A DNA stretch of 64,000 bases. It comes from Candidatus Altimarinota bacterium (GTDB lineage Bacteria; Patescibacteriota; Gracilibacteria; CAIRYL01). Position 1 is the stretch's first letter; every line of letters begins with the position of its first letter. A program made the position numbers and the translations under genes. Below the pieces are notes generated by a model that was not told the origin of the DNA, did not search any database, and saw only the letters and a list, made by a program, of their open reading frames with translations. Of the stretch, positions 1 through 64,000 are shown piece after piece. The stretch is taken from NCBI GenBank assembly GCA_965250085.1, contig OZ252287.1:64001-128000 (forward strand), in the 5' to 3' direction.

Positions 1-665
1 TAGGCGAGATCGATATCTTCTTTGTACAGAAACATCAGCTGGTCAAAATATTCGGTCAGATGGGAATCCCGTAGGGGCTCAAAATTTTGAGCCCCTACAA
101 ATGCAATGTCATCCAATGCTTCCTTGCGATACATTACTGCGGCTCCGGAAGCTCCAAATATTTCTCGCTGGGCATCATATTGTCCTGTGTCTTCTTGTCC
201 TTGCCCTTCGTCTTCAAACCGGTGTGATGTATATGCTTTGAGTCCCACGGTATCAATGATATGCGTCTTTCCGTCAGTACCTTTTTCCGCATTCCACTGG
301 TACAGCTTTCCGGTAACTGATCCAATGCGATTGTCACTCTGCATGACTGTCACCAGTTCAGAGACAAAATTTGGCTCCGCAAACATATCCTGATTAAAAC
401 AGAGATAGTACTGCCCTTTCATTTCTCTGATAATCCTATTATGCCCTCCACCAAAACCAAGATTTTTTTCACTTCGATGGACGATAATATCATCGTTCCA
501 TCTTTTCTGAATATACTCTGCATTGTTTTCTGGAGAAGCATTATCAAGTACTCGTACTTCAATATTTGAATACTCTTGTTGGAGAAGAGAAGAAAACAAA
601 GCGTCAAAGTACTTTTTGCCATTGTAGGCAAGAATGCCGATGGTGACCATTGGAGTATCAGTCAA
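1..665 (-). CDS. Glycosyltransferase family 2 (partial, runs off the window start)
   Basis: Not in the ORF track; translated by hand from TTG 665 / ATG 650: VTIGILAYNG...VLDNAS...NLGFGGGHN...CFNQD...GAAVMYR...YKEDIDL, typical GT2 motifs. Directly downstream of rmlA. Confidence 0.9.
   Translation of the reverse strand, partial: MTDTPMVTIGILAYNGKKYFDALFSSLLQQEYSNIEVRVLDNASPENNAEYIQKRWNDDIIVHRSEKNLGFGGGHNRIIREMKGQYYLCFNQDMFAEPNFVSELVTVMQSDNRIGSVTGKLYQWNAEKGTDGKTHIIDTVGLKAYTSHRFEDEGQGQEDTGQYDAQREIFGASGAAVMYRKEALDDIAFVGAQNFEPLRDSHLTEYFDQLMFLYKEDIDLA
71..98. repeat. 28-bp perfect GTAG-type REP-like palindrome inside the GT2 gene
   Basis: GTAGGGGCTCAAAA|TTTTGAGCCCCTAC; reads in frame as VGAQNFEPLR. 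Confidence 0.8.
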
Positions 666-675
666 AGCATGTGTG

Positions 676-1401
676 CTACGATTTCCCTGTTTTCAGCTCC
701 CGAACTTTTTGATTTGCCTGAAAAAGACTCTCAAATGTTCCAGCATCAATCCACTGTTTTTGGAGCTTTTGTGCGACGAGTTTTTTTTCTTCAAGATACT
801 TCTTGTTTACATCAGTAATTTCATATTCTCCACGAGCAGAAGGTTTTAAATTTTGAATCTTTTCGAAAACGGTGTTGTCATAGAAATACATGCCGGTTTG
901 AGCCCAGTTTGACTTTGGATTTTGAGGTTTTTCTTCCAGAGAAAGCACCGTATCTCCTTCCAGTTCCACAACACCTAATCTCTCAGGATCTGAGACTTCG
1001 GTGACAAAAATTTGAGCACCTTCTGTAAAATTTTGAGAAACACTTTTATCAAATTTCTCAAAATAAATATTGTCTCCCAGAATGAGAGCTACATTATCTC
1101 CATTTACAAAATTTTCCGCGATAGAAAGCCCCTGAGCAATTCCAGCAGGTTTTTCTTGAAGAACGTACTCAAACTGAACTCCAAATTCTTTTCCCGCTTG
1201 CAAAAGATCCAAAAAATCCTCCATATGATCGGGTCCACAAACAATCAAAATATTTGTAATCCCTATACTTTTTAGTGTACGAATAGGAAAATAAATCAGT
1301 GGTTCATCATATATTGGTAACAGATGCTTTGAAGTCACTTTTGTGAGTGGACTGAGTCTTGTAGCGCTTCCGCCGGCAAGGATAATTCCTTTTTGGATCA
1401 T
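676..1401 (-). CDS. rmlA: Glucose-1-phosphate thymidylyltransferase (short form)
   Basis: KGIILAGGSATRLSPLT, SKHLLPIYD, LILGDN, EEKP, SARGEYEITD, WIDAGT. Confidence 0.92.
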   Translation of the reverse strand: MIQKGIILAGGSATRLSPLTKVTSKHLLPIYDEPLIYFPIRTLKSIGITNILIVCGPDHMEDFLDLLQAGKEFGVQFEYVLQEKPAGIAQGLSIAENFVNGDNVALILGDNIYFEKFDKSVSQNFTEGAQIFVTEVSDPERLGVVELEGDTVLSLEEKPQNPKSNWAQTGMYFYDNTVFEKIQNLKPSARGEYEITDVNKKYLEEKKLVAQKLQKQWIDAGTFESLFQANQKVRELKTGKS

Positions 1402-1554
1402 ATACAATCGCTATCATTCCAGAGCTGGAATCTATCTACAGTTATTCTAATTCATTATAGAGGTCCATCCAACTAGGATTCTTTTCTTCAATTCAGTTGG
1501 GTTTCTATTTTTCTTCTCCGGCAGGTAAGTTTTGGGTCGCAATGAGAAGAATTA

Positions 1555-1583
1555 TTGACAAAAATATATTTTATTTGTATAAT
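1555..1583 (+). promoter_or_regulatory. Consensus sigma70 promoter of the LRR-like gene
   Basis: TTGACA (1555-1560), 17 nt, TATAAT (1578-1583), 25 nt upstream of ATG 1609. Confidence 0.8.
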
Positions 1584-1608
1584 AATCAACCTCCCTTTGC
1601 AATAATTT

Positions 1609-3045
1609 ATGACAGAAAAGATACCTCACAATACTGTATCACCTCTGGAAGCAGACGAGTTTTTAAAAAAACATGATCTTCATAGAGATTTTTCTCGCCT
1701 CAGGCGGGTTGTCCGTTCAAAGTATTTAGCACTTTTGGCTATCGCCTTAATAGAAACAGGAGCTTGCTCTGACAGAAAAGTTGAAGCAATACAACAGAAT
1801 GTTGCTTCTGAAACGTTGGTTGCTTCGGAAGAAGTGAATGACAACTCTTCTCTGTGGCGAGAATATCCGGATGCAGGACCAGAGAGAGATGCATACATCA
1901 TTGCCCAAATAAAGCAGGGGAATTTTGAGAATATTGAAGATCTCACGATTCTTGACGTATCGACAGCAGAGTTACTTGCTGCTTCTGGAGAAAAGATCCT
2001 TCGCCTTAATAGAGTTAAAAGCCCTGAAGTAGCGCCAATAAAAGCACTGGTTGCTTTTAAAGGAGATTACATTTTTCTTGAGGGCATTGAAAAACCTGAA
2101 GCGGCGCTAATAAAAGAAATGACTGCTTTTCAGGGAAAATGGATTTATCTTAACCCCAAAAACCTTGATACAGCGGCAGTGAAAGCATACGTTGCCCTTC
2201 GGAACGCTATAGTTACCGATGACCGGATCGATTGGATAGAAGCGATGCTAAACAATAGTCTTCACTTGGAGTTTGAAAAAGGCTTTGATTTTGATGTAGA
2301 AAAAGCAGAAGCAGCAGGTGCTTTTCAGGGAGAGAACCTTTCCCTTGGTTTTACAAGCATTGATGCAGCAACAGCAAAAGAGTTGGCCGCTTTTCAGGGA
2401 GAGAACCTTTCCCTTGGTTTTACAAGCATTGATGCAGCAACAGCAAAAGAGTTGGCCGCTTTTCAGGGAAGTTACTTTTCCCTTAATGGTCTTACAAGTA
2501 TTGATGCAGCAACAGCGAAAGAACTAGCTGCTTTTGGAGGTGATTCTCTTTTGCTTAACGGTCTTACAAGTATTAGAGCGGACATAGCCGAAGAATCAGC
2601 TGTTTTTCAGGAAAGTCACTTTTTCCTTGATGGTCTTGAAAGCATTGATGCAGCAACAGCAAAAGAGTTGGCCGCTTTTCAGGGAGAGAACCTTTCCCTT
2701 GGTTTTACAAGCATTGATGCAGCAATAGCGAAAGAATTAGCTACTTGTAGAGGAGATCCCCTTTTCTTTGCGGAAGCAGCAATAGCGAAAGAACTAGCTG
2801 CTTTTGGAGGTGATTACCTTTCCCTTGGTCTTACAAGCATTGGTGCAGCAATAGCGAAAGAACTAGCTGCTTTTGGAGGTGATTCTCTTTTGCTTAATGA
2901 TCTTATAAGTATTAAAGCGGACGTAGCGGAAAAGTTGGCTGCTTTTAAAGGAAGTCACCTTTCCCTTAGTAGCCTCGATGAGAAAAGCAAAGCAAAACTA
3001 AGGTACGAACAAAGAAAAATAAAAAAAAATAAGAATCATTCCTAA
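1609..3045 (+). CDS. Leucine-rich-repeat-like protein with ~24-25 aa repeats and an N-terminal hydrophobic/lipobox-like segment
   Basis: About 9-10 repeats of L(S/F)L(N)G(L/F)TSIDAA(T/I)AKELAAF(Q/G)G; YLALLAIALIETGAC near the N-terminus. Confidence 0.8.
   Translation: MTEKIPHNTVSPLEADEFLKKHDLHRDFSRLRRVVRSKYLALLAIALIETGACSDRKVEAIQQNVASETLVASEEVNDNSSLWREYPDAGPERDAYIIAQIKQGNFENIEDLTILDVSTAELLAASGEKILRLNRVKSPEVAPIKALVAFKGDYIFLEGIEKPEAALIKEMTAFQGKWIYLNPKNLDTAAVKAYVALRNAIVTDDRIDWIEAMLNNSLHLEFEKGFDFDVEKAEAAGAFQGENLSLGFTSIDAATAKELAAFQGENLSLGFTSIDAATAKELAAFQGSYFSLNGLTSIDAATAKELAAFGGDSLLLNGLTSIRADIAEESAVFQESHFFLDGLESIDAATAKELAAFQGENLSLGFTSIDAAIAKELATCRGDPLFFAEAAIAKELAAFGGDYLSLGLTSIGAAIAKELAAFGGDSLLLNDLISIKADVAEKLAAFKGSHLSLSSLDEKSKAKLRYEQRKIKKNKNHS
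2320..2960 (+). repeat. Intragenic tandem repeat array (72-75 bp units)
   Basis: Near-identical units gcttttcagggagagaacctttcccttggttttacaagcattgatgcagcaacagcaaaagagttggcc at ~2320, ~2390 and ~2674, plus degenerate variants. Confidence 0.85.
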
Positions 3046-3154
3046 AAACTACTTTTATCGCAACAAAGTTGTTGTAGTGATTGTTTCTTTATTTATCCAA
3101 GCTGTAATTTCCCAATCTTATTCGTGAAGAGCTAGAACAAGCTTCGCAACGACA

Positions 3155-3997
3155 TTAATTTTTTAGAAATTCTTGCAGCATATCCTGCCAGCTTGGGAGC
3201 TGAGGCAGTTTTGTATTTAGAAGCACTGATGAAAGAGGGCGCTCAGCCGCTTGTTCAAATTTATTTGAAGGAACAGGATTCATGGTGATGCTTTGCCCAG
3301 TTATTCGAAAAATTTGATCTGCAAAATCATGCCATGATGGAGGAATGTCTCCTACTTCAGAAACAGCGTGATATATTCCTGGAGCCTGTGGTGTATGTAT
3401 GAAATCAGCAATGACCTTTGCTACATATTTACTCCAGGTAGGATTACCAAACTGATCATTCACTATCTTCAATGCTTCCCTTTTTTTTGCCAGTTGCAGT
3501 ACACGGATAACAAAATTGGGACCATAGGGTCCATAGAGCCAGGCAGTGCGAATGATATATGTTTTTTCCCATGCACTCAGTGCAGCATCTTCTCCATCAC
3601 TTTTGGTTTTTCCATAAAAATTAATGGGATGTTTTACATCATCTTCCAAAAATTTTGCCTCTTTGCTCTGCCCACTGAAGACAAAGTCTGTAGAGACGTG
3701 AAAAAAGGGAATATCAAGCTTCTTACATCCTCTTGCCATTGCCCTAGGGGCATCAATATTTATCTTCTGTATCGATTCTTGAAATTTTGAATTTTCTGCT
3801 TTATCTACTGCAGTCCATGCGGCGGCATTGATCACTGCATGAGGAGTATATTTTTCTATCTCTGGAATAATGAAGCTTGTGTGTTCCAGATCCAGATGCC
3901 CTTGGTCCAGTGGAATGATTTCGAATGTGTCTTCATAGTCATATACAAACTGCATTCCCAGCATTCCCTGTGCACCAAAGAGGAGGATTTTTTTCAT
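3155..3997 (-). CDS. rmlD: dTDP-4-dehydrorhamnose reductase
   Basis: True start MKKILLFGAQGMLG (ATG 3997); NAAAWTAVDKAE, STDFVF, YGKTK, RTAWLYG, DQFGNPT. Confidence 0.93.
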   Translation of the reverse strand: MKKILLFGAQGMLGMQFVYDYEDTFEIIPLDQGHLDLEHTSFIIPEIEKYTPHAVINAAAWTAVDKAENSKFQESIQKINIDAPRAMARGCKKLDIPFFHVSTDFVFSGQSKEAKFLEDDVKHPINFYGKTKSDGEDAALSAWEKTYIIRTAWLYGPYGPNFVIRVLQLAKKREALKIVNDQFGNPTWSKYVAKVIADFIHTPQAPGIYHAVSEVGDIPPSWHDFADQIFRITGQSITMNPVPSNKFEQAAERPLSSVLLNTKLPQLPSWQDMLQEFLKN

Positions 3998-4845
3998 TCT
4001 CTTGATTCGAAAAACGTTTTGATAATAACAGTGGAGAGAATGATCATACCACCCAAAAAGACCCGAGAAGGAGGAATTTCCTGGAGAAGGAAGACAGCAA
4101 ATAGGATTCCATAAATCGGTTGTACACTTGCCAGGATTCCAACGGTTCCTGCCTTGAGTTCTTTCAAACTTTTGACATAACAAGTGTGAGCGATAGCAGT
4201 GGTAAAGATCACCATAAACAGCAGATACCAGATATTATTTCCAGAAATGTCGAGTGGGGCAGACCATGGCAACAGGACGAGAGCAACCACCACAATCTGG
4301 TACCACATGACGGTGCTGCTGGGATACTGGCGCACATATTTTCTGCTGAGCACATTTCTGAGCGCAAAACAGAGCGCGGAAAGCAGCCCAAACAGAGCTC
4401 CTTGAGTCATATTATTCCCCAAATCAAACTCCGGAACGATCAAAATAATACCGACAAGTGCCGCACAAGCTGCAATGACATCTGAGACATGTACTTTTTC
4501 CTTCAAAAATACTGCTTCCAGAAATACGCTCATAAGTGGATAGGTAAAAAGCGAAATCCATCCCACGGCAACGGTAGAGATTTGCACGGCGTGAAATACG
4601 GTGACCCAGTGTGCGCAGAGCAATGCTCCGATCGCAAACATCATCACGTAGTCTTGTTTTTTGTTGAGGAGCAGTTTTTGCTTTTTTATCGCAAAATATC
4701 CCAAAAGGAGTATCGCTGCAAAGACCGATCGCCAGAACATAATCAGAAATGCTGGCATAGTGATGAGCTTTACCAGTATGGGGTTACAAGCAAAGAGGAG
4801 GCTAGCGGTATTGAGTTCGACAAGAGCTCTGGTTTTTGGTTTCAT
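3994..4845 (-). CDS. EamA/DMT family transporter
   Basis: About 10 TM segments in two EamA repeats; likely start MKPKTR (ATG 4845); ATGA overlap with rmlD. Confidence 0.88.
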   Translation of the reverse strand: MKPKTRALVELNTASLLFACNPILVKLITMPAFLIMFWRSVFAAILLLGYFAIKKQKLLLNKKQDYVMMFAIGALLCAHWVTVFHAVQISTVAVGWISLFTYPLMSVFLEAVFLKEKVHVSDVIAACAALVGIILIVPEFDLGNNMTQGALFGLLSALCFALRNVLSRKYVRQYPSSTVMWYQIVVVALVLLPWSAPLDISGNNIWYLLFMVIFTTAIAHTCYVKSLKELKAGTVGILASVQPIYGILFAVFLLQEIPPSRVFLGGMIILSTVIIKTFFESRE

Positions 4846-4923
4846 ATAGTCATTATGGCATGGTCTATTAAATATTGACAAAATTTGTTTATTTTGTAAA
4901 AATAAATTTCTATATTTAACAAT

Positions 4924-6234
4924 ATGCAAGCGGTTCCGGAAGCATCTCGTGGCATAGATCATACTCAGCATCCGTACACAGATGAATTTTTGCCATATGC
5001 AAGAAAATATGGATGCAAGATTGGTGGATTAAAATTTATTCAGGAACGTATTCCTGAATTGGCACATCATGTATTACCCATGGATGTGTTACAACCTCAT
5101 GAAGAATGGGGAGAGAGAAAACCGTCTCCTCATCCCCATGCAAAGGGGCATATTATTCGCGCATCACATTTTAATGATGGATTTGGACTCGTGGATGTAC
5201 TTCCAACTTATACGACCGAATATGATGAAGATGAGAAAGAAGGGGCGATTTCTGAGAAAATTGCTAGGACTGTAGAATTCACACAAGTCAAATGTGCGGC
5301 TCAGAAGATAACAGCCTATGCAGAATATGAAAATCCAGAATATGACGGAGAAGTAGTAATAGGAATACAACCATTTATGCCTCATTATGTGGCATCGCGA
5401 CTCTCCATTGTGGAGCATCCTAATCAACCAGATGTGTTTATAGCCTCTGAAAGACAAAGTAGGATGATGATAGAAACTGCAGAGTACGATGCAAATGGAG
5501 ATCGCATAAGACGATTAGGATCAGATGATATTGAGTTACTAAGCTCTCTCAAACAAGAGCTCAAAGCTTTCGATTTGCTGAGGAGTAGAATGTTTCAAGG
5601 TGATATAGCAATTGAGGTAGAGCAATTGCGCTCTCAAGATTCTTTTAGGGATTATTTAGAAGATTTTTACATTGCTCAAGTGCGAGCATTTGCTCGAAAA
5701 CAAGTTGCAAATTTTTGTCTTCTGCCCCAAGAAAACAACAGAAAGTTTCCTCTTGTTTTTGGAGTGACTCCCCCAGAGGGAATCGTGACCCCAGTATATT
5801 GTTCAGAAAGCGTATCAGAGTGTATTCCGGAAAATATGCCAAGAGATTGGGCATTGATACGTTTAAATCATAGGGATCCGTCAAAATTTTGTTTTCAGCC
5901 TCAAGGAATACAGGCATATATAGTGGACAGATCCTTTGGAAGTGGTAATAGGATAACCATTGAACATAACCACACTGAGTTTATCCAAAAAAGTGGCATC
6001 ACTATATTTGACAATAAGGGATACACAATGAGACCCTTTTATATGAGAGAAAGCATATCTGGTGACGTTCTTGAAAGGGGACTTACCGGGAAAAAAATGA
6101 GAATTATTTGCGATGGAAGAGACGCTGTTGTCGAACTTTTCGAGGAACCACGGAAGAAAGAATTTGGTGACGTGATAATAGAAAAATTTCTCAGATGGTT
6201 AAAACAATGGAGGAGAAAAGTGACTCAAAAATAG
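4924..6234 (+). CDS. Hypothetical protein, possibly a divergent PEP-utilizer (PPDK_N ATP-grasp plus His-swivel)
   Basis: GCKIGGL, IIRASH..DG, IGIQPFM, FYIAQVR, EHNH...SGI and RIICDG appear in the order of PEP synthase/PPDK-family motifs; TTGACA at 4875. Confidence 0.55.
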   Translation: MQAVPEASRGIDHTQHPYTDEFLPYARKYGCKIGGLKFIQERIPELAHHVLPMDVLQPHEEWGERKPSPHPHAKGHIIRASHFNDGFGLVDVLPTYTTEYDEDEKEGAISEKIARTVEFTQVKCAAQKITAYAEYENPEYDGEVVIGIQPFMPHYVASRLSIVEHPNQPDVFIASERQSRMMIETAEYDANGDRIRRLGSDDIELLSSLKQELKAFDLLRSRMFQGDIAIEVEQLRSQDSFRDYLEDFYIAQVRAFARKQVANFCLLPQENNRKFPLVFGVTPPEGIVTPVYCSESVSECIPENMPRDWALIRLNHRDPSKFCFQPQGIQAYIVDRSFGSGNRITIEHNHTEFIQKSGITIFDNKGYTMRPFYMRESISGDVLERGLTGKKMRIICDGRDAVVELFEEPRKKEFGDVIIEKFLRWLKQWRRKVTQK

Positions 6235-6277
6235 TTTTCTGACACAATAGGAGAGTTCATAGTAAAAAGTTCATACG

Positions 6278-8383
6278 GTGAAAAAGATAGCTCTGAGTAC
6301 ATCACTTTCAACCTCCAATCTCCACACCACGCGGAAGTATTTGGATTTACTAGCAGAGATCGGAGTTATGACAGGAGAAGATCTCCTCACGTATTTTCCT
6401 CGAGAATATGAGGATCACACAAAAGTAACAGAATTTGCAGATCTCAGAGCGGATCAAAAGAATGTGCTGAAGGGGACATTCTCTATGGTTCGAAGACAAA
6501 AAACGCGGAATCGGATGGTGCTGGTCAAAGCACTGCTGACGGATGAAGAGGGGAATGGTCTGGAATGTGTGTGGTTTAACCAGCCCTATCTGCATACGAT
6601 GATACCCGTCGGGAAACCAATGATTGTGGTCGGAAAGGCAAAATTGAGCTATGGAAAAATTTCACTTCAAAGCCCTACATTTGAAGAAGTCGGGGAAGAC
6701 ACCGTGCATACCGGGCGTATAGTTCCTATTTATCGAGAACACGGAAAGCTCACGAGTCTCTGGTTTCGAAAAAAAATATACCCACTTTTAGACACAGTGC
6801 AAACAGTCCCCAATGTACTTCCAGAAGACGTAATCGAATCTGAAAAATTTTTATCAAAACACGAAGCAGTGCTAGAAATACACTTCCCCACTTCTTCAGA
6901 CAAACTCGAACAGGCAAAACAAACACTGGCATTTGAAGAGCTTTTCTTACTTCAGTTGGCATCTCTGGAACGAAAAAGGATATGGAAAGAAAGCGCGTCT
7001 GAGTCTCATCATCCCATAAAACTTAATGCAGAATTGCAAAAACGATTTTTCGCTCATCTTTCGTTTACTCCTACAGACTCTCAAAAGATTTCCATTTTTG
7101 AGATTCTCAAAGATATGGAAGCATCTACCCCTATGCTGCGGCTTCTGGAAGGAGATGTGGGGAGTGGCAAGACAGTAGTCGCAATCGCTGCAGCACTGGC
7201 GGCAATACAAACTGGATATCAAGTGGCCCTTATGGCACCCACAGAAATACTCGCACAGCAACATGCAGAAAGTATTGCCCAAATGCTCAAGGGATTTGAA
7301 ATCACAAAAGAAGGAAAAAACTCTTTATTGAATAAAAATAGTGATCAAGAACAAGAAATTTATACAAACTTATTGACGGGTTCAGTAAAAGGAAAAAAAA
7401 GAGAGCAAATCTTACAAGATCTCAGGTTTGGAAATATTGATCTTCTCGTTGGCACGCATGCTCTTATTGAAGAGAAGGTTGTCTTTCAAAATCTCGGACT
7501 TGCGATTATTGATGAACAACATCGCTTTGGTGTAAAACAGAGAGAAAAGCTTGTAAAACACGGCTCGCCACACCTGCTCCAAATGACCGCTACGCCCATT
7601 CCTCGAACCCTTGCTATTGTGGCGTTTGGAGATCAGGACCTCTCAGTGCTTACCGAAATGCCCCCTGGGAGAAAGCCAGTACACACCAAAGTTGTTCCCC
7701 CAAGCGGTCGCAGCCAAATAGAACGATTTATCGAATCTGAAGTTCAGAAAAAAAGACAGTGTTTTGTAATCTGTCCGCTTGTTTCTGAATCAGAAAAAAT
7801 AGAAGTAAAAGCGGCAGAAGAAGAATTTATCCGCCTTCAGAAAGAAGTATTTCCTCATCTCAAACTCGCCCTTATTCATGGGCGAATGAAATCATCTGAA
7901 AAAGATGCCATCATGGTGGCATTCAAGAACCAAGAGTATGATGTATTGGTATCTACTTCGGTCATCGAAGTAGGAATTGACATTCCGAATGCTACTATTA
8001 TTTTGATTGAAGGAGCAGAACGATTTGGACTTTCTCAGCTCCATCAGTTTCGTGGTCGAGTGGGGAGGGGAGAGGCACAGTCCTATTGTTTCCTGTTTCC
8101 CACGAATCAACCTACCGAAAGACTCAGGGCAATGGAAAAGGTCATCGATGGATTCAAACTGGCGGAAATAGATCTCAAGCTCCGCGGACCCGGAGCTATT
8201 TTTGGCATTCGCCAGAGCGGTCTTCCAGATCTCAAAATGGCTAATTTTTCTGATGGGAGGCTCGTGGTTCGCGCTCGCAAAGAAGCTGAAAATTTTTTAG
8301 AAGAGAAAGGCGGATTTGGCGCCTTTCCATTATTGGAAAAAAAGGTGCAAAAGATGAATGCAGGAATGGCACAAGGAGGGTAA
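6278..8383 (+). CDS. recG: ATP-dependent DNA helicase RecG
   Basis: RLLEGDVGSGKT, MAPTEILAQQH, DEQHRFGV, MTATPIPRTL, QLHQFRGRVGRG, DGFKLAEIDLKLRGPG. Confidence 0.97.
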   Translation: MKKIALSTSLSTSNLHTTRKYLDLLAEIGVMTGEDLLTYFPREYEDHTKVTEFADLRADQKNVLKGTFSMVRRQKTRNRMVLVKALLTDEEGNGLECVWFNQPYLHTMIPVGKPMIVVGKAKLSYGKISLQSPTFEEVGEDTVHTGRIVPIYREHGKLTSLWFRKKIYPLLDTVQTVPNVLPEDVIESEKFLSKHEAVLEIHFPTSSDKLEQAKQTLAFEELFLLQLASLERKRIWKESASESHHPIKLNAELQKRFFAHLSFTPTDSQKISIFEILKDMEASTPMLRLLEGDVGSGKTVVAIAAALAAIQTGYQVALMAPTEILAQQHAESIAQMLKGFEITKEGKNSLLNKNSDQEQEIYTNLLTGSVKGKKREQILQDLRFGNIDLLVGTHALIEEKVVFQNLGLAIIDEQHRFGVKQREKLVKHGSPHLLQMTATPIPRTLAIVAFGDQDLSVLTEMPPGRKPVHTKVVPPSGRSQIERFIESEVQKKRQCFVICPLVSESEKIEVKAAEEEFIRLQKEVFPHLKLALIHGRMKSSEKDAIMVAFKNQEYDVLVSTSVIEVGIDIPNATIILIEGAERFGLSQLHQFRGRVGRGEAQSYCFLFPTNQPTERLRAMEKVIDGFKLAEIDLKLRGPGAIFGIRQSGLPDLKMANFSDGRLVVRARKEAENFLEEKGGFGAFPLLEKKVQKMNAGMAQGG

Positions 8384-8388
8384 TTTTA

Positions 8389-8455
8389 TTCCTCCCTTAG
8401 TAAGGGAGGCTAGGTGGGTTTTAACCCCTTTAATCCCCCTTTTCAAAAGGGGGAA
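8389..8455. repeat. Composite small palindromic repeat, family A (two opposed CCCTT-AAGGG hairpin units)
   Basis: cctcccttagtaagggaggctaggtgggttt...tcccccttttcaaaaggggga; near-identical copy at 9297-9361. Confidence 0.85.
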
Positions 8456-8460
8456 GGAAA

Positions 8461-9273
8461 TTACAAATAGCGCTGGAAGGTGAGGCACTTGAGTCCTCCT
8501 CCGAATTTGAGAAATTCACTGATATCGGTGTAGTGAATTGTAAAACCTCTTTTTTTCAGTATGTTTCCAAAATCTCTGGCTCCGGTATGCATAATAATGT
8601 CATTTTCCAGAGCAACAGAATTAAGACCAAAACTCATCACATCTTTTTCTGACACAACCAGTATCTCTGCATCCAGATGCGTCAATTTCTCTTGAGACTC
8701 CTCAGTCATAGCGTCTGGATATACCGCTATCAGATCAGTGCTAATAGGAAACAATACAGTATCGAGATGATACAATCGAGGATCAATAAGCTTAAATCCA
8801 ATAGTTTCCATATCAAAATATTCACGGAGATAGGGGACTATGCTTGGAGATGATCTTTGTCCATATCCCACCAGGATTTTGTCTTTCCAGACCATAGTTT
8901 CTCCCGATCCTTCATAGACCATTCCTTCTGGAACTCGCATTCCCTGTATTCCCTGCTGAGCACAATACTCCATCACATATTCGGTTTCTGCATATCTCTG
9001 TTTCATGGCAAGACGTGAAAATACCGCTTTGCCTTTGTATGCAAACACGCTATCTCCAAAATAGCAGAGCTCAGTGAGTCCTTCTTGAGGAGGAATAATA
9101 TGTACACTTTCAGGAGCCAATTTTTTATAAATATTTACCAGATCTTTCCACTGCTGCAGTGCTTTCCCTTGAGAAAAATCTGCGTGCACATCCATCCATG
9201 GATTGATTTCATATTTCAGTTCCAAAAAATCTGGAGAACAGAGGTAGAGTTTACGCTGAGGGTTGAGATTCAT
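8461..9273 (-). CDS. Amidinotransferase/DDAH-like (pentein) enzyme
   Basis: YEINPWM, EGSGE, LYHLDT, EFLKFGGGLKCLT (catalytic His/Asp/Cys). Confidence 0.88.
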   Translation of the reverse strand: MNLNPQRKLYLCSPDFLELKYEINPWMDVHADFSQGKALQQWKDLVNIYKKLAPESVHIIPPQEGLTELCYFGDSVFAYKGKAVFSRLAMKQRYAETEYVMEYCAQQGIQGMRVPEGMVYEGSGETMVWKDKILVGYGQRSSPSIVPYLREYFDMETIGFKLIDPRLYHLDTVLFPISTDLIAVYPDAMTEESQEKLTHLDAEILVVSEKDVMSFGLNSVALENDIIMHTGARDFGNILKKRGFTIHYTDISEFLKFGGGLKCLTFQRYL

Positions 9274-9296
9274 TGCTGGGATAAAAAGAATTGAAA

Positions 9297-9361
9297 TTCC
9301 TCCCTTAACAAGGGAGGCTAGGTGGGATTAAACCCCCTCAATCCCCCTTTTCAAGGGGGAA
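9297..9361. repeat. Composite small palindromic repeat, family A
   Basis: ttcctcccttaacaagggaggctaggtgggattaaaccccctcaatcccccttttcaaggggga. Confidence 0.85.
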
Positions 9362-9364
9362 GTT

Positions 9365-10291
9365 TTATTTATGATACTTCTCATGCACATCCTTAAGGTG
9401 TTGATCGGTAAGGTGTGTATAGATTTGAGTTGTGGTGATAGATGAGTGTCCCAGCATCATTTGCACAGACCTGATATCAGCACCATTTTGGAGAAGAGTG
9501 GTAGCAAATGAATGCCTCAGCGTATGAGGTGTTGCTTTTTTTATAATCCCCGCAAGGCGCGCATATTTACGGACGATGTTTTCTATCACATTACGTGAAA
9601 GCCTGCGGTCATTCTCATCGATTCCAATGCTTTTTTCTGACTTCTTTGCATGAGAGATAAATGCTGCTTTGCAGTTATCATTGCGTGCCTTGAAGTACGT
9701 TTCAATTTTTTCCGCGGCTTTTTGGGTGAGAAATACAATGCGTACCTTTTGCCCTTTTCCACGAACACTAAATTCTTTTGTCTGTGTATTGATTGCTTCA
9801 CAATTGAGATTGCAGAGCTCTGAAACACGGAGACCGGTAGAATAGAGTGTTTCGAGTATTGCTGCATCACGTTTTCCGATAGAAGTGCTGTCATCTACCT
9901 GAGCAAAGATCTGACCTACTTCTTCTCGAGAGAGAAATTCAATATGTCTTTCTGGAATTTTTGGGAGTTCAATTTTTTCCGGTGAAAGCGTTTTGACATC
10001 TCGTTTGTGCAAAAATTTCAAAAAAGCTCTGAGAGCAATCAGATAATATGTCTGTGTTTTCACTGATATTCGTTCGCCAGATTTGGTTTTTTGCCTCGCT
10101 AAAAACAAACGATAGTCTTCGACATCCTGCAGAATGATTTTTTCCGGATTTTTATCCGCTCCATAAAACTCCTCAAATCGTTTGAGATACCTTTTGTAGT
10201 TCTGCAAAGTATGATCACTCTGATTTTTTCCTATCTCACAAAAAATGAGAAAGTCTTCTATCCATTGAGAAAGGGAAGTGCTTTGAGACAC
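9365..10291 (-). CDS. XerC/XerD-type tyrosine recombinase
   Basis: LYSTGLRVSEL, VRGKGQKVR, TPHTLRHSFAT, MLGHSSITTTQIYTH. Confidence 0.93.
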   Translation of the reverse strand: MSQSTSLSQWIEDFLIFCEIGKNQSDHTLQNYKRYLKRFEEFYGADKNPEKIILQDVEDYRLFLARQKTKSGERISVKTQTYYLIALRAFLKFLHKRDVKTLSPEKIELPKIPERHIEFLSREEVGQIFAQVDDSTSIGKRDAAILETLYSTGLRVSELCNLNCEAINTQTKEFSVRGKGQKVRIVFLTQKAAEKIETYFKARNDNCKAAFISHAKKSEKSIGIDENDRRLSRNVIENIVRKYARLAGIIKKATPHTLRHSFATTLLQNGADIRSVQMMLGHSSITTTQIYTHLTDQHLKDVHEKYHK

Positions 10292-10412
10292 GAATGGTGG
10301 GCAAGTTCAGCTTCATTGTAGGAGAGAACAGGAACTGTGCACAATACCAAGAAACTTGACAATCGCTATAAAAAACATAAAATAAATATCTATTTACTCT
10401 TTTTCTACTCCC

Positions 10413-10760
10413 ATGTCTGAAGTGTATCCAACAGAAGAGGCGGTAAAAAATCTAGAAATGCAGGTATTTGATTCCCTTGGGGATCTTTTTGAGGCGGTAA
10501 TCAGAGAAGGGTGTCTGAATATAGGGGTAGGAAATTTTGAGCTTTCTCATTCTGGAGGAAGAGGAGATGGAGATAATGAACTTCAAATTGACGGAACCTT
10601 ATTTGCCTACAAAGGTATAAATGAAAAATGGATTATTAGTTCCGAAGGATGGGAGGGAGTGGTGGATTACTCTCAACATGACTTTAAGCCAGAAGGCAAA
10701 AAAATAGAACCGTTGATTAAAAATGCGAGAAACAAAATACAAGCATTGCAAAGGCAATAA
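10413..10760 (+). CDS. Hypothetical protein (orphan)
   Basis: 115 aa ORF preceded by TTGACA (10356), 16 nt, TAAAAT. Confidence 0.7.
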   Translation: MSEVYPTEEAVKNLEMQVFDSLGDLFEAVIREGCLNIGVGNFELSHSGGRGDGDNELQIDGTLFAYKGINEKWIISSEGWEGVVDYSQHDFKPEGKKIEPLIKNARNKIQALQRQ

Positions 10761-10849
10761 GATCACATACTGAATGTATGAATCCAATGTTTCCCCTGTA
10801 GAAAAAATATAGGCCGAAGTACATGGATTGCAGTACAGAAAACTGCTAT

Positions 10850-11722
10850 TTATAATTTCACGTTTTCCACTTTTTTCATCTTTTTTCCCAGAAAAATTTC
10901 TCCCAGTTTTTGAAATTTCTCAGGGCAATCCGTGGTAAAGAATTGTAAATCCCCCCTAGCCCCCCTTTGCAAGGGGGAGGAGGAAGACGAGGATTGAGAG
11001 AGGGAGGAGCTAATTTTTGGATGATTTTTTAAGTATTCTGCAAACGCTTTTGCTTGAGATGCGCCAGAGTTGATGATCACACAATTTTTTCCCATTTTTC
11101 TTTCAAATTCTTTTTGAAGCAGGGGATAGTGAGTACAACCAAGAATTAGAGTATCCACATTTGCATGTTTCAAGGATATCAAATATTTCTTCAGGATACT
11201 GCGAGTTTCTGGTTTTTTGATCCATCCCTCTTCAACCAGTGGTACGAGAAGTGGAGCGGATACGGAAGTGAGGATCGGTTTTGTAAGTGCCTTTTTTTCC
11301 GTTGGCTTATAATGGGTTTTCCAGAGTTTTTGGAGTTCCTTTTCATAATTGCCCGTCTCTACAGTGCTTCGGGTTGCAATAAGACCAACACGTCCATATC
11401 GAGTTTTTTGGAGCGCTTCTTCCATGGCGGGAATGAGGGCTCCCAGGACTTTTTTTTGTGAGCCATATTTTGCCTGCAAGTTCCTCAGGGCATCAGCACT
11501 TGCCGTATTACACGCGAGGAGCACTATTTTTGCCCCTTTTGTAAAAAGGAACTCCACGCCCTGCTCGGTATACTCAGTTACTCGTTCTTGACCATGAATT
11601 CCATAGGGAGATCTCGCCTGATCTCCCAGAAAGAGAAAGTCTCTCTCTGGTATTATTTTGAGGAGTTCTTTGAGAGTTGTAAGGCCGCCAAATCCAGAGT
11701 CAAATATTCCAATCATAGTCAA
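10850..11722 (-). CDS. murI: Glutamate racemase
   Basis: IGIFDSGFGGLT, LACNTAS, LILGCTHYP. Confidence 0.96.
   Translation of the reverse strand: MTMIGIFDSGFGGLTTLKELLKIIPERDFLFLGDQARSPYGIHGQERVTEYTEQGVEFLFTKGAKIVLLACNTASADALRNLQAKYGSQKKVLGALIPAMEEALQKTRYGRVGLIATRSTVETGNYEKELQKLWKTHYKPTEKKALTKPILTSVSAPLLVPLVEEGWIKKPETRSILKKYLISLKHANVDTLILGCTHYPLLQKEFERKMGKNCVIINSGASQAKAFAEYLKNHPKISSSLSQSSSSSSPLQRGARGDLQFFTTDCPEKFQKLGEIFLGKKMKKVENVKL
10947..10979. repeat. Family A hairpin unit inserted in frame in murI
   Basis: aaatcccccctagcccccctttgcaagggggag; encodes SPLQRGARGDL after a poly-Ser linker. Confidence 0.8.
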
Positions 11723-11766
11723 TTACGAATAAACGTTTTTCATTTTGCATTTTTCATTTTGAATTA

Positions 11767-12606
11767 TCAAAGGTATTCAGCAAAGAAAACCTTTGCTAGG
11801 TTCTCCCAATCTTGAGTATTCAAATTTTGTGGTCTGAGATCTCCAGAGATACCAACACTTTCTAATATCTGATCTATTTCTTCACCAGGCATTTGAAATT
11901 TTCTACTGAGGACATTCCTGAGTTTCTTGCGAGGCTCTGCAAACCCTGCAAAGAGCATTTCTTCAAATATTTTTGCAGGAATATGTATCCTTGGGCGGAC
12001 ATACATTTCGATAAACAAGATAGCGGAATCTACTTTTGGTATCGGATAAAAACTGCTTGCGGGAACTTTTGACACTATTTGAGGGTCACCATACGCTTTT
12101 ATTATTTGCGAAAGCGCTGATTCCTTCCCTTTTTTGGCGCAGATCTTTTCTCCTACTTCTTTTTGCACAAGCAGTACAATGTGCCCAGGTCTGTGCTCTG
12201 TCTCCGTGAGGAATTTTCTCAGTATAGGAGAGGTAAGGTGATAGGGGATATTAGCGATGAGTTTATAGGGCTCATCAGGAGGATCAAAATCCAAGACATG
12301 CATTTGGTGGATTACAAGGTGTTTTTTAAAGCTCCGAGTTGCTTCTTTGAGCACTGGGAGAATCTCTGCATCTATCTCTACTGCTTCTACATTTGCTCCG
12401 GCTTCAAGCAGCGCTCTGCTCAGCACGCCGGGTCCAGGTCCGATTTCCACTATGTATTCTCCTTTTTGGATTTCAGCAATTTTCACAATGCGCTCCAAAA
12501 CACTTTTGTCTACTAGGAAATTTTGTCCCAGGCGCTTTTTTGCCCAGACATTATATTTTTTGAGCAAATTTTTGAGTGTTGGAAAATGAGTAAGATCCAC
12601 AAGCAA
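11767..12606 (-). CDS. rsmA: 16S rRNA dimethyladenosine transferase
   Basis: KRLGQNFL, EIGPGPG, ANIPYHLT, FYPIPKVDSA. Confidence 0.96.
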   Translation of the reverse strand: MLVDLTHFPTLKNLLKKYNVWAKKRLGQNFLVDKSVLERIVKIAEIQKGEYIVEIGPGPGVLSRALLEAGANVEAVEIDAEILPVLKEATRSFKKHLVIHQMHVLDFDPPDEPYKLIANIPYHLTSPILRKFLTETEHRPGHIVLLVQKEVGEKICAKKGKESALSQIIKAYGDPQIVSKVPASSFYPIPKVDSAILFIEMYVRPRIHIPAKIFEEMLFAGFAEPRKKLRNVLSRKFQMPGEEIDQILESVGISGDLRPQNLNTQDWENLAKVFFAEYL

Positions 12607-12683
12607 AGTTTTAAATTATGAATTATAAATTTTGAATTCCAAAATCCGAGGTTATACTATCAGTAATTCTGGTTTTTCAAAGA

Positions 12684-14033
12684 ATGAAAGTTTCAGAGCT
12701 TACTGGCAAAAACATACTTATTCTGGGCTTTGGTCAGGAGGGGAGAGCTACGTATGAGTTCCTTCACAAGTGTCTTCCGGGCGAGCTCTTCTCAGTTGCA
12801 GATAAAAACAAACACATAGAGGTTTCCGCGGAGGTTCAAAATTCACACCTTGGGGATACATATCTCGATCATCTGGAAGAGTACGATGTCATTATCAAAA
12901 CACCTGGAATTTCTCCTTTTGTTTCGCAGATTCAGACAGCGCTTCAGAAAGGAATACGATTCACAAGTGCAACAGAGATTTTTTTCTCTGAAGTAAAAGG
13001 GAGAGTCATCGGTATTACTGGCACGAAAGGAAAAAGCACCACGTCCGCACTCCTCTACGATATTCTCAGAACTGCTCAAAAAGATGCTCATCTTATCGGA
13101 AATATTGGATCTCCTGCATTGAGTTTTTTGAAAAATGACACTTCAGAAACAATTTATATTTTTGAGCTTTCGAGTTATCAACTCCAGAATTTGAGGGTTT
13201 CACCTCAGATTGGTATTTTCACCAGTTTTTTCCCGGCACATCTCACGTATCACAAAGATCTCAAGGAATATTTTGATTCCAAGATGAACCTTTTCGTCCA
13301 TATGAAAAAGACTGGTAAAGCCTTCTGGAACTCAAACTTTTCAGAAATAACAGATGCTTTTATCTCTCTCTCATGTCAAAAGTATCCATATAATGATGGG
13401 AAACAAACGACAGTTGTGCATGGAGATTTGGTCTATAAAGGACGAACAATTGTTCTCGAAAAAGAATTTCCACTTATCGGAAAGCATAATGCCGAGAATG
13501 CTCTTGGAGCCATTGCGGTTGCAAAAGAATTTGATATTTCTGATGAAGTTATTTCAGAGGCTGTTTCTGAATTCACACCTCTTGAACATCGGCTAGAGCC
13601 AGTGGGGGAGTATAAAGGTATTCGGTTTTACAATGATAGTCAGTCCTCTACACCGAGTTCTACTATTGCCGCTATTCAGGCATTTGGAAATAAAATTGAG
13701 ACTATTATTTTGGGTGGTCTCGACAATAAAGTGGGTTTTGAAAAACTTGGAGAAGTCATTGCAGACTCATCTCTTCAAAATCTTGTACTCTTTCCAGATA
13801 CAGGTAAAAAGATCTGGCAAGAAGTGAAAAAATCATGTGAAGCAAAAGGAAAAAATATTCCACAGCATATCTTTGTTCACAATATGAAAGAAGCGGTGTG
13901 GAAATGCTATGAAATAACGTCTGCAGGAAAAATATGCATCCTCTCTCCGGCGTGCCAGAGCTTTAATATGTTCTCAAGACTCGAAGAGAGAGGGAAACAA
14001 TTCAAAGAATTCGTAAAAGAACTGGGCAAATGA
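12684..14033 (+). CDS. murD: UDP-N-acetylmuramoyl-L-alanine--D-glutamate ligase
   Basis: TPGI, GITGTKGKSTT, GNIG, ELSSYQL, LEHRLE, YNDS, LSPACQSFNMF..EERG. Confidence 0.95.
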   Translation: MKVSELTGKNILILGFGQEGRATYEFLHKCLPGELFSVADKNKHIEVSAEVQNSHLGDTYLDHLEEYDVIIKTPGISPFVSQIQTALQKGIRFTSATEIFFSEVKGRVIGITGTKGKSTTSALLYDILRTAQKDAHLIGNIGSPALSFLKNDTSETIYIFELSSYQLQNLRVSPQIGIFTSFFPAHLTYHKDLKEYFDSKMNLFVHMKKTGKAFWNSNFSEITDAFISLSCQKYPYNDGKQTTVVHGDLVYKGRTIVLEKEFPLIGKHNAENALGAIAVAKEFDISDEVISEAVSEFTPLEHRLEPVGEYKGIRFYNDSQSSTPSSTIAAIQAFGNKIETIILGGLDNKVGFEKLGEVIADSSLQNLVLFPDTGKKIWQEVKKSCEAKGKNIPQHIFVHNMKEAVWKCYEITSAGKICILSPACQSFNMFSRLEERGKQFKEFVKELGK

Positions 14034-14743
14034 TCCCGAAAAATTTTCTTGATTCGGCTTATAGAGAACTCACAAATAATGAGTTAGAAAGCTTTCAAAA
14101 TTTGTATACAAATTTTGTTCAAAAAAATAAGATAATAAATCTTTCTGCTATTCGGGACGAACAGGGGATTTGGGAAAAACATTTTTATGATTCGCTCCTT
14201 GGAGCGGAATTTTTAGAAGATGCTGACGAAAAAATACTCGATCTTGGATCAGGTGGAGGATTTCCTGCATTGCCACTGGCTCTTATGTTCCCAGGCAAAC
14301 AATTTTTTCCATTCGATTCTGTTGAGAAAAAGATGAAAGCAGTGCAAGAAATAGTAAATACATCAAAGATAGACAATGTCACGCCTCTTATCGGTCGTGC
14401 AGAAGAGCTCGGTCAAGATGCTCTTCATCGGGAGCAGTATGATGTCGTGACAGTACGCGCCTTTGCTCCTTTTTCTGTATGCTTAGAGCTGGCTCTTCCA
14501 TTCGTCACTGTAGGAGGAAAAGTAATTCTCTATCGTGGTCCTGAAAATGAGCGAGATGCAAATTTGCTCGCAGGCGCTTTTGGAGCCATTATTAAAACTC
14601 AAAAAAAAGATCAATTACCGAGTAAGGATAAGCGAGAGATCTGGGAAATTATCAAAATAGCACCTACAGAAGATATGTTTCCTCGAGCAAATGGCATTCC
14701 TAAAAAAGAACCAATGACATTGAAGAGCATGAATTACGAATGA
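14030..14743 (+). CDS. rsmG: 16S rRNA m7G527 methyltransferase
   Basis: NLSAI, KHFYDSL, DLGSGGGFP, GRAEE, VRA. Confidence 0.94.
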   Translation: MIPKNFLDSAYRELTNNELESFQNLYTNFVQKNKIINLSAIRDEQGIWEKHFYDSLLGAEFLEDADEKILDLGSGGGFPALPLALMFPGKQFFPFDSVEKKMKAVQEIVNTSKIDNVTPLIGRAEELGQDALHREQYDVVTVRAFAPFSVCLELALPFVTVGGKVILYRGPENERDANLLAGAFGAIIKTQKKDQLPSKDKREIWEIIKIAPTEDMFPRANGIPKKEPMTLKSMNYE

Positions 14744-14808
14744 TCGATTACCAATTATGAATAAAAAATTCTTTATAAACTTTATAACTTTTTACTTTTA
14801 ACTCGTCT

Positions 14809-15426
14809 GTGCCAAAAGCATTTTCTCCACAGGACCATTATTTTCACCTCGCGAAAAAGAGAAAATTGCGCGCACGCTCTGCATTCAAACTTGAAGAAAT
14901 ACTAAAAAAATACCCGCACCTACTCCCGAAACATGGACGGATTTTGGACCTAGGATCTGCTCCTGGAAGTTTTTTGCAGATTTTGCAAGAACACGCATCT
15001 CCTCGCTCGTTAGTGATAGGTGTTGATCTTCAAAAGATAGAAAAATTTTCAAATTTTCAGCACTCGTTCCACTTGATTCAAGGAGATGTTTTTTCCAAGA
15101 AAGTCTCAGATAAAATCCAGGATATTCTCAAAGAAGAAAAAATTGACCTTATTACCGCAGATCTTGCTCCAAAAACATCTGGCATTAAAGATATAGACCA
15201 ATGGAAAAGTGTGGAACTCAATCAGCAAGTGTTCCAAATATGTAAGAAATTTCTTACACTAGGAGGCAATCTTATTACCAAAATTTTTGTCGGTGAAGAT
15301 TTTCAAGAATTTTGGAAGGATGAGTTCCAGTTGCTGTTTCAAAAATCGAAAATACACAAGCCAAAAGCATGTCGTGACAGGAGTTTTGAAACCTATCTGA
15401 TTGGAGAGAAATTTTTGAAACAATAG
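14809..15426 (+). CDS. rlmE: 23S rRNA Um2552 methyltransferase (FtsJ/RlmE)
   Basis: RARSAFKLEEI, DLGSAPGS, DLAPKTSG, KP.A.R..S.E.Y. Confidence 0.92.
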   Translation: MPKAFSPQDHYFHLAKKRKLRARSAFKLEEILKKYPHLLPKHGRILDLGSAPGSFLQILQEHASPRSLVIGVDLQKIEKFSNFQHSFHLIQGDVFSKKVSDKIQDILKEEKIDLITADLAPKTSGIKDIDQWKSVELNQQVFQICKKFLTLGGNLITKIFVGEDFQEFWKDEFQLLFQKSKIHKPKACRDRSFETYLIGEKFLKQ

Positions 15427-15560
15427 TCAACAGTCAGTGGTCAGCTATCAGCACTTGGTGTCTTATTTTCATGGTCTATGTTCCATGGCTGTTCCTGCTT
15501 GAAAAAAACTACAAAAAATGATACAATACTTAGATTTTTAAAAATTTAAATACATACAAA

Positions 15561-17408
15561 ATGTCATTTGTTCACAAGAAAACTGCATCGGCAGTTGCCA
15601 AGACAAATCCTCTTATAGGGCTTCTTGTATTGAGCACGCTCCTTCTCATGGGAGGTTTGTACCTTTTCCTTGCTGGAAATGATAGCACTTTTTCACCAGT
15701 TCAAGCACAGAGTGGCACCTGCAGTTATGATGCAGTACTAGAAGTAGTAGGGGGAGGAGATCCTATGGATATAGAGAAAGGAGAGATGCTAGAATTTGTG
15801 TCCTCAATACAGAACGAGAGTTCTGATTGTAATGAGAGTGATCAAGGCAATAGCGAGACATATCGGAAGCTAGAAGTAGATGCCGATGGGAATGGAGAAT
15901 ATGAATACACAAGTGACTGGACATCATGTTCGAGTACCACCTGTAAGACAGACAGACATCCGCCAAGATTCACCTATAGCAAAGCAGGACAATATATAGC
16001 GAGAACAAGAATTACTTGGAGAGAAAACCCGAATGGGACAGTAATAGAAGAAGACACTGTTACCATAAACGTAAAAGCCCCACCAGTAATCATAGATCCT
16101 GCATGTAACCTGAATGATCCTGATGGAGCAGGAGACAAGTTTATTCTTGTAAACTTCCAGCCATTCTATCAAGGAGGGAAGAAGATATTTGGGAATTATG
16201 GACCTGCAGATGCAGTTATGGGACCTGTGGGAGTGAATGTTCCCTCAGGAGTGTATAAGATAGAAGCGACCTCATTTGATGACCATAGCCAACAGACGAG
16301 TGATAAAGTCACAAGCCAACAGAGAGAACAATGGGTACTGAGATTCCAGAATGGAGGAGGATCAGTGCTGGCCCAGACGAGAGCGACAAATGATGTACCG
16401 AACAACGCAGACCAGATAAGCCATGTACTGGAGACAGGTTTTGTGATACCAGCGAATGTAAGCAAAGTAGATGCGTATCATGCAGCCTATCCGGGAGCAT
16501 CTACACCAGAGAGTGTTGCACCGGTATGTGCTCTCCTGGAAAATGTGACACCACTGCCAACCTGTAATTTAACATCAACACCAAGTGTTATTAACGCTGG
16601 AGATTCAGCAACCCTCACTTGGACAACAACAAATGCAACTTCTGCTTCAATTGACCCAGGAGTTGGAGTTGTTACCCCCGTAGAAAGCGGTTCGGTCGTT
16701 GTTTCTCCTGTATCTACTATCACATACACTATGACAGTAGACGGGAGCGGAGGACAGAGTATGTGTACAACTACAGTAACAGTAGAAGATACACCACCAC
16801 CAACCTGTAATTTAACATCAACACCAAGTGTTATTAACGCTGGAGATTCAGCAACCCTCACTTGGACAACAACAAATGCAACTTCTGTTTCAATCGATCC
16901 AGGAGTTGGAGCTGTTACTCCTGTAGCTGGTGGCTCAGTCATTGTTTCTCCTTCATCTACTACCACCTATACTATGACAGTAGACGGGAGTGGAGGGCAG
17001 AAGAGTATGTGTACGACTACAGTAACAGTAGAAACTATTGTTCCAGCCAATTTTACCCTCGACAAATCAGCAGACAAGACAGTACTCATTCCTGGTGATA
17101 CCGTTGTTTACACCGTAATAGTAAAAAACACAGGAGGGACAGCTCAAACAGTTCGCCTGACAGATACCATGGCATCTGGCACTGCTGGAGGCAGTATGGG
17201 ACCTATATTTGATGAAAATATTAGTTTTGCTGGTGGGACTTGTACTCCTAGTGGAAGCCTTGCAGTTGATGGAATTGTTTTTCCTGACTTTCCCCCTGGA
17301 GGAGTGGCAACTGTAACGTACAAGCGAACGGTAGACGCCACTGGAGTTGTTTTTGATGCTCCATCTTCGTTTACAAACACTGCAAAACTCTATACATGTA
17401 CTGAATAA
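15561..17408 (+). CDS. Secreted Ig-like surface protein (PKD-like, tandem Ig-like repeats, truncated C-terminal DUF11 domain)
   Basis: N-terminal TM/signal; two 81-aa repeats; LDKSADK...GDTVVYTVIVKNTG...TNTAKL; no C-terminal anchor. Confidence 0.8.
   Translation: MSFVHKKTASAVAKTNPLIGLLVLSTLLLMGGLYLFLAGNDSTFSPVQAQSGTCSYDAVLEVVGGGDPMDIEKGEMLEFVSSIQNESSDCNESDQGNSETYRKLEVDADGNGEYEYTSDWTSCSSTTCKTDRHPPRFTYSKAGQYIARTRITWRENPNGTVIEEDTVTINVKAPPVIIDPACNLNDPDGAGDKFILVNFQPFYQGGKKIFGNYGPADAVMGPVGVNVPSGVYKIEATSFDDHSQQTSDKVTSQQREQWVLRFQNGGGSVLAQTRATNDVPNNADQISHVLETGFVIPANVSKVDAYHAAYPGASTPESVAPVCALLENVTPLPTCNLTSTPSVINAGDSATLTWTTTNATSASIDPGVGVVTPVESGSVVVSPVSTITYTMTVDGSGGQSMCTTTVTVEDTPPPTCNLTSTPSVINAGDSATLTWTTTNATSVSIDPGVGAVTPVAGGSVIVSPSSTTTYTMTVDGSGGQKSMCTTTVTVETIVPANFTLDKSADKTVLIPGDTVVYTVIVKNTGGTAQTVRLTDTMASGTAGGSMGPIFDENISFAGGTCTPSGSLAVDGIVFPDFPPGGVATVTYKRTVDATGVVFDAPSSFTNTAKLYTCTE
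16557..17033 (+). repeat. 243-bp intragenic tandem duplication
   Basis: Units start at 16557 and 16800 (PTCNLTSTPSVINAGDSATLTWTTTNATS...MCTTTVTVE). Confidence 0.9.
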
Positions 17409-17453
17409 TTTTTTGAATGTCTTTCTTCTTGAAACCTTTCATATATAAATACA

Positions 17454-20084
17454 ATGAAAAAAATAGCTTCTCCTAAGGGATTTTCCACTGTTTCACTCCT
17501 CATCATAGGATTGGTGATCCTTGGAATTATAGTCCTCCTTTTTGCAGGACTGGATAACATTCTGTTTCGAGGTGATATTACAGCACCGGACCCAGAGCCC
17601 ATAGGCCCCCCTCCTTCTGCTACGGTTCAATGTAGCACCTCATGTCAAAATCAACAGCTCGTTGCACAAGACACAGAGGTAGTAACTGTAAATGTCCCTC
17701 AGGGACCAGTATGTACTGGTGCGCGACCAGAAAGCCTCACGACTACCAACATGTCTGGAGAATTTATGGTGTTTGCCGATGGAGTACAGAATACGGACAG
17801 AGTATATTTTGCGGTCTTTTCTCTGGCAGATGAACAGGGAAGTGGCAGTAATACAGATGACAGACTTGTATACGAAGGAGAAGATCAGGGAAATGGAACA
17901 TGGAAAGCTACTATTTTGTTAGAAAACCATCCAACAACACCTGACAATCGTATCATTTTTGTACGAGCCTGGATGGACTATCCAGGAAATCAAAATGTAG
18001 AGTGTGGACGAGCAGATTTTGGAATAATCATTCTAGGAACGGGACCAACTTGTGTGCTCACCGCAAATCCGGCAACTATTAATGCTGGTGAAATAAGCAC
18101 ACTGAGCTGGGAAGTCTTCGGAAATGCAACTTCTGCAGTCATGAACCCAGATATTGGAACAATCGCTCTGCCAACCGGTTCTGCAGATGTATCTCCTACT
18201 GATACAACCAATTACACACTTACAGTCAGCAACGTCGACGGAAGTGGTTCTTGTTCAGTGCCAGTAACAGTTGGATCTCCACCAGGAGTTACTCTCTCTC
18301 TCACCAAAACGGTAGATCCTACATCTGCAAATCCTGGAGAAACACTGACCTATACCCTTGAATATAGTAATCAGGGTCCTGGAGACGCGACTGGTGTAAT
18401 CTTAGAAGATGATTTTGATGAGACAAAAATAACGAATATTGATGCTCCAGCAGAATGTTTGGAAGCTGGAGGAATCCTCACCTGTACTATTGGAGATCTT
18501 GCCAATGGAGAAACTGGTCAAATTGTCTATACAGCTGAAATTAAGTCAGATAATGCAATTTTCTTTGAAGGACCACCTGGTGGTGAATTTATTGACAATA
18601 CGGCAACACTTGATTCAGATCAGACAGATCCTATCTCTGACACGGCAAGGGTCACAGTACAGCCTGGCGGTTTGACTCTCGATAAGAGTGCTAACCCCGT
18701 GCGACTGGTGACCGGACAGCAGACAACCTATACCGTGGAAGTAATGAATCACTTTAATTCTTCACAGACCTTTACACTCCAAGATGTCCTTTCTAGTGGA
18801 AATAATGGTGGAACAATTACCATTAACGCCTCTAGCTATCAAGCAGTGTTTGATCCAATAAGTTCAGGAATATTTTCGGGAAATAATCCATTTACTATTA
18901 CGGATTTACAGCCTGGAGCAAAAGTAACGATCACATACACGGGAACTGCCAGTAACGCGGGAATTCCCGTTAATCAAGAATCGCTCTTTCCCAACACGGT
19001 TACCCTGGTAGAAACTGGTGAACAGGATAGTGCTGAAGTTGTAGTCATTGGACCCACACAAGGGACTCCACCAAGCACAGGTGGAGGCGGAGGCGGAGGC
19101 AGTAGAATCATTACAGCTGGTGTGGAATTGGACGTTATAAAAGAGGTACAAGACCGAGATGGACAATGGAAGGATGCAAATGAGATTGATTTCGCCGCAC
19201 TTGTTGCCAACACTCCTGAACAAGCAGTTCATTACCGAGTAAAGGTTACTAATTCTGGAAACATCAGCGGAGAAAATGTAGTGATCGAAGACGTATTTGA
19301 AAGTAGCACCTTAGAAAGACTTGAAATCGAAAATGTCAAAGGAGCTGAATATGATGATGAAGATGATACGTTCATGATTGATGAAATCAGATCGAATGAG
19401 ACCAAGACCATCACCTATGATATGAAACTTGAAAAAACTGGCTCATCTCAGCTTTCTGCCAGCGCGGTTAATACTGCAACCGTTACTGAAGCAGAAAACA
19501 GAAAAGGTCTACCTTTCCGTTATCGCCTCAAACCAGTAGAAGGAATAGGCGAAGATGATCCAGCGTATATTAAAACTGATGACAAAGCTCCTCCTCTAGA
19601 AAGGATTGATGTCAATCTCGACAAAAGTGTGAACAAAGCAGTCGTAAAACCAACCGAAGAAGTAGAATACACTATTCGCGTGAAAAATGTTTCTACCACT
19701 GATTTGCTGGATGTTGTGGTGACAGACCTTTTTCCCTTCAATTCTCTCGAATTTATATCCGCTAGTTCACGAGGAATTCAAAAGGATAATAAAATTGAAT
19801 ATAACAAGAGAATCCTGAGAATTGGAGAAGAATGGATCATTAAGGTCAAAGCAAAGGTTAAAGCAGGAGTACCAGCAGGAACTCATATTAGAAATATTGT
19901 GGCCATCAAAGCAAGTAATGCTGATCTCTCTGACAAACGAGATGAAACAGAAATTGAAACTATTGGTGGAACGACTCCAAAAAGGCTCCAAAGCACAGGA
20001 CCAGAAGAAATGGTAGCACTTATGCTCCTTGTTCTGGGATCACTGCTCTTTGTAACCGGAATACGCAAACGATACTGGTCATAA
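17454..20084 (+). CDS. DUF11 (isopeptide-type) multi-domain surface protein with a C-terminal sortase-like anchor
   Basis: Four DUF11-like domains (LTKT/LDKS...Y.....N...D...NT); N-terminus KGFSTVSLLII; C-terminus LQSTGP + TM + RKR. Confidence 0.85.
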   Translation: MKKIASPKGFSTVSLLIIGLVILGIIVLLFAGLDNILFRGDITAPDPEPIGPPPSATVQCSTSCQNQQLVAQDTEVVTVNVPQGPVCTGARPESLTTTNMSGEFMVFADGVQNTDRVYFAVFSLADEQGSGSNTDDRLVYEGEDQGNGTWKATILLENHPTTPDNRIIFVRAWMDYPGNQNVECGRADFGIIILGTGPTCVLTANPATINAGEISTLSWEVFGNATSAVMNPDIGTIALPTGSADVSPTDTTNYTLTVSNVDGSGSCSVPVTVGSPPGVTLSLTKTVDPTSANPGETLTYTLEYSNQGPGDATGVILEDDFDETKITNIDAPAECLEAGGILTCTIGDLANGETGQIVYTAEIKSDNAIFFEGPPGGEFIDNTATLDSDQTDPISDTARVTVQPGGLTLDKSANPVRLVTGQQTTYTVEVMNHFNSSQTFTLQDVLSSGNNGGTITINASSYQAVFDPISSGIFSGNNPFTITDLQPGAKVTITYTGTASNAGIPVNQESLFPNTVTLVETGEQDSAEVVVIGPTQGTPPSTGGGGGGGSRIITAGVELDVIKEVQDRDGQWKDANEIDFAALVANTPEQAVHYRVKVTNSGNISGENVVIEDVFESSTLERLEIENVKGAEYDDEDDTFMIDEIRSNETKTITYDMKLEKTGSSQLSASAVNTATVTEAENRKGLPFRYRLKPVEGIGEDDPAYIKTDDKAPPLERIDVNLDKSVNKAVVKPTEEVEYTIRVKNVSTTDLLDVVVTDLFPFNSLEFISASSRGIQKDNKIEYNKRILRIGEEWIIKVKAKVKAGVPAGTHIRNIVAIKASNADLSDKRDETEIETIGGTTPKRLQSTGPEEMVALMLLVLGSLLFVTGIRKRYWS

Positions 20085-20115
20085 GACAAGGAGTAAGAAT
20101 GAAACAGTAAGTAAT

Positions 20116-20148
20116 AAAAAAGGGCGATCCGACGAGATCGTCCTTTTT
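20116..20148. terminator. Bidirectional intrinsic terminator
   Basis: aaaaaa-gggcgatc-cgacga-gatcgtcc-ttttt between convergent genes. Confidence 0.8.
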
Positions 20149-20178
20149 GTCAAAAACCCGCCTGATGAGAACTTCTTT

Positions 20179-21903
20179 TTATGCGGCTATTTTGTCGAGA
20201 GTATTCAACGCTTGAGTACGACCCGTGTATTTTTTTCTTTGGTAGAATTGTCGTATTCCCTTTTGAATCTCGCTTTCTTCTCCATTTTTTGCAGAAGTAG
20301 AATTCTCAAGAGCTGCGCGTGTTTTCAAAATAGTACGCTCTAACGCTCTGGGAAATGAAAGTACTCTTCCAGATTCTTCAATTTTGGTTACCTTTTGATC
20401 AGCCACGTTTTTCTTGGCATCCCTTGCTTCTCTTTTGATCTCTTGGGACCTGATATAACTAGCTCTGTTATCCAGAGAAATTACTTCAGCTGATTCGGGG
20501 TCTCCCTTTGAAGAAGAGAGGGGAGTTTCAATTGCTTCCGGTTCGGATATATGGAGCTGTATTTCTTGTTTTCCTGTTTTTGTTTCTGTAATGGCTTCTT
20601 GCTCACTTTTTTCAATTTCTTCATATCCCAAGGGACCGATTTGTTCAGGAGTGTCGTCATAATGTCTTTTGATTTCCTGTACCGTCATATCTCTTCTGGT
20701 TTCTTTTCCTGCATCAAACTCATTTTGCCACGTCAAACTTGCCAGAAGAAAAGGGACCACGTACTCTCCTGCTTCTTGTAAAATCAAATCTTCTATCATT
20801 TCTTGTTTGTTTTTTTGCTCTGATCCGCCTCCAGAGTCAGAATTAATATTTTTTTGGCACTTTGTAATGTTTGCTTCTATCAATTCTTGTTCCTTCGTGA
20901 TTCCTTTTGTTGGTGAAGGATATTGTTTTGCCATGCTCAAAAGTCCCTGATGGGTGACCAAAGATTCTTGCCACTTCAGATTTTTCTCTGCAAATTCTCT
21001 GCTTTTTAGGAGATGCACTTCAAATGGTTCTGCTTTGAGTTCCAAGGTGCATTTTTTTATGTTTTCTCCTGCTCTGCGCTGTACTTGCTGCAAATCAGGT
21101 GTCAGAAGTCCTCCTTTTTGGATTTGAGAGAGTTCAGAAAGAAGTTGTGTATGTTTCCTGACAGATTCATCCCATGCAAATCCATTTTTTGGATGAGACC
21201 ATGCGTCCATATCTTTCATATACTCTTTTGCTCCTTCTTGTTGTGCAATCTTGAGATCTTTCTCAGTGACCTGAGCACACAATTCCGCATACTCGGCAGA
21301 CGCACCCTTCCCGTGTCGTAAACTTTGTAATCCTTTGAGGGTTTTTCCAAATACGGTAATAGAAGCCCTATAACCAAGGTTTTTATATGCCCTTTGTGCT
21401 GGTCGAAACAGAGTCCGAGCTTGAGCATGCCTTTTGAGCTCCAATTTTTCTTCTTGGTGTATTTCTGCTTCTATTTGATCTAATTCTGCAAGAATGCGCT
21501 TCGATATATTTTTTTCAACAAGCTTATCGCTGAGATATAAGTCACTTTTTTCAAGAGCTTCCAAGGCCTTTCTTCTCTTGATGCTTTCCTCAGAAATAAG
21601 GGATATTTCAGCACTGCTAATGGTCTTTTCTAAAAGACCTTTCACAATTTCTCTTTTTTGAGAAACTTTTTCTTTTATTTTATGCTGCCTTTCGAGGTCT
21701 TCTGTGCTTTTTTTTATATCCTTTATGGAAACCGAGCTTGCACCCTCTCTCAAGATATTTGCTACTTTCCGAGTCATTGTTCCCGACTGCACCATATGAT
21801 CGAGGAGGCGCACTTGATCTTGAATGGCTTGCTTTTTATCAGCATCGGACACATCTTTTGGTTCCTTAGTTTTCGATAATGGAGCTACTCCAATGGATGC
21901 CAT
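20179..21903 (-). CDS. Hypothetical charged/coiled-coil protein
   Basis: 574 aa ORF, rich in E/K/Q, no recognisable motif. Confidence 0.75.
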   Translation of the reverse strand: MASIGVAPLSKTKEPKDVSDADKKQAIQDQVRLLDHMVQSGTMTRKVANILREGASSVSIKDIKKSTEDLERQHKIKEKVSQKREIVKGLLEKTISSAEISLISEESIKRRKALEALEKSDLYLSDKLVEKNISKRILAELDQIEAEIHQEEKLELKRHAQARTLFRPAQRAYKNLGYRASITVFGKTLKGLQSLRHGKGASAEYAELCAQVTEKDLKIAQQEGAKEYMKDMDAWSHPKNGFAWDESVRKHTQLLSELSQIQKGGLLTPDLQQVQRRAGENIKKCTLELKAEPFEVHLLKSREFAEKNLKWQESLVTHQGLLSMAKQYPSPTKGITKEQELIEANITKCQKNINSDSGGGSEQKNKQEMIEDLILQEAGEYVVPFLLASLTWQNEFDAGKETRRDMTVQEIKRHYDDTPEQIGPLGYEEIEKSEQEAITETKTGKQEIQLHISEPEAIETPLSSSKGDPESAEVISLDNRASYIRSQEIKREARDAKKNVADQKVTKIEESGRVLSFPRALERTILKTRAALENSTSAKNGEESEIQKGIRQFYQRKKYTGRTQALNTLDKIAA

Positions 21904-22101
21904 GTGCAGAATATCTTTTTACAGGAGCTCAAGCATGCGTTTTTTTCACTCAAAAAACAAGGGAGGAAAATCAATTACGAATGACAAATTACGAATGCTC
22001 AATGCTAAAAAGCCAATACTCACAATTGACATCTCCTCTCGACAGAGGGAAATATTCCAGTATACTTCAAGGCACGAATATTCGTAATTTTTTGATTTTT
22101 T

Positions 22102-23340
22102 GTGGAAGAACCTCCGTCGCAGATACTCTTTGTTCTTGCCCTTCTCATTATTCTCTCCGGATTTTTTTCGGGCTCAGAAGCAGCGCTTTTGAGTATTGGG
22201 CGTGCCAAAGTACGGGCGCTTAGAGAACAAAAAAGGAGAGGGTCAAAAGCTCTTGAATGGCTCAAAAATCATCCCAAAAGACTCATTATCACTATCTTGG
22301 TGGGAAATAATATCGTCAATGTCCTGATATCTGTGTTGGCGACATTTTGGGCGACGAAAGCCTTTGGCAGTCATGTTTTGGGAATTGTTACCGGAATCCT
22401 CACGCTGCTCATTCTTGTTTTTGGAGAAATCATCCCCAAAAATATGGGACAACTTCATAATGAGAAGTTTTCTCTTTTCGTCGCTCCTATCCTCAGGATA
22501 CTTTCCAAATGCCTTTTCCCCATCGTGTGGACACTTGAAAAATTCTCAGACTCTATGGTGTCCAAAAAAAAACAAGACCCTATTACAGAAGATGAAGTTC
22601 TCGCCATGGTTTCTCTTGGCGCTGAAGGAGGAGCTATTGAAGACGAGGAGAAAGAACTCATCGAAAATGTACTCGAATTTACCGATACCATCACTGAAGA
22701 AGTCATGACCCCCAGAACAACGATGGAAGTGATGGAATCAGACACGACTCTCGCAGAAGCCATAGACTTCTTTATTACATACTCTCACTCTCGCATACCC
22801 ATTTATGAAGACACTATAGACAATATCATTGGCATCCTTACCATGAAACAAGCTCTGAAAGCCTGGAAACAAAATGAAAAAAATAAAATACTCAAAAATT
22901 TAGATCTCAAAAAACCACTTTTTATTCCTACAACCAAAAAAATTGCAAATGTCTTTCGAAGTTTTCAACTCCAAAGAATTCACATGGGAATAGCGGTAGA
23001 TGAACATGGTGGAACAGCTGGAATAATCACTATGGAAGATATTTTGGAGGAAGTCTTTGGAGAAATCATAGATGAAACTGATATAGACGATGTGCCTATT
23101 AAAAAAATAGCAGAAAATGCATGGATCGTATTGGCAGACATTCATTTACATGATTTGGAAGACAGAATTGGGATTGTGCTAGACACACAGGATTCAGAAA
23201 AGACAATATCCAGGTTTTTATTAGAGAAACACCAAGATATTCCAGAGAGAGGGGAAATAATAGAACTGGCCAATGTTCGCCTGGTAGTTGAAAAAATGGA
23301 TGGTCATAAAATAGAAAAAGTGAGAATTCTCAAAAAATAG
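22102..23340 (+). CDS. CNNM/DUF21-CBS-CorC (TlyC-like) membrane protein
   Basis: LSGFFSGSEAA, ILVGNNIVN, FGEIIPK, MTPR, HSRIPIY, VDEHGG..G..TMED. Confidence 0.93.
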   Translation: MEEPPSQILFVLALLIILSGFFSGSEAALLSIGRAKVRALREQKRRGSKALEWLKNHPKRLIITILVGNNIVNVLISVLATFWATKAFGSHVLGIVTGILTLLILVFGEIIPKNMGQLHNEKFSLFVAPILRILSKCLFPIVWTLEKFSDSMVSKKKQDPITEDEVLAMVSLGAEGGAIEDEEKELIENVLEFTDTITEEVMTPRTTMEVMESDTTLAEAIDFFITYSHSRIPIYEDTIDNIIGILTMKQALKAWKQNEKNKILKNLDLKKPLFIPTTKKIANVFRSFQLQRIHMGIAVDEHGGTAGIITMEDILEEVFGEIIDETDIDDVPIKKIAENAWIVLADIHLHDLEDRIGIVLDTQDSEKTISRFLLEKHQDIPERGEIIELANVRLVVEKMDGHKIEKVRILKK

Positions 23341-23382
23341 TTTTGTATTTCTAATTCAAAATTTAGAATTTATACTGGGGAC

Positions 23383-23790
23383 ATGAGACGTTCTTCTGAA
23401 CCACAAAATTTTACAGCGTCACTTCTTCTGATTGCAGGAATTGTAGCAACTGTGTATTTGCTATTTATTTTTTCTAACGCTCTCTGGAAATCTCAAAAAC
23501 AAGAGAGACTTTTTGCCGAATTCCAAGCAGAAATAGAGAGATTAGAAAAAGAGAATAGACAACTGGCAGAGAGATATGCCTTACAGCAAACGAAACAATT
23601 TATTGACCGGTATGCAAAAGCAAATTTAGGAAAAGTAAACACTGGGGAACAAGTCATTGTGCTTCCAGAAGAACAGGAAGAAAAAAAACTCAATTTTGAG
23701 GGACTTACTTCTGAAGAAATAGAACTCGAAATCCTGAAAAATCGTCCTATACGTGAGCAATGGTGGCATGTGTTTTTTGAGAAAGCATAG
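23383..23790 (+). CDS. Septum formation initiator (FtsB/DivIC-like)
   Basis: Single TM plus coiled coil, followed by AKANLGKVNTGEQVIV. Confidence 0.75.
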   Translation: MRRSSEPQNFTASLLLIAGIVATVYLLFIFSNALWKSQKQERLFAEFQAEIERLEKENRQLAERYALQQTKQFIDRYAKANLGKVNTGEQVIVLPEEQEEKKLNFEGLTSEEIELEILKNRPIREQWWHVFFEKA

Positions 23791-23886
23791 ATATGTTCAA
23801 TGAAATCATAGTTTGCTCAATCATTTAGTAAATACTTGACAAAAAGATTATTATATACAATAGTATATTTACTATATTCTCTTAAC

Positions 23887-24573
23887 ATGCGTCCATTAAT
23901 CAGACCCAGCACTCCGTTGCTCTATCAAGAATTGCAAACAGGCAGCGACCCGAGTAGTTCAAGGGGAGATCAGCAACCTGGTCAGGACTGGGAAGATCCC
24001 ACTCTTCGAAGAATAGGAAATTCACCGGAGGATGAGATAAGATACTATGATCAAGAGAACCAGACAATGAGATACTATGGTCCAGAGCTCTTGCAACAAC
24101 AAAAGGCTGAAACATTGATAATATTACACGAAGCTCTCGAAACTGCTTATAAAAAAGATGCTCATGAAGAATTTTCTGCAATAGATGAAAGCAATATTAC
24201 GATAAAATCCTTCGTTCAAGAGGCACAAAATTACAGAAAAATGAGAAGAACACTAGAGGCATCACGGATACTCCAGAAAGCTTTCTTACAATTTCCAAAT
24301 CATCACCTTGTTTTAGATGAGCTCGGTCACGTTGCATTGAAAATGAAAGAGTATCAGCTTGCAGAGAAATTTTTTATACGAGAGAGAGAGTTATATCCCC
24401 ATCTCATATGTACGTATGTATCACTTGCACGTTGCTCTATACAGCAAGGAAAATTTCAAGAAACAATTCAGCAAATTGGAGACGGACTTAGAATTGATCA
24501 TACAGATGAAGGACTGATGAACCTTCGCACACAATACAGAGAAGAACTGGAAAGATTCTCAAGAGTGGCTTAA
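23887..24573 (+). CDS. TPR-repeat protein
   Basis: C-terminal TPR-like helices (VLDELGHVALKMKEYQLAEKFF; YVSLARCSIQQGKFQE). ATG 23887 is preferred; the TTG at 23836 lies in a TTGACA box. Confidence 0.7.
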   Translation: MRPLIRPSTPLLYQELQTGSDPSSSRGDQQPGQDWEDPTLRRIGNSPEDEIRYYDQENQTMRYYGPELLQQQKAETLIILHEALETAYKKDAHEEFSAIDESNITIKSFVQEAQNYRKMRRTLEASRILQKAFLQFPNHHLVLDELGHVALKMKEYQLAEKFFIRERELYPHLICTYVSLARCSIQQGKFQETIQQIGDGLRIDHTDEGLMNLRTQYREELERFSRVA

Positions 24574-24726
24574 TACTTTTCTAAGTAAGACAGTCAGAGA
24601 ACTTCCTCTAAATCCAGTGTTTTTATGAATAAAAAATTTATTCTTGAATAATTTTGTTGAACACAACATACATTGACAACAGGTGATAATAAATTTAAAG
24701 TAAACAACTTTTCTGTTATTTTCTTC

Positions 24727-25368
24727 ATGAGAAAAAAAGAAATCATAACGTCAATAGTTCATCTGTTTGAAAAGCGGAACAATCCAACTGAAGTACAGAT
24801 TCAAAAAAACACAAGAGCACTTCTCGAAGAACATTTGTTGGAAGGAAATATCCAATTGGGAAAAGAAAGAGAGATTCCTTTAGATGATTTTCATAGAAGA
24901 CTTGCGAATATCCACGATCATGTTCGGAATCGTCAAGCAAGAGGAGAGGAACGTAGCACCAGACCAACAGTCTTCCCGCTTGATTTTCTGGAGAATGTAC
25001 TCGAAGGTTCCTGTCGTCTTGATAAAGAGGATGTTCTCCAATATGAGTCTTCAGCACAAGTCATGGGATATATTGCAGATTTTTTTCACAAAAAACATAA
25101 AAAAGGCGTTAATAGAGAAGGTATTAATACTCTCCGAGTAAATGTGTTACGGATTCTTGAGCATAATAGAACGGGGAATACTGTACATGTACGAATATCA
25201 AAAGGGATACAATCTATGTTCTTGTGGAAATTGTATCTATTGCTTCAGAAGAAACATGAAAAACAAAACGGAGAATCTCTGAGTGTTGAGGCACTAAGGG
25301 GAAGTTTGCCTCCACGAGAGCAGATCGAACACCTTTTACAACAAACGGAGACTCTCCAGAAGAAATAA
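24727..25368 (+). CDS. Hypothetical protein (orphan)
   Basis: ORF from ATG 24727; promoter TTGACA (24673), 17 nt, TAAAGT. Confidence 0.7.
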   Translation: MRKKEIITSIVHLFEKRNNPTEVQIQKNTRALLEEHLLEGNIQLGKEREIPLDDFHRRLANIHDHVRNRQARGEERSTRPTVFPLDFLENVLEGSCRLDKEDVLQYESSAQVMGYIADFFHKKHKKGVNREGINTLRVNVLRILEHNRTGNTVHVRISKGIQSMFLWKLYLLLQKKHEKQNGESLSVEALRGSLPPREQIEHLLQQTETLQKK

Positions 25369-25464
25369 TCGGGAGTCCTGATAATACGTAATGCATAAAA
25401 ATATTTTAAAAACATATGCAGGCGGGTATACTCACCCCTGTACTTTTTCTTTTTTATTTCTCTT

Positions 25465-25659
25465 ATGCTTCATAACCATGTTTACAACCTCATGATGCAG
25501 CTCATTGCAGAAAGTAAAAGTCTCAAACGTATTCAAGACGCGTATCAGACTGATGCTGGTGATTGTGATACGTGCAAGGATTTTTGGAAAAAATTGGCAG
25601 CAGAAAAAACTTCTAATATTGAAAAATTGACGAAGATGATTCAGGGACATCTCGAATAA
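25465..25659 (+). CDS. Small two-helix (half) ferritin-like protein
   Basis: NHVYNLMMQL..E.KSL.RI...Y..DA..C..C..FW: two-helix half-ferritin pattern, next to FTR1. Confidence 0.6.
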   Translation: MLHNHVYNLMMQLIAESKSLKRIQDAYQTDAGDCDTCKDFWKKLAAEKTSNIEKLTKMIQGHLE

Positions 25660-25780
25660 TATTCTTCTGTAATATAAAAGACAGAAAAATCTCTTGAGAT
25701 AGAGTGATTTTTGTCTATAGTGCATATAGTGTACAGGATACTTAGAGAGGTCTTCCATTGCTCAGTTCTTTTATAAATTT

Positions 25781-26584
25781 ATGATAGCTTCATTTTTGAT
25801 CACATTTCGGGAAGGGCTAGAAGCTGCTGTCATCGTGGGTATTTTGCTCTCGACACTTCGTATGATGGGAGCTTATAAGAAGGAAATATTTATTTGGATT
25901 GGTGCTTTGAGTGGAGTCCTTATGAGCTTTATTTTTGCTGCCACTTTTGAAGCCTTTTTTGGGGGTTTTACGGGAACTGCAGAAAAAATTTATGAAGGTG
26001 CCCTCATGTTTATTGGATTTGTGGTGATTACTCATGTCATTATTTGGCTTCGAAAATATGGAAGAACTTTTCGCAAGAAGATCGAAAAAGATGTTCAAAA
26101 AGCTCTCCAAAAAAAAGAAATTTGGATTATTGCAATACTGGCGTTTACCGCTGTGGTGAGAGAAGGAATAGAAACAGTTATTTTTCTCAAAGCACTGAGT
26201 ATCCAAAGTGAAGGAACACTCTCTCTTTGGGGCGGATTTTTGGGTCTGGTAGCTGCGGTAAGCTTGGCGGGAATTATTTTTTTGAGTTCTCGCAACATTT
26301 CTCCCAAAAAGTTCTTTCAAGTAACCGGATATCTTTTACTCTTTATTGCCGGAGGCTTGCTTGCTCATAGTGTTGTAGAATTCCAAGGAGCGGGAATACT
26401 GCCGACTGTTATGAAGCCGGTTTATAATTTAGAATCAATCTTGAGCGAAAAAGAAGGCATCGGATCGTTTTTAAAAGCGCTGTTTGGGTATGATTCAAAT
26501 CCATCATTATTCGCTGTTATTGCGTATATACTCTATTTTTCAATTCTTTTTTCCTTCTTTCACAGAGAGCAAAGAAGTGCTTGA
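25781..26584 (+). CDS. FTR1 family iron permease
   Basis: Two REGxE motifs (FREGLEA, VREGIET); about 7 TM. Confidence 0.93.
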   Translation: MIASFLITFREGLEAAVIVGILLSTLRMMGAYKKEIFIWIGALSGVLMSFIFAATFEAFFGGFTGTAEKIYEGALMFIGFVVITHVIIWLRKYGRTFRKKIEKDVQKALQKKEIWIIAILAFTAVVREGIETVIFLKALSIQSEGTLSLWGGFLGLVAAVSLAGIIFLSSRNISPKKFFQVTGYLLLFIAGGLLAHSVVEFQGAGILPTVMKPVYNLESILSEKEGIGSFLKALFGYDSNPSLFAVIAYILYFSILFSFFHREQRSA

Positions 26585-26681
26585 GATATATATCTTACGC
26601 GGTCCTATTTTCTTGCTGTTTACTGCTTTTTTTGAGGAGAAAAAGTATCTATTCATGAAAATTCCGTATTTTGAAAATATA

Positions 26682-26951
26682 TCAATTTTCGGTTTGATCT
26701 CCCCATCTCCATCTCAAATCTCCATCACACTTTTTTTCTGAAAAATAACTAAAGACTCCAATGAGAAGAAACAGGTCTAATAGAAATCTTAGAATATCTG
26801 ATCGCGTCGAGAGTCCATTTAATACCTGATTGATATGCGCTGAAGAAAACACCAAAAGAAGAAGAGCGACAGTCATCAACCATCCTTCCCAACTGACCGG
26901 CATAAAGCCCCAGCCGTATCTTTTTGGTTTGAACCAATATTTTTGAGACAT
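26682..26951 (-). CDS. Small 2-TM membrane protein
   Basis: WFKPKRYGWGFMPVSWEGW followed by two TM segments and WRWG. Confidence 0.75.
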   Translation of the reverse strand: MSQKYWFKPKRYGWGFMPVSWEGWLMTVALLLLVFSSAHINQVLNGLSTRSDILRFLLDLFLLIGVFSYFSEKKCDGDLRWRWGDQTEN

Positions 26952-26966
26952 GACTTTAAGGAAAAA

Positions 26967-27383
26967 TTAATTTTTCCCTCCTGCTTTGTGGTGCATATAA
27001 TAAGCTGCTACCAAAACAAGCAGAGAAGGGAGATACTCTGTGCCAACTTTTGCGGTATTTCCATTATATTGCTGCCCAAAAACAAAAGAGAGATATATGA
27101 GAGCAATACCAAGATATGCTTTTTTTGCATGAAAGTTGAACAGCAGCATTACACCAAAAATAAATTCTGCGGCAGGAATGATATACCCATATGCATACAA
27201 AAGTGCATGAGGAATCTCTGCAGAGAGAAGGTCTTCAGCAGCGACAAGTCCCTCGGCAAAACCACCATATCCCATTCGGAATTTCTTGACTGCTACCAGA
27301 ATAAAAAGCAGGGCAAAAGCAATACGAAGTATTGTTGCACCAAAGTATAAGGGATCTTTGAGAAGTTTCTTGATGTGTTTCAT
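26967..27383 (-). CDS. DoxX family membrane protein
   Basis: LRIAFALLF...KK, P.AEFIFG..LL; four TM. Confidence 0.75.
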   Translation of the reverse strand: MKHIKKLLKDPLYFGATILRIAFALLFILVAVKKFRMGYGGFAEGLVAAEDLLSAEIPHALLYAYGYIIPAAEFIFGVMLLFNFHAKKAYLGIALIYLSFVFGQQYNGNTAKVGTEYLPSLLVLVAAYYMHHKAGGKN

Positions 27384-27434
27384 AAGAAAAGAGATAAAAG
27401 AGAAAAATATTTTTTTGTATAATTTTCGAAAAAC

Positions 27435-27467
27435 AAATCCCCCTAACCCCCTTTTTCAAAGGGGGAA
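27435..27467. repeat. Family A hairpin unit
   Basis: aaatccccctaaccccctttttcaaagggggaa. Confidence 0.75.
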
Positions 27468-27474
27468 GATATTT

Positions 27475-28020
27475 TTATTCCTCCTTCCATTTAATCGAAC
27501 ATCCCATGCTGGGCTTTTGATCTTCTTCAGGAACCTGTTCGTTATTGAGTGTTTTGGAAATAGCATCGGCCAAATCTCTTTTTCTCACATTTTCCGATTC
27601 TTTCCAATTATCATCAATACGTCCTCGATATATAAGCTCTTTATTCGCATCATATACAAAGATATCTGGAGTGCATACAGCTCCATACTCTCTCGCAACT
27701 TCCTGAGATTCATCATAGAGGTAGGGAAACTCTATCGAAAGTTTCTTCATGTTCTCAAAGGAATCTTCGGGATAACCAGTAGCATCATTTGCATTGATCC
27801 CTACAAATTGTACGTTTTGATCGTGAAATTCTTCAGAAAGCCTATTGAGTCTTTGTAGAACCGCCTGAACATACGGGCAGTGATTGCACATAAACACTAT
27901 CACAAGTATCTTTGCCTCCTGAAAGGAATTGAGGCTATATGTGTTGCCATCTGTTCCCGGAAGTGAAAACTCATGTGCATGTATCCCGAGTGGAGTTTTG
28001 GAAGATTCGAGCGACACCAT
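27475..28020 (-). CDS. Thioredoxin/AhpC-TSA (PRX-like) protein
   Basis: FMCNHCPYV, FPYLYDESQ, CTPD, YRGRIDD, SMGCSIKW. Confidence 0.92.
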   Translation of the reverse strand: MVSLESSKTPLGIHAHEFSLPGTDGNTYSLNSFQEAKILVIVFMCNHCPYVQAVLQRLNRLSEEFHDQNVQFVGINANDATGYPEDSFENMKKLSIEFPYLYDESQEVAREYGAVCTPDIFVYDANKELIYRGRIDDNWKESENVRKRDLADAISKTLNNEQVPEEDQKPSMGCSIKWKEE

Positions 28021-28181
28021 TTTGTGAAGATCAAAAAGAAAATTTTCCCAAAAAAGTCAGTGTCGATTGTACTTCAAACACGTACAAAGAGCAAGATGCA
28101 AGTAGCTTCCAAAGAGATATCCCTTGATCGTTTAGAAAGAATCTTTACAATATTGACAAGCTTTTGATCTTATAAAATATT

Positions 28182-28349
28182 ATGAGAGGTTCAGTGTATG
28201 CATTTAGCAAGAGAGGAACGATATGTTCATCTCAAAGGTCAGTAGAAGAGATTACAGTGAAAGACATTTTTCCTCCTCTTCCAACGTTGTCATCACTAAG
28301 CCAGAAAATTTCTATTATCATGGACAGCGTTCGAAGACGAATACAATGA
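28182..28349 (+). CDS. Possible small orphan protein (55 aa)
   Basis: Hand-translated MRGSVYAFSKRG...IMDSVRRRIQ in an otherwise empty 370-bp gap, with TTGACA at 28153. Confidence 0.3.
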   Translation: MRGSVYAFSKRGTICSSQRSVEEITVKDIFPPLPTLSSLSQKISIIMDSVRRRIQ

Positions 28350-28393
28350 ACAAGAACTGCAAAACAATAGGAACTCTTTAGATCTCTTCTTTT

Positions 28394-29800
28394 ATGCTTA
28401 CTTCTCATATTTTCCGTGCCTACGATATTCGCGGTATTTACAAAGCTGATTTTGACGCCACTGGAGCAGAACTTATTGGGAAAGGATATGGAACCTATCT
28501 CCGCAAGCTCTATGGAAATGGAAAACTCACTATTGTACTGGGTCGTGATGGAAGAAACGCTGGAGCAATATTGGAAGAAGGATTTATAGAAGGAGTGCTT
28601 TCTACGGGTATCAATGTGGTTCAGATTGGTATGATCCCTTCACCACTTCTTTATTTTGCTATCTGTGATGGTGGTTTTGATGGAGGAGTAGCGATAACAG
28701 CAAGTCATAATCCAAAAGAGTATAATGGGTTTAAGCTTCAAAAACGTGAGGCGCACGCTATTTGTGGCGATCAGATCCAGGAGATTTTGCAGATTATTGA
28801 GAAGGAAGACTTTTTTGTATCCTCAGAAGAGGGGGATGTGCGCAAACAGGACTTTGCAAATTCTTATTTTGAGAAGGTAGCTACTCTTGCCAATATTGAT
28901 GTTTCAGGTGGTTCGCCGAAGATGGTGATTGATGCGGGAAATGGTATCATGGGGAACTATGCGCCTGAGTTTTTTCGCAATGTAGGATGTGAAGTCATAG
29001 AGCTTTTTTGTGATGTGGATGGGAGTTTTCCCAATCATGAAGCTGATCCTGAGCGAGAAGAAAATCTACAGGATCTTAAGCAGAAGGTTTTGGAGATAAA
29101 AGCAGACTTTGGGTTGGCTTTTGATGGAGATGGAGACCGAGTAGGCCTTTTGGATTCAGAGGGGAATCATTATTCGGCAGATTTACTACTACTACTTCTT
29201 TCTCGAGATTTGCTCTCCCGAAATCCAGGAGCATCTATTGTATTTGATCTCAAATCCACTGATGTGCTTCGAGAGGAAATTGAACGTCTGGGCGGCAAAG
29301 CCTTGATGTGTAAAACGGGACACTCATTTGTAGAAAAGATGATGGAAGAAAGCGGTTCTCTTCTTGGAGGAGAGGTCTCAGGACACCTCTTTTTTGCAGA
29401 AAATTATTACGGAGTAGATGATGCTCTTCTTGCTTCATATAAACTCATCAGTATTTTATGGAACTCTCAAAAATCTGTACGAGAGCACCTGTCAAATCTT
29501 CCGAAAACATTTGTAACACCAGAAATAAAAGTAAAAATTTCAGAAGAGAAAAAATTTGAAATTATGGATCAAATTATCGAACACTTTGTCGCAGAATATC
29601 CTGACGCGCTTACCATAGATGGAGTGCGAATCGATTTTGAAGAAGATGGAGCATGGGGAATAGTGAGAGCTTCCAATACTTCTCCCTATCTCACCACTCG
29701 ATTTGAAGCTCGCTCTCAGGAAAAACTTGATGAAATCCAAAAAATCGTGTTTGATCATTTGAAAAAATATGAGGAAATTGAGGGAGTTCCTGAGGTATGA
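28394..29800 (+). CDS. Phosphomannomutase/phosphoglucomutase
   Basis: FRAYDIRG, TASHNP, FPNH, DGDGDR, GEVSGH, RASNT. Confidence 0.95.
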   Translation: MLTSHIFRAYDIRGIYKADFDATGAELIGKGYGTYLRKLYGNGKLTIVLGRDGRNAGAILEEGFIEGVLSTGINVVQIGMIPSPLLYFAICDGGFDGGVAITASHNPKEYNGFKLQKREAHAICGDQIQEILQIIEKEDFFVSSEEGDVRKQDFANSYFEKVATLANIDVSGGSPKMVIDAGNGIMGNYAPEFFRNVGCEVIELFCDVDGSFPNHEADPEREENLQDLKQKVLEIKADFGLAFDGDGDRVGLLDSEGNHYSADLLLLLLSRDLLSRNPGASIVFDLKSTDVLREEIERLGGKALMCKTGHSFVEKMMEESGSLLGGEVSGHLFFAENYYGVDDALLASYKLISILWNSQKSVREHLSNLPKTFVTPEIKVKISEEKKFEIMDQIIEHFVAEYPDALTIDGVRIDFEEDGAWGIVRASNTSPYLTTRFEARSQEKLDEIQKIVFDHLKKYEEIEGVPEV

Positions 29801-29806
29801 TTATAA

Positions 29807-30403
29807 ATGGTCAATTATGAATTACGAATGAATAAAGATTTTTCTAAACTTCATTGTGAACTTACTACTAATCGCTTGCTTCTCAGGCCGGTTGAAATTT
29901 TGGATGCTGAAAAAATATGGCCGTATGTTTCTGAGCCTGGATTTCCTAAATATATGAGTTGGGAAGCTCATAAAGATATTGGTGAAACGCGAAAATTTTG
30001 TAAAAACTGCGTGCAGAATTTTACAAAAGGGAAGGGGATTACGTGGTCAATTTTTCTCAGAGAAACGGAAGAATTTTGTGGTGTTATAGGACTCGATGGT
30101 GTGATTTGGAATATTAATGCGTTTCAAACGGGAGGGCGAGCAGAGATGGGATACTGGATTGGAGAAAAATTTTGGGGGCAGGAAATAGTTCTGGAAGCGG
30201 CAAGATCAGTACTGCAATTTGCATTTCACAAAATTGGATTTCGGAAAGTGACGGTGAGTCACATTACCGAAAATCATCAGTCTCAGAGAGTGATAGAAAA
30301 ACTCAAGTTTCGATACATTGGCGAGCAAAAAGACGAATGCTTCAAAAACAATGCTTGGTACGATGATAAGGTCTATGAAATGCTGGAGAGGGAGTTTCAG
30401 TAA
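29807..30403 (+). CDS. GNAT acetyltransferase (RimJ/RimL family)
   Basis: TNRLLLRP, AEMGYWIG..FWGQ, N..S.RVIEKL.F. Confidence 0.9.
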   Translation: MVNYELRMNKDFSKLHCELTTNRLLLRPVEILDAEKIWPYVSEPGFPKYMSWEAHKDIGETRKFCKNCVQNFTKGKGITWSIFLRETEEFCGVIGLDGVIWNINAFQTGGRAEMGYWIGEKFWGQEIVLEAARSVLQFAFHKIGFRKVTVSHITENHQSQRVIEKLKFRYIGEQKDECFKNNAWYDDKVYEMLEREFQ

Positions 30404-30490
30404 GTTTCTGTAATTCTCTTAGAAGTTTGATGTGGGTATGTCACTTGACACAGGGAAAATGACATAAGAAAATAAAAGTTGTATAAATGT

Positions 30491-30527
30491 CCCGCATTCT
30501 GGGGTGAAGTGCACCACAGAATGCGGG
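30491..30527 (+). promoter_or_regulatory. Strong stem-loop in the 5' leader of the orphan gene
   Basis: CCCGCATTCTG pairs with CAGAATGCGGG (11 bp), plus GGTG/CACC; lies just after ATGACA-17-TATAAA. Confidence 0.5.
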
Positions 30528-30576
30528 TATCACAAGTGAAAGAACTCTATACCACATATCAGATACTGACTTAAGA

Positions 30577-31227
30577 ATGCTCGGGGGCTCTTTTTTTGGT
30601 GTTCCAATGATAAATGACGCAGGTGTTCAAGAGTATAAACATTTATTCTGGGAGAGCGATCTTTTTTCTTCTCCTTCATGGAACGATTTCACTTTCGAAG
30701 ATTTTCTTGAAACAGTTAAATCGAATGAGTTGCTTCATTCTGTTCTTTATAAAGAATATGGATTCCCTAGCCTTGCAGAAAAAATCCCTTGGTCCGAAAT
30801 TGATCTTTCTGACATAGACATAATAAACGATCAACAAGCAAATGAATTTTTATCAGATGTGGCAAGCCTCAATACGGATCCTCGTTATATTTTTGTTATT
30901 ATCAGAAAGGTTTTATTTCGTCTTTCAGCTATGGAAGATGGTTCTTTAGAAATAACACATGATCAATATCGTTATTCTAATATGGCTTGTTTGAAAGAAC
31001 TATCCACTATTTTTAGAGAATTAGGGAGAGATGAAGAACTCGGAAGGATTTTAATGAATGCCGCAACAACAGAGGAAGATTCGGAAGTTGATAAACACCT
31101 CAAGACCATTCTCGAAGTCTTAACTCCCGAGCATCTGGAGTTCATAAGAGATGCTTTTACCGTACGCGGAAAAAAACTTATGGAAGTGATGGATCGTCAC
31201 AACATGATGAAGTCAAAAGATTTATGA
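30577..31227 (+). CDS. Hypothetical protein (orphan)
   Basis: 216 aa acidic, helical ORF. Confidence 0.7.
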   Translation: MLGGSFFGVPMINDAGVQEYKHLFWESDLFSSPSWNDFTFEDFLETVKSNELLHSVLYKEYGFPSLAEKIPWSEIDLSDIDIINDQQANEFLSDVASLNTDPRYIFVIIRKVLFRLSAMEDGSLEITHDQYRYSNMACLKELSTIFRELGRDEELGRILMNAATTEEDSEVDKHLKTILEVLTPEHLEFIRDAFTVRGKKLMEVMDRHNMMKSKDL

Positions 31228-31246
31228 AATACTGAAGAGTAAAAAT

Positions 31247-31322
31247 AAACCCACCTATAGCCTCCCTTTACAAGGGAGGAATAATTTTCTCTCCCCTTGA
31301 AAAGGGGAGTTGGAGGGGTTTA
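31247..31322. repeat. Composite family A repeat (two opposed units)
   Basis: aaacccacctatagcctccctttacaagggagga...ctccccttgaaaaggggagttggaggggttt, between convergent genes. Confidence 0.8.
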
Positions 31323-31339
31323 AGTCTAAGATGATAAGA

Positions 31340-31969
31340 TCACAAATACTGCTCTCCCCAAGCTTTCGGATCTTTTTGAAACTCCATAATCCTTTCCACA
31401 TCATTCCGAGAAATATCTTCTCGCTCAACAGCGAGAGGTATGATCTCTGAAAATCCGGTAAGACTCACAGCATCAATATTGGCTTTCTCAAAATTTGCTT
31501 CGGCAAGTGGAAGATCCCAACTCATAATGGAAACAGCTCCCAATACTTCACTTTTTCCTTCGTTTTGCACTGCTTCTGCAGAAGCAATGACACTCCCTCC
31601 AGTAGAGAAGAGATCTTCTACAACTACTACTTTTGAGTTTTTTTCTAAAAATCCTTCAATTTGTTTTTTGGCACCATGCTCTTTTGGTTTTGGGCGGATA
31701 TATACCATGGGGAGCTTCATTTTAGCAGCTACAAATGCTGCCCATGAAATGGCGGCAGTAGCAGTTCCAGCAATAGCATCAGGATGCCATTTATTTTGTT
31801 CAATTTTTTTGATCAATGCTGCAATAATTTGTTCTCTTTCTTCTACAAATCCAGTCATAAGACGATTGTCGCAATAGACCGGAGATACAATGCCACTGGT
31901 CCACTCAAATGGGGGATCGAGAGAGACTCGAACCGCATTTTTTTGGAGTAGAAGAGAGGCAATGCTCAT
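31340..31969 (-). CDS. pyrE: Orotate phosphoribosyltransferase
   Basis: WTSGIVSPVYCDNR, R.KPKEHG, VVVEDLFSTGGS. Confidence 0.95.
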   Translation of the reverse strand: MSIASLLLQKNAVRVSLDPPFEWTSGIVSPVYCDNRLMTGFVEEREQIIAALIKKIEQNKWHPDAIAGTATAAISWAAFVAAKMKLPMVYIRPKPKEHGAKKQIEGFLEKNSKVVVVEDLFSTGGSVIASAEAVQNEGKSEVLGAVSIMSWDLPLAEANFEKANIDAVSLTGFSEIIPLAVEREDISRNDVERIMEFQKDPKAWGEQYL

Positions 31970-31977
31970 ACAGTATC

Positions 31978-32577
31978 TTACTTAAGGCTTACAATCCGAT
32001 ATTCAAATTCTCCTCCAGGAGCTTTCACATCAACAGTATCTCCTTTTTTTTGACCCAGCAGTGCTTTTCCAACTGGTGATTCATTAGAAATACGAGCGGA
32101 CATCGGATCCGCTTCTGTCGAACCAACAATCGTATAGGTTTCTTTTTCTTTTGTTTTTTGATCGGCAATAACGACAGTGGATCCAATGCGAACAACACTC
32201 GCTTTTTTACCGGCGATAATTTTGGCGTGCTTTACCTTTTGTTCCAATTCTAAGACACGACCTTCCACAAAAGCTTGTTCGTTTTTTGCTTCTTCATATT
32301 CGGAGTTTTCAGAAAGATCTCCGTACGAAATAGCTTCTTTGAGCCTTTCTGCTACTTCTCTTCGCTTCACTGTTTTGAGTTCATCAAGCTCGAGCTTGAG
32401 TGCTTTGAGACCTTCGGAAGTTATCAAAACAACATCCTGATCCTCTTCTTTTACAAGTGGAGAAGAGGCAACTGCTTCTTTTGAAGGAACTTCCTTTTTC
32501 TTAGAAATTGGTTTTTTTGAAGGAGCTTCCTTTTTTTTAGAAGCAGGTTTTTTTTGAGCAGGTTTTTTTGTAGGCAT
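31978..32577 (-). CDS. greA: Transcription elongation factor GreA with a Lys-rich N-terminal extension
   Basis: GDLSENSEY..AK, ISNESPVGKALLG. Confidence 0.96.
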   Translation of the reverse strand: MPTKKPAQKKPASKKKEAPSKKPISKKKEVPSKEAVASSPLVKEEDQDVVLITSEGLKALKLELDELKTVKRREVAERLKEAISYGDLSENSEYEEAKNEQAFVEGRVLELEQKVKHAKIIAGKKASVVRIGSTVVIADQKTKEKETYTIVGSTEADPMSARISNESPVGKALLGQKKGDTVDVKAPGGEFEYRIVSLK

Positions 32578-32601
32578 ACGAAGAGAAAAAATAAAAAAGT
32601 T

Positions 32602-34056
32602 TTATGATTTTTTTTGAGTCTTTTTCAATTCCAATTTTCCGAATTTCGAAAAATCACTTTTTTTAAAAGAAAGAGAGCGACCTTTTTTCTTAGCGGCTTC
32701 GCCATCTTTAATCTTTACACTGGTCGGATGGTCTCTGAGTTTTTGTAAAACTTTTGCTTCGATTTGACGAATTCGCTCACGGGTGACTCCAAATTCTTTC
32801 CCAACCTCTTCAAGGGTGTGGGCGACTCCATCATTGAGACCAAATCTCATCTCAATAATTTTTCTTTCACGCGGAGAGAGATACATAAGCATAGAGCGAA
32901 TATTTTCTTTCAGTATTTGACGAGCGGTGGATTCTACTGGAGACAAGCTGTCACTGTCTTCAATAAAATCAGCAAGCTTGGAGTCTTCTTCTGCGCCAAC
33001 AGGAGCTTCTAGAGAAACAATGTCTTGGGATATTTTGAGGATATGATGCACTTTTTTGACGTCGAGATCCATTTCCGCACCGAGTTCTTCAACAGTGGGA
33101 TCACGTCCTAATTCCTGCATGAGGCGCCTCTTTGTATGAGTGAGTTTATTGATCGTTTCCACCATGTGCACAGGGATGCGAATAGTTCTTGCTTGATCAG
33201 CAATAGCACGAGTAATAGCTTGTCTGATCCACCAAGTAGCGTAGGTGGAAAACTTGAAACCTCTGGTATAGTCAAATTTTTCAACAGCTCGAAAGAGTCC
33301 GATATTGCCTTCCTGAATGAGATCTAAAAAAGAGAGTCCTCGTCCAATGTATTTTTTAGCAATAGATACCACGAGCCTGAGGTTTGCTTCTGCCAAGTGC
33401 TGCTTCGCAGAAGCATCTCCTTTTTCTATTCGCTTTGCGAGTTCGACCTCCTCCTGAGCGGTCAACAAAGGGACTCGTCCAATTTCAGAAAGATACATGC
33501 GGACTGAATCATTAGAAATTTCGGTAAGTTGAATTTTTTTTCGGATTTCAAAATCATCAAGAGATTCGGTTTCTTCTTCATTTTCATCCTTGTTTTTTTC
33601 TTTTTCTCCGGATTCTTCTTCATCTTTTTCATCTTCCTCCAGAGCTCCTGCAAAAAAGTCGTATTCACCATCTTTCTTTTTTTCTTCTTTCTTCTTTTCT
33701 TCTTTTGTTTCAAAACGATTGCCCATCATGAGAGCTTCTATAGGATCTGCTTTCTTCTTTCTTTTTTTCTTTTTCTTTCCTTTTTCTTGTTTTTCCTCCT
33801 TTTCAGATTCGTTTTCTGATTCCCAAATAAGGGTGTCCCGGACATCAATAACATCGATTCCTAAGTCCATAAACAGCGTATAGACTCTATCCAAAAGGTC
33901 CAAGTCGTCTTCTGCATTGGGAAGAGCTTTCATAAGCTCTTGTTGCGTTACAAATCCATGAGCACGTCCTTTTTTAACAAGCTCTCGTATTGCAACAGGG
34001 AATTTTTCAAGTTCTTCTTTGGTAGGCTGGCGGATAAAGGTTGTGTTTTTTGCCAC
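32602..34056 (-). CDS. rpoD: Primary sigma factor RpoD
   Basis: [44 protein letters not shown]. Confidence 0.97.
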
Positions 34057-34099
34057 AGAGGGTCAATTAAAATGTAAAATTCTGGATTTGAAAAAGGAG

Positions 34100-35872
34100 T
34101 TATATTTGTTGTAAAAGACGGATAAAATCAATTGATTGCTTTTTGAGTTCTTGCTCTTCAGTACTTTTGTTCTGTGCCGTTTTGAGGTTTTCAGAAATTT
34201 CCTGAAGTTTTCTTTTTATAAGCCATTTGTTGAGTTTTTGTACAAGATGCTTTACTTCTTCTCTTTTTCCTTGGTCAGAAAACCGATCCATCTTTTCTTC
34301 TGTATACAGCGTGAAGAGTTCCCATTTCTTTTTTTCTTCAGCAGAGAAGGCAGAAAGAACCTTTTGTGGGTCTATTTGACCCGAGGTATTGTACGCTTGG
34401 CAGAAACCGTTGTAAATTCTTTTTTCAAGCCCATCAGGGGCGATATCAAGGAGAAAATTTTTATGTGCGATTTCAAAAAGCTCTGGGAATGCGGAGAGAA
34501 CTCCAATGAAGTATGAAAGCGAAGATATTTTGGAAAAAGAATCCTCATCTGCAGACTTTATTTCACGAGAAAAAGCATTCTTTTGTTGTTTAAAGCTCTT
34601 TTTTTCAAAATCTTGAAATTCTTTTTGTATAATACGTTCGTCAGCGCGAAGTTTTTCCGAAAGGAATTTTATGTAGTGATTCTTTTCGAGTTCACCGGGG
34701 AATAAGTGTATAAAAGGGAAAACATTTTTCAGAATATTTCGCTGATCAGAAACGTCTTCTGTATTACGATTTTCGAGAGATTCTTCAATCAAAAAATCCA
34801 TCACTTGCTTCCGATCTGAGAGTGCTTTTGCAAAGTCAGATGGACTGTTTCTAATGACTTCATCAGGATCCTGCCCTTCTGGAAGGAGAATGACTGACAC
34901 CGTCATTCCTTCAGCAATAGCGATTTCGATAGCTCTTTTGGTGGCATCTTTTCCAGCACCATCAGCGTCAAATGCAAAGACAATGTTGGAAGAAAACCTC
35001 TTGAGCAGTGATACATGTTCTATAGAAAGAGCTGTTCCACTTACTGCTACCGTATTTTTATATCCGGCATTACAGCATTGGAGTACATCAAAGTATCCTT
35101 CAACAACGAGACAAAAGTCTTCTTTTTGAATTGCTTGTTTGGCAATGCTCAATCCGTACAAAATCTGGCTCTTGTGGTACATGACTGTCTCGGGGGAATT
35201 TAAATATTTAGGATCGCCTTTTTCAGCGATTCTTCCACCAAACCCTCTCAAAGTTTTGTGCACATCATAAATAGGGAACATGATACGTCCTCGAAATCGA
35301 TCGTATACTTTTTCTCCTTTTTTATCTTTGCTTCCTACCATACCGGCTTCCAGCATTTCTTTTCGCGAAAATCCTTTTGAGGAAAGATGTTTTTCTAATG
35401 CGTGAAAGTCATCAAAAGCATACCCGATACCAAAAGTTTCGAGGGTTTCTCGAGAAAGACACCTCTGTTTAACGATATCTTGTATTTTTTTTGTTTTTTT
35501 CAGGGTTTCCTCAAAATATTTTTTAGATTCTTCAAGGAGTTCAGAGAATCTGATCTTTTTTTCTTTTTTAAGATTAGTGTCTTTAAAATTGTGAGATTTG
35601 AGTTCTACACCTGCCATTTCTGCGAGAATTTTAAGAGCTTCTGGAAAATCTACATTTTCCACTTTTTGGAGGAATCCAAATACATCACCTCCACTTTGAC
35701 ATGAAAAACACCATGCCAATCCCTTCTCATTGCTCACCAAGAGAGATGGATTGTGATCATCATGAAAAGGACAGAGCCCCTTCATGTTCCGTCCTACTGG
35801 TTTCAGGGTGACATACTTGCTTACGACATCGCTGATAGAAAGCCGATTTTTAATCTCTTGTACTGTGTCCAC
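34100..35872 (-). CDS. dnaG: DNA primase
   Basis: CPFH...CFSC zinc finger, KYLNSPET, VEGYFDV, FDADGAG. Confidence 0.97.
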   Translation of the reverse strand: MDTVQEIKNRLSISDVVSKYVTLKPVGRNMKGLCPFHDDHNPSLLVSNEKGLAWCFSCQSGGDVFGFLQKVENVDFPEALKILAEMAGVELKSHNFKDTNLKKEKKIRFSELLEESKKYFEETLKKTKKIQDIVKQRCLSRETLETFGIGYAFDDFHALEKHLSSKGFSRKEMLEAGMVGSKDKKGEKVYDRFRGRIMFPIYDVHKTLRGFGGRIAEKGDPKYLNSPETVMYHKSQILYGLSIAKQAIQKEDFCLVVEGYFDVLQCCNAGYKNTVAVSGTALSIEHVSLLKRFSSNIVFAFDADGAGKDATKRAIEIAIAEGMTVSVILLPEGQDPDEVIRNSPSDFAKALSDRKQVMDFLIEESLENRNTEDVSDQRNILKNVFPFIHLFPGELEKNHYIKFLSEKLRADERIIQKEFQDFEKKSFKQQKNAFSREIKSADEDSFSKISSLSYFIGVLSAFPELFEIAHKNFLLDIAPDGLEKRIYNGFCQAYNTSGQIDPQKVLSAFSAEEKKKWELFTLYTEEKMDRFSDQGKREEVKHLVQKLNKWLIKRKLQEISENLKTAQNKSTEEQELKKQSIDFIRLLQQI

Positions 35873-36003
35873 AGAATCAATTACAAATTACGAATTACGA
35901 ATGAAGAAAATGGGGGAGATATAGTAGCGCAAGAGGGGAAAAAGTGGAATTGAAACATATATTTTTATCAATTTTAGAAATTCATAAGTTTTTTTGTTTT
36001 GCA

Positions 36004-36402
36004 ATGGCAAGTATTTGTGAGAAAAAGAAAACAGGTGATACAATTCTTACAAGCTTTTCAGTTTCTATGGGTCATAATTGTTCTGACAAGAGTCCGATTG
36101 AGTTACAAAAACATGAAACACATTCAGTGACTGTGGAAGAAGCTTTGGAAAACATGAGTTTACTTCAAAGAGAATGTAAGGCACTTGTATCTCGAGTAAA
36201 TCAATGGTCACGAAACCAAATAGGAGGATGTCTCAAACACAACAATGTTATTACATGGCGAAAAGGTGATTTGAAGGAAAGAGAATGTGTTGATTGTGGT
36301 CAGCAGCAATCATTTGTGATGACTTATGATTTTGTTGGACATGGTCCAGATCGTTCATTTTGGATGAAGGGGCAATTTCACAGTACTGGATCTTCATCGT
36401 AA
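36004..36402 (+). CDS. Hypothetical protein with a putative C-terminal zinc ribbon
   Basis: CLKH-x16-CVDC motif; ATG 36004 preferred. Confidence 0.55.
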   Translation: MASICEKKKTGDTILTSFSVSMGHNCSDKSPIELQKHETHSVTVEEALENMSLLQRECKALVSRVNQWSRNQIGGCLKHNNVITWRKGDLKERECVDCGQQQSFVMTYDFVGHGPDRSFWMKGQFHSTGSSS

Positions 36403-36419
36403 TTGTATTGATTATCAAT

Positions 36420-36452
36420 AAAAACATCCCTCTTCCAGAGAGAGATGTTTTT
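36420..36452. terminator. Intrinsic terminator after rplL (bidirectional)
   Basis: aaaaacatc...gatgttttt stem-loop. Confidence 0.65.
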
Positions 36453-36474
36453 CATAAGAGACAAGGGGAAAAAC

Positions 36475-36888
36475 TTATTTGAGCTCAACTTCTGCTCCAG
36501 TTTCTTCAAGCTTTTTCTTGAGTTCTTCGGCTTCTTCCTTTTTGACACCTTCTTTGATGGGTTTAGGAGCACCATCTACAAGGTCTTTTGCTTCTTTGAG
36601 GCCAAGACCAGTGACTTCACGGACTGCCTTGATCACACTGATCTTGGCTTGTCCGGCAGAGGTTAAGACAACGTCAAAGCTGTCTTTTTTTTCTCCACCA
36701 CCAGCGTCACCTCCACCTCCACCAGGAGCGGCAACAGCCATAGGAGCGGCAGCAGAAACACCAAATGTATCTTCCATATGAGCTACCACAGCAGCGAGTT
36801 CGAGAACGGTAAGCTTTTCAACGAGTTCAAGAACCTTCTCTCCGTTTTTTGAAAGCTTTGGAAGATCTTTTTTTGCGTCTTCAGACAT
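36475..36888 (-). CDS. rplL: 50S ribosomal protein L7/L12
   Basis: [35 protein letters not shown]. Confidence 0.97.
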
Positions 36889-36953
36889 GAGAATAAAAAA
36901 TTAAAGAATAAAAAAGTGAATAAGTAGTAAGTGAGTCAGTTGTCAGTAGTAAG

Positions 36954-37727
36954 TTACGCTTCTTCTTTGGACTCATTGGAGTCTTCAGTACCTTCTGTCG
37001 CATCTTCTGGTGGTCCTGAACTTTCTGGGTTTTCCGCAGCCTCAGAGGATTCTGAATCATCGGATGGGTCTGGGCTTCCTGAAGCATCAGTTGAAGTATT
37101 TGTTTCAACTTCTGGCTTTTTTTCTTTTGGCTGAAGATTTTCGGCCTCTACATTTGGTTCTTGTGTTTTTTCTCCTCCTGGCTCCTGACTCCCATCTCCT
37201 GACTCTTCAAGTTTTTCCTTCAGTCCATTGAGCGCCATAACCAGTCCACCGAGTAAACTATTGCTGATGCCAACAAATCCACTGAGTGGTGATTGGAGTG
37301 ATCCCATAAATTTTGCCAAAAGCTCTTCTTTGGATGGGAGTTTGGCCAAAGCAATTACTTCATCCTGACCAATTACTTTGCCATCCATGATGGCGGCAAT
37401 GAGGACAAGATTCTCATGATCTTTTGCAAATTTTGCCAAAAGCTTGGCATTTATAATTTCATCTTCATACGAAAAAGCAGCTCCTACTGCCCCATCAAGA
37501 AGGCCCTTCTCCATGCCTTCCACACTGCTGTCAGCACATGCCTTGAGAAGAAGAGTTTTTTTTGCCACCTGAAAGTCGACTCCAGATTCGTGAAGATTGC
37601 GTCTGAGTTCGGTAACTTCTGAAACACTAAGTCCTCTGTTGGCGGCAAAAACTACTGATTTTGAGCGACCAAATCGATCCACGAGGGTGGAGAGGATATC
37701 CTGTTTTTGTTTTTTAGAAACGGCCAT
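36954..37727 (-). CDS. rplJ: 50S ribosomal protein L10 with a long acidic C-terminal tail
   Basis: GLSVSEVTELRR, VAKKTLL, LAKLPSKEELLA; about 85 aa E/S/D tail. Confidence 0.95.
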   Translation of the reverse strand: MAVSKKQKQDILSTLVDRFGRSKSVVFAANRGLSVSEVTELRRNLHESGVDFQVAKKTLLLKACADSSVEGMEKGLLDGAVGAAFSYEDEIINAKLLAKFAKDHENLVLIAAIMDGKVIGQDEVIALAKLPSKEELLAKFMGSLQSPLSGFVGISNSLLGGLVMALNGLKEKLEESGDGSQEPGGEKTQEPNVEAENLQPKEKKPEVETNTSTDASGSPDPSDDSESSEAAENPESSGPPEDATEGTEDSNESKEEA

Positions 37728-37864
37728 ATTACAAAAGTTGAAAGTTCAAAAGTTTATAAAGTGTAAAGTCAAAAAATATCCTTGACGCTCGATCAAAGAT
37801 TTATGGAGGAGTCACCTTTCTGTCTCAGGATTTGGGAAATTAAATTCCTGCGAAATATTGTATG

Positions 37865-37922
37865 ACTTCTCTGGGCTGGTCTTACTTCCACTCAAGGTGG
37901 ATGCCAACTGTCTCTGAGGAGC
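37865..37922 (-). ncRNA. L10 leader (ribosomal protein autoregulatory RNA)
   Basis: Minus strand CAGAGACAGUUGG-(UCCAC cuuga GUGGA)-UAAGA-CCAGCCCAGAG resembles the AGACAG..GG...UAA..CC...GAG L10 leader core; promoter TTGCAT-16-TACAAT at 37957-37930. Confidence 0.65.
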
Positions 37923-38052
37923 GAGAGGTATTGTATGGATTTTGAAAAAAGATGCAAGGGAAAATGTGGGGGGAATTATAAATTTTGAATTATGAATTTT
38001 GAATTTGTTTGATACTATTTTTCTCGGATTTTTCTTTTCTTTTCAAAAAATC

Positions 38053-39216
38053 ATGTCTTCAATTATAGGTGTCCTCACAGAAGTAAAGGACAACGAAAAT
38101 CGTATTGCACTCACCCCTGAAGGGGTCGCTCAACTTGTACAAGCAGGCCATAAGGTATTGGTACAACGCCATGCCGGAAAAGGAAGCGGATATCATGACC
38201 ATCAATATATTGATGCAGGAGCTGAAATACAGGCGACGCCAGAAGAGATTGCGAGTGAGGTTGATATTCTGATGAAGGTCAAAGAACCAATAGAAAGCGA
38301 ATATCATCTTTTGGGCCTCCTCAAAGGAAAAACTCTTTTTACGTATCTTCATCTTTCAGGAGTACCCAAATCACTTACCAAAACCTTATTACAGTACAAT
38401 ATCACCGCCATTGCTTATGAAACCGTGGAAGATGCAGATGGAGGATTACCGCTTTTGGTCCCTATGAGTGAAGTGGCAGGGGTACTTGCGGTGCAATATG
38501 GAGCAGAGTATCTCCAGAAAAAATATGGAGGGCGAGCCAAGACACTTGGAGAAATACAAAATGTAAAACAATCAGAAGTAGTTATTTTTGGTGCAGGAAT
38601 AGTCGGAAAAGCTTCGGCCAAAACTGCTGCAGGGATGGGGAGTCATGTTACGCTTTTTGATATCAATGAAGAATCTCTCAAAAGAGCTCGCCAGGAACTC
38701 AAAGCATATCTCGGCTCAAACCTTATACAAAATGTTGTGTTTGCAAAGCCAGATAAAGAGTCTGCAAGTGACGCTATTGCGAGAGCAGATGTTCTGATTA
38801 GTGGGGTACTTGTTCATGGAGCCCATGCCCCTCGGATTGTGAGTAAAGAGCAGGTACATTTGATGAAAGATGGAGCGGTCATCGTAGATGTCTCTATTGA
38901 CCAGGGAGGATCTATTTGGGGAGCCAAGCCAACTACTCATAGCAATCCTATTTATGAACTGGATAGCAAGATTTATTGCTGTGTGACCAATATGCCGGGA
39001 CAAGTAGCCTATCAATCTACGCAGGCTCTCACAGGAGCAACGTTGCCATATATCCTCAAATTGGGAGAAAAAGGCACAGAAAAGGCTTTACAATCTGACA
39101 CAGGATTTCTCAAAGGGCTCAATACCTATAAAGGCTACATCACTTATCAATCAGTAGCAAAAGATCTTAAGATGGTAGGAAAATACATGGATCCCAATAA
39201 AGCACTTACAAAATAA
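38053..39216 (+). CDS. ald: Alanine dehydrogenase
   Basis: EVKDNENRIALTP, KVKEP, YLHL, PMSEVAG, DVSIDQGG, VTNMPG. Confidence 0.95.
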   Translation: MSSIIGVLTEVKDNENRIALTPEGVAQLVQAGHKVLVQRHAGKGSGYHDHQYIDAGAEIQATPEEIASEVDILMKVKEPIESEYHLLGLLKGKTLFTYLHLSGVPKSLTKTLLQYNITAIAYETVEDADGGLPLLVPMSEVAGVLAVQYGAEYLQKKYGGRAKTLGEIQNVKQSEVVIFGAGIVGKASAKTAAGMGSHVTLFDINEESLKRARQELKAYLGSNLIQNVVFAKPDKESASDAIARADVLISGVLVHGAHAPRIVSKEQVHLMKDGAVIVDVSIDQGGSIWGAKPTTHSNPIYELDSKIYCCVTNMPGQVAYQSTQALTGATLPYILKLGEKGTEKALQSDTGFLKGLNTYKGYITYQSVAKDLKMVGKYMDPNKALTK

Positions 39217-39220
39217 AACT

Positions 39221-39745
39221 GTGATAAAACTCTATACAAAAGGAGGCGACAATGGAAATTCGGGATTCATTGGCGAACAGAACATTTCAAAAGATGACCC
39301 TATATTTGAGGTTCTCGGAACAATAGATGAACTCAATTCTCACATTGGACTGAGCCTTGTAGGAATTGAAGGTGACATACGAAAAGAACTCTTGAATTTG
39401 CAAGATATGCTCCTGAGCATAGGGTCTGAAATTGCAGGAGGAGATGGATTTCGAGTGTCCGAAGAGAATATTTTATTCCTTGAAAGCAGAATTGACGTGT
39501 ACCAAAAGGGGACTCGAGCAGACTGGTATACCAAATTTTTATTTCCCGGAGGAACAAAACTTGCTGCACATCTCGATGTATCCAGAGCTGTGAGCAGAAG
39601 ACTAGAACGCAGGATGGTAGCTTTTGTGCGTGAAAACAAAGGATTTGCATTGGTTCTTAAATATTTTAATCGTCTTTCAGACTATTTCTTTGCCCTCAGG
39701 TGTTTTGTCAACTCTGAAGCGGGATATGAGGAAAAAGAGTTTTGA
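39221..39745 (+). CDS. PduO-type ATP:cob(I)alamin adenosyltransferase
   Basis: LYTKGGDNG, GTIDELNS.IG, PGG, RAVSRRLER, NRLSDYFF. Confidence 0.9.
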   Translation: MIKLYTKGGDNGNSGFIGEQNISKDDPIFEVLGTIDELNSHIGLSLVGIEGDIRKELLNLQDMLLSIGSEIAGGDGFRVSEENILFLESRIDVYQKGTRADWYTKFLFPGGTKLAAHLDVSRAVSRRLERRMVAFVRENKGFALVLKYFNRLSDYFFALRCFVNSEAGYEEKEF

Positions 39746-39785
39746 TTTGGAGCATCTAAAAAGGGAGATAAAATTAGAGAAAATA

Positions 39786-39814
39786 TTGACATATTTCCTT
39801 TTTTACTTTATAAT
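39786..39814 (+). promoter_or_regulatory. Consensus sigma70 promoter of the receiver-domain gene
   Basis: TTGACA, 17 nt, TATAAT. Confidence 0.8.
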
Positions 39815-39849
39815 TAAGATCAGTATTTTGGGTTTTTATCTTATGTATT

Positions 39850-40254
39850 ATGAAAGAGAAGGCAATCCTTATAGCTGAAGATACGGATTCTTACAGAGAA
39901 AGTTTTCAAAGACTTGTGAGCATGATGGGTGGTGACACTATTAATGTAATTGCTGTTACTACAGGGCAAGAAGCTATTGATGTAATTGAATCAGATCAAA
40001 AAATAGATGCTGCAGTTATTGATTACGAATATGATGAAGTATCGGGGTACGAGGGAGCAAATGGAGAAAAAGTAGTGGAAATAGCGAATGAAAAGGGGAT
40101 TAATATTATAATCCTCAATACAGGGGTCAGAAGACATAGAGAGGAGCTTGTAAGAAGAATAAGAGACATAGGTGTAGAAATTTCCGATGAACCTCAAAAA
40201 ATGGGTCCTGATGGGATGGAAGAGCTTCTTAGAAGATTAGATATTGAAATATAA
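39850..40254 (+). CDS. Stand-alone response regulator receiver domain
   Basis: ILIAED, VID (phospho-acceptor), ILNTG, QK; no output domain. Confidence 0.75.
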   Translation: MKEKAILIAEDTDSYRESFQRLVSMMGGDTINVIAVTTGQEAIDVIESDQKIDAAVIDYEYDEVSGYEGANGEKVVEIANEKGINIIILNTGVRRHREELVRRIRDIGVEISDEPQKMGPDGMEELLRRLDIEI

Positions 40255-40352
40255 AAAATACCGTTCGTCCAAAGTCTTTTTGACTTGGACGTTTTGAAAT
40301 TATAAGGGTTTCAGTCCAGAATACAAAAACCAATTGAGAACTAACAAGAATT

Positions 40353-40375
40353 AAACCCACCTAGCTTGGGAGGAA
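40353..40375. repeat. Truncated family A unit
   Basis: aaacccacctagc-ttgggaggaa: family A arm with an internal deletion. Confidence 0.55.
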
Positions 40376-41821
40376 CTATTTTTCACAATGTTCACACCTC
40401 TCACCCTCAAAGGTGATTTCTTCGGGGTCGAGCATGTCTCCGCGCTCAGGAATTTCAATGGTCCAATTGTTCCTCATATTTCTCAGTCTCTTGGCAAAGG
40501 CACAGCTTTGTGAAATTTCTCCATGAACAATAAATACATGTGAAATGCGATCAATTGGTTTTATAAAATTCATAAGGTCATTGTAGTCTCCGTGGCCGGA
40601 ATATCCGTTCAGGATTTCTACTTTTGCTCTGAGTTTGTGCATTTCACCAAATATTTTTACAAATGGTCTGCGCTCTACAATGCGTCTTCCCAGAGTGTGT
40701 TCTGCCTGGTATCCCACAATCATGACCGTGTTATTTGGATTTTCTACATTATTTCTTAAATGATGACGAATACGTCCAAATTCACACATACCAGAAGCAG
40801 AAATAACAATTGCTGGACCTTTCAGAGTATTGATGGCTTTAGACTCTTCAACTGATTCGGTATATTTCAAATTTCCAAAACAGCAGAACGGATCAAGTCC
40901 TTTTTCAGTAAACGTCTTTTTGGTGTCTTCATCATAGCATTCTGGATGCTTTTGAAAGACCTTTGTTGCCCTCGTAGCAAGAGGGGAGTCGACGAAAATG
41001 GGAATACGGGGGACCTTGCCTTCTTCATACAGAACATGAAGGTCGTAGACGAGTTCTTGTGTTCGTTCGAGAGAGAATGCCGGAATAATGACTTTTCCGC
41101 CTCGTGCGGCTGTTTCGGTGACAATACGCCCCATCTCTCCACGCATTTCTGAAAAAGGTTCATGCAGTCGATTCCCATAAGTGCTTTCCGTAATGAGATA
41201 ATTACACCAGTCAGGAGATTCTGGATCACGAAGAATTATTTTGTCCACCCTCCCCACATCTCCAGTAAAAACGAGTCGTTTTTGTTCTCCATTTTCTTCA
41301 AATTCCAAGATCGTCACCGCGGATCCCAAAATATGCCCTGCATCGAGAAAGGTACAATAGATCCCAGGAAGCACCTCAAAACGATCATGATAATTCCTTC
41401 CCTGTAAGAGTGGAAAAGAAGATTCTGCGTCTTTTTGAGTGTAGAGGGGCTCTAGAGGGATTGCAGGTTTGTTTTTTGATTTTCTTTGACGAAAAAATTC
41501 AGAATCACGTTCTTGAATATGTGCAGAATCCATAAGCATGACTTGGGTCACATCTTTGGTGGCATGCGTGCAAAAAATATCTCCCCGAAAGCCAAATTTG
41601 ACCAATCGAGGGATATTGCCACAATGATCAATATGGGCATGAGAAAGGATCATGGCATCTACTTTGCTCGGATCAAATCCAAAACGAATATTCTTTTCAT
41701 AACTTTCCTTTCGTCTTCCCTGAAAAAGCCCACAATCCAGGAGAACAAACTTCCCATTGATCTCGAGAAGATGCTTGGAGCCAGTGACTTCATGAGCGGC
41801 TCCGTGAAAATGAATGCGCAT
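40376..41821 (-). CDS. MBL-fold beta-CASP RNA-processing nuclease
   Basis: SHAHIDHCG, AGHILGS, ESTYG, SGHGD, VHGE. Confidence 0.93.
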   Translation of the reverse strand: MRIHFHGAAHEVTGSKHLLEINGKFVLLDCGLFQGRRKESYEKNIRFGFDPSKVDAMILSHAHIDHCGNIPRLVKFGFRGDIFCTHATKDVTQVMLMDSAHIQERDSEFFRQRKSKNKPAIPLEPLYTQKDAESSFPLLQGRNYHDRFEVLPGIYCTFLDAGHILGSAVTILEFEENGEQKRLVFTGDVGRVDKIILRDPESPDWCNYLITESTYGNRLHEPFSEMRGEMGRIVTETAARGGKVIIPAFSLERTQELVYDLHVLYEEGKVPRIPIFVDSPLATRATKVFQKHPECYDEDTKKTFTEKGLDPFCCFGNLKYTESVEESKAINTLKGPAIVISASGMCEFGRIRHHLRNNVENPNNTVMIVGYQAEHTLGRRIVERRPFVKIFGEMHKLRAKVEILNGYSGHGDYNDLMNFIKPIDRISHVFIVHGEISQSCAFAKRLRNMRNNWTIEIPERGDMLDPEEITFEGERCEHCEK

Positions 41822-41957
41822 ATGTATTTGTTTAAATCCCCTCCATTATCTCATAAAACAGACCTTTTCTCAATTTGTATTTTTTGAAAAAATGCATGGA
41901 AGATTACAAATATCTGCTATACTTCCCGCGAATTTTTTTCTTTTCCCAAAAACACAT

Positions 41958-42956
41958 ATGAAGAAGGTTGCGATTAATGGATTTGGTCGTATTGGTCGTA
42001 TAGTTGCTCAGGTTATTTTGGACAAATATTCAGAGACACTGGACTTGGTAGCAGTCAATGATTTGGCGGATAATCAGACGCTGGCACTGCTTTTTCAGTT
42101 TGATTCTACATATGGTCAGTATCACGAAGAAGTAACAGCGACGGATGATTGTATTCAAGTAGGGGATAAGGAGATAAAAGCTTTTGCAGAACGCGAGCCG
42201 GAAAAACTTCCCTGGAAAGAACTCGGGGTCGATATTGTGTTGGAATGCACCGGATTTTTTAGAACTCGTGAGGGGATGCAAAAGCATATAACTGCTGGCG
42301 CCAAAAAAGTGGTTGTTTCTGCTCCTGCAAAAGACGCAATTGATGGAACATTTGTCATAGGGGTGAATGAAGAGATATATGATCCCGAAAATCATCATCT
42401 GATTTCTAATGCATCATGTACGACCAATTGCCTTGCTCCAGTAGCAAAAGCGCTGGATGAGGCATTTGGCATTGAAAAAGGCCTTATGACCACTATTCAT
42501 GCATACACTGGAGGACAAAAACTTCTCGATGCTCCTCATAAGGATATACGCAGAGGGAGGGCGGCTGCGCTCTCCATGGTGCCCACTACTACTGGTGCGG
42601 CAAAAGCGGTGGGAATGGTTCTCCCGCATCTGGAGGGAAAGCTCAATGGAATTTCTATACGAGTACCACTTCCCACTGTTTCTGTAGTGGATTTGACAGT
42701 GAGTGTTTCTAAAAAAACAACGAAAGAAGAAGTAAATGCTCTTTTTCAAAAAGCATCAGAAGGGAAGCTCAAAGGGATCCTTGCACTGGAAACAAGACCA
42801 CTCGTATCTGTTGATTTCAAAAAAGACTGCAGATCATCCATTGTAGATGCCGCCATGACGGATGTTATGGGAGGGGATCTTGTCAAAGTACTCTCTTGGT
42901 ATGATAATGAATGGGGGTATTCCTGTCGCCTCGCAGATTTGGCAGCAATGGCGTAA
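41958..42956 (+). CDS. gap: Glyceraldehyde-3-phosphate dehydrogenase
   Basis: INGFGRIGR, SNASCTTNCLAP, WYDNEWGYS; ATG 41958. Confidence 0.98.
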   Translation: MKKVAINGFGRIGRIVAQVILDKYSETLDLVAVNDLADNQTLALLFQFDSTYGQYHEEVTATDDCIQVGDKEIKAFAEREPEKLPWKELGVDIVLECTGFFRTREGMQKHITAGAKKVVVSAPAKDAIDGTFVIGVNEEIYDPENHHLISNASCTTNCLAPVAKALDEAFGIEKGLMTTIHAYTGGQKLLDAPHKDIRRGRAAALSMVPTTTGAAKAVGMVLPHLEGKLNGISIRVPLPTVSVVDLTVSVSKKTTKEEVNALFQKASEGKLKGILALETRPLVSVDFKKDCRSSIVDAAMTDVMGGDLVKVLSWYDNEWGYSCRLADLAAMA

Positions 42957-42999
42957 TCAATTACGCATTCGACAAACTCGGGGCAAGCGAATTCAGAAA

Positions 43000-44145
43000 C
43001 TACGGATTACGAATGCGAATTGTCGCAAGCGCTTGGCAGCGCATGCCTTCTCCTTTTCCAAAAGAAGAAAGTTTTTCACCAGTATGGACAGTGAGTCCGA
43101 TATTTTCTTCAGCAATATTTAACAGTTTCGCCAGACGCTTTCGTATTTTGGGAAGATGTGATTCCAGTTTTGGCTGAGATCCTTCAAAGGAGAGAGAAAT
43201 GTTTTGAATGCTTCCATTTTTCTCTTTCAATACGTTCAAAACTTCTTTGAGATACTCCGTTGAGTCAGTAATTCCTTGTGCGCACAAAAGGTCAGCGATG
43301 CGAGAAAAAGAAGTTCCTCCAACAGCAGAAAGCAATGCGTTGCACAGTGCATGCAACGCAACATCTCCATCAGAATTTGCTTCAAATCCAGGGCAATTTG
43401 GAATAACAACCCCACCAATCATGCATGTTTTTTGTTCTGAACTGAATTGATGACTGTCTTCTCCGAGTCCCATTCTGAGTTCAGAATCTCTGATGCACTC
43501 TAAAAATTTAAGATCTTCAAGGGTCGTGATTTTTCTATTTTTCCAACTTACTGGAACAATCTTTGGAAGAATACCTTGGACTTCTGCTAATGCTACATCA
43601 TCAGTTGGTATTTTATTCTTCTCCTTCCAAATCTCAAATCCTTTTGTGCAAATATTTGCCTTGAGAGCTTGAGGGGTTTCCATTTTGTACAAAGAATTTC
43701 TCTCGATCACTTCTGATTTTTTTTCACTCATTCTTCGAACAGTAGAAGTTATTTTCTTTCCCACTCCCGCTACACCATTTTGTTGGGCCTTTTTGATCAC
43801 TTCTAGAATTTCCGACGCTGTAATTCCTGGATTGGCAGCGTTATGAAAAAGAATAATGTCATTCTTACTGGATCCAATAGCTGTAAATCCATGGAGTGCA
43901 CTCTCAAATCGTGTTTTCCCTCCCAGAATTATTTTGTGAATTTTTGAAAAGTTCTTTGCGATGACTTCACACTCATCTTTGTTTTCTTTTGAAGCAACGA
44001 GCACTATCTGATCAATTGTATCGTGGTCTTCAAAAGCTCTGAGGCTCCAAAAAAGAACAGGTTTTCCCCAAAGATTGAGAAAAATTTTCTCTTCTCCAAA
44101 CCTCTCGGATCTGCCAGCAGCGAGTACAATAGCAATATTCATCAA
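43000..44145 (-). CDS. ispDF: Bifunctional IspD/IspF
   Basis: LAAGRSERFG..K, HNAANP, ETPQ, TDD, KITT..DL, followed by GEDSHQF, SDGDVALHA, GKGEG. Confidence 0.92.
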   Translation of the reverse strand: MMNIAIVLAAGRSERFGEEKIFLNLWGKPVLFWSLRAFEDHDTIDQIVLVASKENKDECEVIAKNFSKIHKIILGGKTRFESALHGFTAIGSSKNDIILFHNAANPGITASEILEVIKKAQQNGVAGVGKKITSTVRRMSEKKSEVIERNSLYKMETPQALKANICTKGFEIWKEKNKIPTDDVALAEVQGILPKIVPVSWKNRKITTLEDLKFLECIRDSELRMGLGEDSHQFSSEQKTCMIGGVVIPNCPGFEANSDGDVALHALCNALLSAVGGTSFSRIADLLCAQGITDSTEYLKEVLNVLKEKNGSIQNISLSFEGSQPKLESHLPKIRKRLAKLLNIAEENIGLTVHTGEKLSSFGKGEGMRCQALATIRIRNP

Positions 44146-44180
44146 ATACTATTTTTTATGATTTTATGTGATTTCTCAAT

Positions 44181-44556
44181 TTAATTTACATTTCTTATTG
44201 CTTCCAATTCTTGTCTCAAAAAATTTGTAATGAGTTTTTTCGCAAGAGGCCCTTCAGGATTGGTTCTTAATTCTTCAAGTGCTTTTGCTACAGAAAGATT
44301 AGGCATTCCGAGACAAGAGGAAATATATTCCGGCTGCACACCTCTGTACGGAAATAAGTTTGCCCTCTTCGGAGCTGCAATCCTGATCATTCATAGCAGG
44401 AGTAGCAACTGAATGTGGAGGTGATTTTTTTCCTAAAATATCTCCGATAGAAATGGATACAGAACTCAAAACATCTCCAATTTTCTGTAAAAAAGGATGA
44501 GGGGTGGCAAGTATATTTTCTTGCCCATATTGAACTTCAGGACCTTCTCTTACCAC
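44181..44556 (-). pseudogene. Orphan ORF, apparently frameshifted
   Basis: Overlapping ORFs 44299-44556 and 44181-44390 in different frames, behind a TTGAAA-18-TATAAT promoter. Confidence 0.4.
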
Positions 44557-44591
44557 TTTATTTTTGAGAAATGATAATAAAATTATACAAA

Positions 44592-46102
44592 TTAAGCATC
44601 TAATTTTTCAAACGCCTTCTCAAATCGCTGAATAATGTCATCCGGATCCTCAAGCCCTACAGAAAGCCGCAGCATATACGGCGAAATACCTTGTGTCTCT
44701 TCTATCTCTTCAGACGAGAATGCAGAAAATTGATAGTAAGGAGTGAGCATGCTCCAGTTCGTCCCAAAATTTGGACCCTTTGCAATCTCTATAGTATCGT
44801 AAAACGCAGGGGTATTCCCCCGAGGATGACAGAGGAGGAATGAGAGTACTCTTTTTTGTACCGTATCTTTTCTAGATTTTGTATGGAATGTGGGGATATG
44901 CACTCGGTATACCAGGGGATGATTTTCTAAAAATGCATATATTTTTTCTGCGCTTGCATCGATCTGTTGTATTCGTTTGAGAAAAGTCCTTGAGTTTTCT
45001 TCGAGAACTGTCGCATCTTCATACCAGAGCAGATCTTCAAAATTGTGATGAAAGACACGTGCCAACACGTTTAAGAACCGACTTTTGGAACGCATCATTA
45101 ATGCCCCTCCAGTAACATTCCCTTCTCCAGAGAAAAACTTTGAAAGCCCAGAAATGATAACATCTGCAAAAGAAAATGCATTTCGATTTTGAAAAGTTCC
45201 CAGAGTGTCATCGACAATAATGGGAACATTATGTTTTCGAGAGAGCACTTCAAGTCTTTGAAGATTTACTTTTTGTAAAAGCGGATTTCCAGGAACTTCA
45301 AAAAAGATGCCTAACATTTTTTCTTTGGCAAGGAGTTCTTCAATTTTTTCCAAGTCACTTTCATCTCCTTGTTCAAAAAAATAAACACCATTTCCAAATT
45401 CCCTTTGCATTTGCAGGGTGTAATTGGTCGCAAATCCAATGTGAATACTTTTTCGTTCTGGAAATGATATTTGCAGAAACCGATGAATGGTAAAAGTGCT
45501 GACATTCCAGTAGGGAAGAGAACGATGTTTTGAGCCGGTTCTCCAGAAATTTCTGATATACGTGCTTGGAGTAGCTTCTTTGCTTTTCGACCCTCTTCAC
45601 GAGCTTGATCACTGAGAGGTTCTTTATTGAGTGTGCTCTGGGCAAGTCGTGATGAGATTATCTCTCGGGTATACCACCAATATTTTTCTGCTTCTTGTAA
45701 GTACTCTTTTGGAAAACAAACGGCAAAGACATTGTTTTTTCTCATATCGTGAAGAGAAGACTTCTGTTCCAGTTTTTCCTTGAGAAACTCTTGAAATCTT
45801 ATTGCGACCTTTTCAGAAGGGAACACCATGCATTCTTCTTTTTTCTTGGCAAATCGCTTTTTTGCTTCAGCAAATAGCTTTTGTACCGCCGGTTGAAAAC
45901 CATATCCAGGAAAATTATTTTTCAGTTTTTTGATGAGTTTTGGGTCTTTTTGCTTATAGGCAATTACATCTTTCCATGTCGGCAAACACACCGATACCGC
46001 ATGCGGGTCATCAGGAAGAGGGACTCCCAAATCTGACGCTTTGCAGGGTGGAGTGCTGAAAAAAGAATGAGAATAAGGATCCATACCAAAAATCATATGC
46101 AC
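44592..46102 (-). pseudogene. PLP-dependent cystathionine gamma-synthase-like enzyme with a frameshift near 45495
   Basis: N-half HAVSVCLPTW..V..Y...FPTGMSA; C-half EVPGNPLL, VDDT, LSKFFSG, KGPNFG, LRLSVGLE. One extra T in CTTTTACC joins the frames. Confidence 0.8.
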
Positions 46103-46145
46103 CTGAGCATATCATGTTTTTTGCGAAAGAGCGAATAATTTCTTC

Positions 46146-47033
46146 TTACTCCAAACCACAAAACCTCTCCTTCATATATTCTTTTACTTTTTCTCCCAAA
46201 TTTTCGTGTTTCATTGCAAAATCAAGTGTCGCTTTTATAAATCCAAATTTATCTCCCGTATCATATCGAGTCCCCTCAATTTGCTTGGCATAAATCCGAT
46301 CAGATTTCAAATGATGCCGAAATCCATCAATAAGTCGCTGTTCTCCATCATGACTTGTATTTCCAGATTCAATAGCGTCAAAAATTTCTGGAGTACAGAT
46401 GTATTTTCCCACAATCGCTAAATCAGAAGGAGCATCTGCGGGATTTGGTTTTTCTACCATACCGGCCAGTTCAAAGGCATCTTCTAAATTTTCACCATTT
46501 TTTGGATCTACGACCCCATAACTAGAAACGCTTTCTTGTGGGACTTGCTGGACACCAATTATCATTTTTTCTGTCTGGATATACGCATCAATGAGCTGTT
46601 TCGTGGCCGGCACCTCAGAGTCAATCAGATCATCTCCAAAAAGGACCGCGAATGGTTCATCAGGCCCAATGAGTTCTTTGGCACATAAAATGGCATGCCC
46701 ATCACCAAGGGGCATATTTTGACGAACATATACAAACTTCGCGAGGTTTTCTATTTTCTTCACTTCTTTCAAAATTTCAGTTTTTCCTTTGTTTTCCAGA
46801 GTATACTCGAGTTCAAATGAAGTATCAAAATGATCCTCGATGGCGCGCTTCCCTCGTCCGGTCACGATAATAATTTCTTCAATACCCGCGGCGACTGCTT
46901 CTTCTACCAAATATTGAATTACCGGTTTGTCCACTATAGGGAGCATTTCTTTGGGCATTGCTTTGGTCACCGGCAAAAACCTGGTCCCAAATCCAGCGGC
47001 AGGAAAAATAGCTTTTCGAACAGTTTTTAACAT
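46146..47033 (-). CDS. galU: UTP--glucose-1-phosphate uridylyltransferase
   Basis: PAAGFGTRFLPVTKAMPKEMLP, LGDGHA, VEKP. Confidence 0.97.
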   Translation of the reverse strand: MLKTVRKAIFPAAGFGTRFLPVTKAMPKEMLPIVDKPVIQYLVEEAVAAGIEEIIIVTGRGKRAIEDHFDTSFELEYTLENKGKTEILKEVKKIENLAKFVYVRQNMPLGDGHAILCAKELIGPDEPFAVLFGDDLIDSEVPATKQLIDAYIQTEKMIIGVQQVPQESVSSYGVVDPKNGENLEDAFELAGMVEKPNPADAPSDLAIVGKYICTPEIFDAIESGNTSHDGEQRLIDGFRHHLKSDRIYAKQIEGTRYDTGDKFGFIKATLDFAMKHENLGEKVKEYMKERFCGLE

Positions 47034-47118
47034 ATGTTTTTATAATAATTTGTCAAATAATATTAGGAGACATTGGGAGTATATCCCAAAATAAGAAAAA
47101 AAACTTAATTAAATTTTT

Positions 47119-48261
47119 TTAATTTTTATAATATCGACGCAAAAAATCAGCAGTGATCACCATTCCAAGTATGCTTGCAAGCATCACAAACCTCAGTTCA
47201 CCACTGATATATACAAACAAAGCCGCCAGAAGTGATCCAAGTGCACTACCGACGTCCCAGCCGGCTTCCGAAAAATACTGAAACCAGAGCGGACAGTGAG
47301 ATTTTTTTGCAGTGTTGTAATATGCAGAAGTCATAATAGGATAATACAGTGCTGCCCCTGCCATCATAACCATATCAAAGAATATGATAAGTGGGATTGT
47401 GTATGCAAAAAATACACGCCCAATGGTACCGAGCACTATGAAAAAAATTCCAAGGGGATACACTCTCTTACCACTTCCGGTGTCAAATAAGTGTCCAGTG
47501 AGAAACGATCCCATAATCTGAAATAGCACAGCGAGACTCAGGAGTCCTCCAAAGGAGACGTAATCGTCCAAAAAAAGAAAGAGCACAAGTGTCCAAGTAA
47601 AGATGTGAGTGTAGTAAGAAAATCCATCACCCATATAGAGATAAAAACCTTGCTTACTCACGTTCTTCAGAGCATCTGCGACCCCCCTATTCCTCTCTAT
47701 CGTGACTTCGGGTGTACTGAGAAGCGGAAGGGCAGAGAGGAGCATGAATACAGAGGCTATGAAAAATGCTGTCCAAAATCCATACGTATTTATAATAATT
47801 CCTCCAGTGACAGGAGTGAGAAGACCCGCAAGTAAAAGTGCTCCCTCTCGCATTCCAATCTGCTTTCCCCGATGCTCTGTGTCTCCCAAAACTGAGAAAT
47901 AAGTGTGATAGGGAAGCCAATAGAGGATATCAATAATAGCCGAAGCCGCCATAAAGATGTAGAGCCACATGCCCACTCCCTCTATCTTTCCAAGAAAAAG
48001 AAAATACGTACTATACGTCAGAGTTCCCAAAATCACGCTTTTCCTCAGTCCTCTTTGAAAACAAAGACTGAGTGCAAATGGTCTCAGAAGGAGTCTTAAT
48101 ACAAAAATTCCAGCCCACACTACAAATATCATCCAGATCGGGATACCAATCTTGTACATGTAGATACCGCCAAAAATATCTCCGATATTACTCGCAAATA
48201 CCTGCAACCCAAAGTGAAAATTGAGAAGATTGATTGATCGGTTAGAAAAAGCAGTGCGCAT
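47119..48261 (-). CDS. MFS transporter
   Basis: About 12 TM; RGKQIG and P..GG motifs. Confidence 0.8.
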   Translation of the reverse strand: MRTAFSNRSINLLNFHFGLQVFASNIGDIFGGIYMYKIGIPIWMIFVVWAGIFVLRLLLRPFALSLCFQRGLRKSVILGTLTYSTYFLFLGKIEGVGMWLYIFMAASAIIDILYWLPYHTYFSVLGDTEHRGKQIGMREGALLLAGLLTPVTGGIIINTYGFWTAFFIASVFMLLSALPLLSTPEVTIERNRGVADALKNVSKQGFYLYMGDGFSYYTHIFTWTLVLFLFLDDYVSFGGLLSLAVLFQIMGSFLTGHLFDTGSGKRVYPLGIFFIVLGTIGRVFFAYTIPLIIFFDMVMMAGAALYYPIMTSAYYNTAKKSHCPLWFQYFSEAGWDVGSALGSLLAALFVYISGELRFVMLASILGMVITADFLRRYYKN

Positions 48262-48392
48262 AAAGAGAAAAAATGAGGAAGTTTTTTTCTATTCGATCTC
48301 TTGTACAAGATGCTCCGCATTCTGCAATCCAGCGGATATTCGTGCAGAATCCAGCCAATTCATCTTGTAGCCGAGGGTGCGAAAGTGAAATT

Positions 48393-48746
48393 TCATTTCT
48401 TTCCTTGTGAATTTATTGCAATGGGTTCAAACATGAGCACATAGGATGGTTCCAGGGCCTTGGGACAATGCTGCATCCCTTTGGTTACCACGGTCACTTC
48501 TCCCGCACTCAGGGTAATATCTGCCTGATCTTTGAGCTGGATCAGTATTTTTCCCGAATACACGTAAAAAAGTTCATCCTCATTGTCATGCTGATGCCAA
48601 TGGTACTCTCCTTCAAAGAGCGCTAATCGTACCGCCTGATCATTTACTCGAGCAACTTCCACCGGAAACCACGACCTTCCAGCAATCTCCTTTATCTTCT
48701 CTTCTATAACTATTAGAGAAATCATGCACATTGAAAAAATCCACAA
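48393..48746 (-). CDS. Cupin domain protein
   Basis: GEYHWHQHDNEDELFYVYSG...GMQHCP; start uncertain. Confidence 0.88.
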   Translation of the reverse strand: MWIFSMCMISLIVIEEKIKEIAGRSWFPVEVARVNDQAVRLALFEGEYHWHQHDNEDELFYVYSGKILIQLKDQADITLSAGEVTVVTKGMQHCPKALEPSYVLMFEPIAINSQGKK

Positions 48747-49525
48747 TATTGTGCCATAGAAGAGGATTCCTTAAAAAGAAAAACAGGGTTTAGTAGGGTT
48801 TTAATCGCAGGTGATGCCCCCTTTTTTTTGTGTGAATATCGTGTCCAATGCCTTCAAAACCTCTCTTTTGAGTTCTCGTCTGTAGAGCAAAAGCCGGATC
48901 TTCTAATTCCTTTTCCTCGAACCCTGTCATGCCATTTTCAGTAAGTATTTTTCTGAGACCATCAGACAGCCCAGGTTTATAGAGTGTTGAAACAAGCTCT
49001 TCAACTTGATCTCTATATGCTTTTCCATTCTGATGTATAAAGAGAGCTCTGATCAATTGCACCAAACGATAATCTCTTTTGGGAACAATCTTTTCACTCC
49101 TGATCACTCCCTGCATCATTTCAAAAAGAGCATCGGGGTCATTTCCCAACCCATCTCTTATTACTGATAAAACTTCCTCATTAATATGATAAACCTTATT
49201 TCTTCCCTGCTGATAACCACGAATAAGATCTTCATCTTTTAACGCTCTGAGATGTGAAAAAACACTCGTTTGATGAGTAAGAGCCATTTTTTTTGCAATT
49301 TCTTCTATTGTTCGTGGAGATTCAAGAATAAGGAGTAATACTTTTTTTCTTTTAAGGCTCATTCCAAGAATTGCTCTTTTTGTACGGTTATAATCTGACG
49401 AAACACTTTTACTGGAAATATTCGGCATAAAATCCGTTTCCAGCACATCTGTTATTATTGGCCGAATTTCTTCATTAATATCATAAACTGCATACTTTCC
49501 CTGTTTATAACGAAGAATAAGACTT

Positions 49526-50235
49526 GGCTCTAGAGTAGGAGATTTTAAAAATCTCTGATAATTTTGGACATTATAACAAAAATATCTTGATCTTTATAGT
49601 TCCATCGCCACTCACATTCTTTGAGGTGAAAGTTAAACTTGTGAGAAGCAATTCCGTTAAACTTAGAGAGTCTTCTTTTCGCAAAAGACCAAAAGGATTC
49701 AATACCATTTACATGACATTTTCCTCGTGCAAATTCATTTTCTGAGTGATGAATACGATAGTGATCATATCCATTGAGAATGAGTCCATCATAAGCTCTC
49801 CATCCATCAGTATGAATAGTTGATCCTTCTAGTATTTTTCCTTGAATAATAGGTAGGAGCTCTTTTCTGGAGCAATCTTTTACAATAGAAACAAATACCC
49901 TTCCTTCTCTTTGAAGGATTCCAAAGACAGGAGTCTTTCCTGCGGCTCCTCTTCCTCTCTTTCCTCTCATTCTCTTTGCTCCAAAGTAACTTTCATCAAG
50001 TTCAAATTCTCCAAAACTCTTTGACTGTGCTAAAGAGAACTTTGCAATCTTTTCTCTAAAAATATTAAAATATCGATCAACCGTTCTCCGATTGAGATCT
50101 AGAATATTTGCTGTTTTTGATGCATTGAGATCTTCACAAAAACACTTCAATATTTTTTTGATCTTATAATTCGATATTTTACTGTGTTTAAGCATGTTAA
50201 GAGAATAATTGAAGTAATTATTCTACTCAAGAGCC
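49526..50235 (-). mobile_element. IS1595-family (IS1016-like) insertion sequence, 710 bp
   Basis: TIRs GGCTCTAGAGTAGGA / TTCTACTCAAGAGCC (13/15 match); 8-bp TSD TAAGACTT at 49518-49525 and 50236-50243. Confidence 0.93.
49545..50195 (-). CDS. IS1595 family DDE transposase
   Basis: ELDESYFG, RGRGAAGK, HTDGW, HVNGIESFWS. Confidence 0.95.
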   Translation of the reverse strand: MLKHSKISNYKIKKILKCFCEDLNASKTANILDLNRRTVDRYFNIFREKIAKFSLAQSKSFGEFELDESYFGAKRMRGKRGRGAAGKTPVFGILQREGRVFVSIVKDCSRKELLPIIQGKILEGSTIHTDGWRAYDGLILNGYDHYRIHHSENEFARGKCHVNGIESFWSFAKRRLSKFNGIASHKFNFHLKECEWRWNYKDQDIFVIMSKIIRDF

Positions 50236-51087
50236 TAAGACTTTTATCTTGTAACGTTCTGAGATGTGGATAAACACTCGTTTGATGAGGAATAGAAAGT
50301 GCTTCTGCAATTTCTTCCACTGTGCAGGGAGATTCAAAAATGAGAAAAAGAATTTTTTTGCTTCTAGTGTTCACACTCAAAACCGCTTGCTCTACGCTAT
50401 CGCGATCTGGCTGTATGCTTTCGTTGGAAACATCTGACAGAACTGGGAGATCGGGATCTTCTTCCAGGAGCTCTTTTAAGGTCGATCGAAAATGCTCATT
50501 GAGATAGTTCACAAAGCTTCTGCCTTCTCGGCGTCTGAAAATGAGGTTTTTGTTTTCTAGTCCAAGGATGTGCTGATAGACACCTGGTGGAGAGACAGAT
50601 ACCTGCTCTACAAGCTCCTTCATCGTCCGCGGAGCATTAAAAATCAAACGGAGTATTTCTTTTTTGGTATCCCTCATTTTCATCACCAATTGAGTTACGT
50701 GTTCACATCCGGCTTCGTCGCTACTCCTTCTTTCGATTTCTTCATGTTCCGGTGGAGCAGAGAAGGCAGAAGACAAAATCACTGATATTTCGGGCATTGG
50801 GGATGTTTAAATTTTTATTAACATGGTAATTAAAATCATTTTTAGCTCACTTGTCAAGACATTGCTCTTTATTTCAAAACATTTTCCTGTATCAATTACA
50901 ACAACAGCAGCGTTTATGAGAATGAAAAACCAAAAAACAAAACCATTGATGTATTTGGAGCGTGGAGATCAAAAGACAGAAAACCTGGAATTCGTTTTCT
51001 TCATGTCTTTTTGAGAAAATATTCCCGAAATCACCAAAATCCCGTATTCTTTCCTCATAAGCTATAATTCTAAACAATATAAATAAC

Positions 51088-51432
51088 ATGGCCTACGACG
51101 AACATTTGGCGGACAGAATATACAGAGTTCTCACTCACAACCATGTGTCTTTTGAAGAAAAGAAAATGATGGGAGGTCTGTGCTTTATGGTAGATGGCAA
51201 AATGTGCATTGGTATTGCAAAAGACCAGCTCATGGCGAGAATAGATCCTGATATATATGAGCAATGTCTTGCCAAAGATGGCTGCAATGAAATGAAATTT
51301 ACCGGGAGACCCATGAGAGGATTTGTGTTTCTGGATCCAGAGGCTATTGACGCAGATGAAGATCTGAACTCCTGGATACAGCTGTGCTTAGAATTTAATC
51401 CCAAAGCAAAGAGGAGTAAAAAGAAAAAATGA
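51088..51432 (+). CDS. TfoX N-terminal domain protein
   Basis: MAYDE.LA.RI, EKKMMGGLCFMVDGKM, GRPMRGFV. Confidence 0.9.
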   Translation: MAYDEHLADRIYRVLTHNHVSFEEKKMMGGLCFMVDGKMCIGIAKDQLMARIDPDIYEQCLAKDGCNEMKFTGRPMRGFVFLDPEAIDADEDLNSWIQLCLEFNPKAKRSKKKK

Positions 51433-51526
51433 CCCCTCGCTGTTTCAAGTTTTTCACACCCAAAGAAACCATTTTCAAACCCGTTAAAATCCCGTACTCT
51501 ACGCCGGCTTTATTTTGAGAAAGACA

Positions 51527-53329
51527 ATGGATATCCGCAATGTTGCGATCATCGCTCACGTTGACCACGGCAAGACCACACTCGTGGATGCTCTGCTCAA
51601 AGCAGGGGGCGCTTTTGCGGCGCATGAAGAGGTAGAAGATCGGGTAATGGACAGCAATGAACAAGAGAAAGAACGTGGCATTACCATCTATGCCAAAAAC
51701 GCAGCGATTGAGTATCAGGGAAGCAAGATTAATATCGTAGATACTCCCGGCCATGCGGACTTTGGAAGTGAGGTAGAGCGTGTGCTGAGTACTGTGGATG
51801 CCACGATCCTTGTGGTAGATGCATATGAAGGACCCATGCCACAGACCAAGTTTGTCCTCCACAAATCCCTCGAACTCGGCAAAAAAGTGCTGGTGGTAGT
51901 GAATAAAATTGATAAGTCCACTGCACGACCCGACTGGGTGATAGACCATGTGTTTGATTTGTTTGGACAACTGGGGGCAAATGATGCGCAGCTGGATTTC
52001 CCCTATCTCTATACAGTGGCTCGTGATGGCGTGGCGGTGAAAAACTTGGACGATGAGCGTACAGACATCACCCCGCTTCTAGATTTCATCATCGAGCATG
52101 TGCCCGCTGCGGAACAAAATGTAGAGGAGGTTTTTCGTATGCAGCCCGCCACTCTGGCGTATGACAATTTCCTCGGGAGACTTGCGATCGGCCGTGTGCA
52201 CGAAGGCGTGCTCACAACCAATCAAAGCGTTACCGTCCTCACACCCAGTGGAGCCAAACGGACTGCCCGCGTGAGCAAACTCTTTACCTTTGCAGGCCTC
52301 AAAAAAGTAGAAGTGCCAGAGGTCTTTGCCGGAGACATTGTGGCTATTGCGGGGATTGCCGATATCTTTGTGGGGGAAACCATCACAGACAATGAAAGTG
52401 CGGAGCCACTTCCGGCGATCAATGTGGATCCGCCATCACTCGCCATGTACTTTATGGTCAATGATTCACCCTTTGCGGGGACGGAAGGCAAATTTGTCAC
52501 CAGTCGGCAGATCCGTGATCGACTGGAAAAAGAACTCGAGACCAATGTGGGACTCCGTATCGAATTTTCTGAAAATGCGGATCACTACAAAGTCCTTGGA
52601 CGTGGGGAGATGCATCTGGCAGTCCTCATCGAGACCATGCGTCGTGAAGGATTTGAACTCCAGGTGTCACAGCCGGAGGTTGTGTTTCAACAAAAAGACG
52701 GACAGGTGCACGAACCCATGGAAGACACCGTGATCAATGTGCCAGAATCACTGGGAGGAAAGATCATAGAAATGATGGCACAGCGCAAAGGGGAGATGAG
52801 TACTATCAAAACCGAAAATGGACTCACCACTCTCGAGTTCCAAATTCCGGCACGGGGATTGCTCGGCATCCGTTCCAACTTTATTATCCTCACCAAAGGG
52901 GAGGGGACTATGTACAGCTCATTTTCACACTTTGCGCCGTATGTGGGTAAGATAGACAAGCGCCAAGTGGGATCTATGATATCTGGAGAAACTGGTGAGA
53001 CCACCGCGTATTCTCTCTGGAAACTTCAAGAACGCGGTCCACTCTTTATCCATCCCGTGACAAAGGTGTATGAAGGCATGATTATCGGCGAACACAATCA
53101 AGGCAGTGATATCACTGTCAATGCCCTCAAGGGCAAAAAACTCACCAATATTCGTGCATCTGGCTCAGACGATGCCGTGACCCTTACTCCACCGCTGGAT
53201 ATGACGCTCGAAAAAGCGTTGGAATATATCAAAGAAGATGAATACGTGGAGGTGACTCCTCAAAACATTCGCCTGAGGAAGAAGTGGCTGAGTGAGGTGG
53301 AGAGGAAGAGGAATCGGGAGAAGAAATAA
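51527..53329 (+). CDS. typA: Translational GTPase TypA/BipA
   Basis: [46 protein letters not shown]. Confidence 0.97.
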
Positions 53330-53350
53330 CGTGATTTTGTCAGAATAAGC

Positions 53351-53845
53351 ATGAAAAAAATTATTATTATTAATGGCTCGCGAAATGCAGGAAAAACTAC
53401 TGTTGGAACGATTGTCTCTGAGTCACTTGAAAAAACTGCATTCATCGATATAGATGTTATGAGAGACTTTGTTCCATTTCTTTTGTTGAAAGAAAGTATC
53501 CCTCTTAATTTGGAAAATGCTGTTTCGGTCGCCAGAAATATTCTTCAGAAAAACATGAATATTGTTATGGTATACCCTTTGTATCAGCATGAAAGAGATT
53601 TTTTAGAAGAGAATCTTCAGCAATCCAGTGTGAAAATATTCTTTTTTACCTTAAGGCCAAGCTTGGCAACAGCTCTTTCAAATAGAGGGAGAGCAATAAC
53701 TAAAGATGATAAAAAACGTATTCGTGAGATGTATGCTGAAGGTGGAGAATGCAATGGTAACCATTTGGGAATTGTAATTGATAATACAAAACTCTCTCCA
53801 AGAGAAACAGCAAGGGAAATCCTCCATCATATAGAACGGGAATAA
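53351..53845 (+). CDS. P-loop nucleoside/nucleotide kinase-like protein
   Basis: IIINGSRNAGKTT Walker A, D.D, IDNT.LS. Confidence 0.8.
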   Translation: MKKIIIINGSRNAGKTTVGTIVSESLEKTAFIDIDVMRDFVPFLLLKESIPLNLENAVSVARNILQKNMNIVMVYPLYQHERDFLEENLQQSSVKIFFFTLRPSLATALSNRGRAITKDDKKRIREMYAEGGECNGNHLGIVIDNTKLSPRETAREILHHIERE

Positions 53846-53924
53846 ATACTTAAGTTGTCTTTAATCTTTGCTCTTCTCTCATTTTCAGAGTAGATTTTTT
53901 ACTATGCTCATATGAAATCTTCTT

Positions 53925-54467
53925 ATGAAAAAATCATCTCATCTCCATCGAAAAAGAAATCGTTTACAGGGATACGATTATTCACAAAATGGATATTATT
54001 TTGTCACTACATGCACGAAAGGTCGCGTGCAATGGTTTGGTGAAATAAAAGATGATGAAATGCAATTGAGTCGATTTGGACAAATCGCCAAGAAACAATG
54101 GATGTGGCTACAAGATCAATATGATTCTGTGACATTGGATTCATTTGTAATTATGCCAAATCATGTACATGGAATTATCGTCATTGAAAATCAAGGTCAT
54201 GGTAGGGACAACTCTAGAGTTGTCCCTACGCGAGCTGTTCGTGATATGCCTACAGGTCGTCATAATCTCTTATCCAAAACCATAAACGCTTTCAAAACCA
54301 CATCATCAAAATTGATTCGTCAAAATGGTTGCCCTGAATTTATCTGGCAACGGTCGTTTCACGATCATATCATCCGAGATGAAACCGGACTCAATACTAT
54401 TCGTGAATACATCGAGTTTAATCCTTTGAAATGGACTCTAGACAAAGAAAATCCAGAGAATTTTTAA
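53925..54467 (+). CDS. REP-associated tyrosine transposase (RAYT/TnpA-REP)
   Basis: RLQGYDYSQNGYYFVT, MPNHVH (HUH), WQRSFHDHIIR, YIEFNP..W. Confidence 0.92.
   Translation: MKKSSHLHRKRNRLQGYDYSQNGYYFVTTCTKGRVQWFGEIKDDEMQLSRFGQIAKKQWMWLQDQYDSVTLDSFVIMPNHVHGIIVIENQGHGRDNSRVVPTRAVRDMPTGRHNLLSKTINAFKTTSSKLIRQNGCPEFIWQRSFHDHIIRDETGLNTIREYIEFNPLKWTLDKENPENF
54202..54229. repeat. 28-bp perfect GTAG REP-like palindrome inside the RAYT gene
   Basis: GTAGGGACAACTCT|AGAGTTGTCCCTAC; encodes GRDNSRVVPT. Confidence 0.85.
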
Positions 54468-54490
54468 CGCCGGGGTTTCTCCATCCCTTC

Positions 54491-54550
54491 GTTGGTTTTA
54501 GTCTTTTTGACTGCAACCTTAACTCGACCAAGTCAAAAAAACTAGGTCGA
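54491..54550. repeat. Inverted hairpin doublet (AGTC-T5-GACT core) downstream of RAYT
   Basis: ggttttagtctttttgactgcaacc and tcgaccaagtcaaaaaaactaggtcga; related hairpin at 40263-40291. Confidence 0.5.
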
Positions 54551-54607
54551 ATGGACAGTCCTACGAGGACACATCACCGCATTCCCCCCCCCACAATTTT
54601 TGACACC

Positions 54608-54641
54608 CAAAACAAAACGGAGCAACCGAGACGATTGCTCC
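54608..54641 (-). terminator. Intrinsic terminator after csp
   Basis: Minus strand GGAGCAA-loop-TTGCTCC followed by GTTTTGTTTT. Confidence 0.7.
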
Positions 54642-54674
54642 AATAATGTAGTTAGAAGATGCTTAGAGAGTAGC

Positions 54675-54995
54675 TTATTCTTCGTCTCCAGCTTCTGAAG
54701 CTTCTTCAGAAGATTCAGCCTCTTCGGCTTTTTCCTCAGGCTCAGCTTCTTCTGCAGCTTCCTCATCGTCAGATGGAGCAGCGGCAGCAGGTGCGGCACC
54801 ACCACCTGCGGTGACGTTACCGGCTTTCATACCTCCTCGATCTGATGGAACTTCCTCAAAGGTGACCGTGTCACCCTCTCTGAGGTCGTTAAATTCACCA
54901 TTCATATCAGAAGCATGAAAGAACAGATCTTTGTCTGAACCTTCAACAGTAATGAAACCGAACCCATTTTTCAGGGTTTTAATAATTCCTTGCAT
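54675..54995 (-). CDS. Cold-shock domain protein with an acidic tail
   Basis: GFGFI (RNP1), LFFH (RNP2), L.EGD.V.FE; A/E-rich tail. Confidence 0.92.
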   Translation of the reverse strand: MQGIIKTLKNGFGFITVEGSDKDLFFHASDMNGEFNDLREGDTVTFEEVPSDRGGMKAGNVTAGGGAAPAAAAPSDDEEAAEEAEPEEKAEEAESSEEASEAGDEE

Positions 54996-55113
54996 AAAAA
55001 AAGAAATAAAAGAATAAAATCTGCAAAATCAGGCTTTGCAGTAATATTTTTTTATTCCTACCACGCATGCTTTCGCGGAGCGCAGTGTATAGAAAAAACA
55101 AAAATAGCGCAAT

Positions 55114-56817
55114 CTATTTTTTTCCAAACTTTCTTCCTCCGCCACCAGTTGCTTTTTTCATCTCCACCGGTGTCCCCCAGAATTTTTGACGCTTGAAGCA
55201 ACTCAGGAGTGCTGATGCGTATCGTTCATCTGCATCAAATGCAGTAGAACTCTTTCCTACGCTGATCTTGCCGATCTCCACACCGCGAAGTTTGGATTGT
55301 TTGTTGATGAGCATAAAAAGATTCTTGGCATTAAAGCCTTTTTCAGAGCCAAAATTAATTTCAAAATGAGCAAAGTTTACATCCTGATTTCTGCGTCCTC
55401 CACCATCTCTTCTTTTGCCACCCCGATCTCGATGGCGATCTTGACTCTTCCCGCGCCCGTGTGATTTATATCCACCACCGCCACCGCGTAACTCCACATT
55501 GAGATCCGGTGCATTTTTGTACATTTCCAAAAAGCGATGAAACTCGATAGAAACCATGTGTTCTATGAGTTCTTCGCGACTGAGGGATTCGAGTTTTTTG
55601 TAGACCATTGGGAGAAAAGGAGCGATGCGCGCTTCATCCACTTTGCTCTTGCCCACTTTATCAATCAGGTGCAAAAGTTGCATTTCACAAATCTCTTTTC
55701 CGGTGGGAACCTTGACTTGCTGGAAGGGCCGGCCGATCTTTCGTTCCAATTGATGAATCTTGCCCACTTCTTTCATATGGATGATGGTGAGGGCAATTCC
55801 TTTTTTATTGGCCCGACCGGTACGTCCACTGCGGTGCAGATAGGATTCCAGCTGATCAGGGAGATTGTAGTTGATGACATGGGTGAGATCATTCACATCG
55901 ATTCCACGAGCGGCTACGTCGGTGGCGACAAGGATCTGAATCTGCTTTCTACGAAAGCGATTCATGACGTGTTCTCTTTGTTTTTGTTCAATGTCACCAT
56001 GGAGGGCATCGGCAGAGTAGTGATCACCCATGAGCTTGGTGGCGACCTCTTGGGTCTCACGACGTGTCCGGCAAAAGACGATGCCGTAAATATCAGGTGT
56101 CATATCGGCGATTCTTCGAAGGGCTTCATAGCGATCTTTTGCGTGCACCATGTAGTATTTGTGCTCCACATTTTCAGTACCAGTATTCCGTTTGCTCGCA
56201 CTTATTTGCTGGGTATCTCGCATATATTTTTTGGCAATCTGCTCCACGCTTGGGAGCATGGTGGCAGAAAAGAGCAGAGTTTGTTTCTTCTTTGGAGTCG
56301 TTCCCAAAATGGCATCCAGATCTTCTTTGAATCCCATATTGAGCATCTCATCGGCTTCATCAAGTACTAAGTATTGGATAGATTCGATGTTGAGTTTTTT
56401 CTTTCGGATGAAGTCATGCACGCGTCCAGGAGTTCCTACCACGATTTGACATCCTTTTTTGAGCGCCCTGAGCTGAATATCCATTCGCTCACCACCATAG
56501 ACCGGTACTATTGAGATATCAGGAAGATGCTTGGAAAACGCTTTGATGTCCTTAGTAATTTGTAAGCACAACTCACGAGTAGGACAGAGAATGATGGACT
56601 GTACATGTCTTGCCTGAGGATCAATTTGCTCCAAGATCGGCAGACTAAACGCTGCGGTCTTTCCGGTCCCTGTTTGTGCAAGAGCTATCAAGTCCTTTTG
56701 TGAAGAAAGGAGATAGGGGATTGTTTTTTCTTGAATTGTGGTAGGCGTTTCAAATTCAAGCTCTTCAAGAGCCAAGAGTATTTCCGAACGAAGCCCAATT
56801 GTTTTGAATGCGGTCAT
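55114..56817 (-). CDS. deaD: DEAD-box RNA helicase with a C-terminal DbpA-type RNA-binding domain
   Basis: AQTGTGKT, PTREL, DEAD, SAT, ARGID, HRSGRTGR. Confidence 0.93.
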   Translation of the reverse strand: MTAFKTIGLRSEILLALEELEFETPTTIQEKTIPYLLSSQKDLIALAQTGTGKTAAFSLPILEQIDPQARHVQSIILCPTRELCLQITKDIKAFSKHLPDISIVPVYGGERMDIQLRALKKGCQIVVGTPGRVHDFIRKKKLNIESIQYLVLDEADEMLNMGFKEDLDAILGTTPKKKQTLLFSATMLPSVEQIAKKYMRDTQQISASKRNTGTENVEHKYYMVHAKDRYEALRRIADMTPDIYGIVFCRTRRETQEVATKLMGDHYSADALHGDIEQKQREHVMNRFRRKQIQILVATDVAARGIDVNDLTHVINYNLPDQLESYLHRSGRTGRANKKGIALTIIHMKEVGKIHQLERKIGRPFQQVKVPTGKEICEMQLLHLIDKVGKSKVDEARIAPFLPMVYKKLESLSREELIEHMVSIEFHRFLEMYKNAPDLNVELRGGGGGYKSHGRGKSQDRHRDRGGKRRDGGGRRNQDVNFAHFEINFGSEKGFNAKNLFMLINKQSKLRGVEIGKISVGKSSTAFDADERYASALLSCFKRQKFWGTPVEMKKATGGGGRKFGKK

Positions 56818-56851
56818 GAAGAAAGAATGATCTAAAAGAATGGCGATTCAG
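56751..56851. repeat. 101-bp direct repeat, copy 1 (deaD 5' end and leader)
   Basis: Matches 58858-58958 with 2 mismatches. Confidence 0.93.
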
Positions 56852-57110
56852 GGTAGCGCGATATAAGATGCAGTGCAATGGGTTAGAGGCGATTGAAAGC
56901 ATGCAGTAATAGAGTGCTCACTCTATTTGGTCTGTTTTCAGAGTTAAAAAAATAAAAATTTCCTTAAAAAATACAAAAATACAAAGAAAAAAGACTTTTT
57001 TCTTATGAGAAAATAATTCTTCCCTGTATTATGCCTTCTCCTAAGCCTACACTGAAAACGACAGCAAAAGTGCATTATTCTCTCCTCCTTGCTCCTTATA
57101 TCTTCTTATT

Positions 57111-58847
57111 ATGAATCAAGAGAGTGCTTTGCAAATACTTAAATCGGGGAAAAATGTGTTTTTGACGGGTTCAGCTGGAGCAGGGAAGACGTATTTACTC
57201 AATCAATATATTGAATATCTGCGTGATCGTGGAGTTCCTCTCGCGATCACGGCTTCTACGGGTATTGCGGCTACGCATTTGGATGGGCAGACCATTCACT
57301 CATGGTCAGGGCTGGGGATCAAAGACGTACTTACGGATGCAGATCTCCAAAAAATTGCAAAGAAAAAACCACTGCGCAACAGACTTGAGAAAGTACAAGT
57401 CCTTGTTATTGACGAAATCTCGATGCTCTCAGGCCAAACACTCAGCTGTATTGACCAGATTTTGAGGTATTTCAAGACAAGTTTTAAACCGTTTGGGGGT
57501 ATTCAGGTGGTTTTCTCTGGAGACTTTTTTCAACTCCCCCCCGTTTCAAAAGAGCGCCTCAGCTCCCATGAAAAATTTGCTTTTATGGCTCCCATTTGGG
57601 TCAAAGCAGAATTACAAATCTGCTATCTGACGGATTCTTATCGTCACCAAAAAAATGCTTTGCTCGAACTCCTGAATGAAATCCGCAGTGGAGAAATAAG
57701 TGAAGCAAGCGCAGATATGCTCCAAGAAAAGCTCGTGTCTGCGCATGAAAACACAACAGAATCAGCTCTCAAACTCTTTACCCACAATGCGGATGTCGAC
57801 AAAATCAATAAAGTGCATCTGGCAAAACTGGACTCTGATGTTCAGCGTTTTACTGCAAAAACTATGGGAAATCGAAATTTGGTAGAAGCGCTTAAAAAAT
57901 CAACTCTTGCTCCCACAGATCTAGATCTCAAACAATATGCGCAGGTTATTTTTGTAAAAAACAATTATGAAATGGGATATCTCAATGGAACAATGGGAAC
58001 CGTCACTGATTTTGATGATGAGGGGTGGCCAATTGTGGAAACATTCTCAGGTGCTACTCTTGTGGCAAAACCCGTAGAATGGAGTATTGTCGATGAATCT
58101 AATATCGCTGTAGCGTCTTTTTCTCAAGTTCCTTTACGTCTAGCGTGGGCGATCACGGTACACAAGAGCCAGGGAATGACGCTTGATAGTGCCGAGATAG
58201 ACCTTTCTAAGACGTTCGAACAGGGGCAAGGATACGTGGCACTCTCGAGAGTAAAGACATGGGCAGATCTTACTTTGCTGGGATGTAACCAAAAAGCTTT
58301 GCAAATGGATCCTCTGGTGATGGTTGCGGACAAGCGATTTCAAGAACTCTCTTCTCATATTGATTCTGAGTTTCAGCAGAGCGATGCAAAAAAACTCCAA
58401 AAGAGTTTTGATGATTTTATTGAGCGCTCAGGAGGAACTTTGGATACGAAACTCATTGCTCAGAACCATAAGCGCAATGCACTCCCTCGAACAGTCGCCC
58501 CCAAGGCGCCCAAAGTTTCTACATATGAACAAACAAGGGTTTTGATTGTAGAAGGAAAAAATCTAGAGCAAATTGCTACGGCGCGGAATGTGACAACAAA
58601 CACTATTGTCTCCCATTTGGAAAAACTCAAATCTGAAAATTCTGACCTGGATATCACGCGATTTAAACCGGATACAAAGCTTTTGGATATCGTTATCGCA
58701 GCGATACAAAAATGCAAAAAAAACTCAATCGCAAAAGACTTTGATCAAGATGGACATCTCAAACTGGGATTGATCCACCGAGAGCTCAAAGGGAAGGTTG
58801 GGTATGATACAATCAGACTCTGTAGAGTGTTTGCGAAAAAGAGTTGA
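57111..58847 (+). CDS. PIF1-family SF1B helicase with a C-terminal HTH
   Basis: TGSAGAGKT, ASTGIAA, DEISM, GDFFQLPPV, LAWAITVHKSQGMTL, YVALSR; C-terminal IATARNVT.NTI..HL. Confidence 0.92.
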   Translation: MNQESALQILKSGKNVFLTGSAGAGKTYLLNQYIEYLRDRGVPLAITASTGIAATHLDGQTIHSWSGLGIKDVLTDADLQKIAKKKPLRNRLEKVQVLVIDEISMLSGQTLSCIDQILRYFKTSFKPFGGIQVVFSGDFFQLPPVSKERLSSHEKFAFMAPIWVKAELQICYLTDSYRHQKNALLELLNEIRSGEISEASADMLQEKLVSAHENTTESALKLFTHNADVDKINKVHLAKLDSDVQRFTAKTMGNRNLVEALKKSTLAPTDLDLKQYAQVIFVKNNYEMGYLNGTMGTVTDFDDEGWPIVETFSGATLVAKPVEWSIVDESNIAVASFSQVPLRLAWAITVHKSQGMTLDSAEIDLSKTFEQGQGYVALSRVKTWADLTLLGCNQKALQMDPLVMVADKRFQELSSHIDSEFQQSDAKKLQKSFDDFIERSGGTLDTKLIAQNHKRNALPRTVAPKAPKVSTYEQTRVLIVEGKNLEQIATARNVTTNTIVSHLEKLKSENSDLDITRFKPDTKLLDIVIAAIQKCKKNSIAKDFDQDGHLKLGLIHRELKGKVGYDTIRLCRVFAKKS

Positions 58848-58857
58848 AGTAGATTTA

Positions 58858-58958
58858 CAAATCCAAGCTCTTCAAGAGCCAAGAGTATTTCCGAACGAAG
58901 TCCAATTGTTTTGAATGCGGTCATGAAGAAAGAATGATCTAAAAGAATGGCGATTCAG
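58858..58958. repeat. 101-bp direct repeat, copy 2 (orphan deaD 5' fragment)
   Basis: Minus strand encodes MTAFKTIGLRSEILLALEELGF, then diverges. Confidence 0.93.
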
Positions 58959-59093
58959 AGGAGTGCGGTATGGAGAGCAATACAACGCAGGAATATATTC
59001 CAAAACAATTTTTTCGAGAAATATTGACGTAATAAAAAGAATATACTACGCTACAATCTAATTTTATGCGTTCTCATTTCATGCATTCTTTGT

Positions 59094-60560
59094 ATGTCCG
59101 AAAAAAGTCCATTAGTTCACACATCCAGCCGTACTCAACATCCAGAAATAGTTATCGCGGCTCATCCTGGAGCGATGACCTCTTTGGGAAATACTCAGGA
59201 CACGGAAAAAGGACTCCTGGAGGGGAGAAGTGGTATACGTGAGTTTGACCCAACCGAAATTGCCAACATGCAACTTCAAGCTCAGGTTGCGGGTATGGAG
59301 GAGCAGACACTACTAGAAATAGCATGGAAATCAGGAGTAGGAGCTCTTGTTTCTCCTGAAGATGAAAATCTTTTTGAATATCCAAAATCCCTTCAACCTC
59401 CCAGAGGATCAAAACCAGCTCGGGCAGGGCGTTCTATTCGCTATGCTTATGCCGCTGCCAGGCAAGCATTGGCGATACTTCCGCCAGAATTATTTGATCC
59501 CGAAGGATATATTCATCCAGAGTATCAAGACAACACTATGATAGATGTGGGGATGGGAGCAGGAGTAGATATTGAAAACCTAGAGGGTGCGTATCTAGAG
59601 CTTCTAACCGGTGCTGATAAAGGAAAAGTACAAGGAAGATATGCAATTCCCACTTTTATGACAGGCACACTTGCAAACCTCGCCGCGGGACATATTGCAA
59701 ATGAATTTGGAATACGAGGAGGGACACAATCAACAAATGCAGCATGCGCTTCTTCGGGGCATGCTATGAAAAATTTGCACAATTCTCTTCTCACAGGTGA
59801 GGCTCAGATAGGAGTGGTCGTTGGCTCTGATGCAGCAGCAAGAACTGTGACAGGTGTCGTTTCCTTCGATTCTCTTATGGGCCCCCGAAGACAGGGGGCG
59901 CTTTCTCGGAATTGGAGAGACCATGGTGGCGCCACAAAAGCTCTTCGAGCCTTTGATGAGAGCAGAGATGGTTTTGTCCCAGGAGATGGAGCAGCAGCAT
60001 TTGTCATGATGAAACGTGAGCTTGCAGATACAGTACCGGTAGAATACCAAGCAATTGTACGTTCGATCGTACGAAACACTTGTAACCCACAGAGAGATGG
60101 AGGATCTCTCACGGGAGGGACTATTCAGGGACAAACAAATTGCCTTCGTCAGGCAGTAGAACAAGCTCGGCTTTCCGCTACGAACTTTACAGGGAGGCTC
60201 AATTTTATAGTTCATGGCACAGGGACACAGTTGGGGGCTGAAAATGAAATAGCGGGAATACGAGAAAATTTTGCAGACTTTCTAAATGATGAAAAGATAA
60301 TAATCACAGGAAACAAAGAGCAACTTGGGCACACACTCGGAGGAGCATTTGCCCTCAACGTGTTTCAAGCACTCATGGCAATGAAGAAGGAGCAGTGCTC
60401 AGGGCTTCCGGCTACAAGAAATATTGATCCAAAGTTTGTAGATGTTGCACAGGCAATTGCTCAGCAGAGTTTTTGTGTCTCAGGCGAAGATATGTATGGA
60501 GTAGCCGCTTATGGTTTTGGAGGTGTAAACGCTGTAGCAATCCTCGAACCAGCTCACTAG
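59094..60560 (+). CDS. FabF/FabB-like beta-ketoacyl synthase
   Basis: AACASS (Cys), RAFDESRDGFV.GDG, VHGTGT, KEQLGHTLGG, GFGGVNA; promoter-like TTGACG-17-TACGCT at 59024. Confidence 0.88.
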   Translation: MSEKSPLVHTSSRTQHPEIVIAAHPGAMTSLGNTQDTEKGLLEGRSGIREFDPTEIANMQLQAQVAGMEEQTLLEIAWKSGVGALVSPEDENLFEYPKSLQPPRGSKPARAGRSIRYAYAAARQALAILPPELFDPEGYIHPEYQDNTMIDVGMGAGVDIENLEGAYLELLTGADKGKVQGRYAIPTFMTGTLANLAAGHIANEFGIRGGTQSTNAACASSGHAMKNLHNSLLTGEAQIGVVVGSDAAARTVTGVVSFDSLMGPRRQGALSRNWRDHGGATKALRAFDESRDGFVPGDGAAAFVMMKRELADTVPVEYQAIVRSIVRNTCNPQRDGGSLTGGTIQGQTNCLRQAVEQARLSATNFTGRLNFIVHGTGTQLGAENEIAGIRENFADFLNDEKIIITGNKEQLGHTLGGAFALNVFQALMAMKKEQCSGLPATRNIDPKFVDVAQAIAQQSFCVSGEDMYGVAAYGFGGVNAVAILEPAH

Positions 60561-60590
60561 AGATATTTCTTTTTTAAAAATCATCGCATA

Positions 60591-62141
60591 GTGCAGTCGA
60601 CAGAAAAATCAGCAGCAGAAACAGTACCTTCAGAGCTCGAACAGGCTCGAAATCTCCCAACGGATAAATTTTTGCAAAGATATAGGAATGTTTTGAGTGA
60701 TGTGTTTCAGGCTGGCGAACCTGATATTCATAACACATTCCTTTCAGCAGAAAATTGGAAAAAACTTGTGCAAGCCGGTGCACTTTTGCCAGCTATTGCT
60801 CAAGAAAGAGGAGGAAGAGCCGATAGCACATTAGAATTTCTGAGTATTCATACAGAAGCTTCCAGATACTCTTTGCCACTGAGCCTTTATCTCGGAATTG
60901 TAAATGCCTTGTTTTTAAGGAATCTGAGGAAATATGGAAGTGGAGAGACTCAAGATGAAATTTTTCCAAAGTTTCACCAAGGGGCTACTGGTGGCCTTGC
61001 AGTGAGTGAGCCGGGATATGGTACTGAAGCTTTTAATATGCAAACTTCGTATAGAGAGATTCCAAAAGGAGGATATCGTATTTCAGGGGAAAAACACTGG
61101 CAGGGATTGAGTGGTTCAGCAGATTATTGGCTTGTGGCGGCAAGAGAAAAAGATAAAAACGGAGACTTGTCACGACACCCCGACCTCTTTTTTTGTAGAG
61201 AAGGGCTTAGATTAGAAAGGAACTATGAAACAAGTGGCCTCAAAATGATCCCCTATGGGAGAAGTGCGATAGATGTGGTCACACGAGAAACACGGAGAGC
61301 TCTTCCAGATTCTACAAAAATTGCAATGTGGCAAGACATCTTCCTATCGAGTAGAGTCGGATTTCCGGCAATGACGCTTGGTTTTTTGGAGCAAAACTTT
61401 GATAAAGCACAAGAGCATTGCTCCCGAAGACCTATGGGGAACGATCATTTGATTAATTTTGATCAGGTTCAAAGTCGTTTGGCGAAAATGCAAGCATACG
61501 AAACAATTTGTAGAGCAATGGTCTCTCATACCGCAAAAAATATAAAATTAGATGATGTTTTAGACCAAGGAAACAGATTTGAAGTCGCAAAACAATCGAT
61601 CAGAGCAAATGCTCATAAAGCACTCATTACTGAATATATGGCTGAATCCGCAAGGCACGGAAGAATTTTGCAGGGCGGAATGGGATTTGAAACAAGTAAT
61701 TATTTTTCCAGAGCCATGGAAGACAGTTGGCCATTTCAGATATTTGAAGGCCCAAATGATACTCTGTACTCCCAAATTTCTACCTCACTTGCAACCCTGA
61801 TAAAAACAAGAAAACACGAAAGTGTTGCTGATCTTTTGAAAAATTTTGATCTCACAAAAGAAGTCGCTGGTAAATTTACCAAACTTTTTGACTTCACATT
61901 TGACAGAAAAAGAACTCCTCAACGAAAGCTGGTGCTCCTCGGTCAAGCTATGGCAAGGATAATTGCTTTTCAATACTTAGAAGAAATGGGGTCACTAGAT
62001 CCCAAACAACAACCATATGTTCACAATGCACAAATGCTTTTGTACATGGAAATAGAGGAAATTCTCGGAAATTATAAAAGCGAAAAATTTCTGGAGACCG
62101 TCGAAGGAGTTCGTGAGCAATGGCAAAATATTTTTCTCTAA
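60591..62141 (+). CDS. Acyl-CoA dehydrogenase family protein
   Basis: GGLAVSEPGYGTEA, GEKHWQG, QGGMGF, QIFEGPN (catalytic Glu). Confidence 0.88.
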   Translation: MQSTEKSAAETVPSELEQARNLPTDKFLQRYRNVLSDVFQAGEPDIHNTFLSAENWKKLVQAGALLPAIAQERGGRADSTLEFLSIHTEASRYSLPLSLYLGIVNALFLRNLRKYGSGETQDEIFPKFHQGATGGLAVSEPGYGTEAFNMQTSYREIPKGGYRISGEKHWQGLSGSADYWLVAAREKDKNGDLSRHPDLFFCREGLRLERNYETSGLKMIPYGRSAIDVVTRETRRALPDSTKIAMWQDIFLSSRVGFPAMTLGFLEQNFDKAQEHCSRRPMGNDHLINFDQVQSRLAKMQAYETICRAMVSHTAKNIKLDDVLDQGNRFEVAKQSIRANAHKALITEYMAESARHGRILQGGMGFETSNYFSRAMEDSWPFQIFEGPNDTLYSQISTSLATLIKTRKHESVADLLKNFDLTKEVAGKFTKLFDFTFDRKRTPQRKLVLLGQAMARIIAFQYLEEMGSLDPKQQPYVHNAQMLLYMEIEEILGNYKSEKFLETVEGVREQWQNIFL

Positions 62142-62172
62142 AAAAAAGCAGAGAACTCTGTGCAGAGCTATT

Positions 62173-62577
62173 TTATTCTGTCACCACAAACGAGCCAACC
62201 ATCCCCAGTTCGCGATGTGAACCGATACTGCAATAAAACTCATATGTTTTTCCGGCACTGTCTGTAGGTACTTCAAATTCGAGAATTTCTTCTTCTCCTG
62301 CCCGGAGTCGAGAACTTTCCACTCCCAGTTCATCGAGATCAAAATCATGAGTTCCTTCTACATTGACCAACTTGATGCGAATGGTCGATCCTGCTTTGGC
62401 TTCGATAATATTGGGTTCGTAATAAAAGTTTCCCAGCTCCAGAGTGTAGTCAACTCCTCCTTCTTCTTGCTGAGCATCTGTGGAGAGGTCTTTCACTCCT
62501 TGTTCTTGAGGAGTCTGTGACACATGCGAACATCCGGCTAAAAAAAGGGACAAGAGAAAAATTTTGAGTGATTTCAT
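62173..62577 (-). CDS. Cupredoxin (type 1 copper) lipoprotein
   Basis: Lipobox LAGC; His (GTHDF) plus C-SIGS-H-RELG-M copper ligands; ATG 62577. Confidence 0.85.
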   Translation of the reverse strand: MKSLKIFLLSLFLAGCSHVSQTPQEQGVKDLSTDAQQEEGGVDYTLELGNFYYEPNIIEAKAGSTIRIKLVNVEGTHDFDLDELGVESSRLRAGEEEILEFEVPTDSAGKTYEFYCSIGSHRELGMVGSFVVTE

Positions 62578-62735
62578 ATTGAGAGTAAAAAAATAAGTAC
62601 AAAAATTGTATTGTTTTTCTATAGAAAAAAGCAAATAAAGAAAAAAATACTAAAAACTGAAAGCGAGGAATTGAATCTTTTTTACGAAAATAGTTTTTTC
62701 TTTGCTACAATACACATGATTTTTTCTCAAAGAGT

Positions 62736-63431
62736 ATGTACACCCTTGTTGTCGTTCGTCATGGAGAGAGCACATGGAATAAGCTCAATCAATTTACCGG
62801 ATGGACAGATGTGCCGTTAAGTGAAAAAGGAGTGAAGGAAGCGAAAACTGGCGGAAGACTTCTTCAAGAAAAAGGATTTGAGTTTGATTTTTGCTACACT
62901 TCATATCTCAAGAGAGCCGTTCATACATTAGATTTGATTTTGGATGAGATGGATCTCAGTTGGCTCCCTGTAGAAAAAACATGGAGGCTCAATGAAAGAT
63001 GCTATGGAGCGCTACAAGGACTCAATAAGGCAGAGATGGCAGAGAAGCACGGGAAAGAGCAGGTGCACATTTGGCGAAGGAGCTATGCCACTCCTCCTCC
63101 TGCGCTGACCGAAGATGACGAGAGATATCCAGGGAATGATAGGCGCTACGCGGATCTTTCCAAAGATCAAGTTCCATTTACAGAAAGTCTTGCAGACACC
63201 GTTGAGAGAATGCTCCCATTTATTGAAAACACTCTTTTTCCAATAATTCGATCTGGAAAGAGAGTTCTTGTTTCTGCTCATGGAAACAGCCTTCGGGCAC
63301 TTGTGAAGTACTTGGAGAATATTTCTGACACAGATATTCCGGGGGTAGAAATTCCTACAGGTATTCCCCTTGTCTATGAATTGCACAAGAATCTTGAGCC
63401 AATCAATAAATACTATTTGAAAGAAGAATAA
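62736..63431 (+). CDS. gpmA: 2,3-BPG-dependent phosphoglycerate mutase
   Basis: VRHGES.WN, FTGW.DV, LNERCYG.LQG, AHGNSLR. Confidence 0.97.
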
Positions 63432-63501
63432 CAAGCGGGAGAAAAAATTTCACAAAAGGACTCTTTGTCTCTACAATGGGACGACAAAATAATTCTTTTT
63501 T

Positions 63502-64000
63502 ATGGAGCAAGCGTTTTCGGACATTCTTAGGAACATGAAATCATATAATGCTTTGCAGGATACAAAGCGTGTGAAAATGGCGTATACAACAGCCCTCAAA
63601 CATCATGGCTCACAAAAAAGAATTTCAGGAGAGCCCTATATGTTTCATCCACTTGCAGTCGCTTCACTTTTGACAGAGTTAAAAGCAGACGAAGACGCTA
63701 TTATCGCCGCACTTCTCCATGATTTACTTGAAGACACCTCTCTTTCTCTTTCCGAAATAGAGCATGAGTTTGGAAAAGATGTAGCACTTCTTGTAGACGG
63801 GGTGACCAAAATATCACGAGAAGAATATTCGACAGACGATCCTCAAAAATGGCGCCTCGCATCACTGAGAAAAATGTTTGAGATCATGGGACAGGATATC
63901 CGAGCGATTCTCATAAAAATTTGTGATCGTTTGCATAATATGAAAACTCTTTCTGCTCTTCCCAAAGAAAAACAACAAAGAATTGCCGAAGAAACCCTCC
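63502..64000 (+). CDS. RelA/SpoT family protein, N-terminal HD domain (partial)
   Basis: Hand-translated: HGSQKRISGEPYMFHP, AALLHDLLEDT, VDGVTK, IKICDRLHNMKTL. Confidence 0.92.
   Translation, partial: MEQAFSDILRNMKSYNALQDTKRVKMAYTTALKHHGSQKRISGEPYMFHPLAVASLLTELKADEDAIIAALLHDLLEDTSLSLSEIEHEFGKDVALLVDGVTKISREEYSTDDPQKWRLASLRKMFEIMGQDIRAILIKICDRLHNMKTLSALPKEKQQRIAEETL

Follow-up and report, generated by a model that had tools for sequence, protein, structure and literature searches.

Ketosynthases of the FabF/KAS II type and acyl-CoA dehydrogenases resembling VLCAD are the closest described counterparts of the two enzymes considered here. In FabF, ACP docking has been assigned to Lys65, Arg68 and Lys69, to Arg127, Lys128 and Arg206, and to a hydrophobic patch at residues 129-132, and the loop-2 residue Asp265 is present in all ketosynthases compared except actKS, according to the available part of that study (PMC7138838). 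It is held that CPR bacteria have no fatty-acid synthesis and obtain their lipids from hosts, and those of the present group are thought to be symbionts (available text of PMC4736985). A complete beta-oxidation set has been described in a Parcubacterium, also of the CPR, and the acyl-CoA dehydrogenases were called unexpected for the radiation in the accessible sections of that report (PMC5220378).

The original prediction, made from the letters of the window (the whole 64,000-nucleotide stretch analyzed), described a stand-alone ketosynthase (KS) next to an acyl-CoA dehydrogenase (ACAD) in a CPR-like genome, with the catalytic motifs of both enzymes kept, the KS divergent from FabF, and no ACP, FabD, FabZ or beta-oxidation gene in the window. 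This description was borne out in each respect, whereas the proposal that the two enzymes form a functional pair was not.

Locus organization and the search for partner genes

The two genes are co-oriented on the forward strand and 30 bp apart, as predicted. The KS gene (59094..60560, ATG start) encodes a FabF-like beta-ketoacyl synthase of 488 aa, and the ACAD gene (60591..62141, GTG start) encodes a VLCAD-like acyl-CoA dehydrogenase of 516 aa, both assigned from the ORF and Pfam searches; the forward-strand spacer occupies 60561..60590. A promoter-like TTGACG-17-TACGCT (59024..59052, forward strand) had been named upstream of the KS. The sequence itself is present, with TTGACG at 59024-59029 followed by 17 nt and TACGCT at 59047-59052, but the -10 hexamer matches TATAAT at only 3/6 positions, and a promoter scan of 58700-62800 did not report this site and returned 3 sites compared to 6.9 ± 2.7 in shuffled sequence. 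It is thus no better than chance as a promoter. The 30-bp spacer contains no Shine-Dalgarno-like run upstream of the GTG, and the scan found no terminator-like site on the forward strand between the genes. Judging from this arrangement, KS and ACAD are probably co-transcribed as one transcript.

Upstream of the KS lie a DbpA-type DEAD-box RNA helicase (55114..56817, reverse strand) and, between it and the KS, a PIF1-like helicase (57111..58847, forward strand), both assigned by Pfam. The DEAD helicase is the only KS neighbour common to relatives, with a homolog located divergently upstream at three relative loci (L094, L108 and L111), and a PIF1-like gene is also found near the KS at locus L116. 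The PIF1-like helicase has a 67% identical ortholog in the same-family genome G522, near which there is no KS, ACAD, DEAD helicase, cupredoxin or GpmA gene. An insertion island was sought through synteny with same-order genomes, and this approach failed because the flanks are non-syntenic even with the closest relative, G522. Recent horizontal transfer of KS or ACAD is ruled out by composition, with GC3 z values of -0.22 and -0.43 and codon-usage distances at the 69th and 77th percentile among the long ORFs of the genome. The window also encodes acetyl-CoA-using GNAT enzymes, so the cell uses CoA.

The genome (1.37 Mb, one contig, 97.14% complete) contains only one KS and one ACAD. The absence of partner genes, noted at first for the window, extends to the whole genome and leaves both enzymes orphans. 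No match was found in the genome for ACP/PP-binding domains (PF00550), PPTase (PF01648), FabD (PF00698), FabA/Z (PF07977), AMP-binding acyl-CoA ligase (PF00501), thiolase (PF00108), HMG-CoA synthase (PF01154) and reductase (PF00368), ACC carboxyltransferase (PF01039), PlsC-type acyltransferase (PF01553), crotonase (PF00378) or CoaE (PF01121), and bacterial control genomes were positive in every search. Within the window, a scan of the 56 other ORFs (E ≤ 1e-5) detected no ACP, FabD, FabZ or beta-oxidation family, and the only 3HCDH_N match was a weak secondary one on an alanine-dehydrogenase-type protein. As neither ACC nor CoaE was matched, the substrates of the KS would need to be imported, and since no malonate-activating ligase was matched either, the malonyl-CoA proposed below has no known cellular source. 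We also considered the KS as a thiolase replacement in the mevalonate pathway, which was rejected because the genome gave no match for HMG-CoA synthase or reductase and encodes a fused IspDF of the MEP route. Another KS-bearing genome, G777, has its own thiolase/HMGS/HMGR cluster.

The ketosynthase and its clade

The KS passes the Pfam cut-offs for PF00109 and PF02801 (1e-21 and 1.2e-11), but it scores 131.4 bits against the FabF equivalog model TIGR03150 (cut-off 493.75) and is far under every NCBIfam equivalog cut-off. Relative to FabF, it contains insertions and is extended by about 15 aa at the N-terminus. The structure model (pLDDT 88.6) falls below 50 at residues 1-13, has its first core strand formed already by residues 19-22, and finds its best PDB matches in FabF and FabB (TM 0.88-0.92 on the target).

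The motifs AACASS, VHGTGT and LGHTLG align to FabF Cys163, His303 and His340. In an alignment of 12 KS-clade rows (11 distinct) compared with 15 FabF rows, Cys163, His303, Thr305, Thr307, Lys335, His340, the GFGG motif and Asn404 are kept in 12/12 clade rows. The residue set predicted to support decarboxylative Claisen condensation is accordingly intact across the clade, and because these columns are invariant at an overall identity of 28-37%, they imply purifying selection on the KS.

With residue roles taken from the available part of PMC7138838, this KS has Ser, Ala and Arg at the positions of FabF Lys65, Arg68 and Lys69, and a gap, a gap and Gly at those of Arg127, Lys128 and Arg206. Arg206 is replaced by Gly in 12/12 clade rows and is R/K in 15/15 FabF rows. 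A basic residue is found in 4/12 clade rows at Lys65 and in 1/12 at Arg68 and Lys69, and at Arg127 and Lys128 in 1/12 and 0/12, where the alignment is gappy (residues 127-132) and the register of the loss is uncertain. Asp265 is kept in 2/12 clade rows (Asn in this KS) compared to 15/15 FabF rows, and Thr270 in 1/12; of the 15 FabF rows, 13-15 retain the docking and loop-2 sites. K/R residues occupy the clade positions aligned to FabF 130-132 and could represent an alternative docking patch. In the KS-bearing genomes, a PP-binding domain (PF00550) was found in 0/10, the completeness of 4 of the 10 being unknown, and a very divergent carrier protein could have been missed by this profile. Because the basic and hydrophobic docking surface is lost and no carrier protein was found in these genomes, the KS most likely condenses free thioesters without the help of a carrier. 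We know of no documented case of a FabF/FabB-fold ketosynthase that works without any carrier protein.

Phylogenetic analysis placed the KS in a monophyletic clade with long branches, apart from 31 FabF-like rows (SH-aLRT 98), and not among ordinary FabF proteins. Relatives are few: among 5.8 billion clusters there is one at 36% identity followed by a drop to 27%, and among 1.84 billion representatives the clade comprises about 9 clusters before multi-KS PKS giants dominate the list. Nearly all of these clusters come from Peregrinibacteria/Peribacteria MAGs, in agreement with the CPR-like character of the genome. A search of 185,579 species genomes with an alignment of 7 full-length rows gave 9 loci, eight from Peregrinibacteria/Peribacteria and one from Paceibacterota. 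Strong matches occur in 7/401 genomes of the class, six of them among the 64 genomes of a single family (f3), and in 0/11 and 0/8 from the window's own family and order, respectively. The KS is thus a member of a rare clade, made up of stand-alone FabF-fold enzymes of roughly 500 aa in Peregrinibacteria/Peribacteria-type CPR genomes, of which we found no description in the literature on CPR/Peregrinibacteria ketosynthases and acyl-CoA dehydrogenases.

Genes adjoining the clade members include a ZIP transporter, PBP, AlaRS, GreA, SmpB and helicases; no lipid gene was seen beside these loci. Three relatives carry, upstream of the KS, a Cys-rich ORF of about 147 aa; it was considered as a hidden carrier and rejected for the present genome, as it lacks a Pfam match and has no homolog here.

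The acyl-CoA dehydrogenase and its subfamily

All three Pfam domains of the ACAD (N-terminal, middle and C-terminal) are above their cut-offs (4.4e-8 to 2.3e-16), and its model (pLDDT 85.6) shows the ACAD fold with a C-terminal helical extension. The best full-length PDB matches are ACAD9 and VLCAD. The IFEGPN motif is kept, as originally noted: FQIFEGPND aligns to FRIFEGTND/FRIFEGAND of VLCAD, and the Glu of the motif is invariant in 22/22 rows of the subfamily. We take the aligned Glu of FEGxND to be the catalytic base of VLCAD.

About 73 proteins, each roughly 500 aa long, share 33-41% identity with the ACAD. A single-protein scan of genome contigs detected no relatives, whereas an alignment-based search gave 592 loci, mainly from Bacteroidota. 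In the Bacteroidota-dominated tree, the copy from this genome is sister to that of G481 (SH-aLRT 99), but both branches are long (1.27 and 1.24, respectively) and the pairing possibly reflects long-branch attraction. The ACAD occurs in 2/401 genomes of the class, and the literature on CPR/Peregrinibacteria gave no description of this ACAD in Peregrinibacteria. In Bacteroidota, the neighbours of the subfamily are heterogeneous (FUSC-like, peptidase M20, Sir2, GDSL lipase, DEAD helicase, ThiF and others) and provide no functional hint. The subfamily has no characterized member, and likeness to VLCAD is what suggests long-chain acyl-CoA as the substrate. No ETF (PF01012) was matched in this genome or in G481.

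Interpretation and comparison with known systems

The pair is not a conserved two-enzyme module. An ACAD was found within up to 10 kb of 0/9 KS-family loci and a KS within up to 8 kb of 0/80 ACAD-family loci (80 kept of the 592), and both genes were present in only one genome, the present one, of the 401-genome class sample. G481 has the ACAD without the KS, and G777 the KS without the ACAD. A lack of co-occurrence in relatives had been named beforehand as an outcome that would refute the original proposal of a functional pair, and the proposal accordingly finds no support. Co-folding of KS (residues 14-488) with ACAD (10-516) gave a score of 0.00 without controls, which is evidence neither way.

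With moderate confidence, we favour the explanation that KS and ACAD are accessory genes, each inherited on its own, which have come to lie side by side in this genome alone, encode a carrier-independent ketosynthase and a VLCAD-like dehydrogenase and constitute no conserved system. The KS would use malonyl-CoA to extend an imported free acyl-CoA or acyl-pantetheine by condensation, giving a 3-ketoacyl thioester, its Cys accepting the acyl chain and the His-His pair and Lys handling the malonyl thioester. The ACAD, probably a dimeric flavoenzyme with an intact catalytic Glu, most likely removes the alpha-proton from a long acyl thioester, yielding a 2-enoyl product, and since no ETF was found its electrons would pass to O2 or another acceptor. 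Its lineage most likely goes back to one ancient acquisition from a Bacteroidota-type donor. The action of each enzyme separately on scavenged thioesters, one part of what was originally proposed, is possible.

The 30-bp spacing and the missing terminator are also compatible with a real functional coupling restricted to the present genome, which is the main idea of the original prediction narrowed to a single organism. Both genes would then have been recruited into one operon for a lineage-specific, two-step remodelling of scavenged acyl thioesters, for example with the KS adding a C2 unit and the ACAD adding or removing a 2,3 double bond. We consider this unlikely. It agrees with the shared strand, the 30-bp gap free of forward-strand terminator-like sites, the action of both families on acyl thioesters, the presence of each enzyme as the sole family member in the genome, and codon usage adapted to the genome, which indicates that the arrangement was not newly inserted. 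However, the pair co-occurs nowhere else, the 3-ketoacyl thioester product of the KS is not a substrate of the ACAD, the linking ketoreductase and dehydratase or hydratase steps have no match (FabA/Z, crotonase), and no PlsC-type acyltransferase was found to move a remodelled chain into lipid. The bolder version, in which an ACP-free FabF-fold ketosynthase elongates host CoA- or pantetheine-linked acyl chains and is wired here to a VLCAD-like enzyme as an operon tailoring scavenged lipids, is similarly improbable, but if true it would give a first handle on how CPR bacteria without fatty-acid synthesis adjust their membrane acyl chains.

It is less likely still that one or both genes have no function and persist as remnants of vanished pathways or of a past transfer, kept open by chance or weak selection. 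The missing canonical partners, the patchy distribution (KS in 7/401 and ACAD in 2/401 class genomes) and the long branches of both proteins are compatible with decay, but the frames are intact over 488 and 516 codons, all catalytic residues are kept across the KS clade at 28-37% identity, both structure models are confident, and one would not expect 3 kb of dead sequence to persist in a small CPR genome. We regard it as very unlikely that the two enzymes are central to a small secondary-metabolite pathway resembling PigJ with PigA (prodigiosin) or one with an EpxF-type ACAD (epoxyketones), a possibility raised in the original prediction. PigJ and PigA models do appear in the NCBIfam match lists of KS and ACAD, and PigA, AnaB, ColB1 and EpxF are among the structural matches of the ACAD, but the scores are far below the cut-offs (71.9 vs 900 for PigJ, 61.8 vs 500 for PigA) and general ACADs and VLCAD are better matches to the ACAD. 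Neither window nor genome yielded a carrier, acyltransferase, adenylating enzyme or tailoring gene, the required PPTase was not found in the genome, and typical tailoring, transport or regulatory genes are absent within 10 kb. Export of both enzymes as effectors that divert host lipid metabolism through host ACP or CoA pools, also suggested originally, would explain the missing encoded partners and suits CPR bacteria of this group, thought to be symbionts lacking fatty-acid synthesis (available text of PMC4736985), but it is highly improbable given hydrophilic N-termini without a hydrophobic, signal-peptide-like stretch, a KS core strand that starts by residues 19-22, the lack of adjoining secretion genes, and the loss across the clade of docking residues that a ketosynthase targeting host ACP should retain.

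Under the favoured explanation of two separately inherited genes, KS and ACAD lie together either through a chance of gene order confined to a single genome or through very local recruitment, and their adjacency is unfit for annotation as a conserved module. The KS clade points either to an unrecognized free-thioester mode for KAS I/II-type enzymes or to a carrier missed by current profiles.

The Parcubacterium with the complete beta-oxidation set is likewise a CPR genome with acyl-CoA dehydrogenases, but there they adjoin enoyl-CoA hydratases, hydroxyacyl-CoA dehydrogenase, thiolases, acyl-CoA synthetase and ETF (available sections of PMC5220378), whereas acyl-CoA ligase, thiolase, ETF and crotonase have no match in this genome. 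Prodigiosin MBC synthesis likewise combines a KS-fold and an ACAD-fold enzyme, PigJ and PigA, in one pathway; PigA, however, acts on prolyl-S-carrier protein, and its pathway depends on a carrier, on a PPTase and on an adenylating enzyme, of which none was found here. FabF works in type II fatty-acid synthesis, and the KS genome gave no match for ACP, FabD, FabZ or PPTase; the KS forms a separate clade with insertions and an N-terminal extension and lacks the docking residues Arg206, Arg127/Lys128 and Arg68 as well as loop-2 Asp265 and Thr270. Still, FabF proteins are its nearest sequences outside the clade (about 27% identity), and it shares with E. coli FabF (PDB 2GFW and 6OKG) the fold, the triad, Lys335, Thr305/Thr307, the GFGG/Phe400 gate and Asn404. 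The ACAD belongs to an uncharacterized subfamily of roughly 500 aa typical of Bacteroidota, with no ETF found, and differs from VLCAD and ACAD9 in its shorter extension (516 aa compared to chains of 587-656 aa) and low identity in structural alignments (17-18%). Nevertheless, these two enzymes are its best sequence and full-length structural matches, with the same three ACAD domains and C-terminal helical extension, and VLCAD has its Glu in the same FEGxND motif.

Genomic setting of the KS and ACAD genes

The FabF-like β-ketoacyl synthase (KS; 59094..60560, + strand, 488 aa, ATG start) and the VLCAD-like acyl-CoA dehydrogenase (ACAD; 60591..62141, + strand, 516 aa, GTG start) are co-oriented and separated by a gap of 30 bp. 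Pfam recognises both the N and the C domain of β-ketoacyl synthases in the KS (1e-21 and 1.2e-11) and three acyl-CoA dehydrogenase domains in the ACAD (4.4e-8 to 2.3e-16), in every case over the curated cut-off. Both proteins are far under every NCBIfam equivalog cut-off, with top scores of 131 bits for the KS (fabF, cut-off 493.75) and 72.8 for the ACAD (cut-off 600). All motifs quoted for the two proteins in the original prediction were found in the translations, and its observation of the pair is confirmed, the promoter excepted. The proposed TTGACG-17-TACGCT is present at 59024-59052, but its -10 hexamer matches only 3/6 consensus positions, and a promoter scan of the KS/ACAD region revealed 3 sites, fewer than in shuffled sequences (6.9 ± 2.7). 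No terminator-like site was found on the + strand between the two genes, and no Shine-Dalgarno-like run ahead of the ACAD GTG.

The source contig is single (1,368,807 bp) and rated 97.14% complete and 0.45% contaminated. Six-frame family searches, in each of which bacterial control genomes were matched, identified exactly one KS and one ACAD in this genome, the two window genes. The same searches revealed no PP-binding carrier domain, FabD-type acyltransferase, FabA/FabZ, AMP-binding ligase, PPTase, thiolase, HMG-CoA synthase, HMG-CoA reductase, ACC carboxyltransferase, ETF, PlsC-type acyltransferase, crotonase-type hydratase or CoaE. The absence of ACP, FabD and FabZ that the original prediction described for the window extends to the whole genome, where both enzymes are orphans, and an ordinary FAS II or β-oxidation set is excluded by these genome-wide searches. 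Within the 64-kb window no lipid genes were found beyond the pair; its other genes include an IspDF fusion (MEP route), dTDP-rhamnose genes, a GNAT acetyltransferase and ordinary housekeeping genes.

The IspD-IspF fusion (43000-44145, - strand) lies in a genome without HMG-CoA synthase, HMG-CoA reductase or thiolase matches, whereas G777, a KS-bearing Peregrinibacteria genome of the same class, has a thiolase/HMGS-like/HMG-CoA reductase cluster (contig C6, ~78,200-83,000). Thus, members of one class appear to use different isoprenoid routes. A small cupredoxin-domain protein (62173-62634, - strand), convergent on the ACAD, has a lipoprotein-like N-terminus and, near its C-terminus, a Cys-x4-His-x4-Met motif like that of type-1 copper sites; blue-copper proteins are not expected in this type of genome. 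Mobile-element traces are located 4.6-9.5 kb 5' of the KS: an IS1595-family transposase overlapping a double wHTH (ArsR/MarR-like) gene (49545-50797, - strand) and a short IS200/Y1-transposase-like ORF (53925-54467, + strand), whose match is limited to the C-terminal portion of the profile. Two large adjoining DUF11-repeat proteins (615 and 876 aa; 15561-20084, + strand) are probably located at the cell surface. At 44592-46102 (- strand), the match of a 272-aa ORF to a Cys/Met PLP-enzyme profile is confined to positions 122-381, and this ORF is overlapped upstream by a 263-aa ORF with no match; together they may represent a split or truncated gene.

Distribution and history of the two families

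Among 5.8 billion clusters, a word-indexed search identified one relative of the KS, a Peregrinibacteria MAG protein with 36% identity, before matches dropped to FabFs at ~27%. When 1.84 billion representatives were searched exhaustively with a profile, only ~8 further clusters (3 of them fragments) ranked ahead of multi-KS polyketide synthases, and the source names of two KS-relative clusters are Pacebacteria/Paceibacterota and Omnitrophica MAGs. With a profile built from 7 full-length members and one genome per species, 9 loci were found, eight labelled Peregrinibacteria or Peribacteria and one Paceibacterota, together with a weak Chloroflexota match (27%). We also searched 401 genomes of the class with both KS and ACAD queries. 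Strong KS matches were present in seven, namely this genome and 6 of the 64 members of family f3, and were absent from the 11 other sampled members of its own family and the eight in the rest of its order. In its accessible text, PMC4736985 describes Peribacteria as lacking fatty-acid synthesis (fabG alone was identified) and using the mevalonate pathway, and mentions no ketosynthase there. Our literature searches, which covered main texts, revealed no account either of the KS clade or, in Peregrinibacteria, of this ACAD.

The divergence from FabF stated in the original prediction is borne out by a tree of 13 clade rows and 31 FabF-like rows, including E. coli FabF and other Patescibacteria KSs: the KS does not group with ordinary FabF, and its clade is monophyletic (SH-aLRT 98), with the KS of this genome as one basal branch outside the Peribacteria sequences. 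A divergently oriented DEAD-box helicase gene is located upstream of the KS in this genome and in three relatives, and this neighbour common to four loci suggests an old shared origin followed by many losses; acquisition by an old transfer is also possible. Two relatives are longer, P0208 with 868 aa and the L124 protein (G639:C12:20956-21972) with an open frame of 1066 aa, both carrying ~430 extra N-terminal residues without a Pfam match. The KS profile matched P0208 in two stretches, and its additional half may represent a second, degenerate KS, similar to a chain-length factor. Three Peribacteria relatives have a Cys-rich small ORF directly 5' of the KS on the same strand (L094:9443-9892, L108:9454-9897 and L111:9607-9879, all +). 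Its C-terminal ~80 aa are 74-84% identical between L111 and L094/L108, and the L094 and L108 ORFs share 60% identity over their full length. The ORF contains numerous CxxC-like spacings, has no Pfam match and lacks a homolog in the genome studied here; a zinc-binding regulator and a KS partner are both possible roles.

The ACAD has ~73 relatives of ~500 aa at 33-41% identity, including proteins from Sphingobacterium, Olivibacter, Aequorivita, Gelidibacter, Taibaiella and Oceanispirochaeta, and its profile matched at least 592 related loci, mostly in Bacteroidota, Balneolota and Rhodothermota. NCBIfam contains no characterised member of this subfamily, and the Atlas only generic names. In the class sample, the subfamily is present in two of the 401 genomes, this one and G481 (37% identity), and weak matches to ordinary ACADs were found in one (G486). 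The G481 gene is flanked by a PNPOx-like and a NUDIX gene and follows ribonucleotide reductase. The two ACADs are sisters (SH-aLRT 99) within a Bacteroidota-dominated subfamily, which fits one old acquisition; both branches are long (1.27 and 1.24), and long-branch attraction is possible. Neither window gene is compositionally foreign, with GC3 z-scores of -0.22 (KS) and -0.43 (ACAD) and codon-usage distances at the 69th and 77th percentiles of the genome's long ORFs.

In many assemblies of Balneolaceae and other Bacteroidota the contig ends 180-470 bp 5' of the ACAD homolog (loci L003, L010, L016, L025, L027, L034, L043, L047, L049, L060, L061, L066, L073, L079 and L082), and complete Balneola genomes have no long ORF in the 3-4 kb 5' of it, which suggests an adjacent repeat such as an rRNA operon. 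A DEAD-box helicase adjoins the homolog in two Bacteroidota loci (L021:9680-10972 and L064:6749-7873, both +); its presence beside both these genes and the Peregrinibacteria KS is probably a coincidence.

Co-occurrence of KS and ACAD

Within the class sample, KS and ACAD occur together only in this genome. No ACAD was found up to 10 kb on each side of the nine KS-family loci, and no KS up to 8 kb from 80 of the at least 592 ACAD-family loci, whose neighbour genes are heterogeneous. No KS was found in G481, which bears the ACAD, and no ACAD in G777, the genome of KS locus L094, or in four further KS-bearing genomes. Only this genome holds both genes, and lack of co-occurrence in relatives is the observation that the original prediction named as refuting its functional pair; a conserved module is not supported. 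The tight spacing and shared strand fit a coupling restricted to this one genome, which we consider possible but of low probability. It is unlikely that the genes are decay remnants, given their intact reading frames and invariant catalytic columns. Export as effectors, also put forward originally, is unlikely as well, because the N-termini of both proteins lack signal-like features and a KS directed at a host ACP should retain its docking surface. A secondary-metabolite pair similar to PigJ/PigA is rejected because scores are low and no carrier, PPTase or adenylating enzyme was found.

Structure and predicted chemistry

The ACAD model (pLDDT 85.6) matched short ACADs over the core, and its best matches over the full length, including the C-terminal helical extension, were ACAD9 and VLCAD (TM 0.71-0.75 on query). 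VLCAD is also the top sequence match, and FQIFEGPND aligns with its FEGTND motif, whose Glu, which we take to be the catalytic base of VLCAD, is invariant in 22/22 subfamily rows. No ETF was found in this genome or in G481, and O2 is one possible electron acceptor.

The main result of interest is a small KS clade that appears to have lost its carrier protein. Twelve clade rows (11 distinct) were aligned with 15 FabFs, one of them from E. coli, with site roles taken from the accessible part of PMC7138838. The catalytic and gate residues Cys163, His303, Thr305, Thr307, Lys335, His340, Gly399-Phe400-Gly401-Gly402 and Asn404 (FabF numbering) are conserved in 12/12 clade rows and 15/15 FabFs. At the ACP-docking position Arg206, all 12 clade rows have Gly and all 15 FabFs Arg or Lys. 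Among the other ACP-docking positions, basic residues are found at Arg68 and Lys69 in 1/12 clade rows each (15/15 FabFs each), and at Arg127 and Lys128 in 1/12 and 0/12 (13/15 and 15/15), where the clade is gapped around residues 127-132 and the register is uncertain. Docking Lys65 is Lys in 4/12 clade rows and 14/15 FabFs; Thr270, which contacts ACP, is kept in 1/12 and 14/15, and loop 2 Asp265 (Asn in the window KS) in 2/12 and 15/15. The clade also has insertions of its own, and Lys or Arg residues align with FabF positions 130-132. A PP-binding domain was found in none of 10 KS-bearing genomes (six rated 97-99% complete), and an ACC carboxyltransferase in none of five.

Judging from these residues and gene contents, the clade appears to keep decarboxylative-condensation chemistry and to have lost the carrier. 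In the simplest mechanism, the enzyme would condense free thioesters of CoA or pantetheine, which the cell would necessarily import; no malonyl-CoA source for such a reaction was found encoded in this genome.

Among known systems, the Parcubacterium ACADs in the accessible text of PMC5220378 belong to a complete β-oxidation cluster with ETF, unlike the ACAD of this genome. The KS model, which is confident (pLDDT 88.6, pTM 0.92), shares its fold with FabF and FabB, its best PDB matches (TM 0.88-0.92 normalised on target). Catalytic and gate residues are common to FabF and the KS clade, whereas the ACP-docking residues are kept in FabF and mostly lost in the clade.
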